NCBI RefSeq assembly: GCF_032062105.1
Contig: NW_026918140.1
Location: 1-64,000 of the forward strand
Reading direction: 5' to 3'
Length of the DNA: 64,000 bases
Source of the DNA: Saccostrea cucullata
Taxonomy: Eukaryota
Shown: in pieces, positions 1 through 64,000 of the stretch
Layout: each line of letters starts with the position of its first letter
Numbering within the stretch: position 1 is the stretch's first letter
Notes under the pieces: generated by a model
Seen by the model: the letters and a program-made list of their open reading frames with translations, nothing else
Databases searched by the model: none
Told to the model about the DNA's origin: nothing
Position numbers and translations under genes: made by a program

Positions 1-752
1 GGATACGTACGCTCTGTCTACAGTCAAGACTTTGGAGGGTAAGAAGTTAAGATGTTCATAACATTGAAATCCTGAAAACGTGGAAAAATTTGTTGATATT
101 ATTCAGAGAAAAATTTTTGATTTTTTGAAAATTGATGAGATGCTTCATACTAGCATATTTCCTGAGGAACAGTAGGTGTTGAAAACTATGCAGGAGTGAA
201 TTTTAGTAGTTGATATACCTCATGATTTTACAAAAATTAAATTCATTTCTGACAATCATATCATTAATTGGATGACTTGCCACAAATTATCATTTTAAAA
301 ACAGTTGAACTGTACTACTACTGACAAAAACTACAAAATATTCATGCTCATCTTTGCCAGTTCTTGAGAAAATGATCAGTTTTCTAATAAATAAAGAATT
401 TTAGGGGATAATATTTAGAAATGTAAACATTGACATGAATCTTTCAATATCATATTGAAATATATGGTATTTGTAAACTTCTTAATATGGGATTAATAAA
501 TTGCTCTTTAACGTGACAGATGCTGTGAAGCAGATAATACAGTTTATGGGTATGCAGCCGTGTGAGCGATCAGATAAGATTCCTGAGGGGAAGAGTTCCC
601 ACACCCTGTACCTGGCGGGGGTATATAGAGGGGGACACGACGCACTGGTTCGGGCCAAACTGGCTCTGTCCAATAACGGGGTCACCATGCAGTTAACCGT
701 CAGATCAACTGATCCCGACGCTTCAGAAGTCCTGGCTACAGCCATTGGCTAA
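1..752 (+). CDS. COPG: Coatomer subunit gamma, last two coding exons (partial gene): <1-38 and 520-752
   Basis: Spliced translation [12 protein letters not shown]|[45 protein letters not shown]...LATAIG* matches the gamma-COP C-terminal appendage platform. GT donor at 39, AG acceptor at 518-519 (phase 1), AATAAA at 972-977. Confidence 0.93.
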
Positions 753-753
753 T

Positions 754-855
754 TGTGTTTTACCTAAAAACTATAATATAATGAAAATTTTTGGAGATGT
801 TTTTTTGTGTTTTACCTAAAAACAATAACTTAATGAAAATCTTTGGAAGTGTTTA
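754..855. repeat. Two diverged tandem copies (~51 bp) in the COPG 3' UTR
   Basis: ttgtgttttacctaaaaac..ataa..taatgaaaat.tttgga occurs twice in succession. Confidence 0.75.
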
Positions 856-1714
856 TTAATGAATTGTGATAGTGTTAAAAATGGAAGAAACATTTAAGAT
901 GGAAAGAATACAAAATATATTTGTCTTTAGATATTCTTAATTCTTTTTGTTGTTGGGATTATATGTATATAAATAAAAGTATCATGCCTGTGTTTCATTT
1001 TAATCTTATCTAAAGTATGAAAAATTATTTACAAAAGTCAAACGAAAGTGTTGGATAACAAAGAATTAGTTACTTGGTAGTTGACATACTAAGTATATAT
1101 CATCTGATAAAAGATCAGATTTGATCATAAATATACATTTTTTAAACAAAGTGAAAAAAAATGAGTGAAATGAAGTACAAACATGCAGGAAGTGTGTAGA
1201 TTCATTTTTGCATATGCAACAATATTTATGCATAACGAACTATGTCCGTTATTTAAATTATCCCATGTTTCCAATTATCATTGATGCCCTGATATACCAA
1301 CCAACTAAGCAGTGATTCCTTAAGAAACTATTTAACATAATTTCGTAAAACTTTATTTACAAATACAAATGTATTTGTTGGACGTGGCATTCATGGCCTA
1401 TGGACCTGTTTCCAGTAATATACAAGTACCATGAGTAGTTACTACTGATTTTTTCTCTCTTAAAAATGCAATGGCAATTTAGAAATTCATAAAAAGAACA
1501 AAAACTGATTATTATAAATTTTACTGCTTTAATTTTCAAGGATTTCATGAATAAGTATGTAAAAACAAATAAACAACACAGCGATCTACAAAAAAGCATA
1601 ATGCTGTTTAAAGGGACAGCTGTAGTACATGGTACCTATTAATTTTAAATAAGAATACAATATTATTGATTTTAGAAACACATCTAATAATATATAAGGA
1701 ATACAATCTTTCAT

Positions 1715-4700
1715 TCAATCACTGTAATCCGGAAATGGCCTTTCTACACAAACATTTCTGAAGGAATCAAATATTTGATGAGACTTTGACGTATCCGGAC
1801 ACGCTCCACTGAAGCGTACTCTCCCGTCTCTGCAGACAAGGAAATACGGGGTTCCCTCTTTTCCGGGCCAGGGATTCAACCCTTCCCTAAGTCCGTAACA
1901 ACTAGGATGTCGAAGAAAGCAGGGAGGACAATGCGCATGCTTACACAAATATTTGTCATACTCACCTGAAAAAGAATTATAATTTATTTAACGCTGCTAT
2001 GGTACAATATGCAATAATGAACTTGTGTATACGACATGTACATGTAATTCAGATGATCAGTTGTTTTTAAAGAATACAACTGTTGATCACTAACTTTTAG
2101 CGACAAGTTATTTTCGCGAGAGAGAGTCATTGACTCTTTTATCAGCGAGACATAATTTTCAGGAATTGTTGAATTGTTATTCCTCTATATTATCGTATAT
2201 AAGAAATACTTTTCTGAGCGAGAATAAAATTTTGGCGAGCTCATTGTCGCGCGTTATTGCGCGAAATAAAGTTCCCGCGAATAAAAAGTGATCTAAAGTA
2301 TACAAATATTATATCTTACAATGACTCTTTGGTTCAAATCTCTGTCCACATTTTACAACACTGTAATGTTCACATCGCCCAGATTCAGGACTATACAAAG
2401 AAGGGAAATCGCATTCGTGAATTCGCGCCATTGTTCCACTGGGCGTGTTGGCATCACACACGTAGTATTTTGCACAGTTATACGGATGCTCCAGCGTGCT
2501 GTTAGGGAATCTTATACACAATTCTCGCCTCCATTTTTCCTCTTTTGGACCTTTTAAATGATCAACAATGCATTTTAACTACAGCTTAATTAATAATTAT
2601 ATACATGAAATAATTTTGAATGAACTAAGAGTAAAATTAACATAAATGAAATAATTTTGAATGAACCCCCCGCCTCCCATATGGTTATAACTGGTGAAAA
2701 AAAATTAACAAAATGTGTCGGATCAAAAAAAAAAGGTGCACAATGGCAATATGTAATAAAGATTCTGTGAAAGTTTCATCAAATTTCATTCAGTGGTATG
2801 AGAGGAGTTGCGGATAATTAACCTCTAACCCTAACTGAAAAGAATATATACCCTCCCGCTTTTCAAGCGGGGGTATAAAAAGCACTCATACATCTACTTG
2901 AAATCTGTCCAAGAAAAAACCCCTCATAATTAACCTCTAACCCTAACTGAAGAGAAGAAAGCTAGGCAAACTTCATTAACAAATGGAATCACTTTCAATT
3001 AAATCAACGTACTGAAATCAAATGTCAAAATGTAAAGTGTAAAATACTGTATTTTACTTACAAACGCATAATATCCTTACCGCACTTTGAATAAATAATT
3101 TATTCAAAGGCAAAATAAATCAATTATTTTATAACAATGAATGTATTCTATCTAGAAACAACATTAACTTTCCATCAACGCCATGCACTCGTACGTGCAT
3201 TACTGTACAGGCAAACCTTGTATTTTAATCGAAAATATTTTTCTTAAGGACATCAATGACGACAGTAATTTTTTTTTTTAAGAGAGAGGAATACACAAAT
3301 GTTTACTGTATTAAAAAAAATGAAATTTAAAGCCAGAATGCAAAAGAAAAAAAAGACCAGTGATCAATATTAGAAATTCATTTAAGAAAACGAAATGTGA
3401 ACAGAGCATAAACACGGACTTCCAGAAACACAAGAGGTGGGATCAGGTGCCATAGAGGAGTGAGTATCCCTATTGACCCGTTACACCCACCTGGAGTCCT
3501 ATCTATTGGTGAAATGTACTGAATTTCAGAAAAAGATGACCTAAAAATTAATATAAACTTGTCACAGAGAATTCAATATGTAACGATAGGTTGAAATTGC
3601 AAGCAAGGCCAGTAAAACAACCCAAAGAATTTGCGACATGTTGGTTTTAAATTAGCTTGAATCCCGTTATTAACATCAATTTAATGGAACTTGGATCAGT
3701 TTAAACCCTGGACGTTCTACGAACATGCCTTGCATACCAAATCAATCGGGAAGCATGTTGTTTTATTTAAACTTTTAAAGATAAATCGGTTCTGTGAAAT
3801 AAATTCCTTGAACTAATTGATACCGTGGATGATAACATAGTTGCAGGACACCAGTTATCATGCTTCAAGAGATCTGTTGGCTACTGCTTATTAAGTACAT
3901 AAAAGAGAAACAACAGTATAGATTTGATTGAAAATTGATTGATAAAAATGGCTAATGTTTTATAATTCAAATAGGTTTTAAAAAAGTTTCTGAAAGTGGA
4001 TTGATATATGAAGACTTATTTTCTACAATTATGGATTGCAAGCAATGTACAAACCCCAAATGGATTTTTATTCTGTAATAAGCATAGTTGATAATTTTTT
4101 CAAGAAAAACTACACATAAACTTACTTTGATGATACTCCAAAAACAGTTTTAGAAAATTATGAAATATAGATTTTTTTCCAAATTCAATAGCATCCTAAC
4201 ATACGACATTTAAGAATGGAATATGTAAATTTATATGCATGTCTTCTTTGGTATTGGAAACATGGCGATAATATAAAAAAAATAATAAGATAAAAATGGT
4301 TAATGTTTTACAATTTAAATAGGTTTTAAAAAAGTTTTGACTTTTTCATGATACTTTGAAAAAGTGGATTGATATTTAGATACATGTACATCAACGGTGT
4401 TTTATCAGCTAACATGTTCATATATATTTAATCATTGCAAGCCAATGTAAAACAAACCATCAAAAGGGATTTTTATTTTACCAGAAAAAGATTCGATACA
4501 TCTAACAAGGAAAACTTCCTCAAATCATCAACTTCCATTATTGGGAATAAACCATTATCTTAAGCATATAGCATTTATATCTCTCATTTGAACCAAAGGG
4601 AAGAACATTTTAACGTACAAAACATTTGTTTAAAACAAGGAAAGCTATTGACAAGTATAAAGTTGATAATATACGGATATCAGCAGTCTACTATATATGT

Positions 4701-5159
4701 GCTCTGCTTAAAATATAAATTGTTTCAATGACCATTTGATCTTGATTACTGTCCGGTAAATTGTATCTTGTAATTTTAATTTCATTAGTCAAAGTAATCA
4801 AAGATTTTGAAAATACAATGTATCAAATACATGATAAACTGTACATGATAAATCAATCAATTGACTCATCGCTACAGTTTGAACGACGACTTTTAAAAAT
4901 AAGTGAATAAAAAGTCCAAATTCTTACAAGTGTCGAAGACCGAGCCCTCTTGGACACACTTCAGTGACCTTTCACTGACAACATAATGTTCCGGGCAGGT
5001 AATAATGAACTCTCTCTTGTCCACACACAGGTGATATTTAGTACAATCATCCGGATCTTTCCGCCTAATTGGTTTTTCTGCATATTCTGGGCAAAGTTTA
5101 CGGGAATAAACGGAAATGAAAAACACTGACCATAAACACAATAGGATATTTGTCGGCAT
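1715..5159 (-). CDS. Secreted chitin-binding (CBM14/peritrophin-A) protein, paralog 1; exons 5159-4928, 2550-2320, 1965-1715; 237 aa
   Basis: Hydrophobic N-terminus (MPTNILLCLWSVFFISVYS). CBM14 patterns DPDDCTKYHLC..C..C..C and HPYNCAKYYVC..ECDFPSLYSPESGRC. Both GT-AG introns are phase 1. Exon total is 714 nt in frame. TATATAA near 5267-5273. Confidence 0.88.
2080..2300. mobile_element. Short MITE-like element in intron 2 of paralog 1
   Basis: Imperfect terminal inverted repeats (ctgttgatcactaacttttagcg..ttattttcgcg / cgcgaaataaagttcccgcgaataaaaagtgatctaaag) flanked by TA. Confidence 0.45.
2665..2880 (-). mobile_element. Non-autonomous Helentron-like (HINE) fragment
   Basis: Terminal palindrome ataccctcccgcttttcaagcgggggtat. 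The body is homologous to the copies at 36980-37305 and 50500-50740. Confidence 0.6.
3395..3860 (-). mobile_element. Naiad-type Penelope-like element, 3' fragment
   Basis: Carries the family 3' motif ggtgggatcaggtgccat.gaggagtgag shared with the RT-bearing copies. Confidence 0.65.
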
Positions 5160-8100
5160 GGTTACACAAGCAATACTCCTTTTAGACACAAAGCCTTCTC
5201 AAAACACAGTAAACAATATTTGTTGTTTGCAGGTATGTCAAAGTAAGAATGACTCCAACTTTGTCATTATATAAGAGCTGAGATCGAAAATTCCTTTAGA
5301 ATCCAATAAAAGTGAGAGAAACAACTTCTATGGAACTTTTTTAAATTTCTATCCATACATGTCTATATATATGTTTGGTAAATGCACTAATGAAAGTTAA
5401 ACAAAGGATGCACTACAAACTTTCTTGAAATGTCAAAAACTTTGCAATTAACATTCATTATGAGAGAAAAAGCGTGTTCTACAAGCGGCGATGACAGAAC
5501 TTTAATTAATTTACTGACGTAGCGAATATTTATGCTGTTAGGCATTTCTTTCCTCCTGAATGGAAATTTACACATCGCTAAAGTCCACTTTATCTCCATA
5601 TTAGTCAATGTTTTGCAATTTCATATTAAATTTTTAGGGGAAATCTTACATAAGTATTTGATTCAGCATTGAAAGTTATAATGATGAATACAAATAATTT
5701 ATACAGAGAATCATTAATAATTTAGAAATCGAAAGACACATACACAGTTTGAGTGATTGAAGAGAGAGAGAGTCCAGACTTGGCTTTTGGATCTTCCTCT
5801 TAAATCCTTATCGTTCTTGAGCAACAGGACATATAAGAAATCCTAACTAAACCAAAATGCAAGAATTTAGGGAAAAATTAAAAATTGAAATCCAGACAAA
5901 AAATTCAAATATTGTCCACAGGTGGAGATTGACAACTTTTCTCCCAGTTGTTTTAATTTTTAGTTCTGTGACCTTCTAAAACATTCATTATTAATTGACA
6001 GAATGTCTGACTAATAAACAAAATAGGTAAAAAAAAATTGTTGTTCTGTACACAAACGTGTTTGAAAGGAATACACTGATTGTGCTTTTCTGAATAATTA
6101 AACATTGAGATGGATATATCATACTCTTAAGCACTTGTTTGAAACTTTGAATAATAAGAAACTTTTATTCTTCAAGCATTTTCCTATTTCTATTTCCACA
6201 AACACTTTAATTTTGTGAGTTTGTTTGTTTTACATCAATCTTAAAAGACAAAGACGTTTTTGAAAAACACCAAGTTCATTAAAATACAACTGATATTGGA
6301 CAGAATTACACACTGAATTAAATAAATTACATGCTTTTGAAATCAAAGACAGCTGCTCTGTTCAGTAAAACATAAATTGACAAATTTGCATCGGTCATTT
6401 GCAAAATGAAGCTGTTAAACATTCTGATTACGCACAGAAGTATTTGAATTTGTATTGTTGCAATGGACATTTGATTTTGATTACTGATCGTTATATCTAT
6501 TGTTTATGAGACAATATCATTACATTATTCGTTACCAAATGTATTGGTATGCTTATGCTATGCCATCATTGAAAATTGCTAAATGTTTGGTAAAAGATAA
6601 GAGTTTTAGTATTTAACATGAATGAATGATAATCATAATTATCTTACATTTGAAATTGTATTATTTAAGATATTGCATGTAAATAAGATGTTTGTAAAAT
6701 ATGCTACTAATGATTCAAAAGGGGCTGTTATTTTTTTCTTGATTATGCATTTAAAAGACTTTTTTTTCAAAATGATCGATTTCCATTATGGTAACATTTT
6801 TCATGTTTATCTATATCAATGTAAATTAAATCTTATATGAAAAAGTCAGATTTTCAACCAGAATTTTTTTTAAGTGTACAAGATTAACCTCTTTGAAGAA
6901 GTATTAGAACCTAGAATCAATTTTAACATATTTAGAAATTTATTCACTATCACTGTATCAAAAGTTTGTACAACAAGGAATGGTTACTCTTCCTTTACAT
7001 CTGACCCCTCCTTTAAAGCTTTTAGGTGTTTAGGATTAACTGTTGTCTTCAAAGCTTCGGAGATTCTAAACTCATCATTATCATATTGTACTCATTTCTA
7101 TAAAATTGATCAATCAAATATTTATAGACATCTTGCAGAATGTGCATTAATATACATTTTCTTAATATTTGGACATGACTTGTGATTCATTTCAATTATA
7201 AAAAAATATTGATTTACATCCTGAAAAGAACAGAGAATGTTATAAAAAATAAGTATATAATGACATCAGCATATTTGAAATACTGTTTAAAAAGATTTAC
7301 GTCAGCTTTGTTGGTTGTGATGGCTAATGAAAGAAGATGGAATCCTGAGAAACAAATTAAGCAAACAAAATATTAATGAAAAAATATCCAAATCATGAGC
7401 GCAAACTTATGAATAGCAGAAGAATTCTGACGTCAAGTGATTACAAATCGAAGTTTCAAAAAGAAGAAAAATAAAAACCATAAATTGACTGAAGATGGAA
7501 TGATAAATAGGTGTACTTGTGTCAAGTCTTTTGTTGTCTAATTTATTTCAGTAATTTTTAGAGCAAAGATAAAGAAAATATTTTGTAAACAAATAAAAGG
7601 AAATTACATGAATATTTTATAAATTATATTTTATTTTCAATTGTTTCATTTTTTTTTTAGATTTAGGAGGGATTCTATATAGATGAAAATTCAAAATACA
7701 TTTGCTTATGATAAGTCTTATATATTAGCATATATTTCAAATTATTTTTTCTTTCCTTTTCATTATTTGACAATTTGAATCAGAAATGGTAAAATCCACT
7801 GTGTGAGTTTGAAATCAAGCAGGGGTTATATATTTTTTATTCATATTATTTTAATTATGGAGGCGGATGAAGGGTTCTCATCTGCTTCTCAAAATTACTA
7901 CTGAACAATGAATTTAGTTTCAATTTTAAACGATCTAAGATTTAAAGAAATTTCCTATCGTAACGTAAGGTAGTCCGATCCTCAGGTTCATAGAATTAGC
8001 AGTTATGTAATCGAAAATACTCATAAAAATATCTCTGAATCCACAAAGTACTAGTAATGTAAATTTACCCACAGAATTTCTTTAAAGTTCAACATTAAAG

Positions 8101-8300
8101 TTAATCATATCATATAGGGAAAATTGTCAAATCTCCGATATATATTCAGAAAAAAAGCGAATAGGAATATCAGTTATGCATGTTCTAATTGCAAATTGAT
8201 CAACAAATATATTTTTGGTTAAAAAACAATTGGTATCCAGGCATTTAGAGAAATTGTCATGATTTGTATACTTATTTGGTATTCTATATCTTCTTTTTCC

Positions 8301-9815
8301 TTCAAAGGTCCTAAATATAGGGAACCCCGATCCTTCAAAATTACGCGAGACGATGGGTCAGATATGAAAAAGAAGACATTGATACCTTTTCAGAATGGAT
8401 AAAATGTATGAGATCCATGTTAAACTCGCGTATTAAAAGATTGATGGGCAATATGAAAACCATCTTTCCTTCTGTGTTCAATAAACGAGAAGTGAAAAGA
8501 GAATTAGATAGATTACATGATAAGTACGTACTGGTCCCTGCCGACAAAGCAGGTAACAACATTGTCTTCGTTTGTAAGGCTCGTTATATTTAAATTGTAT
8601 TCTAGAAGAACTTGGATTTAATTCTACAATTGGTAATCCTACTTATACTTCCCTTTCTAAGGAAGAAATTCTTCAAAATCATATGTCAGTTCTGAATATT
8701 TTTAATATTCCACAGAGCCAAAATGAAATTGAACTACCTTATATATATTGGATTCCGAAACTTCATAAGAATTTAAAAGCATTGCAGGTTCCAGTAAATA
8801 TTCAACCAAGCCTCTTTCGTTACCCCTCACTAAGATATTGACAGTAGTGATGGAAAACCTTCAAGAGTACTGTGCAACAATACGAGGAAGTGGTGTTAAT
8901 CAGATGTGGATACTAAAAAATTCTAAAGAACTTTTGGACAATTTGAAATCACAAGATTTTTACCAAAATCAACAGCTTAAAAACTTACGACTTTTCAACT
9001 TTATACACAACCATTCCCCAAGGTTTTTGATATCATTGACAGCTGCTTCTTCAATAAAAATGGAACTCGTAAATTTAATTACCTGGTCATTGGTCATTTG
9101 TAAAATTATTTTGTAAAAACAGATTCTGATTGCACACACAAGTACTCTGAAGTTGACATCAAGAGGATGCTTGAGTTTCTGATAGACAATATCTATGTGG
9201 TTTTGGAAACCAGGTCTTCCACCAATCTGTTGGAATTCCAATGGGTACCAATTGCGCTCTGTTCATAGCAGACCTATTTTTGTATTCATATGAAGCAGAC
9301 ATTATGCAAAATCTTAAACGTGAAAAGAAAAAAACACTTGCTGTGGCCTTCAACTGGACTTTCAGGTATATCGACGACGTATTGTCAATTAACAATGGTA
9401 ATTTCTATTCCTACGTTGATACGATATATCCAGGAGAGCTTGAGATAAAAGATACCACAGAGTCTGACACATCTGTTTCATACTTGGATATTTTACTTGA
9501 AAAAGACGTTAATGGTAACCTAACAACCAAGCTATATGATAAACGTTACGACTTTAACTTTTCTATCCTCAGCTTCCCTTACTTATGCAGCAATATACCT
9601 TCATCATCTGCACCATATGGAGTATATATATCTCAGTTGAACAATTTTCGAGGTAAATTATACGCAAGTTGATGAACATGCTCTGCGTATGAACAATTTC
9701 TAAAACGAGGTCAATTGACAAGAAAGTTGACTAAACAAAAATATACACTGAATTGCAGATTTTTCCGTTATTTCACGATCATGACAAGGAGCACACAGCG
9801 GGTCTGACCGGTAAG
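8301..9815 (+). mobile_element. Penelope-like retroelement (Naiad-type) reverse transcriptase, degraded
   Basis: Motifs KGPKYREP, VLVPADKAGNNIVFVCK, WIPKLHK, GIPMGTNCA..ADLFLYSYE, FRYIDDVLSINN, SYLDI, TKLYDKR, with many frameshifts. No C-terminal GIY-YIG follows the RT, as expected for the N-terminal-EN (Naiad) clade. Confidence 0.85.
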
Positions 9816-11400
9816 TTCTCCTTGCTCATAAAATGACCAATTTTTATCAACTTTGATAGAATACGTTATCTCCATATCCTTCTTCATGTATTATTCAAGT
9901 AAAATGCTTTTGCTATCATTCCAAGACATTTTTCTAATTTCAATTTATACTGCATGGTATCTAAGGCTCGATTCAAGAAAATCTTTCTTCTCTAAAACTA
10001 TATTTTTTTCCTTTTGTGGGGTAAAATTCAACTTTTTAAAAAGACATTTTCTTGACATATAAACCTTGAATCATATTAAGACGAATAAGATGAAACTTGT
10101 TGCATGGAATGTTTTCATTTTCAAGCTTTATATTCATGCTTTTTTAATCAAATATTAGTTTTTGGAGTAATCCTTCCTGGCTGGGGATAGGATATCCTTA
10201 AATTATTTGTTATAAATAAAAGTTGGGAAATATATGAGATAAATATAATTTTCCAAGTTAATATCATTTTTTATCTTTATATGACTTCTTACATGTTCCG
10301 TAAAAAAATAGATAAACAAACCATATATAAAAAAATAAAATGGAGGAAATTAGAATTACCGATAAATGTGTATGCTCTGTGATTACTATCATCTGAAATA
10401 CCATCATAATTATCATCATAAGTGACTATAAATTACAAACCATCTAAAATTGTTTACCTATTTAATGGCGAATGGGCATTGAAAATAAATACATCAGAAT
10501 TTTTACACAGTTGCAATTTCGTTGAAAAGCCTTTTTTGATTAATAATCGTAAACAAACAGCTGTATTCGAACCTCGTAAATAGAACATAGAAAAATAAGG
10601 ACATTTGTTTTAATTTTGTACATGTAATTAATCGTTTGACATGAAAATTTTTAACTTCCTGGACATGCTTTGTGGTTAAGAAGGTGTCGGCTTGTGACGA
10701 CAGGACATCGATCATTCCTCCTACAACACATTTATATTGACACAGAAAACTATTTGTTAAATAAAGCTCATTTAGTGAGATATTTGAAATCAAAATTGAT
10801 GACTTTTGAATAATAGACAACAACAGCAACAAAAATCTGAAGGCACTTATAATTTTACATTTAGCAAAAACTGAAAATAACAACAATTTATTTTTTCTGG
10901 CTTCAAATAGTAACCAAAAATACAAACTGTTTCTGTTTTCGTACAAGTCTGATTAATACGTTAAGCATTACAATCTATATATTATTTAGAAGGAAAATGG
11001 ATAAGTATGATACTTAAAGCATTGTATGTGGTCAGTCTGCACATGCCAATTCATAAATTATCTATATAAATAAATAAAACGGTATTCAGTTTATTCTAAG
11101 AATGCTGACTTTTTCATGACTATATTTTCCTTCTTGTACAATGAGATAATTCCTAATTAACCACTGCAATAAATAATGAGTCTTAAACCACAAACTTATA
11201 GGTTACCAGTTGTAGGTGTGAAGTTCTGAAGCATGATGTGTGTAGGCACGTCCAGGTACAATAAATACAAACAGACAAATAGTGGTATCTCAAAATGATG
11301 GAGGAGTTCATTGAATAGAATTCACAGATAATCATCAAAACCTTTTTTTCTTAATATGTTAAATATTTACGTCCGTTTTCAGTATTAACAGTGAAAAAAC

Positions 11401-13733
11401 ATGGAGAGACTTGGCGCTGTATTTTATTTTTTAATGTTATTTATCAAAATCGTTTGTTCACATCCAATGTGCAACAGAAGATCATTACTAAAGAAATCCT
11501 TTTTCTCTCATCGTGAAGATTGTTCAATGTACTATGTTTGTTTAAATAGAAGGATATTTTTGATGAAGTGTGATGATGATGAAGTTTTTAATGTTGAGTC
11601 AGAGACTTGTGTTCCAAGAGGATCAGAGTTAGATTCCTGTAAGTAAATTAATATGTCGTTTATTTTGATGCTTGTCTTTTTTCCTTTCTATACTTATTAA
11701 CCATGTATACAAATCTTAGCACAGAAATGTTGTAATTAGTGATTTATATTAAAGAGGCTGGGGATTGTGGCCATTTTTAGACTATATTGATCTGCTTTAG
11801 AAGAGGAGTTCCATATGAAGATATAGAAAATAATCAAATTTTAAAACTTAAATGTTTGAAATTTTTCTTTGCCACATGATAGTTGACAGCTTAAGATACC
11901 GTATATATAAAATAAGTTTAATCTGGTGGTTAATTTGTTTTTCATTTACTGACTCCCCAGCCTCATTAAGTCTAAAATAGGAGCTGACACTTTGTTGAAT
12001 ATGGTTTTCTGTTTAAAAATCATTAAAAAAAATCCAAGCTTTACTTCAAATTCTGTTTTATTAATGGTTTAAGCACTAGATTTCAAAGTAGTCTTAATCT
12101 TGTTTTGGCAGGTTCTCGGAAAGTAGATACAAACGACTGCGCAGCACATAATGTTGGATTTCTTCCTCATATGACGAGCTGTGCAAAATATTTGGACTGT
12201 TCTTCCAAGTTACGTGGAAATCCCAGAATTCGTGAATGTCCATATCCACATCTTTTTGATTCCGTCACGAAGAAGTGTCGATATTTTAAAGAAGTTGACT
12301 GCGGGGATAGACATGAGCCAAAAAATCCATGTATGTTAAATATTAATTAGATATATGAAATTAAATATGAATTAAATTGTATCACGAGTTTATCACCTTT
12401 TCAACTGTTGCTTTTAATGCTGTGCTGTACGATAAAATTACATTACATTAATTTGTTATTTCAAAGATTTTTTTGAGAATATATTTTGGATAAGTACTCA
12501 TATGTAGTGTTACTCGAAATCACAGAAAAATAGGGGTCAGTGTGCATCTTACTGACCAATAATACAATTAAGTTGACCTTTTTGCACTTAAAATTTAAAT
12601 CTGGTTAAATACCGGGTGCTTTAACTTTATCATATTTTATCAGATGTAACCATGGCTATAAAGATATTATTATTTTATGTAAAATATTTTGAATAATATT
12701 TATTATCAAACAAATTTTGCTAATTAATGCGCCAAAATTATTGTGTGACATATTTGCACTAAAAAGTATAAATTTGGGGTTTTAAATAAAAATCTAATTA
12801 GGCCATAAGGCATTTTCTTATATAAAACTTTTTACGAATTTAATGCTGATCAGTCACAAGTATCGAGTAGTTTAAAACTGAAAGAAAAAGTTTGGGTCAG
12901 TGATGTTAATTTTGAAATATTGGTCAAAATATATGATTTTCAGGCGAAAAATGGTGTAATTTTTTTTTACTTCTTTAACATATCATCATTTTTTGGCACA
13001 GTTTGTTGAGGAAGGTGTAAAACTTGTTCTTAAAATATGAATTAAGACCTATATCAAATATTCCCAGCAATATCATAACGGAAAATATTCTCTGAGTAAA
13101 CATAATTATGTGAGGCTAAAGTTCCAAGATATTAAATTTGATAAATGTGCAGATTGTAGAATTTTCTTCTAAATATCCTTTCACCACAAGAAAAAGTCCC
13201 TCAGAAATCTTGCATCTTTGTGGTTTTTGAACAGTCTTTTTTTCATTGAATGTTAAACAATTTACATTGTTGAATTGAAATATGCTATTAAAATTGAATT
13301 CTATTAATTTTGAAGTAAGAGTTTCTGCTTGAACTTTTCTAAAAAGTTGACGAGTGACATACCTAAATACAAACTAACTTAGCTGGAAAACCTGCTGCAA
13401 TATAGATCAAATTCTTTTATTCGTTAGTCTTTGTAAATTGTACTTTGATTCATACATTATCCTATTTTCTTTTATTTTTTAGGTGACTACGACGTGTATA
13501 CTTGTAATGGTGATATGTGTGTCCCCTGTCGCTCTCGTTACCCTAGCTGTGTAGATTTACCTGACGGCCTGAACCCCTGGAGGGGGCGGGAGTGGACACC
13601 ACATTTTTTACTGTGTACCGGTGAAAGAGTTCTTTTCCATGGACTGTGTTCAAATTCACAAATTTTTCATCCAAGACAATTAAAATGCATGAATCCAAAA
13701 ACAAATACAACAAATCGAAATCCAGAAGCATGA
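11401..13733 (+). CDS. Secreted chitin-binding (CBM14) protein, paralog 2; exons 11401-11638, 12112-12330, 13483-13733; 235 aa
   Basis: Signal peptide MERLGAVFYFLMLFIKIVCS. Motifs HREDCSMYYVC, HMTSCAKYLDC..ECPYPHLFD, PSCVDLPDGLNPWRGRE. Phase-1 GT-AG introns at the same positions as the paralogs. 708 nt in frame. Confidence 0.88.
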
Positions 13734-14499
13734 AATATGCTACAAATTTAATATTTATTTATAACAATTCATCTTTTTTTCAAATGATCATCTTATTTTA
13801 TACATGTTTGTATATATTTGTTTTAATTATTCGTTATTGACTTATCTCTCTTTTATTTTCCCACTATTAAAAACGATTTGTTTTACAGAATTATCGACAT
13901 TTAATTCTTGTTTCAAACTCATTAAATGTTGTTAACAATGAATAAAGTTTGTAAAACGAGACAAATCTTAATTGTTTACATCATAAATGTACATGTACAT
14001 GTATTGTTTATTATTATTTCGTAGAATTTTTGCAGAAATTTAAAACCGTTTTTTTCGACTTAAATTTTTTTTTTTATCATAAAATCATTAGGGTGACAGA
14101 AATGCGATCACCTAAAAATGTTTTAATAAGTTTATTATGCAGAAGAGTTTTTTCTCTCCAAACACCAGACCTATCACAAGCATTTATGTCCGCTGTTCAA
14201 TCCACTTAACTGAATTGGATAAATATTATAAGAGGTGGAAAGTGGTTGGTCCAACCTGTTCTAGAAAGGTTGACCAATCACATCCCACGTTAAGTTTGGA
14301 TTCAATGTGCATTGAATTTAGTTGAAGACTTCAACTATATCACCTTGTGTGAATGGATATCGGATTTACAAAACACAACTTAAACGAAAGTGATAACGTA
14401 AATCAAATATAGTACACGTATGTTACTGGCTCCTGTGGTTAAGTTTTTTAAATGAATTTTTAATCACATGTTATGCCAATATTCATTTTCATATATTAT

Positions 14500-15558
14500 T
14501 TTTAGCGCACCCGAGTTGAAATCAGAAGTGAACTTTTCTGATCACACTTTGCCTGAAGTTCGTCTGTCCGTCTATCTGTCTTTTCGTCCGTCACTTTGTA
14601 AACTTTTCAAAATTTTGACTTCTTCTCCAGAACCGCTGGATAAATTTTAACCAGACTTGCTTGAAAGCATTCTTGATGACGGAGATTCAAGTAATACCTT
14701 CTTTCAAGGGGAGATAATTCAGAAATAGGGAACCTTTAGTGAAATGTTTCAAAATCTTCTCAAGCACCACTGGGCCAAAGAAACTATATGAAATCATCAT
14801 AACGTAGTGTCGATTCAAGTTTGTTCAAATGATGACCCCGTGAAAAGGATGGGGTTAAAATGGTGGATCAAAATTTTACATTGGAATATATATATATATA
14901 TGTCTTGAAAAATTTTCATCCTAAGAACAACAAAGCTTCGTTAAGTCATTTTATGGTAGCATAAAATAGCTCAGATTTAAGTTTGTTCAAATCCTGACCC
15001 CGAAGGGTATGTTGGGCAGACAAAGGAGGATAAAAGTGTTATATAATAATACATATACCCTCTCAAGAACAGAAAAGCGATGTTTGGTTATATCGATATG
15101 GAAGCATCCTCAGGTTATGTAGATTCAAATTTGTTTAAATGATAACCGCTGGAGCTATGCTGGACACAAAATTGGGGGATCAGAGTTTATACATATAGGA
15201 ATATATGGAAAAAATCTTCCCAACAAAAGAAGCTCATGTTTAGTCTTGTTAGTATGGAAGCATCATCAGGTAGTGTACATTCAGGGTTGTTCAGATGATG
15301 ACCCCCAGGGATAGGGAGGGACCATAAAAGATGTATCAAATTTTTACAAAGGAAATATAGGATAAAACCTTTGAAATTCCTTTGCTCAAGAACTTCAAAG
15401 CCATTTGTTATTTTGAGTTATTATCAATATTATTTTTATTATTATCAGTTTTATTAAAATTCGAGTCTACCCAATTAAAAATTTTTAATACTGAACAGAT
15501 CTGTGCTTCTTGCAAGCCAGTGTGCTAAGGCGAGTGATGTCGCCCATGGTTTTCTTGT
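14500..15558 (+). mobile_element. Non-autonomous Helentron-like element with internal ~155-bp satellite-like array
   Basis: 5' end ttttagcgcacc..aagtgaacttttctgatcac, a cgtctgtccgtc microsatellite, about four diverged units containing attcaagtttgttcaaatgatgacccc (14812, 14975, 15122, 15280), and a 3' hairpin ggcgagtgatgtcgcc followed by cttgtt. Confidence 0.65.
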
Positions 15559-15579
15559 TATTCACTTGCGTCTTCTATA

Positions 15580-16160
15580 CATCTTGGATATTTTACTTGA
15601 AAAAGACGTTAATAGTAATCTAACAACCAAGCTCTATGATAAACATGATGACATTAACTTTTCAATCGTCAACTTCTCTTACTTATGCAGCAATATACTT
15701 TCATCACATGCATAAGGAGTTTATACCTCTTAGTTGATTCGATACGCAAGAGCATGTTCTACGTACAAACGAATTCTTGCACGAGGTAAATTATTTGACA
15801 AACAAGTTGATGAAACAAGAATATCAGCAGTCTCGTTCAAAGTTATCATTTCGTAAGTTCAATGGACGATACAATGACGTTGTCAGCAAATACAATTTAT
15901 TATTGTGTCAAATGCTGACTGACATTTATCATACTTATTATTACTCCATTATTTATACACTGAATTGACGGCGGATTTTCCCGTTATTTCCCTATCATGA
16001 TAAGGAACACACGGCGGGTGTGAGCGTCTGCACGGAATGCTCACTCCTACATGGCACCTGATTCCAACACTGATAATTTGGAGGTCAGTGTTTGCACTGC
16101 TCCTATTTTGTGTTGTTTTCTGGACTTTTGATCTTGAATACAGTTCGCTATCTCCACATG
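15580..16160 (+). mobile_element. Naiad-type PLE, RT C-terminus and 3' end
   Basis: LDILLEKDVN..TTKLYDK and QQSR.K.SFRKF, followed by the family 3' motif. Confidence 0.8.
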
Positions 16161-18016
16161 TTTCGCAAAGTGCCAAAGGCAGGTGAAAAGGAGATTCTCT
16201 TCCCAGTCACGTGATCCTATCTCTGATGTTTTTGTGGTTGCTTAATGTTTTCTGCTAAAATATTTCATGCCACCAACCTGTGGATGAATTATTTGCACCA
16301 AAAATCATGAAATCAATGAAGACAATAGAAACAATATCTCTGATTTATCTAACTAGAACACACAACGCATGACACAAAAGCACCATTCTCATGGTGAGAA
16401 GGGACAAGGGAGAGAACCACACACAGTTTTCACAGGATAAAACAACAAGCCATTTATTTCAAATCGTTGAAAATTTCAATTCAACATGATTTATACTTTT
16501 TAAGATATCGGATTATATATAACCTTCGATGAAATCCGGTCATACACTTTCAATCGTTTCAAATAAAAATTTGAGATTCGCAAACGCATTCACAGATTTC
16601 TGTGCTCACTTTTCCATCATTAATTTGTAAAAATTTGTTATTTGTGACAAACTTATAGTTTTACATTTCATTTTAACCGTCTGTCTTTCTGACTACGTCA
16701 CACGCAATTGAACGTTTTCGTCCACCCTCCCATCTTTCGGTTTTCTTGTCATCTGCTGAGCAATCGATGACCCATCAACCATCCAAAATCGGTAAAGCCA
16801 TTCATCTAAACAACTCTCTTATTTACATTCTTTCCTCTGCGAGACTTGTGGATCAACCAAACTGTCTCTACTACCGATTTCCCGATTTTAAAGCAAAAAT
16901 ACATTACAGTTTGTTGTCACTAATGTGGCAATTTTCTTCCATTTCGACATTTCCTTTGATCAATACATCAAAGTAAAACAACAATGTGTATGATAAAAAT
17001 AGCAATGATGTCATTTAATTTTCAACTTAAGACTAGAAAATATTGTAAATTTTGTCTTTTTAAAATTTTGGGAGATTAGGTGCTTTGTAAAGATGCTTAG
17101 TTAATGTGTTTGTCTTTTTCATTCTTAAAAAGTACACGTTAATTCGTGACGTTTGGGTGTGACGCGGCGACATCCACTATGTTCTTTCTTTTAAACGTTT
17201 ATAAAATAAATTCATTTAAACATTCTTTGATGAAAATTTCAATGTCAATTGTATTTATGATTGTGCATCTTTTGGTATATAGCATTTGATAATATGACGC
17301 CAAATATTAAAGATATGGACACAGTGACATTACTTTTGGATCAACCTTCGTAAAACAACCTTCCGTTTTCGTCACGTCTAGATCCTTCGATGAAATCCGG
17401 ATCATCGACAAGACAGAGGTACTCTGTGCTCTGATAAATGTGCCTATTTGATGTAAGTATGCCTGAGTTTTGTTTCTGCCAAAACTGTGGGCATGAGCGT
17501 TTTCCGGGGATCATTATGGAACAAGACGCCATCTTGACTCTGCACACGGCACATCTTCTGATATGCGCACTCGTAGCATGTTTATTTGGTACTCGGCGCC
17601 ATTGAGGTAGCCAAAGTCATCGCCGCCTGCGACGGAAACTGATGAACCATGGGGCAGGTTTCCTGAATCGTGTGGTAGGCACAAAGTATTCACACCGTCA
17701 CCTGCATCTAAGTATTGTTTCCCTCCAGTTATCTCTGAATGAGAATAAAAGCCAACTTATTACACAAGCAACTCTATATACATTTAAATTGCAATCGTAG
17801 TAGAGTTCTATAAATATTCTTTTTAACGAGTTTTATCTTAGTTTGAAATTACGAGTTGATTTAAATTAAATGAATAATTTTTCTTTAATGATCTACTTAA
17901 TTGAATTTAATTAGTGTTTAATAATGCTTACTATTAACTTTTTTATGTAGCATTGTTTCGATTTGGAAAGTGCAAATCGAAATGATTACCTTCATAAACA
18001 ACTTCCGTTCCATTTA

Positions 18017-18226
18017 CTTTTGGACACGTTTTCTTTCCCCAAATTTAAAGGTGGAACCTAAGTAACCACATTATATAAGTAATGAAAGTAATGTAAAATT
18101 TGTAAAATTTCTAAATGAAATCATTCCGAACTTTTGGACAAGTTTTCTTTCCCCAAATTTTTAAAGGTGGAACCTAAGTAAATAAGTAATGTAAAATTTG
18201 TAAAATTTCTAAATGAAATCATCCCG
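18017..18226. repeat. Local tandem duplication (~110 bp) of part of pseudogene exon 2
   Basis: cttttggaca..ttttctttccccaaattt..aaaggtggaacctaagtaa..aagtaatgtaaaatttgtaaaatttctaaatgaaatcat occurs twice. Confidence 0.8.
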
Positions 18227-18441
18227 AGTACCATCTGGTTTTATGAATTAACAAAATATAAAATAGCTGATTATTTTCTGTTTCTAGTAATCAAATGATA
18301 CTCTATGTAATGTGTCTGCTACTTCAACGGCTATCATCACTTTAATTTCATTGTGAATGCTTGAACAACAAGAAAACATTTAAATAAGTTCAATTAAATA
18401 TTTTTTCAATGATGTACTCTTTATTCCGATGCAATCCTTTC

Positions 18442-18535
18442 GCCCGCGTGGTGCAGTGGTTAGAGCGTCTGCTCTACACTAGAGTGGCGAAGGAGTTGAT
18501 CCGTCCGACGTGGTTTTGATTTCCACAATGGGATA
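18442..18535 (+). mobile_element. tRNA-derived SINE head fragment
   Basis: gcccgcgtggtgcagtggttagagcg (A box) as in the SINE at 43882; the B box is degenerate. Confidence 0.6.
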
Positions 18536-19069
18536 TTAACACCGGTAACCAACAGAAAATAAAATGCTCTTTATTATTTAAAAAAAACGCAACATGCTCT
18601 ATCTTACAACAAATACTTCAAAGCCAGATTGTATGTATTTGAAGGCGTTGGTTTTACACCGATAGCTGATATAAATGTATCGTTCAAAGGAGAAAAAAAG
18701 TATTATACTTATCTAGTTTTTTTTAATTAAAAAAGATCTATTTTGTTTAAAAAAATAATAGGGTGGACGTGTACATAATTTGGGGCATTCAAAATTTTGC
18801 GTACTCACTGGATAAGGAGTTGTTGACGTAATTCTAAATTAGCGCTACACTTGTCCGTTCAGTGTTTTGTAAATGTAAATAATTTCTTAACGGTATTCAC
18901 GGATTAGCGCATTGCTGTCTGCGCCAAAGCCACCAAAATATGAAACCCACTTTTTAAAGTAGACATACAGTAATTACAGCGCATGCCAATGTTTTAACAC
19001 AGCATACTGTGATTCAAAACAAAAATATTGGAGTTGGTCACGTTTAAGTATCGATAGAATATATTTAAT

Positions 19070-19345
19070 GCAACATATGGAGATAGCGAACAGTATTCCA
19101 GATCAAAATTCCTTAAAACAAATAGAAGCAGAGAAACACGGACCTCCAAAACATCAGCGGTGGGATCAGGTGCCATGGAGGAGTGAGCATTCCCTGCCAA
19201 ACGGTCACAACCGCCGTGTGCTCTCCGTCATGACCGGCAAACAACAAAAAATCGTCATCAATTCAGTGAATGAATAATGGACCATTATTTAGTACAAAAA
19301 CGTCAGTCAGCACCCGACGTAATGGTAAATTGTATTTGTTGACAG
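19070..19345 (-). mobile_element. Naiad-type PLE 3' fragment
   Basis: Family 3' motif on the minus strand. Confidence 0.75.
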
Positions 19346-21331
19346 ATAAATCAGATATTGATATATTTACATAAACCTTTTTTCAACAATACTTACTCTG
19401 TGTGCCCTGTCTGTTTTGTTAAAACAGAAACCTGGTACCTCAAAGATAACAATTCCTGATTTTGACTTCCCAGCTGAGATTTGAGTGAGTTCATCTCCTG
19501 TTTCAGATGTTCGATCTGGGACTGTAGAACTTGTGGATCACCCAAGAGGAATATTGTGGACTAAAAACATTACAGTTGATTCAACTGGAGATACACATGT
19601 AAGGGAAGTATGCATCTTATCTTTACTCAAACAGAAATCCTTAAATTTATCCATTAATAGGACATTTATGATCTTGAAATTTGTGATAAAGACATCTCAT
19701 TCTCTTGAGGGTGACAATGTGGTTACTTGTATGCTTGATTTAAGGTTTTCTGTTAGCTTTGGCTCTTGGATATACCCTTTAGTTCAATCGGTAGAGTACT
19801 AGACTGGCATGGCAGAGGTCGCGAATTCATTCAGAAAGTAACATAATTCACCAATCACCTTACTTTTACTTTATGTAAAGTGTAAACCATTCTCGTAAAA
19901 AGACATGACTTGTGTATATAATTTTTAATAAATAAAAAAATACATTGTAAATTAATTTGATCAGAAAAAATGTTTCTGATAGAACCTTGCCGAAGTACGG
20001 TAAAATCAAATATTTTCATGGGGTAAACTTTTCAAGGTTTGAGGGAAAAAAGATATTTTCTGTGAATCCTAGACCCCCCTAAATATGTTTGCATCTCGCA
20101 AGACATATGTTTTTTTCATTTGTTAATTAATTACAAAGTTAAATGATCTGACATTTATTACGAGTCTGCTTCCTCTCTTTTATATTTGGATGTTTACTGA
20201 CTACAGACTATATAATTAAGGTCAACTAATTTCTAAATCCTATGATAACATGGATAAGCAAAACGTACAATGTAGTAATGTTCTGTTTTCACCTGGATCA
20301 TATAGGCCTAGTTTGAACCTCAAGAATGTGCTCCGTGTAATATTATTTTATAAACAAAGCAAACTATTTTGTATTGCCTCATGAGCGGCTGAAGAAGTAT
20401 TTACATGAGTTTCAGGGTAGCAATGTTTTCCCTTCTAAGATAGAAATGTAATTTCTAAGAGGTCAGAATTATTCTTTTCTAAGTGTAGCTACATCTTTTA
20501 CAATTCAATGCATTTTAAGAATTAGAAATGTTTACTTTTCTGAAAACAGTTGAAACTATATCATAAAGTTTTTGAATGAGTTTTTTAAAAAATATCATAA
20601 TTTAGCATTGTATACAACTGATCTAAATATCTGAACCTGCCGCTATCAATCAAATAGCAAAACTGCTGAATGCTGTCATTTTCAAATCATGTTTAATATT
20701 TTGTCCGTTTCACAACAAAAAGCATTTTGTACCAGCTTTTGAAATACGCAGGAAAGGAATCTCAATGTCAGTGAATTTTACGTTAGAAACCTCTTCTTTC
20801 AGCTTTATGTGCTATCCGATTCAGTTTGCCTGGAAATGTGATCTTTTCAACAGTTTTCATCTATTTTTGCAACAACAGTGTTAAAGAACTTTTTTAAAAA
20901 AAAATTCTTGCACAACTAAAAAACCAAATTTATGATAAGACCAATAACTTTGTTTGGACTTAATCATATAAATTGAGTATAATTACATAACATCTAAATC
21001 TACTCAAATGCATAAGAAGACATTTAATTGGCACTTTGTCTTGAAAAGTTACCTGTACGTTTTTTCAGTTTTGATAATATACAGAAATTGTGATATAAGA
21101 TTTTAAACTTGTTGCTTTACTGCGGGATGCAACCTTGTAAATTATACTAACCATTTATACGTATATATTAAAGACATAAATGTAGGGAATGTTTTGATAA
21201 TTTGTAAAAGTAAATATATCTACTGTATAAAAAGAGTCCTACCAGCATTTTTGTAAAAAGTGACTTGAAAATAATTATATGCTACGAGATTCAATAAAAT
21301 AGACTAAAACGAATAAAAAATATATTAAAAT

Positions 21332-24300
21332 CTATTTTGCGCAAACAACACAGCCAACAAGAACATTGTTCTCATATGGAGGACAAGGGAGAGAACCACA
21401 CACGGTTTTCACAGGATAAAACAACCTTCCGTTATCGTCACGTCTAGATCCTTCGATGAAATCCGGATCATCGTCCAGACAAAGGTATTCTGTACTTTCA
21501 TAGTCATGCCAACTGGATGTCAGGAAACCAGAATACTGTTTTCGCCAGGTCACCGGGCATGAATGTTTTCCGGAGATCATGATGGTGGAAGACGCCATTT
21601 TGGCACGACAAACGGCACACGGAACATCTTCCTGTATGTGGACGCGGTGGATGGAAAATTGGTATTCTGCTCCATACAGGTGCCCGTAGTCATCACCGCT
21701 AATGACCGAAATACCATATGGTAGTCTTTCTGGATCGTGAGGAAGACAAAGGGTGTTTGCACCACCTCCTTTTTCTGAGAAACTTTTTCCACCGGTAAAT
21801 CCTGAATTAAAAAAAAAATAAACTGCAGACTTTTCTTGAAAATAGTTTCAATTGTAAAAAGGATATGTAGATAACGAACAGTATTCAATATCAAAGTCCA
21901 TAAATAATACAAAATAGGAGCAGAGCAAACACGGACCTCCGAAAAACCAGAGGTGGGATCAGGGACCATGGAGGAGTGAGCATCCCCTACTGACCAGACA
22001 CCCCGACGTGTATTCCTTGTCATGATCGTGAAATAACGGAAAAATTCGGCGTCATTTAAGCGTATAAAAAATGATCTAATAATTGATATGAAAAACGTCA
22101 GTCAATATTTCACTCAGTGATTAATTGTATTTGCTGACAAGGTCATTGTATCGATCATAGAACTTACGAAATGATGACTTTAAACGAAACTGCTGATATT
22201 CTTGTTTCATCAACTTTCTTGTCAATAATTTACCTCGTTTTAGAGATTGTTCATACGAAGAGCATACTCCTAATTATCAACTGAGATATATATATATACT
22301 ACGTATGCTAGTGATGAAGGTATATTGCTGCACAAGTAAAGGAGGTAGACGATAGAAAAGTTAAAGTCATCACGTTTATCATATAAATTGGTTGCTAGAT
22401 TACCATTAACGTCTTTTTAAAGTAAAATATCTAAGTATAAAAAAGATGTGTCAGACTCTGTGGAATCTTTTATCTCAGGCTCTCCTGGATATATCGTATC
22501 GACGTAGGAATGGAAATTACCATTGTTGATTGACAATACGTCGTCGATATATCTTCGTCGATATATCTTCAAGTTCAGTTGAAGGCCACAGCAAGTGTTT
22601 TCTTCTTTTAACGCATAAGATTTTGCATAAAATCTACTTCATATGAATACAAAAATAGGTCTGCTAATAACGGAGCGCAAATGGTTCCCATTGGAATTCC
22701 AATAGATTGTTGGAAGACCTGGTCTCCAAAAACCACCTAGATATTGTCAATCAGAAACTCAAGCATCTTCTTGCTGTCAACTTCAGGATTTTCTATATCT
22801 CTCAATTAATTGATTCACAAAGCTTTCTAAATCGATGTAAATTATTGACAAGCAAGTTGGTGAAACAAGAATATCAACAGTCTCGTTTAAAGTCATAATT
22901 TCGTAAGATCTATGTTCGATACAATGACCTTTTCAGCAAATACAATTTATCATTGAGTCAATTGCTGACTGACGTTTTTCAAACCAATTGTTAGTCCATT
23001 TTTATACACTGAATTGACGAAAGTTTTTTTCCGTTATTTCACGATCATGACAAGGAACAGACGGCGGGTGTGACCGGTCAGCAGGGGGTGCTCACTCCTC
23101 CATGGCACCTGATCCCACCTCTGATGATTCGGAGGTCCGTGTTTACTCTGCTCTTTTTTGTATTGTTTTATGGACTTTGAGATCGAATACTGTTCGTTAT
23201 CTCCATATCCTTATTCCCACACGGCCTCTGATCCCACCTGTACATTTAGTAGCTGTTTTTAGTCGACACTAAATTTGTTTTGCTTTAATTGACATTCTGA
23301 ATACTTGCAATCTTCATACAATGTTTTTTATCTGCTCTTGTTCATTTGTTGAATGAAATAATGATAGTTTTGTCTCATCTACTAAATTTGTGCAGAATGC
23401 TTTTTTTTGGGTTAATTTTTTAAAAAGAGTTTCACCCGGTCTAGTTAAATATTTGATACTTGAAATATGTTATATGCTTAGCAGTCACGCTCACCTCATG
23501 CATCTTTCCAAATAAACTTTAAATATTTTGATAAACATTTATATTTTTGTTTGATTTTGTAGTCATTCAAGAGGAATGTACTATTCTACTTCCTCTTGGG
23601 CCATCCTTAAAAAAATGTTTGTTTGGAATTGCCGCCTGAAAGGTTTCAGACACAGGATGGAGGGAGGGAAATTATTTTTTTTTTAATTAAAGAAAAAAAA
23701 TTAATTTTTGATAAAAGTTTCTGTAAATAGTAAATACATTTTCTGACTTTTAAAAAAAGTATCACTACCATCAACAAAAAATTCTAATTTTACCTAGATC
23801 TGACACTATATTTCAGTGTTTTTTTTTTTGGGGGGGGGGTGCATGTCATACATGTAATGGGCAAAAAAATTGATTAAATAAAAAAAATCTTGATCAATAA
23901 AATTTTTTTCAGGAGGGGGCAATTTTAACGAGGCGGGAGGCAATTCCAAACAAACTATAATTTTATTTTAGCCTTGTGCAAATATATACTACTTTACCCT
24001 AATACCCGTAATATATTATTTTTTGCACGCCGTATCTTTCATAACAAAATTGAATAATTGAATGCTTAGACAGCAATATTCCTAACGGGATAAATAAAAA
24101 TTACCTTTGTAAATCATTTCGGTGCCATTCACATTCGGACAGTTATTCTTTCCCCAAACGGTAAAGGTAGCACCTAAAAGTTTTTGAAAAATCATGCATG
24201 ATAATTGAATTGATACTGAATTTTGAAACAAATGTATTTAATGCATTGAGAGCCTGTTTGATATAATATGTTTGAGACATGCTTCTTGAAGTTTCTTGTT

Positions 24301-24662
24301 ATTGAAAAATCTTATCATGATTTAAAAAAAAAAAAATTCTATTTTATGCAATGCCTCGAAAATTGTCATTTGATTTTTAAAAACAAATTACCACGGTCGT
24401 TAGATTGCTGAGTAAGAGCGAAGATCTGACCCCTCAAGGACGATATTTCATTATTCTGGCTGGCCAGCTGAGATTTAAGGGCGTTTATTTCCTGGTCTGT
24501 AGTGGTTTTTAAGATGTTCACTTCTTGTAGAAGATGTTGGATTTGGGATTGAAGAACCTGCGGATCATTCAGGAGTAGTCGTTCCTGTCTTTCCAACCCA
24601 CGACATAACTGCACAATCAAACTGCATAGTAACACGGACGGTAATTTACAACCCTTAAACAT
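21332..24662 (-). CDS. Secreted short-chain collagen C4-like (spongin NC1-type domain) protein; exons 24662-24392, 24173-24105, 21801-21332; 269 aa
   Basis: Signal peptide, coiled coil, then TFTVWGKNNCP..YKGFTGG..GGGANTLCLPHDP..LYGAEY..DVPCAVC..GKHSCP..W.KQYSGFL..EYLCLD.DP..LFYPV..CGSLPCPPY..CVVCAK. Phase-1 GT-AG introns. 810 nt in frame. Confidence 0.87.
21862..23212. mobile_element. Inverted (head-to-head) Naiad-type PLE insertion: minus arm 21862-~22788, plus arm ~22790-23212
   Basis: The minus arm has RT remnants (GIPMGTICAP, YIDDVLS). Both arms end in the family 3' motif pointing outward. Confidence 0.8.
23598..23974. mobile_element. MITE-like element
   Basis: Inverted ends tttgtttggaattgcc / ggcaattccaaacaaa. 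Confidence 0.5.
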
Positions 24663-25125
24663 GGCTGATTAGTAGTTGTGAATTATATTGGAGACATTAT
24701 ATTTTTATCTATAAGACATAATTTACTAGAACTTCCTTATCGTCAACCCAATGACATAGATATGAGTGCACTGAAATATATGCTATCACAATATTAAAAT
24801 ATCTATAAACAAGATCAGCTATGTAATACATTTTTCTTGCTCTTTTTCGACTCAGAGTAAAAATATTCGTTGGTAGGTATGTGAGAATTTTACTTTCCTA
24901 GAGAGTTTAAACTTCAATTTAAATTCAAATTTCAAAATCGAGTTAAAATCTGTGATCCGGAATTAATAAAAAAAATAATTGCTCTCTGAAGGTTTAAAAA
25001 TTGAGTGGACTATTTTTTAAAAAGTCGCTTGGAAAGGGTAACTAAACAATATTTTCTTTTCAAGCTAGTCTTGTACACTTTTTATATTCTATTTTTGAAA
25101 ACCTTTTTTTTACAAAAAGACAAAC

Positions 25126-25128
<3 letters not shown>

Positions 25129-25197
<69 letters not shown>
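25129..25197. repeat. (GA)n microsatellite
   Basis: Directly visible. Confidence 0.95.
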
Positions 25198-25199
25198 TG

Positions 25200-27080
25200 A
25201 TTAAGAAAATATATCAGTTAATGGTCTCCAGCTTTCATCAAAAGATTCTTTTTCATTATTTTTATAAGATATATATTTTTGTAATTCGTATATTGTCTTA
25301 ATAGAGGATATCAAACCACCTAAGGAGATGTTTCTGTTTGTACATTTGTACAGATAGATATAATGTTATATTTGTAAGGCAATAATATTTTTAAGTTGAT
25401 CAGTTTTCTTCACAGAGCCCTATAAAAATTCTTTTTTTGAAAAGGTTATAGAAGTGCGGATTTTATTAAAACAGTAGTTTGCAAAATTCTCTAATAGAGA
25501 CTGAACATGTTCACATTCCCACAACAAATATTCTATTGTTTCAGTTTCTTTTTACAGAAGGTACATTTTTTATCATCAGTTTGATTAATTTTGTGTAGGA
25601 GGGAATTTGTCGCAAGTATTTTATGGTTTATTCTAAATTGAAACCACTGAAGTTTGGTGTTTTTTGTAATTTTGAATGGAAGTAAATAAATTATCTCCCA
25701 TTCACCATTGCTCATGTCAAATATTCTATTCCAAGAGATTTTACCCAATGGTTCAATTTTTTGTTGAATAAGTATTTCATATAAATCATGTGATTTCTTT
25801 GCGTTCAGGAGCGAATAAACATTATCTGGGATATATGGGTAAGCTATCTATGATAAGTTATTTTGATCTCTGTTTATCTTTCTTAGCCATTCTAATGTAG
25901 ATGCCTTAATGCCACTATATTCAAGAAAATGTGTTTTTATCCCGTATTTCATATATAGATCATTCAAACTCATATATGTCCCATCTTCATTGAGTATGTC
26001 ATTTATACATAAAATGTTACAAGAGAACCATTTTTTATAGAAGAATGGCTTTTTGTTAATGTTAAATTTTTTATTATGGAATAATGGTTCTAAAGAAGTA
26101 AGTGTATCATTTTGTAATGATTTGTCCCAAAAGCTTTGCCATGCATGTAACACGTCCTTCCAAAAATTATTTTTTAAATTATTGATCTTTTTGACAACAT
26201 ACTCTCGCCCATAACATACAATTTTTTTAATGTCAATATCTAAAAAGGAGTCTAACCCATTGTCCCGCAGTAATAATTTTTTCATCCAAACTAGTTTTAA
26301 GGACATAATGAACTCTCTTATACTAATCATCTTAAAGCCCTCTTCTTTGTAATTCATTACACATTTTTTTTTTCATTTTAGTCTTGAAATATTACTTCCC
26401 ATTACAAAAGTATAAAAAAGATTTTCTAATTCTTTCATTTGAATTTCAGAGGGACTTGGGAGAGATGCAAAAACATGATTTAAAGTTGGCAATAAAAGAG
26501 TTTTTAGAACCATCAGACGACCAAGAGGAGTTAAATTTCTCCTGTTCCAGTGTTGCATTAATTTTTTTATATTACTTATTTTTGATGCACAATTAAGCAT
26601 AAATATATTTTTTAAATCTGTGTCAAAATCAATGCCTAATAATTTAAAAGTTATTTTCTCCACTCTAACATATGATCTGTACTTAGGGTATCGATGCTGC
26701 CTTTTTGGGACCCAATCCAGACTACTTGAGTTTTTCTGTAATTTATATGCAAGCCTGACATATTCGCAAATCTTTTAAGAGTGGTGAGACTTGTTTGGAG
26801 TGATCTTTCACTTCCATCTAATATTAAGAAGTATCATCTGCCAACATACTTAACTTTTTTTTCAGTATTCATAAACCGAATCCCCTTTATATTCAAGATA
26901 TTTTATTTCTTCTACAAGTTTTTCTTATTATTGCTTTGTTAGTTTCTTTTTGTATGAGGAATAGGAAATACATTTTCCTCTCATTTCCATGAGTAGGGTT
27001 TCTAAAAACAATTGATCATTTATTGTAAAGACTAATTCTTCATCATTAATTTGCTGTACACTTTTTATGTCTAACTGTTA
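25200..27080 (-). mobile_element. Tx1/L1-like non-LTR retrotransposon ORF2, 5'-truncated and degraded
   Basis: ADD RT motif near 26840, GL.IN..KT, FKLLGIDF, W.RRNLTPLGR..VLKTL, FWKDVL.AW, TKLQWFQFRINHKILATN..C.FC (zf-RVT-like); ORF ends at TAA 25201-25203. Confidence 0.8.
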
Positions 27081-27638
27081 TTGAGTTACTGATAAACATT
27101 TATAAAATAAACGCATAAGAAAAAAATAATAATTTACCACTGTTGCTTTTTAATCATTTGTCTTTTTTATTTCAGGAATTAAAAAGATCTTGTTTGAAGA
27201 AAGTTTGCGCTCATGTGTTTTGTGTTTGTTGTTTTACAACGTTTTATCATAAGGTCTACATGGTGCATAATCTACAGTTTTTTTTAAATGTACAGGTGAA
27301 TTTGTGAAACAAACAAATGTGAATTTTCAGGGTCTTTAGTTTCATTTTTTGAAACAAAATATTTTTTTCAAAGTTTAAAGTGTTTAAGAAGATTATTGCG
27401 TAGTTTGCTTGGGAAAACAGTTTATTTTAGGTCACTTCTTAATGAATGTAAACGACATTCTTATGTAACTTCACGATACAGACTCCTTCATTCATAATCA
27501 ACAAACGCGTAATTGATTAGAAAGTTTAAACAACCCGTTTGAAATTAAGGATAAAGTTTGGAATTTAAGGTGTTTCATTTACTTAGACATGCAAACTTCA
27601 ACACACAGCTATTTCTGGAACAATTCTATCCTAAATCA

Positions 27639-27863
27639 TTATGTTCCCCAAACGAAGTTGGGGAACATATTGTTTTTACTCTGTTTCTTATTAAGGTCTT
27701 CCGTCTTCAGCGGAAGACCTTTCTGTTATTCTTAGGTTTCTTTTCCACAGTTTTTATTATTTTTTTTCTTACATATTTTGTGCACGCGAGTTCTCGAAAA
27801 CGCCTTGATCGATTTTCATGAAACTTTCAGGAATGATAGAACATCAAAAAATCTAGATATATA

Positions 27864-27894
<31 letters not shown>

Positions 27895-29737
27895 CGGAGA
27901 TTTCTGCGATTTTGTCATTTTTAGAGGGTCACTTTGTCCGGCAATGTTCTCAAAAACCATTGAAGATAGAAGTGTGAATTTTTGAGGGATGCTAGAGCAA
28001 ACTTTGGAGAAGTGCCTTTTGTATATCACAACTACCGGAAGTACGAAGCGCCGACGCTCGCTATGGCCCGAAAATAGACCTATCGCGAATTTCAAAATTT
28101 TTAACATCTTTTCTACGATAGCTTTATACCTGGAAATATTTTGTTAAAACATATAGAACAAAAGAAGTGTAGAATTCCAAGATCTTTCAAATGATATCTT
28201 GTAAAAAGGGCTGGCCCCTTAAATTAAGGGCCTAGAGGGGTCAAAAGATTTTTCTTTATATCTCAAAAAGTATCGAGAATTTGTAATACATCAAAGAAGC
28301 AAAGTTGTCCAAAATGTTAAGCTTAATCTTTTGGCGTCTTCAAAATACGTCCGGCGTCGTCACTTCCGGCAAAACCGGAAGTGGTCGGAAAACGCGTATT
28401 TTTGCCGAGCTTGGAAAGTTTTTGGGTAACATATGTCTCTGGGAGCATAAAAATTAATTTTCCGTCCGTCGTCGTCACTTCCGGTCAAACTGGAAGTAGC
28501 AAAAAATGGCTTATTTTTGCATTAATTAACATAGGTTTAGATGATTCAACCCATTTTTTGGCGTTAATTCTCATTTTTGTTAAAAATGAAAGGTACTTCC
28601 GGTCGAACAGGACGGAAGACCTACTCGTTGCTTTGCAACGAGCTTTGCTCTAGTTATTATTATTTTTCTTCTTCTTCTTCCTGGGTACTTTTTTGTCCGG
28701 GAATGATCTTGTAAACTGTTCATCCGATGTAGGTAAAATATTTTTAGGGTAAGTAGACATGTTATGAAGATTTGCGGAATGAAGGTCATTTTGCCCGCAC
28801 GTGCTTGCAAGAGCGTGCACGTGCAACACGTAAAATGACCAATATAATCGATATAGCGGCAACGTTTTTATTTTTTGATGAATTGCTTTGAAACTCATAA
28901 TAAGAGGATATATTAGTAGTATAGACATGATGACATGGTCAAAATAGCAAGATCTCACGCGCTTGCACGTGCGCTTCGCTCTGATTGGCTGAAACTAAAG
29001 TCTCAATATCTTTCTTGTTTCTTGACATAATCCTTTGAAACTTTGAACATAGTCCTACATTATAAAGATCTACAGCCTGATATATAAGAATTTTCAAGAA
29101 AGCATGCGCATGCACGTGTGCTGCAATCTGATTGGCTGAAACTTTATATAGCTATAACTCCCTTGGTTTTCAACCAAACAGGATGGAATTTGGAACATAG
29201 ATTAGATATAATGGACTTCTACAAGAAGGTATGGTCACCATGCACATACATACACATGCGTGTACGTGCGCTGCAATCTGATTGGCTGAAACTTTAAACA
29301 GCTATAAGTCCCTTGGTTTTCAACCAAACGGGGTGGGATTTAGAACATAGATAGATGTAATGGACTTTTACAAGAAGGTATGGTTACCATGCTCATGTAT
29401 GCACATGCGTGCACGTGAAATGAGTAAAATCAAAAATACACTTGAATGAGCGTATTTTTTAATACTTTTGGATTAAATACTTTAATATTTAGTATATTTA
29501 AATATATAGATTGTATAGGCAAGATGATATGGTTATTACGCACATGCATTCACATACACATGCGTGCAATGCTAAAATTTGAATGAACTTGGTACACTTC
29601 TGGGTAAACGTTGGTAAAGTCTCAAATGCATCGAGTTTGTCTTATTTAATGAAGTTTACAGGGAATATGGCACCAAAAGGGAGTTGGGGAGCGTTTGGGG
29701 AACATCTGTAACGGTCCCCGTTACAATTAGCACTAGT
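27639..29737 (+). mobile_element. Non-autonomous Helentron-like element (outer) with internal ~130-bp tandem repeats
   Basis: 5' subTIR/IR tgttccccaaacgaagttggggaaca, 3' subTIR cgtttggggaaca, hairpin tgtaacgg-tcc-ccgttaca, end ctagtt. Repeats of gcacgtgcgct..ctgattggctgaaact at 28965-29420. Confidence 0.7.
27693..28654 (+). mobile_element. Non-autonomous Helentron-like element (inner, nested)
   Basis: 5' aggtcttccg..cggaagacct, 3' gacggaagacct plus hairpin ctcgttgc-ttt-gcaacgag plus ctagtt. It interrupts the outer element at ttcttatt|attattttt. Confidence 0.7.
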
Positions 29738-30314
29738 TTGACTTGATATTGTTCTCAAATGTTCAATGTATTACTTCGAATTAGAAAAATGAGTGTTTAA
29801 ATTACGAATAAGGTTTAACTCAAGCATTTTTTTGGAATGGAAAATACATGCACTTTAAGGAAAATATAAAGAAACAAAGTTCCTTTAATGTTTTTCTCTC
29901 ATTTTTGATCATTCAAGATTGGTCAACAAGCCCAAAACATTTTGCATATCCAATGAAAGAAAGTGAAGGCATTGGACAGCGATCAATGTCAAAAACAATT
30001 CAAACAGTAAAATTCAAGAGAACATGGCGTGAATATGGACTCCTGGAAATCGGGTTTCTAGGAGAGTAAGCATCCCTTGTTGATCGTTCACCACGCCATG
30101 AGGACTATGTAATTATTCAGGTAGACAGAAAATTCAGTCAAAATTAGTATAAAACAAATACTTGCAAATTGGTATGAATCCCAAATTGCGACCAAGTGAT
30201 AACTCATATTTTCTGATACGTTCATTATAATGACCATGCATCGAATTGACGAAATCTAGATTTAAAACGAGATCCATTTAATATCATCTTACACATGCAT
30301 GTGTAGGTAGCCCG

Positions 30315-30530
30315 TAAAGTGATTTCCTGATAGTAGTACAACAACTGAATCACTTTAGGTAAAAATAATATATTTATTATAAACAATTGATTGGAGAAAT
30401 ACAACAAAATCAGGGAGCTCTCAAATCATGGCCTGCACCTGGCTTGGCGGAAACGCGGGAAGAGAGCGAGATATAGGCTTCCGAGCCCGAACCCAATTCC
30501 AAATTAAAAACACCCCCCAAATACACTACA
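30315..30530 (-). repeat. 3' LTR (TGTAG...CTTTA), with AATAAA at 30373-30378
   Basis: Direct repeat of 33266-33481, preceded on the minus strand by the polypurine run GGGGGGGAA (30531-30539). Confidence 0.93.
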
Positions 30531-30939
30531 TTCCCCCCCATTTTGTGGAGGAATGTCCCAATTCCGACAAAGTGGAGGCCATTTACAATATAAAATCACA
30601 TAACACTTTTACACAAAAAAGATAATTACCTCCTGTAATGTACAACGAACAAGCTAATTACATGATAAAATATTCACAAAATATCTTTTAAACATTGACT
30701 GTCCAAATCATGATCACGATTGGCTCTATACAAAGAAACAGTTCTCCACAGTTCTTCCTGACCATCTGCTACTGGCGGTATTGGCGAACACGCCAGCACG
30801 GATCCTCCCTGGACTTCAAACACAGGACATCATCAGAAAATCTAGACTAGGACAGCAAGCATCAACTTAATCATAAAGGCAAAGAGTCACCTGATAATAG
30901 CCCCGCTCTAAGAGCAAGGGGCATGAATCTAGCATCTAA

Positions 30940-32988
30940 CTAGTCTGGTGGAATCGATTCCTCAAGCCCAGTACAATGACACTTTGTGGTTGTGCACATT
31001 GTTTGCCCCGGGCCTGCAGGGGCCTGGGGTCTATTCAGCGGCTCTGACTTGTCCTTACCAATGCCCGTAAGTCGTTCCGGGCACTCACGACGGAAATGCC
31101 CAGGCTGATGGCATTTAGAGCAACAACCTCTCCGGCGGTTTTGTTTGCGTTTCCAGGGGAAATCCTGTCCCTTGCCTTTGGGGTCTCTTTGGTCATGCCT
31201 ACCTCCTGACTTGACACCTGAATTTCCCCTCTGTGGCTTCCAATTTTTGGTCTTCCAGGACCCCTTACATGGAGCTTGTGGGGGAGACTTTTTCTCCACG
31301 CCTGACGGTGTACTGCCTAACGAGACAGAGCGCACAACTCTGTGTTGAGGCGTAAGGGCTTGACGGCTTAGCTGGTAAGTCTTTACTCTCCTCACAGCCT
31401 CATCCAAATTAACAGGGGGGCTGTCGATTAGCCGTCTGCCTGCGCGCACATCCGTGCAGCCCATCGCAAACCGCAGGACTGCTTGCTCCTGGAGCACTTG
31501 TCCCGATACTCTAGCCCCTAGAGCGCGTTGCGCGGTTTCCATGACACGGTCACCCCACTGCTCTAGACTCTCGTCAGTCCCTTGAGTCATGGAGTTAAAC
31601 TCCACTTGCGATGCGGCCTGCAATGTACCCTTTCCGAACCGTTGCTCGAATCGAGATGCTATCTCTTGAAAAGTCATATGCTCACCCCGTGAGGAGAGCA
31701 GGTAGAAATATCTCAGTGCTGGTCCCTCTACGGAGACACTGAGAGCCAACAGACTATCATCATCATCCCACCTATAATAGCGAGCCAACGTTCTAAATTT
31801 AGCGTAGAACAGACCCCACTCAAGGTCTCCAGTGTACCTAAGACTCTTGGCCTCTGCAGGGATAATACGCCAAAATCCTAGCGAGTCACTACGAGATGAA
31901 TCCAAGAGTATTCCAGGGCCCCCTAAGGGAGAACTTTCCCTGCCACAGAGAGGTGCAACTGATACATTACTCTCCTTTGGCCCAAGCTCCACAACTGCAC
32001 TCCCCAAAGTGACCACTGGCAAAGCCTTTATGCCTTTCTGACCCCTATCATACATCTGCCCCGATGCAGAACATGAGTGACTCAGAGTCCCGGGGGATTC
32101 CCTATTTGCATTTTCATATGCCTCCTGAGGCATAGCGTAATCGGACTTAACCGGAGTTAATGGAACTTGAAAACTAGAGAGGGGATCCCCCCAGGACACT
32201 GCCCCCTTACTGGTGTGTGACTGAGTCCTCATGATTGAGGGATGACTACCCCCATTCCCCTGACCAACACTCTGGCCAGGGGAAACCCTCAATGGATTAC
32301 CGCCATACCCACTTGAAAACAAGACTCTACACGGCCCCTCATTATTTCTCTGTCCCGATTGGCCCCCATATGAGAATACTACACTAGTGCTTGTACATGT
32401 AACCTGGGTGCTGCTGGGTACACTAGTTACACAGGTCGAACCACCCGACCTGGGGTTCCCTGTGGGGCTACTCAATGAGGTTACATTGTGCCTACTCACT
32501 GCAGTGTTCCTGTTTTTCTCCCTTGCATGAGATTCCAGGGAGTGGTTATCCCCTGACTTCCCTACCAGGATCTGGGTCAGTTGGGCTAATTGGGTCTGAA
32601 CTCCCTTTAACCATGCCAGAACCTGATCACTGCTCGGAGTAACCCCCAAGCTTTGATGTGGTCCACCCCCAGCTGTCCCAATGTCAGTGGCTGTATCCAT
32701 ACCCCGCCTATCATTAGTCTCCAGGGTAAGGGACATGTCTACCTCCCCAACCACAGTATTATTCTCACCCCCTCTACTGCCCGAAGTGCCAAATACTGGT
32801 GGTCTGAACGGAGTTAACCCAGATATTTGGTCTGCCCAACCCGGTTGAGAGCCACCCCGTGCATTTGCATTATGCCCCTGGGCCCATGCCAAACCACCCG
32901 GCCTAGCTACCTTGCCCCCCAGGACACCCATGCCACTCATGCGCTCAGGACTCTTAACCTGACCAAATAATTTTTTCTTCTCACTCAT
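30940..32988 (-). CDS. gag: Gag polyprotein, 682 aa: G/S-rich N-terminal half, capsid-like domain, CCHC zinc knuckle
   Basis: Uninterrupted GC-rich ORF. Ty3/Gypsy capsid-like segment YTGDLEW..F.AKF...A....W..L.VSVEGPA..F..RF..F.SMTQ..DESL..W.DRV. Knuckle CSKCHQPGHFRREC (CX2CX4HX4C). Confidence 0.9.
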   Translation of the reverse strand: MSEKKKLFGQVKSPERMSGMGVLGGKVARPGGLAWAQGHNANARGGSQPGWADQISGLTPFRPPVFGTSGSRGGENNTVVGEVDMSLTLETNDRRGMDTATDIGTAGGGPHQSLGVTPSSDQVLAWLKGVQTQLAQLTQILVGKSGDNHSLESHAREKNRNTAVSRHNVTSLSSPTGNPRSGGSTCVTSVPSSTQVTCTSTSVVFSYGGQSGQRNNEGPCRVLFSSGYGGNPLRVSPGQSVGQGNGGSHPSIMRTQSHTSKGAVSWGDPLSSFQVPLTPVKSDYAMPQEAYENANRESPGTLSHSCSASGQMYDRGQKGIKALPVVTLGSAVVELGPKESNVSVAPLCGRESSPLGGPGILLDSSRSDSLGFWRIIPAEAKSLRYTGDLEWGLFYAKFRTLARYYRWDDDDSLLALSVSVEGPALRYFYLLSSRGEHMTFQEIASRFEQRFGKGTLQAASQVEFNSMTQGTDESLEQWGDRVMETAQRALGARVSGQVLQEQAVLRFAMGCTDVRAGRRLIDSPPVNLDEAVRRVKTYQLSRQALTPQHRVVRSVSLGSTPSGVEKKSPPQAPCKGSWKTKNWKPQRGNSGVKSGGRHDQRDPKGKGQDFPWKRKQNRRRGCCSKCHQPGHFRRECPERLTGIGKDKSEPLNRPQAPAGPGQTMCTTTKCHCTGLEESIPPD

Positions 32989-33246
32989 AACTCAGGGACA
33001 ACTGACAACAACTAAAGATCAGCCCGACTTACTGCCCTACATGTAATACACTAATATATCACAATACAACTCACACAGAAAAATTGATTCACAAAAATAC
33101 ATAATCCAATCACTGATTTCTTGCAAATTTCATAACCTGATTCCATTCACCGCCGAAATAATTAATTTAAAACCATAATCACCTCCACGTGGCCTGACCG
33201 CGCGGCGTCCCCTGAGCGCCGCTTCGGTCTCGTAAGACCGTCAGAA

Positions 33247-33264
33247 ATCCTACCGGCGACGCCA
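33247..33264 (-). promoter_or_regulatory. Primer binding site, tRNA-Ser-like
   Basis: TGGCGTCGCCGGTAGGAT lies one base inside the 5' LTR and resembles the complement of tRNA-Ser 3' ends (TGGCG.AGTCGG.AGGAT). Confidence 0.75.
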
Positions 33265-33265
33265 A

Positions 33266-33481
33266 TAAAGTGATTTCCTGATAGTAGTACAACAACTGAA
33301 TCACTTTAGGTAAAAATAATATATTAATTATAAACAATTGATTGGAGAAATACAACAAAATCAGGGAGCTCTCAAATCATGGCCTGCACCTGGCTTGGCG
33401 GAAACGCGGGAAGAGAGCGAGATATAGGCTTCCGAGCCCGAACCCAATTCCAAATTAAAAACACCCCCCAAATACACTACA
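33266..33481 (-). repeat. 5' LTR
   Basis: Direct repeat of 30315-30530, adjacent to the PBS. Confidence 0.93.
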
Positions 33482-35250
33482 CCCGCCTTGATTTTAAAAC
33501 TCGCTCTACACTGAGCATGCTCTAGATCTTGTGTATCGAATTAGTTAGGAGAAATATGTTAGGAGATCAGAAAACTCGGTTCACGATAGAGGATGTAATT
33601 AATTGCCTAGCAGTTATTAGGAAATATTTCCATCAATATTTGACTTTATGATATGATCATTTGCTGACAAGGTGTTTGCATCGACCATAGAAATTGCGAA
33701 ATGATACCCTGTTTTAGAAATTGTTTGTAAGTAGAACATATTCTTGTGTATTGCCACAACTGAGATATATAGCCCCTAATGAAGATAAAAAGTTTATTAT
33801 GATAATAACCGAGTGAATTTTGCAACTGAAAAAATGAAGTAATCAAATCTTTATTGAATTTATGATATGCTTTATAATCTTTGTTAGTTAGGCCACCACT
33901 AACGTCTTGTCCTAGGAAATTATCTAGACATGAAAAAGATATCTCAAACATTGTAGTATTTCAAGATCACTGGAGTTTATCTAGTCGCCGTATGAATAAC
34001 AATTTTTTTATTGAAACGTTGTCTATATATATATATATCGACATTGAAGCCACAACAAGTGTTTCATCTTATCATGTTCTAGAATCTGAGTGAAATCAGC
34101 TTCATATGAAATCAGAAAATGAGTCAGTTTAATAGGGGAGCAAAAGGTACCCTTGGATATTCCCAGAAATTTTTGAAAGACCCGGTCTACAAAAACTACA
34201 TACATTTGTAGATATTGTCAATCAGGATAACAAGGATCTTTTTAATATGAATTTTACATAAACTGTACCCGTGTCTTTAATCAAATAATGTGTTTAAACA
34301 AAATAATTTTCAAAAATAACCAAATCTTTTAACTTTTTTTGAGTTGTGAAGTCGAACACGTATATGCTAAAATTCTGAGCGGTATTCAAATCCTTTAATT
34401 TTTCTTGAATGATTCTATTTTTATTCACAGACTATTACAACACGTAAAAAGGCAAAAAAAAAAAAAAGAAGAATTAAGAAAATAAAAAATATTGCAAATA
34501 AATATGTAAAAATTTCAGACCATATTTAATTCGCTGACAAAATATATTTTTTGAATAATTGTTCTCGTTAAAGGACCGGGGATTCCTCAGTGAAACAGAA
34601 TATTTGGAATTTTTCAGAACTTGCGTATATGATAAAAGTATCAAACTCGTGAAAAATTTATTAAACCTAAAACCTTAGAAAATAGTCAAATAAGATTAGC
34701 ACAATTGTTCATCGCAGTCTAAATACAATATATGCATTTGTTTTATCTTCGTGGACACCGTTTACTTAATAGGCGTTTATTAAAACATTTACATGCAATG
34801 TTTTGTTGTGAACGTCTCCGACTTTTTTTTACAGACTATAAAGTTGTTAATGAATATTAAAGAAACTTGATTGCTTTAACATCTCTAAGACATTATTTTG
34901 CAGCAAGTGTTCTATAAAGACATGTGTATAACACCAGTCTCGGACACATGTACGGTACTTTATTTAAAGTGTATTGATATATTGATTTGCATGATTACAG
35001 TCTTTTACATGGCTTTTCCTTTATTCTACATTACCCAGTAATTTCACAAAGGAAAAAGTTGTTAAGGGTGATAATATTGATATATTTACTGAGTGAAAAA
35101 CAAACCTTTTAAAAAAATTAAATATATATATTTAAGATATTTCTTTTATTAAAAAGATAAAATAAAACGAATATAAAAATATAAATATCCAAACAATGCA
35201 TAAATAGATAAAAAAGTGTAAAAAAAAATCATAGAATAGAATCATAGATG

Positions 35251-36284
35251 TTAATCATTTTTAAAGTCAACACATATCTTGTCTATCGGACTGAATATTC
35301 TTGGTTTTCCGTCAGAAGCGCGTTGACATCGACTTTGGAAGACCACGCGTTCGTCCTTACATACGACAAATTCTGGTGATCCCTCTCGCCCTTTCCACGG
35401 ATTCAACCCATCCGGTGATCCTTTACAGCTGGGAAATCGCACGTGACACGGAATACAGTGAGCTGATTTGCATTGATTTTCTTCATATTCACCTGAAATA
35501 GAAACAGGCTAGAGGTAACAAATTGTATGCAATAATCATGGCTCGGTTTAAAATTCTTAGCAATTCATTATCTTATACTACATAGTAATCGAAACATGAA
35601 TTACAATATTAAGAAAATTGTAAGATTGGATATTTTTCATTGTGTCACATTTTGAAAATTGGAATTGGTCTATCATTATTATTAGTTAAAGAGAGCTACT
35701 TACATGCATCTTTAGGTTCGTATCGATTTCCACACTGAACTGTGCTGTAGTGGTGGCATCTCTGAGATTTCTCATCGAACAGAAGTGGATAAGGACATTC
35801 CTTGACCCTTGACTGAGCTGTCTTTCCCGACGGTGACTTTTTTGTTTCACAGTCCTTATATTTAGCACAGCTATTAGCATCAACGAACTTCTCGTCAGAA
35901 TGCAACGCACAGATTCCTTGAGTTTTTTGGAGTATCTTTACACCTAGAAACAGAACCATAAATGTTTAAATTTATCATTAGTTTACTATTACAGTGCTAA
36001 CTTCGTCCTTATAATGACAGTATTTTAGCCCATTTACGAAAATAAGAAATGCCCCTCTTACATGTATCTTGTGTTGATCCTCTTGGAACACACGATCGCG
36101 TGGTAGGGTTAATTACGTAATCCTCTGGACACTTAAACAGAAACTCGTGTCCATCTTTAACGATATAGAATTTAGTGCAATCTTCTGGATCCACCCTGAA
36201 ATCTAAGTCTGTTCTCTGTAGGGTTGCTGAATCTGCTAAAAACCAGAATGTCGCATAAAAGATCGAAAATAAAATTGCATTCAT
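35251..36284 (-). CDS. Secreted chitin-binding (CBM14) protein, paralog 3; exons 36284-36062, 35943-35704, 35492-35251; 234 aa
   Basis: Signal peptide MNAILFSIFYATFWFLADS. Motifs DPEDCTKFY, NSCAKYKDC..ECPYPLLFD, PSCKGSPDGLNPWKGREGSP. Phase-1 introns. 705 nt in frame. TATA-like run at 36379-36386. Confidence 0.88.
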
Positions 36285-36704
36285 GACTTGTCTAACACCA
36301 GTAGAAAGTTTTAAGAAAGCAATCTTTCGATTCTGATGAATTTCAAATTTGATTACCCATCTGGATGTCTACACATAATATATATAAGAATATACATCCC
36401 ACGTTATTTGCAGGTTTGTGAGGCGTGTGGTTAGCGAATAAATGATTTTTGTTTATTAAGTGAGTAGGTGCTACTTATAGAACCAATGAAAGGATGAGTA
36501 AGTGTTCACTCTCTTTTGCTAATGAAAGGGAACTGTGAAATTCCGACTCTGTTAATTTTTCACCTTGTATACCAGTGTAGGAATTTTAGGTGTTTTCTTT
36601 TTATCGGCACGATTTTGGCCACGTTGATAATGGTCTATTTATTGACTCCTTGGTCTCTCAGTTTGTTTCCGCTGTCTTGAAATTTGAAAATTACAATCTT
36701 TGTT

Positions 36705-37360
36705 TTTATGTCATCATTTCATAAGTTCTATGGTCGATGCACTGACCTTGTCAGCAAATACAAATTTATCATTGAGTCAAATGCTGACTGACCTTTTTTT
36801 ATACTAATTATTAGTCCATAATTCATACACTGAATTGATGACGGATTTTTTTCTTTTATTTCCCGATCATGACAGGGAGCACACGGCGGGTGTGACTTGT
36901 CGGCAAGGGATGCTCTCTAGTCCATGACACTTGATCCCAACTCTGATGTTTTGGAGGTCTGTGTTTGCTCTGCTCTTATTATACCCCCCGCTTGAAAAGC
37001 GGGAGGGTATATAGTAATCGTTAATTCCGTCAGTCCGTCTGTACGTCCGTCCGTCCGTCCGTCTGTTACGCTTTGGGGTACCCAACTCTTATCCACAACT
37101 CCTCTCATACCACTGAATGAAATTTGGTGAAACTTTCACAGAATCTTTATTACATATTGCCATTGTACACCTCCTATTTCACTTTTTGATCCGACAAATA
37201 TTTTGGGTTTCCCGGCCACAGGAAAACATGGACTTTTTCACCAGTTATAACCATACGGGATGCGGGGGGTATCGTTTAGTGAGCTCCTGGCTGACAGTAC
37301 CTCTAGTTTTGTATTGTTTCATGGACTTTTGATCTTGAATACTGTTTGTTATCTCCATAT
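36705..37360 (+). mobile_element. Naiad-type PLE 3' fragment interrupted by a HINE
   Basis: The family 3' sequence breaks at tctgctctt (~36978) and resumes at tttgtattgtttcatggac (~37307). Confidence 0.7.
36980..37305 (+). mobile_element. Non-autonomous Helentron-like (HINE/DINE-1-like) element
   Basis: 5' palindrome ataccccccgcttgaaaagcgggagggtat, (GTCC)n microsatellite, 3' subTIR cggggggtat plus hairpin plus ctagtt; inserted at a T-rich site. Confidence 0.72.
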
Positions 37361-39269
37361 ATTTCAGTGATAATGTCTAATTAGTGCACCATCAAGCTAA
37401 ATTGAATGCTCATATAAATAAATATTTTTTTTTTATTCTAATTGAAATGGGGACTTCAGTGGTTCATAAACTAAATGCGATTGAAGGTAGTGTCTTTGAG
37501 AAATAAAACAATAAATAACAACACTGACAGACACATAATTAGCCGCCGGTTATCACAGGATAACAATATGATTCATAAAATTGTAGAATTTTATATATGT
37601 GCCAAAAGGTGAATCTCTTTTTAACAAAATCCAGTGAGTCAACAAATTTTTCAGTGTCTAACACAAAATGTTGCCTTAATGAGTTGTAGGAGGAATATAT
37701 TATTTCAAGGATTCCCTAGGTTTTTTTTTTTTAATTTCTAATGTTGAAATCATTCTATTTATTATCACTGCTTTTTGTTTAAATCTGTAATTATATTATG
37801 ATTTAGAATCCGAATCTTATTCGATTCCTAACGCAAGGTCTCAATGAAAAGCTCATTTCATTACATCGACAAGATAACTACTTGGAATGATAATGAATAT
37901 TTTAAAGATATTTAAAATTGTTTCTAATGTCCTAAAACATATTAAAATAAATAAAAACAAAAATCCAACACCTTTGGAAAACAAATTTAAGATATTTTGT
38001 TTTAGATAATTGACTGAATGAAACAAGAAAACATAAATTTTCAGCAAAGTTAATTTTTTGACATGTTTATCAATTTTGGGAGAAAAAACTTTATAAATTC
38101 TGCAAAAATATGCTTTTTGTCTTCATGTAAATTCTTCACTTATAATATTCACACCTTACTATGTTAATAATCAGAACGCAAGTTTCTCATATGGACACTT
38201 TTGACCCCTGAATTACTGAAGAAAACAAAAGCTGTTTTGTTACGTAATTAAATAACAGATAGAGTGTCGTGATGAATTGAAATGGTATGGAAACCCCAGG
38301 TCATAAAAAAACTTAACTCTTAATTAGAATTTCATTAAGATAGTACACTCAGAATAGATAATGTCATTAAGTATAGAAACCACAAGCTAATAAATAAATA
38401 TCGGTTAATCAAAATTAATGCAAGATTAGAGCAGAAAATTATATTGTGATAATTAACACAGTTGCTTTAATTATCATTGCATATTTTAAAAGAAAAATTG
38501 AGCATTAGGGCTTAAAATATATTCTGTGTCAATCGAACAATTAGATTTTGTCAAACAAATGTTTTTAGACAACCAAAATGAAAATGAAACAGGATTTTAA
38601 TGAATTATCAATATATATTTTTGAGGAAAAAATAACATCATGATTTGATTGGTAGAACTTTTGCAATTAAGAAAATGCTTAGGGAATTGTCCTTACACAA
38701 GAAGCTTAGATAGTCCTTAAAGAAAACGAAGTAGAGAAGAAATTTTGAATATCTCCAACATATTGCCAACTAGAATTATTTATTTAATTCTGTAACCTTT
38801 ATTGTAAAGGATCTTATGTTTGAAAAGCTTTCAGAGAGTACGATCTTCGTGTGATTTTTTGAATCTCCTAGCTAACAGAAAAATTTTAATTTATATCAGG
38901 AAAACAAAAATTTAATCCCTCACCTGATTAAGATTGAAACCTGTTCGCACCTGTTTGTTAATAAAAAAGAGAAAGATTGTAATAAATTAACATGACAAAT
39001 GAAAAACAAGATATCAAAAATCAAATTTTGAATTATTGTAAAAATTAATAATTTTTAGATTGTGTTTTAATAAGTTTCATCGATGAAATATTTACATTTA
39101 ATAATTAGATAGGGTATGCGCGTCTTGACAAAGGGCTAAATAATGAGTCTGTTTAATTGAAGTATTTTCCATGAATTACTGATGCACGTAACGTATTACA
39201 GAAAAAGGTATTTTCCGTAGTTGAATTTCAAATTTGACGATTTTAAGAAATGAATGAAAGATAGTGAAA

Positions 39270-40640
39270 TAACTCAAAATTCCATTTTATAATGCAAATC
39301 TGAGCAGAGTAAAAACAGATTTCCAAAAAAACAAATCAGGGGTTGGATCAGGTGCCATGGAGGAGTGAACACCCCCTGCTGGTCACACACGCCGTATGCT
39401 CCTTGTCATAAATGGGAAATAACGGAAAAATCAGTCGACAATTCAGTGTGTTTATCATGGCCTAACAGTTGGTTTAAAAAAAAAACTTCATCAAGCATTT
39501 GACTTAATGATAAATTGTATTTGCTGACAAGGTAATTGCATCGACCAAAGCACTTACGAAATGATTACTTTAAACTAGAATGCTAATATATTTTTTTCAG
39601 CAATATGTCTGGCTATAATTTACCTCGTATTTGACATTGCTTATACGTACATCATGTTCTTGCGTATCGAATCAACTGAGAGATACAAACCCCGTATGCA
39701 GGTGATGAAAGTATATTGTTGCATTAGTAAGAAAGTTGATGATTGAAAGTTAAAGTCATCACTTTTATCTCTAAGCTTGTTAGTAAATAACTAGTAACGT
39801 TTTTGAGTGGAAATCTAAAATTGAAAGAAATGTTTTGAAGTCAAGATCTGTGGTATCTTTTAATTCATCCTCACCGGGATATTTCGTGTCGACATAAGAA
39901 TCGAAATAACCATTGTTAATTAGCAATACGTCACTGATATATCTGAATATTGAGTTAAAGTCCACAGTAATCCACAGTTTTCATCTTTTCTCGTAAAAGG
40001 TTTATGACAAATTCTGCTTAATATGAATTTCAAAAATATGCCAATTAATAAGGAGATGCAATTGGTACCCAGTGGAATTCCAAAAGAGCCACCATCTATA
40101 AAACAATCATTTTAACCTGGTCTCTAAAAACACATAGATATTGTCAGTCAGAAACTCGAGCATCTTTTTAATATCAACTTCAGAGTGTACTTCTGTGAAC
40201 AAGCAGATTGTTTTATAGTAAAATAATTTTGCAAATGACCAATGACGAGGTAATAAGTTTACAAGTTCCATTTTATTTTTAAAGTCATTTGTTAATGGTA
40301 TCAAAAAGTCTAGACTTTAATTTACCGCGAGGAATGGTGGTGTACAATAATGAAAGTCATAAGTTTTTATGCTGTTTATTTTGGTATAATTTTGTGATTT
40401 CAATTTTAACTTTTTCCAAAAATTGCTTTGAATCTTAAGTATAAATATCCAATTAGCACGACTTCTCAAATACATTTTTGCACAGTACTTCTGATTTTTT
40501 TTCTGCACAATTGTTAATACTTTAGTTAGGTGTAAAGAAAGAGGCTTGGTATGTCATTTACTGGAACCCGCTTTGTATCAGTTTTTGTAAGGAGTTTCAG
40601 AATCCATTATAGATTTGGTAATTTAAATTCATTCTGGTTA
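39270..40640 (-). mobile_element. Naiad-type PLE RT remnant
   Basis: FRYISDVL.INN, GIPLGTNC, INSIKTYDF and EVDIKKMLEFL remnants, plus the 3' motif. Confidence 0.78.
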
Positions 40641-40739
40641 TAAGAATATCAGCTAGGGCCTGGACACACTGATCATGTAATCTTTCGAAATAATTTTTCC
40701 CCTTCTGAATAACGATATAAAGTAACTTGTAAAATGACT

Positions 40740-41150
40740 TTCTATGTCAATGCATGATCACAAGTAAAACCGTGTGAAATATTGGTATGACCAGTATTTC
40801 CTGTATAAATTAAATGCACCGTCTCAATATGGATTCCTTAGAAAATGCTATACAGCCAAAGATTGAATTATGAAATATTCCATTTGAGCAATAGATTTAG
40901 TTCCAATGTATATATATTACATATTTTTAAGAGTGCACCTTGTTGAATTGATAATAATTTACTGTTGGAGAATGACGAAGCCTCATACGTCAGCATAGAG
41001 GATAGATCTGAGCGTTTGAAATTTATGGTCAAGAATTTATGATGCCGATAGCTAAATTGATAAAATGATCTAAACCAACTCGTTTCTATATTGGTTCTGC
41101 ACTTCATAATGCCTTCATCGTCCGGATTACAAAGAAATTGTTCAAAGACC
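40740..41150 (+). other. Unidentified block homologous to 52590-52915; probable decayed coding sequence
   Basis: Paired translations DEASYVSIEDR/DEDSYVTVENT, IYDADS/IYDADS, TRFYIGSALHNAFIVRITKKLFK/TCLYIDSALHNVVILRVTEKLFK; both copies have stops. Confidence 0.5.
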
Positions 41151-41537
41151 CCCCTCTCTCTTAAAGTTTATAAGACGCTAAAGAATTTTTCTGCTTTATT
41201 TTACGTTCTCTTCTGTTCAAAAGATTAATTAAAAACGTTCTAAGCAATTTTATACATGCGGAGATTTTGACTAAGAACCTGATGTTTAATTTTATGATTT
41301 TATTGTAAATGGGAAAGTGGAGTGGATGCTTATAATATCTATGGCACGCCAAATTCACAGAAAATGAACTAANNNNNNNNNNNNNNNNNNNNNNNNNNNN
41401 NNNNNNNNNNNNNNNNNNNNNNNNNNNNNNNNNNNNNNNNNNNNNNNNNNNNNNNNNNNNNNNNNNNNNNNNNNNNNNNNNNNNNNNNNNNNNNNNNNNN
41501 NNNNNNNNNNNNNNNNNNNNNNNNNNNNNNNNNNNNN

Positions 41538-42514
41538 CAATTTTTAATACTCGGTTACTCGAACGTTTTTCTGATCGAGTACCCGGGTACTCGGTAAAAG
41601 TGTAAATAAATAAGAACAAGTAAATTGATGAATATAAAACTTTGTAAACTCTAAGACTTATAGAAATAAAACCACATGCTCTGATAGGATGTTTACCCGT
41701 AAATGCATAACAATGATGAGCACTTCGTGCCCGACGAAATTTAATACAACACTTTTTAAAGTTCAGTTTATTTATCAGATAAACACAAGAAATAAAATCG
41801 TTAGTGGTTCATGGTGTTTTTGTTTCAAAAAAAAAATCTGCTCCATAATTGTAATGTGTCTTTGTTGCGGTTGACGTCCGGGTATCAGTCGTACAGTTTG
41901 ACTTGAACTTAACCAAGTTCTAAAAGAGCGGATAAATTTACGATTTTCGTATACTTTTCGATCCTAGATTTTATAATATTACGGGACGGTATTTTGTAGT
42001 TTGGTGCAACGATTGACATCAGTTTTTTTAAAGCCTTTGCCTTCGACCATTTGTAAATGCATTAAACACATCCATCATCAACAATCGCGCGTGTGATATC
42101 ATCTGTCTTTTTTCCCGAGAATTTACGGCTTTTCGGAGAATTGACAAAATTATCTTATTTATTTAATTATAACAAATCTTAAACGATGTTCAGTGAAAAC
42201 AAATAATTAAAACAAAGCAAAAAATAAGGGTAGAAGACAGCCGGAGGTGAGATAAGCTAGGTAACAGGTCACGGTAATTACTGTATAAACACTGCCATGG
42301 GCGATAACGGTCATTTAGAGGAGTAGGAAACCCTAATTACTGTAGGTACAAGTACAATGAGAATTTCAAGTTTTAAAACAGATTGTTTAATGCATAAATA
42401 AAAAGGCTTAGAAATATTCAAAAATATACGTCCGAGTAACCGAGTACCGATTTTAGTATTCGATACTCGGACGTTCGATCGAGTACCCGGTTAACCGAGT
42501 ACTCGTTGACATCC

Positions 42515-42517
<3 letters not shown>
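41538..42517. mobile_element. Non-autonomous DNA transposon (hAT-like end); left terminus probably in the N gap
   Basis: Subterminal actcg/cgagt repeats at both ends; the right end catcccta is the reverse complement of TAGGGATG. Confidence 0.55.

Positions 42518-42593
<76 letters not shown>
42518..42593. repeat. (TA)n microsatellite
   Basis: Directly visible. Confidence 0.95.
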
Positions 42594-42596
<3 letters not shown>

Positions 42597-42671
42597 AATC
42601 TTAAACGATGTTCAGTGAAAACAAATAATTAAAACAAAGCAAAAAATAAGGGTAGAAGTATATATATATAT

Positions 42672-43065
42672 ATACAATCTCGAAGTTCTTAAAACAATAC
42701 AAAATAGCAGAGCAAACACGGACCCCCGAAACATCAGAGGTGGGATCAGGTGCCATGGAGAAGTGAGCAGTAAGCAGTTGGCTGTCGTATCTTAAATTCC
42801 ACAAGACCTAAAAAAAAATGTAAAGAAAAGCCGTATAGATATCAATTTTTTTTAAGATTAAAAATTATTTATGAAAATAAAACACATAATTTGTGAATAT
42901 TTTTTAAACTGTTTTAACAAAATTATTTTGCAAATGACCAATGACGAGGTAAGTAAATTTACGAGTTCCATTTTTATTGAAGAAGCAGCTGTCAATGATA
43001 TCAAAAAGCCTGGATTTTAATTTGTCGTGGGGAATTGTTGTGTATAAAGTTGAAAAGTCGTAAGT
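42672..43065 (-). mobile_element. Naiad-type PLE fragments
   Basis: 3' motif at 42700-42770; RT piece (TYDFSTLYTTIPHDKLKSRLFDII) at 42920-43065. Confidence 0.7.
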
Positions 43066-43475
43066 TTAGTTTACGAATGCTAATCTAAGTTTATCTGTAA
43101 TAAAACGTTAACAATAGATTTTGTTGATAAACATAGTTCACGTCTGTAAACTATAACTTACAATCGTGAACTATAGTTAAGAGTTGTTAATCATAGCTTC
43201 ACAAATCGTGAAACTATATTTATCAGATCATTAACTATAATTAAAAGTTGTAAACCATAGTTTACAAATCTTGAAATTGTAGTTATCAGATAATCTGTTT
43301 TGCAATCGCACATGATTGTTTTCAGTGTTAAGTATAGTTTACGGTTTTGAAATATAGATTATTGCGTTAACTATGGTTTACAAATGCAAGATAAAGATTA
43401 ACGTTATTAACTGTAGTTTACAGTCCGTAAACTATAGTTCACAACCGATAAACCTAGTTTACAGATTGTGAAACA
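43066..43475. repeat. Degenerate ~21-22 bp minisatellite (aaactatagtttacaaatcgt-like)
   Basis: Recurrent aactatagtttaca variants. Confidence 0.65.
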
Positions 43476-43881
43476 ATGTTTAGCTTTTTTTTGTGAATTT
43501 GGTTTGCCATAGATATCATTATTTCTTCATTTTATTTCCAAAGATGCTAGCGCACTAACAAACGTTGATCCCTAAATGTAGTTGTCAATGCTCCGTTGCA
43601 ATGTAAGTTAATAATTTCCCTGTCCAACAAAAACAACAAACAAACAAAAAATAACAGAAAACGAAAACATAAAGCGGACAAAATACATGACGTTAGAAGT
43701 AAATAGATTGAAATAAATAAATAAATAAAAAATCCTGCTGCAGTATTTGAATGAATTCTGTTTCACATGAATATAGAATATGTCTGTTAAAAAAGGAATT
43801 GAGAAAAGATTTTTTTTGCATCTTAAGCCATTTTTAACAATTGAAGACAATGTCAAAGAGAACTGATTTCATTCACAAATT

Positions 43882-44114
43882 GCCCGCGTGGCGCAGTGGT
43901 TAGAGCGTGTGCTCTAGAGTCGCGAAGTAAGGAGTCAATCCCTACGTCGCGGGTTCTAATCTCACTTTTGGACGTGGAGACCAGTCCTTTGGATGAGACT
44001 GTACAAAGCGAGGTCCCGTGTCGCAGTAGGTGCTGGCACGAAAAAATCCCTTACTTTTCAATGAGTTAAAAATTTTCGCTAGGGACGTTAAAGAACAATC
44101 AATCAATCAATCAA
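43882..44114 (+). mobile_element. tRNA-derived SINE with V-domain-like core and (CAAT)n tail
   Basis: A box tggcgcagtgg, B box ggttctaatc, core ggatgagactgt..gaggtcccgtg, tail caatcaatc, TSD tcacaaatt (43873-43881, 44115-44123). Confidence 0.8.
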
Positions 44115-44194
44115 TCACAAATTTATACACATGTTAGAAATTTTGTTTCATATCTAAAATTATTTTGATTTTTTGTTTTGAAAAATTGACTTAA

Positions 44195-44460
44195 GTTAGT
44201 TCTCCGTTAATGGTCTTTGAATTTTTCACTCATATGGAGACGCCAATTGCCGACTGAGATCTAAAATGTTGTTTTATGCTCGGCACCTAGGGCCAATTTG
44301 AGCAGTGAGGTATCTTTTTCGTGCCAGCACCTACTGCAACACGGGAGATCGGTTTATACCGACTCATCCGAAAGACCAGTCTCCACGTCCCACTGTGGGG
44401 TTCGAACCCACGACGTAAGGATTGGTTCCTAGGGCAGACGCTCTAACCACTACGCCACGC
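44195..44460 (-). mobile_element. tRNA-derived SINE, same family, opposite orientation
   Basis: Reverse complement gives gcgtggcgtagtggttagagcg..gggttcgaaccc..ggacgtggagactggtctttcggatgag. Confidence 0.78.
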
Positions 44461-44461
44461 A

Positions 44462-46693
44462 GGTGTAACGTTGAATATTGACCCCGGTTGAAAATTGACA
44501 CGGGGTTCATTTTTCAACGTTGAATATTGAACCAGGGGTGTTTTTTCTCCGTGGAAAATTGAGACCAAAAGTCGTTGAATTTTTACCAAGGGTCATTTTT
44601 CAACAGCTTGATATTTTTTTTCTTTTCCCCGATGACCTCAACAAGTTGAAAATAGACCCTGTTGAATATTGACCCTACCTAAGAATTTTAACACTTTTTG
44701 AACTGGGAAGTTGTTTTACGGGATTTATCAGTGTCTCTATATTTATATTTCGGTTTCAATTTCTTTCCCCTTTTCAAGAATAATAGAAATATACCTATCA
44801 TCCCGCATATATGTGTACTTTTGATCAGTTCACGATTTCAGTTATCTTCAACAATGACAACTTTATCTTTTGACAATACGTTCTAAAACCAACGTTAACA
44901 TCCGTAAATAACTACATAACTATGAATAGGGCATAAAATAACAATCCTGGAAATCTAGCTGGTTTCCTGAAAGTGAGCCCTATATAATTCAGTATAAAAA
45001 TTAACAAAATTAAAAGCCTGAAAATCAAATTGAATCCAATGAAAGGTTATATTTGTGAAAAGATCAATATTGTGACTATAACATGTAAATAATGCTGACT
45101 TGAAACAAGGTTGGTAAAATCCCCGTAACAAACTTATCTGTCAGTAGCCTACCTCGGCCTAAAAATCAATCGTTTTCGGAGTATAACCTTGAGAATGAGA
45201 ACTAGAGTTAGAGTCTGGGATGGACGTTTTTATGTAAACAACTAAAAANNNNNNNNNNNNNNNNNNNNNNNNNNNNNNNNNNNNNNNNNNNNNNNNNNNN
45301 NNNNNNNNNNNNNNNNNNNNNNNNNNNNNNNNNNNNNNNNNNNNNNNNNNNNNNNNNNNNNNNNNNNNNNNNNNNNATCAAAGCCCTCTGAAATTTTGTG
45401 ACAAAAACCATAAACAAAATAAATAAACGAAACCAATTAACAAAGAAGCAAACAAAATGTGGAAAGGGAAACTAGCCATTGTTGAAAACCATTACGTAGC
45501 ACCGAGAAAGTCACGACCTACTGAAAGTCCAAAGATAGGGTAAAATACTCCTAAAAGGGTGTGATCTCCCTTTTTTGGGATTAGTACGATACATATTTGA
45601 AGAATGTGTTGTGTTTTTTTCAAATCCAAAATTCTCAGACTCAGCAGTCGTCATAAATAAAGTTGAGAAAAATAAAAATACCTTAAACTCTTTTATTCTC
45701 AAATTTTCGGTGCCACGTAATGGTTTTCAACAATGGCTAGTTTCCCTTTCTACATTTTGTTTGCTTATTGGTTTCGTTTATTTATTTTGTTTATGGTTTT
45801 TGTCACAAAATTTCAGAGGGTTTTGATACAACTCCGCCTCCGAAAAAAACTCTATGATCCTCTCTCTCTCTCTCTCTCTCTCTGTTTCTTTGAAATGGAA
45901 TGCGATTTTTAGTTGTTTACATAAAAACGTCCATCCCAGACTCTAACTCTAGTTCTCATTCTCAAGGTTATACTCCGAAAACGATTGATTTTTAGGCCGG
46001 GGTTAGTTCTACTGACAGATAAGTTTGTTACGGGGATTTTACCAACCTTGTTTCAAGTCAGCATTATTTACATGTTATAGTCACTATATTGATCTTTTCA
46101 CAAATATAACCTTTCATTGGATTCATTTTGATTTTCAGGCTTTTAATTTTGTTAATTTTTATACTGAATTATATAGGGCTCACTTTCAGGAAACCAGCTA
46201 GATTTCCAGGATTGTTGTTTTATGCCCTATTCATAGTTATGTAGTTATTTACGGATGTTAACGTTGGTTTTAGAACGTATTGTCAAAAGATAAAGTTGTC
46301 ATTGTTGAAGATAACTGAAATCGTGAACTGATCAAAAGTACACATATATGCGGGATGATAGGTATATTTCTATTATTCTTGAAAAGGGGAAAGAAATTGA
46401 AACCGAAATATAAATATAGAGACACTGACAAATCCCGTAAAACAACTTCCCAGTTCAAAAAGTGTTAAAATTCTTAGGTAGGGTCAATATTCAACAAGGT
46501 CTATTTTCAACTTGTTGAGGTCATCGGGGAAAAGAAAAAAATATCAAGCTGTTGAAAAATGACCCTTGGTAAATATTCAACGACTTTTGGTCTCAATTTT
46601 CCACGGAGAAAAAACACCCCTGGTTCAATATTCAACATTGAAAAATCAACCCCGGGTCAATTTTCAACCGGGGTTAATATTCAACGTTACACC
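44462..46693. mobile_element. Foldback-type element with ~1-kb inverted arms and ~200-bp spacer
   Basis: 44462-45248 is the reverse complement of ~45905-46693, and 45377-45505 of ~45703-45828. Termini ggtgtaacgttgaatatt. Internal ttgaa(a/t)attgacc subrepeats. Confidence 0.85.
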
Positions 46694-47256
46694 GGCGACT
46701 CTTAACATCGATGGAAACTCTGCAATTTTCATATCATATGGAGATTAATTTTCTTAAGAACATTATTTTACCTTAAACTTTTGAAAATGGCATATCAAAA
46801 GAATAGTAGTTGATTTGCAATCTGCATTTAATGTAAACATTACCACGGTCATGAGATCAGTTTACATAATGGGCGTTTTGACTTCAGATGCATTCAAAGT
46901 TTGTCATTTAAGTCTCGAATGCCCATTAAAAAATTCATTAAAGTTTGTCATAAAACAAATGAATCGAATGAATTTTGATTTTGAGTGTTTGTTCAAATTT
47001 CAAAATATCAAACATTTTTTACCATGATTCTGAAAAACTACAGTGCAAGATTCATGAAAATCCTTTATTTCTTCTAAATATTGTTGTACAGGAATCCAGA
47101 TAGTGGTTTCATTTTTTCTAAAGGAGAGAAATTAAAAAAAATAGGAAAAATGTATTATCCTTTATAAATTTAACATTTTATATATTATTCCTCATACTAG
47201 TGTCCAAAACATGCACAGACGTGTAGTACTGAGAATTTTGTATATCATAGCTTATG

Positions 47257-47480
47257 CTATTGTATATGTGTGCATACATCTTTTGGCTTATATCGAATTT
47301 CAGAGTGAACTGTGTTGTTATGGTGGGAATTAAGTACATATTCTGGACACTGGAACTGAAATTGTTTACCATAAATTTCTGGATCCACCTCGAAATCCGA
47401 GTCTGTTTTTTTCCTTAGACTCCGTGAAAATCAGTGTTTAGGACAAATAGAAGAAATTGTTAGACAATATGATAACAAGA
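47257..47480 (-). pseudogene. Decayed exon 1 of a fifth chitin-binding paralog (closest to paralog 3)
   Basis: TDSDFEVDPE..GKQFQFQCPEYVLN aligns with paralog 3 TDLDFRVDPE..GHEFLFKCPEDYVIN. There is no in-frame ATG and no downstream exons were found. Upstream 47595-47800 is homologous to 36420-36620. Confidence 0.7.
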
Positions 47481-47891
47481 GATCAAGAAAACAAGAGAAT
47501 AGTCTTTCAAATGAATGACTGGAACATGATAATTAATTTTGGCACTAGTTAATATAGTTATACGTGAATAAATTGCGAGTGAATGGCTGGTACGAAAGGC
47601 GTGTTAAATGCAAATAAATGATTATTGTTTATCAAGTGAGTAGATGATACTTTACAAAGAGAAACAGAGGAAAGGTATGGCTAAATGTTCATTTTCTTTC
47701 ATTGGGAAGGGCATCTTCAAATTCCGATTCAGCAAACGTTGGACCTTGAATAGCAGTTAAGGAATTTAGGGTGGTATTTTTTACTGGCACGAATTTGGCA
47801 TGTTAGAAAAGTTTTAAATTCTTTACTTTTCTCTTAATTCGACCGAACAGTGTGAGACTAAATCTTAATTTCATAATTAATGTCTACAAGT

Positions 47892-48456
47892 AACAAGTTG
47901 TGTTTGTGAAACACTGATGCCATCTGATGGCATCTTATGACGAGGGTTGAATTTTCTCAATGTATTTAAAACTCTAAAGGTCAAGGTCAAAGGGTCAGAA
48001 TTGTTGTTATCCAAAGGGATGTCTCGTCACAAAGAACACATCTATGAAATATGAAAGCCCTAGTTCTAACTGTTAAGAAATTTTGGTCATGTTTAAAAAT
48101 TTTAAAGTGGGTCTATCTCTACGGTCAAGGTCAAAAGGTAAAAAATGTTTATACCCACTGAAATTAATTGTCACAATGAATACACATGTGAAGTACGAAA
48201 GTCCTAGCAGCAACTATTTAAACGTTATGACAAAGATTTAAAAGTGATTGTTTTTTTTTGTAAAAGTGGATCAAACTCCAAGATCAAATTTGGTGGTATT
48301 CAGAGAGAGGTCTTCTCAAATGGTATAAACACGTGAAATATAAAAGCCCTACCCACTCATAAGTTTTGAGCAAAATTAAACCTTTTGCAGACAGTCAGAT
48401 AAAAACACAGCCAGGGCAAAATCTATATTCCCCAAATCTTCCATAACCTGGCAATA
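47892..48456 (-). mobile_element. Probable Helentron-like non-autonomous element with ~140-bp internal repeats
   Basis: Recurring ggtcaaggtca and gtgaaatatgaaagccctag units; terminal aacaag..gtgtttgtgaaacac hairpin. Confidence 0.5.
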
Positions 48457-48699
48457 AAAATGATCATTGCTCATATTGACCGATCATAAATGTGTTCAAT
48501 GATACTCGGAAAAGAGGAATAACTCTTATTAAAACATTAAACTTTATTATCATATTAAGAATAAGGCATGAAAACTGTTACAAAGGTCCAATATCTAATT
48601 CAAAGATTAAAAATACAAATAAAACTGTATTAGACCTAGGCTGTAATTATATAGAAACTTTCAAATACATGTATGCAGGGTTTTTTTATATGTCAGTTT

Positions 48700-49892
48700 T
48701 GAATATTTTTAATATCCAAAACAACCAAAATCAATTTGAATTACCGCATCTGTATTGAATTCAGAAACTTCATAAAAATCCTTGCAAACAGATGCATAGC
48801 AGATTCCAGTATATGTTCAACAGACGACAGAGCCTAATTCTTTACTCCTCACTAAGATATTGACTGTAGTGAAGAAAAAACAATTCAAGCGTACTGTGCA
48901 ACAATATATTCTTGTTGTGGTGCAAGTCAGATGTGGATATTATAAAATTCCAAAAAAACGTTTGGAAAATTTGAAATGACAAGACTTTATTATAATCAAC
49001 AGCTTAAAAATTAACGACTTTTGAACTTTATACACAATCAATTCTAACGATAAATTAAAGTCCAGGCTGTTTGTTATCATTTACAGCTGCTTTTTGATAA
49101 AAATGGAACCCGAAAATTTATTTTCCTTGTCATTGGTTATTTGCAAATTTATTTTAAAAACATCGTGATCGTACACACAAGTACTCTGAAGTTGACATAA
49201 AAAAGATGCTCGAGATTCTAATTGACAATTTCTATGGGGTCAATGGAGACCAGGTTTTCCAACAATCTATTGGAATCCCCACGGGTACCATTTGCGCCCT
49301 GTTATAAACAGACCTAGTTTTGTATTCATATGAAACAGAATTCGTCCAAAATCTTATAAGTGGTAAGAAGAAAACAAGCTCTATGATAAACGTTATGACT
49401 TTACCATTTCTATCGTCAAGATCCCTTACTTATGCAGCAATATACCTTCATCACCAGCATACACATTTTATATATCTCAGTTGATTCGATACGCAAGAGC
49501 ATGCTCTACGTATGAACATTTTCTAAAACGAGGTAAATCATTGACAAGAAAGGTGATGAAACAAGAATATAAGCAGTCTCGTTTATAGTCATCATTTATT
49601 AATTTCTTTGGTTGATATAATTACCTTGTCGGCAAATATAATTTATCACGAAGTAAGATGCTGACTGACGTGTTTCATACTAATTGACATTATTTATACA
49701 CTGAATTGACGACGGATGTTTCCTGATCATGACAAAAAGCCTATGGCAGATGTGACCGGTCGGAATAGGATGCTCACTCCTCAATGGCACCTGATCCCAC
49801 CTCTAATTTTTTGGAGAAACGTGTTTGCTCTGCTCCTGTTTTGTATTTTTTATTGACTTTTGATCTTGAATACTGTTTGTTATCTCCATATG
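48700..49892 (+). mobile_element. Naiad-type PLE RT remnant with 3' end
   Basis: QMWI, FQQSIGIPTGTICA, YSYETEF and YISQLIRYARACS remnants, plus the 3' motif. Confidence 0.8.
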
Positions 49893-50209
49893 TTCCATCC
49901 TATATTGGATAAAAAATTTAAATAGAATCAAGTTAATTCGGCTTTTTACAAACTCGGGTCTGCAGTAAACTATAGGAAACTGTAAGCGCACAAATAACAA
50001 GTAGAGGGTTTGTGAGTAGTTAGCTCACAATTAAAATCATGCACCATCCCATGTGATTTTAATGGCACACTCCATAGCCTGCTCTGGAAAAATCCTAAAG
50101 GAGTGTCAGATCAAAAAGTAAAATAGGACGTGTACAATGTTATAAAGAATCTTTGAAAGTATCCTTTGAATTTTATTTATTACTGTTATAGGAGGAGTTT
50201 ACAGTTTAT

Positions 50210-50470
50210 ACAAAAAAGGAGTAGAGCAAACACGGACCTCCAAAACAACAAGGTGGGATCAGGTGCCTTGGAGGAGTGAGCATCCCCTGCCAACAGGTCA
50301 CACCCACCGTGTGCGCCTTGTCATAATCAGGAAATAACGGAAAAATCCAGTAAAACGTCAGTCAATATAAATTGTATTTTCTGACAAGGTCATTGTATCT
50401 ATCATAGAACATACGAAATGATGAATTAAACGAGACTGCTGATATAATTCTTGTTTCATCACATTGTCAA
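50210..50470 (-). mobile_element. Naiad-type PLE 3' fragment
   Basis: Family 3' motif. Confidence 0.72.
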
Positions 50471-50499
50471 TAATTTAAATTAAGAAAATTAAAGAAAAA

Positions 50500-50740
50500 A
50501 TGTTTGCCATGGAAAACCCAAAATATATGTCATATCAAAAAGTAAAAGAGGAGGTACATAATGACACTGTTTTATAAAGATTCTGTGAAAGTCTTATTAA
50601 ATTTCATTCAGTGGTACAGAAATTAAAAGTTGCGAATAAGAGATAAGTACCCCAATGACGGACGGACGTGTAGACAGACAGACAGACGGATGGACACCCC
50701 AATCATTATATACCATCGTGTTTTTCAAGCGGGATATAAA
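50500..50740 (-). mobile_element. HINE fragment, same family as 36980-37305
   Basis: gattctgtgaaagt..aaatttcattcagtggta and a (GGAC/AGAC)n microsatellite. Confidence 0.6.

Positions 50741-64000: not shown

Follow-up and report, generated by a model that had tools for sequence, protein, structure and literature searches.

Anatomy of the Element

The window, i.e. the whole analyzed stretch of 64,000 nucleotides from Saccostrea cucullata, harbors a gag-only LTR element of 3,167 bp on the minus strand (30315-33481). Its features are given below in forward coordinates; the parent and sister families mentioned are described in a later section.

30311-30314, TSD CCCG, left copy
30315-30530, minus strand, 3′ LTR, 216 bp, ends TG...TA
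30531-30545, minus strand, PPT with an AAAAT motif upstream, common to the parent; sister families have a similar one
30546-30939, minus strand, part of the 3′ UTR without an ORF of at least 80 aa, partly (77%) alignable to the pre-LTR region of the parent and also to the gag+protease form
30940-32988, minus strand, intact gag ORF, 682 aa
31002-31052, minus strand, remnant of the parent's post-integrase linker, in frame with the Gag tail; marker of the deletion junction
31075-31125, minus strand, CCHC zinc knuckle (aa 622-638), nucleocapsid; motif plain in the sequence, Pfam matches below cut-off
31354-31869, minus strand, capsid domain (aa 374-545), helical and two-lobed; dN/dS about 0.1
31870-32988, minus strand, G/S-rich N-terminal region (aa 1-373)
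32989-33245, minus strand, 5′ leader, 80% identical to the parent leader over 223 aligned nt
33246-33264, minus strand, PBS, 19 nt, complementary to host tRNA-Ser(AGA)
33266-33481, minus strand, 5′ LTR, 216 bp
33482-33485, TSD CCCG, right copy

The LTRs differing by one mismatch (30375, T versus A), the CCCG TSD, the PPT and the intact gag had all been read from the sequence in an earlier note and were borne out. The termini are TG...TA instead of TG...CA, the PPT directly precedes the 3′ LTR, and the 5′ and 3′ UTRs measure 277 and 409 bp, respectively; the 5′ leader is likely the packaging region. What had been described as a tRNA-Ser-like PBS pairs over 19 nt with the 3′ end of host tRNA-Ser(AGA), including its CCA. 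The corresponding tRNA pattern has five matches in the genome, three of which ARAGORN annotates as tRNA-Ser(aga).

With the protease of the family itself and RT, RNase H (RH) and integrase (IN) of relatives as queries, tblastn found no pol in the window element, in agreement with the earlier claim that the span from gag to the 3′ LTR lacks pol motifs. A hidden, frameshifted pol was likewise rejected, as tblastn found none and the only other sense-frame open stretch of at least 80 aa comprises 93 aa and lies inside gag. The remnant of about 50 bp in the 3′ end of gag is non-enzymatic and matches the parent linker at 41 of 51 nt. Its alignment score of 42 exceeds the best of 200 shuffles (38), and it beats every shuffle in all eight gag-only copies tested. 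It is located upstream of the interval 30531-30939 between the gag stop and the 3′ LTR, where pol remnants with a private breakpoint, named beforehand as the mark of a one-off deletion, were not found.

A Multi-Copy Family with a Common Junction

The window element is a genuine, probably recent copy of a multi-copy family. Among 38 family loci examined, 11 hold gag-only elements that have both LTRs and are flanked by a matching TSD of 4 bp, and these insertions occupy ten independent sites with ten different TSDs. LTR pairs of the two-LTR copies are 88-99.5% identical, and uninterrupted copies measure 3,115-3,178 bp. The gag-to-PPT region is continuous, with gaps of at most 28 nt, in all 15 other gag-only loci that cover element nt 2331-2960, while the gag+protease loci (11/11) can be aligned to the gag-only element only from nt 2424 onward. 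The expected copies with the same junction and different TSDs thus exist, and a unique copy among exclusively pol-bearing relatives is not what the genome contains. Among 53 loci screened, RT, RH or IN were absent from every gag-only or gag+protease element, and three loci (L049, L052, L053) carry pol inside a family element.

Parent, Intermediate and Sister Families

The genome holds three nested size classes: a pol-bearing parent of 9.1 kb, a gag+protease form of 3.6 kb and the gag-only form of 3.15 kb. Compared with the gag+protease form, about 600 nt containing the protease are missing from the gag-only one. The parent is the kind of autonomous partner, with common LTR ends and PPT, that the earlier note had proposed to look for. 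Its copy on C18042 (9,103 bp, TSD TTAC) has LTRs that are 98% alike and share 75-77% identity with the window LTR, the first 12 and last 10 nt being identical. Furthermore, its PPT motif is the same and its PBS differs from that of the window element by a single base. The three pol-bearing parent loci in the assembly all contain stops or frameshifts, and hence no functional helper belonging to this family was seen among the 40 of 116 candidates scored; the parent locus C21310 moreover looks chimeric, judged by its flanks. In contigs of another sample, the parent family was found in 30 of 30 bins. With a capsid dS of 0.69-0.77, the parent is already distant. The window capsid is 82-93% identical to that of the parent and 54-60% to those of the sister families.

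Autonomous relatives encode gag-pol as a single frame with the domain order PR-RT-RH-IN; Pfam recognizes all four in L027, and RT, RH and IN in L053, where a protease motif lies upstream. The sister families, whose pol DNA identity amounts to 70%, include open single gag-pol frames of 2,100-2,230 aa (L024, L026, L027, L028) and copies with 100% identical LTR pairs (L026, L030, L034). Like the window element, they end in TG...TA and have TSDs of 4 bp; their PPT is similar. As direct parents they were rejected, since their LTR bodies do not align with the window LTR; their PBS is different as well.

In the autonomous lineage, a PHD finger is additionally present, as is an ORF for a TatD nuclease. 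The latter, a TatD-fold nuclease in the parent, has been lost from the gag-only element. A structure search (Atlas) with TatD returned only bacterial TatD clusters, and longer TatD fusions were not found in what was a weak test.

Gag Protein, Selection and Expression

The window Gag contains a Ty3/Arc-type capsid, which, like the pol domain order of the autonomous relatives, fits Ty3/Gypsy. The predicted capsid fold matches the capsids of PNMA2, Arc, dArc and Ty3 (best Foldseek E 2e-4, 11-20% identity). Most of the N-terminal region is predicted to be disordered, apart from a single helix of low confidence at aa 120-143. The full-length model (mean pLDDT 38, 9 sequences) is compatible with such disorder, for which it is weak evidence because part of the capsid scores low, too. 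The N-terminal extension of about 350 aa had been regarded as unusually long. This view had to be abandoned: a pre-capsid G/S-rich N-terminus of the same composition spans 354-433 aa in all eight autonomous relatives measured, and, judged from these sequences, it is a normal, lineage-wide feature. Queried with the Gag core, public protein data gave only five matches, four of them unnamed proteins from assemblies and the fifth an oyster gene model with a Gag fragment. Two of the five are Gag+protease and one stops after the knuckle; considered at the protein level, they were left out of the gag-only element count.

The proposed comparison of gag copies yielded capsid dN/dS values of 0.09-0.13 between the window and six gag-only copies (bootstrap upper limits at most 0.26, dS 0.21-0.33); for young copies, 15 pairs gave 0.15. 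By these codon comparisons, the capsid of the gag-only family is under purifying selection, part of which may date to the protease-bearing stage of the lineage. The window capsid differs from the nearest copy, L002, by four non-synonymous and no synonymous changes, and gag projection revealed at least one frameshift in each of the six other gag-only copies. A capsid DNA tree, for which 39 of 40 rows were kept (L020 was too short), did not resolve monophyly of gag-only versus gag+protease copies. Because the tree mixes both forms, either through recombination or through poor resolution, the order of events is blurred, and the deletion order rests on the nesting of the forms.

RNA-seq data, suggested earlier as a check, offer weak support for expression, and this at the family level: 11-13 million records contained 63-108 reads, neither strand being clearly favored. 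The window copy itself is hardly represented, as only 5 of 239 reads match it at 99% identity or more; most reads stem from other copies.

Proposed Origin and Mobilization

Taken together, the window element probably represents a non-autonomous, multi-copy Gag-only family of Ty3/Gypsy that likely arose from the 9.1-kb parent when internal segments were deleted in two nested steps; the enzymes that copy it are likely those of the parent family. Directly observed are the anatomy, the independent insertions, the common junction, the three size classes, the matching cis signals and capsid codons under purifying selection. Mobilization in trans by an autonomous partner is suggested by the TSDs of an element without integrase and by the cis signals common to the parent. 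In this scheme, the 5′ LTR would drive synthesis of a full-length RNA from which Gag is translated. This Gag would prefer its own RNA and co-assemble with the helper Gag-Pol polyprotein, whose capsid is closer to it than those of the sister families, into mixed particles, which would be matured by the helper protease. Helper RT could then be primed on tRNA-Ser(AGA) and the PPT, before helper integrase would read the conserved TG...TA ends and generate the 4-bp TSD. Since a copy with a working Gag would get its RNA packaged more often, selection on the capsid would result, and the protease could be lost second as the helper provides it inside the shared particle.

A more far-reaching and rather unlikely interpretation is that of a lasting two-component system split from a single-frame gag-pol Gypsy lineage. 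The stripped element would be no mere parasite; it would donate free capsid to mixed particles and thereby set either the ratio of Gag to Pol or how active the PHD/TatD-bearing helper is, and would have been selected as such over the span implied by a capsid dS of 0.2-0.3. If so, the series from parent via gag+protease to gag-only would be a natural record of a capsid gene gaining independence from pol, a step before Arc-type domestication.

It is unlikely that the same gag-only family is at present served by a sister family instead of the parent. Young, uninterrupted sister copies with 100% identical LTR pairs or single open frames are at hand, their ends, TSD length and PPT would fit, and all parent copies are disrupted. 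However, the sister LTR bodies are not alignable, the PBS differs, a capsid identity of only 54-60% makes mixed particles less likely, and in other samples the parent family is still segregating.

Quite improbable is a partnership in which the gag-only element supplies excess free Gag, thereby raising (or, as a dominant-negative, limiting) helper transposition. The helpers would need such Gag because their gag and pol are fused in one frame. In favor, the non-autonomous lineage has kept its capsid under strong conservation, and trans-acting Gag was raised as an open possibility by Chaparro et al. (PMC4350172). Yet the sister families replicate with single frames, no gag-only sister derivative was present among 20 loci fetched non-systematically, expression looks low, and a benefit in cis alone accounts for the selection.

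Retention of Gag for a host function, as in Arc, PNMA or zebrafish Bik-1, would agree with the intact ORF and its Arc/PNMA2-like fold, and young gag-only ERVs provide a precedent (PMC12067270). It is nevertheless very improbable: every Gypsy Gag should show this fold, frameshifts occur in most copies, and almost no RNA reads match the window copy. Moreover, the selection signal is divergence between independently inserted copies and thus accumulated during replication. Domesticated gag genes are single-copy host loci without LTRs, whereas this family is multi-copy with LTRs and TSDs. Finally, the chance that the copy lost its pol once, after it had inserted, or is an artefact of the assembly is negligible: ten TSDs with a shared junction and identical internal structure refute this, although the assembly is fragmented (23,869 contigs) and some loci in it (L006/L008, C21310) are duplicated or chimeric.

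Comparison with Known Systems

The window Gag shares its two-lobed helical fold with the capsids of Arc, dArc, PNMA2 and Ty3. Arc and PNMA are host genes without LTRs, whereas the window Gag sits in a mobile element.

The closest counterparts in design are the TR-GAGs of plants, gag-only non-autonomous LTR elements described by Chaparro et al. in 2015 (PMC4350172). Both they and the window family are shorter than 4 kb and combine LTRs, PBS and PPT with one gag ORF bearing a zinc knuckle; both have multiple copies with different TSDs, inferred mobilization in trans and a deletion origin from autonomous families (PMC4350172). Accordingly, the window element has LTRs, PBS and PPT within 4 kb, at least two copies with different TSDs, and similarity to Gag without protease, RT, RNase H or integrase. 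TR-GAGs are described with a plant host, a 5-bp TSD and TG...CA ends (PMC4350172), in contrast to the animal host, 4-bp TSD and TG...TA ends found here. Hence, the element works like a TR-GAG, yet it is not filed as a plant TR-GAG. For TR-GAG1, the paper reports that no similar full-length element was found, whereas the window family has an identified parent and gag+protease intermediate; the word "selection" does not occur in its main text (PMC4350172).

The notion that gag-only designs are mainly a plant phenomenon does not hold. The zebrafish BHIKHARI elements Bik-1/Bik-2 and chicken ENS-1/ERNI are young animal LTR families with Gag and without pol, for which complementation by a partner is inferred as in the window family, ENS-1 having the autonomous relative ENS-3 (PMC12067270). 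These are endogenous retroviruses with shown host roles (PMC12067270), while the window family is an invertebrate one of Ty3/Gypsy type without evidence for a host role. Mammalian ERVL-MaLR likewise lack pol and env and carry a gag homologous to that of an autonomous family (ERV-L), but are class III retroviral, far more abundant and mostly old (PMC11359688). As to the parent, the Juno/Vesta LTR retrotransposons of bdelloid rotifers also have an additional ORF for a nuclease, located after pol and ahead of the 3′ LTR; the account in PMC5408684 describes it as a DEDDy exonuclease and does not mention TatD, the fold of the parent's nuclease. In a survey of mollusc LTR elements (PMC6238403), a word search returned none of the terms "non-autonomous", "PHD", "TRIM" and "PBS". 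The present case suggests that families of this kind in molluscs would escape pipelines that sort LTR elements by their pol domains.

The gag-only design as such is unsurprising, since it is already known in plants and vertebrates. Earlier descriptions often came without a parent, an intermediate, a junction or a measure of selection. The window family contributes an identified parent, a surviving protease-bearing intermediate, a mapped junction and capsid selection measured within the non-autonomous lineage, which together make it a clean case in which to ask what leads a parasite to retain a Gag of its own, be it packaging in cis or effects in trans.

Architecture of the gag-only element

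The element occupies the following stretch of the window:

30315-33481, minus strand: whole element, 3,167 bp, flanked by two copies of CCCG

It consists of 216-bp LTRs with TG...TA termini and a single mismatch between the pair, a 277-bp leader, a gag ORF of 682 aa and a 409-bp 3' UTR. The PBS is a 19-nt complement of the 3' end of host tRNA-Ser(AGA); a pattern derived from it matched the host genome five times (control: 0), and tRNA-Ser(aga) was called at three of these five matches. The LTRs, CCCG target-site duplication (TSD), tRNA-Ser-like PBS and gag claimed in the earlier note are all borne out in the sequence. Pfam matches of Gag to Retrotrans_gag, PNMA and zinc knuckles are all sub-threshold. 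The predicted structure of aa 370-563 (mean pLDDT 81) finds its best structural matches in the capsids of PNMA2, Arc, dArc1/2 and Ty3.

The N-terminal extension of Gag, previously regarded as unusually long, is by sequence comparison a trait of the lineage: the capsid motif begins at aa 385 in the window Gag and at aa 354-433 in all eight autonomous relatives, with a similar composition throughout (14-16% Gly, 12-14% Ser). A low-confidence Gag model predicts a single helix (aa 120-143) and leaves the rest of the N-terminal sequence unstructured.

Close to the left end of the element, a unit of ~149 bp is tandemly repeated about three times (29100-29570). To its right, a highly repeated sequence with good read coverage, probably another repeat family, starts after ~170 bp (about 33650-33781); its reads are present in all RNA runs, with much higher depth in run X5.

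Copies and insertion sites

Searching the host genome (1.17 Gb) at the DNA level, with 40 of 118 candidates scored so that counts are lower bounds, gave at least seven other full-length single-piece matches at 83-95% identity, besides many partial ones. Among 38 family loci checked for LTR pairs, 11 gag-only elements have 4-bp TSDs that match. As L006 and L008 have common flanks, these represent 10 independent sites, each with a different TSD; three of these elements contain internal duplications or insertions. The gag+protease form accounts for seven loci (6 sites) and one tandem array, a TSD-flanked solo LTR is present at two loci, and the remainder are partial. LTR-pair identity ranges from 88 to 99.5%, the window copy and L004 being the youngest by this measure. 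All 15 other gag-only loci extending from the gag end to the PPT align through this region without a large gap and hence have a common junction. Together with the different TSDs at 10 sites, this shows a family and refutes a one-off deletion.

A rearranged tandem array of gag+protease elements with common LTRs is found on contig G000:C1126 (about 7250-19100; L047, L048), and G000:C7530 (L024) carries three sister elements with common LTRs at a 7,587-bp period and identical scores (100% over 2.4 kb compared). Both arrays could represent real tandem integration or assembly duplication. The oyster gene model P0005 ('cadherin EGF LAG receptor-like') starts with a fragment 74% identical to the window Gag capsid, probably because annotation absorbed an element lying within the gene.

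A probable pol-bearing parent and proposed nested deletions

When 53 loci were screened with RT/RH/IN of relatives, pol was located inside a family element in three (L049, L052, L053); other matches came from two sister-family controls or were located outside elements or on the opposite strand. A DNA search with the parent pol recovered the same loci (93-100%) and no further pol copies above 73% among the 40 of 116 host-genome candidates scored. The best-defined copy (contig C18042) measures 9,103 bp, with TSD TTAC and LTRs that agree at 98%. Between its LTR and that of the window element, identity is 75-77%, the first 12 and last 10 nt being the same, and aligned parts of leader and 3' UTR are 80% and 77% identical. 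The PPT motif is shared, and the PBS deviates by one base, that of L052 being identical. The search for an autonomous partner suggested earlier thus led to a parent with the same termini. Stops or frameshifts occur in all three loci. In the parent copy on contig C21310, the 5' flank matches the TSD found at the 3' end of another contig and the 3' flank is identical to that of C18042, for which reason this copy may be chimeric. The parent family covers 30/30 bins in contigs of another sample (run X1, taken as DNA by guess) and likewise in contigs of RNA library X5, where DNA carry-over is possible; oligo-dT runs gave only 35 and 65 reads.

In the gag+protease form, an aspartic protease recognised by Pfam and bearing a DTA motif is retained and is followed by a short segment of the parent's post-integrase linker and then by the pre-LTR region. 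Uninterrupted copies measure 3.5-3.7 kb and have their own TSDs (L010, L011, L019, L050, L054, L072 and others). In the gag-only form, a further ~600 nt including the protease are gone, and the linker remnant lies in frame within the Gag tail (41/51 nt match). It beats all 200 shuffles in 8/8 gag-only and 3/4 gag+protease copies tested; the margin is narrow in the window copy (42 vs best shuffle 38). From this nesting, we infer the deletion order parent, gag+protease, gag-only; the separately amplified gag+protease form is likely the intermediate. In a capsid tree (39/40 rows), the parent copies and one truncated copy form their own clade (support 100/100), and gag-only and gag+protease copies are intermixed without resolution.

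Different internal deletions of the parent type were seen at two single loci, L086 (G000:C9348, about 24100-26050) and L061 (G000:C9048, about 287750-288560), where gag or protease is brought beside the TatD ORF without RT/IN.

TatD and PHD domains in autonomous relatives

Between pol and 3' LTR, autonomous Gypsy relatives have an additional ORF that encodes a TatD DNase domain (PF01026, E 1e-15 to 1e-28); their pol polyprotein ends, after integrase, in a PHD finger (PF00628, E about 1e-10).

L049:8828-9592: TatD ORF, parent family, PF01026
L021:7641-9374: TatD ORF, PF01026
L027:8036-9913: TatD ORF, PF01026
L080, L081, L083, L084: TatD ORF, PF01026
L075:7664-8026, minus strand: PHD finger, PF00628
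L027 ORF1, aa 2176-2220: PHD finger, PF00628

Of 26 loci tested, 14 have the TatD domain, two of them overlapping. The L021 ORF aligns with E. coli TatD (E 7e-13) and retains motifs presumed to be metal-binding; like distant families, the parent family and L021 keep the predicted active-site motifs intact. One L021 ORF also shows complete identity with a public protein under the label Saccostrea cucullata, which makes a rock oyster the likely animal host. Four of five more distant loci have TatD with intact motifs, and at least two show the order gag-PR-RT-IN-PHD-TatD. In a young sister family (L026-L029, L031-L035), ORF2 is open (about 626 aa in L027, L028, L034), yet its predicted metal-binding histidines are replaced; it probably encodes a conserved, inactive nuclease fold. 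Another sister family (L024, L025, L030, L038, L040) is without the ORF. Several oysters have related proteins whose annotation is that of uncharacterised host genes, and a literature search by paper listings gave no match for a TatD ORF in LTR elements. Chromoviruses have a chromodomain after integrase, in the place of the PHD finger here, a candidate chromatin-targeting module.

Selection and expression

Pairwise Nei-Gojobori counts (codons with gaps or stops removed; pairs not independent) supplied the gag dN/dS comparison advised earlier. Between the window copy and six gag-only copies, dN/dS is 0.09-0.13 in the capsid (upper bootstrap limits 0.16-0.26; dS 0.21-0.33), 0.21-0.62 in aa 1-130, 0.54-0.74 in aa 131-373 and 0.58-0.87 in the tail; across 15 pairs from six young copies, the capsid value is 0.15. 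All six other gag-only copies examined contain a frameshift, and the nearest copy differs from the window capsid by 4 non-synonymous and 0 synonymous changes. Since LTR pairs of young copies differ by <3% at a capsid dS of about 0.2, most capsid divergence stems from replicating ancestors, not decay in place. The parent is more distant (dS 0.69-0.77), which dates the selection to after divergence from the parent copies sampled. Part of this signal could come from recombination, either with the gag+protease form or with an autonomous lineage outside the sample.

Three oligo-dT runs of 11-13 million records each contained 68, 108 and 63 family reads, which came from both strands and were for the most part 90-99% alike; contigs of one RNA library cover 28/30 bins. 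The RNA-seq check therefore indicates low transcription at most, attributable to the family and not to the window copy in particular.

Proposed mobilisation in trans

Because insertions with TSDs need integrase, which is absent from the element, it is most simply read as mobilised in trans. In autonomous relatives, gag and pol form a single frame of about 2,100-2,230 aa; their enzymes would therefore enter particles within a Gag-Pol polyprotein. Gag-only RNA would yield compatible Gag for co-assembly with helper Gag-Pol, which would then mature, reverse-transcribe and integrate this RNA. A cis packaging advantage would account for capsid conservation. The parent family is probably the helper: the window capsid protein is 82-93% identical to that of the parent compared with 54-60% for the sister families, whose service as helper is improbable and less likely than that of the parent. 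That the gag-only element acts as partner or restrictor of its helper is still more doubtful, and co-option of Gag by the host is very unlikely.

Relation to known gag-only elements

The literature search turned up no mollusc example of a gag-only Gypsy family, a weak result as most subscription papers and Repbase lay outside the search. The element is real and the core interpretation of the earlier note was right, but novelty was overstated. Gag-only elements are not mainly a plant phenomenon. Zebrafish Bik-1/Bik-2 have gag without pol and chicken ENS-1 is a non-autonomous variant of ENS-3 (PMC12067270), while ERVL-MaLRs are without pol and env and show gag homology (PMC11359688; also PMC1331978). 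The plant TR-GAGs have the same gag-only design as the window element (PMC4350172).
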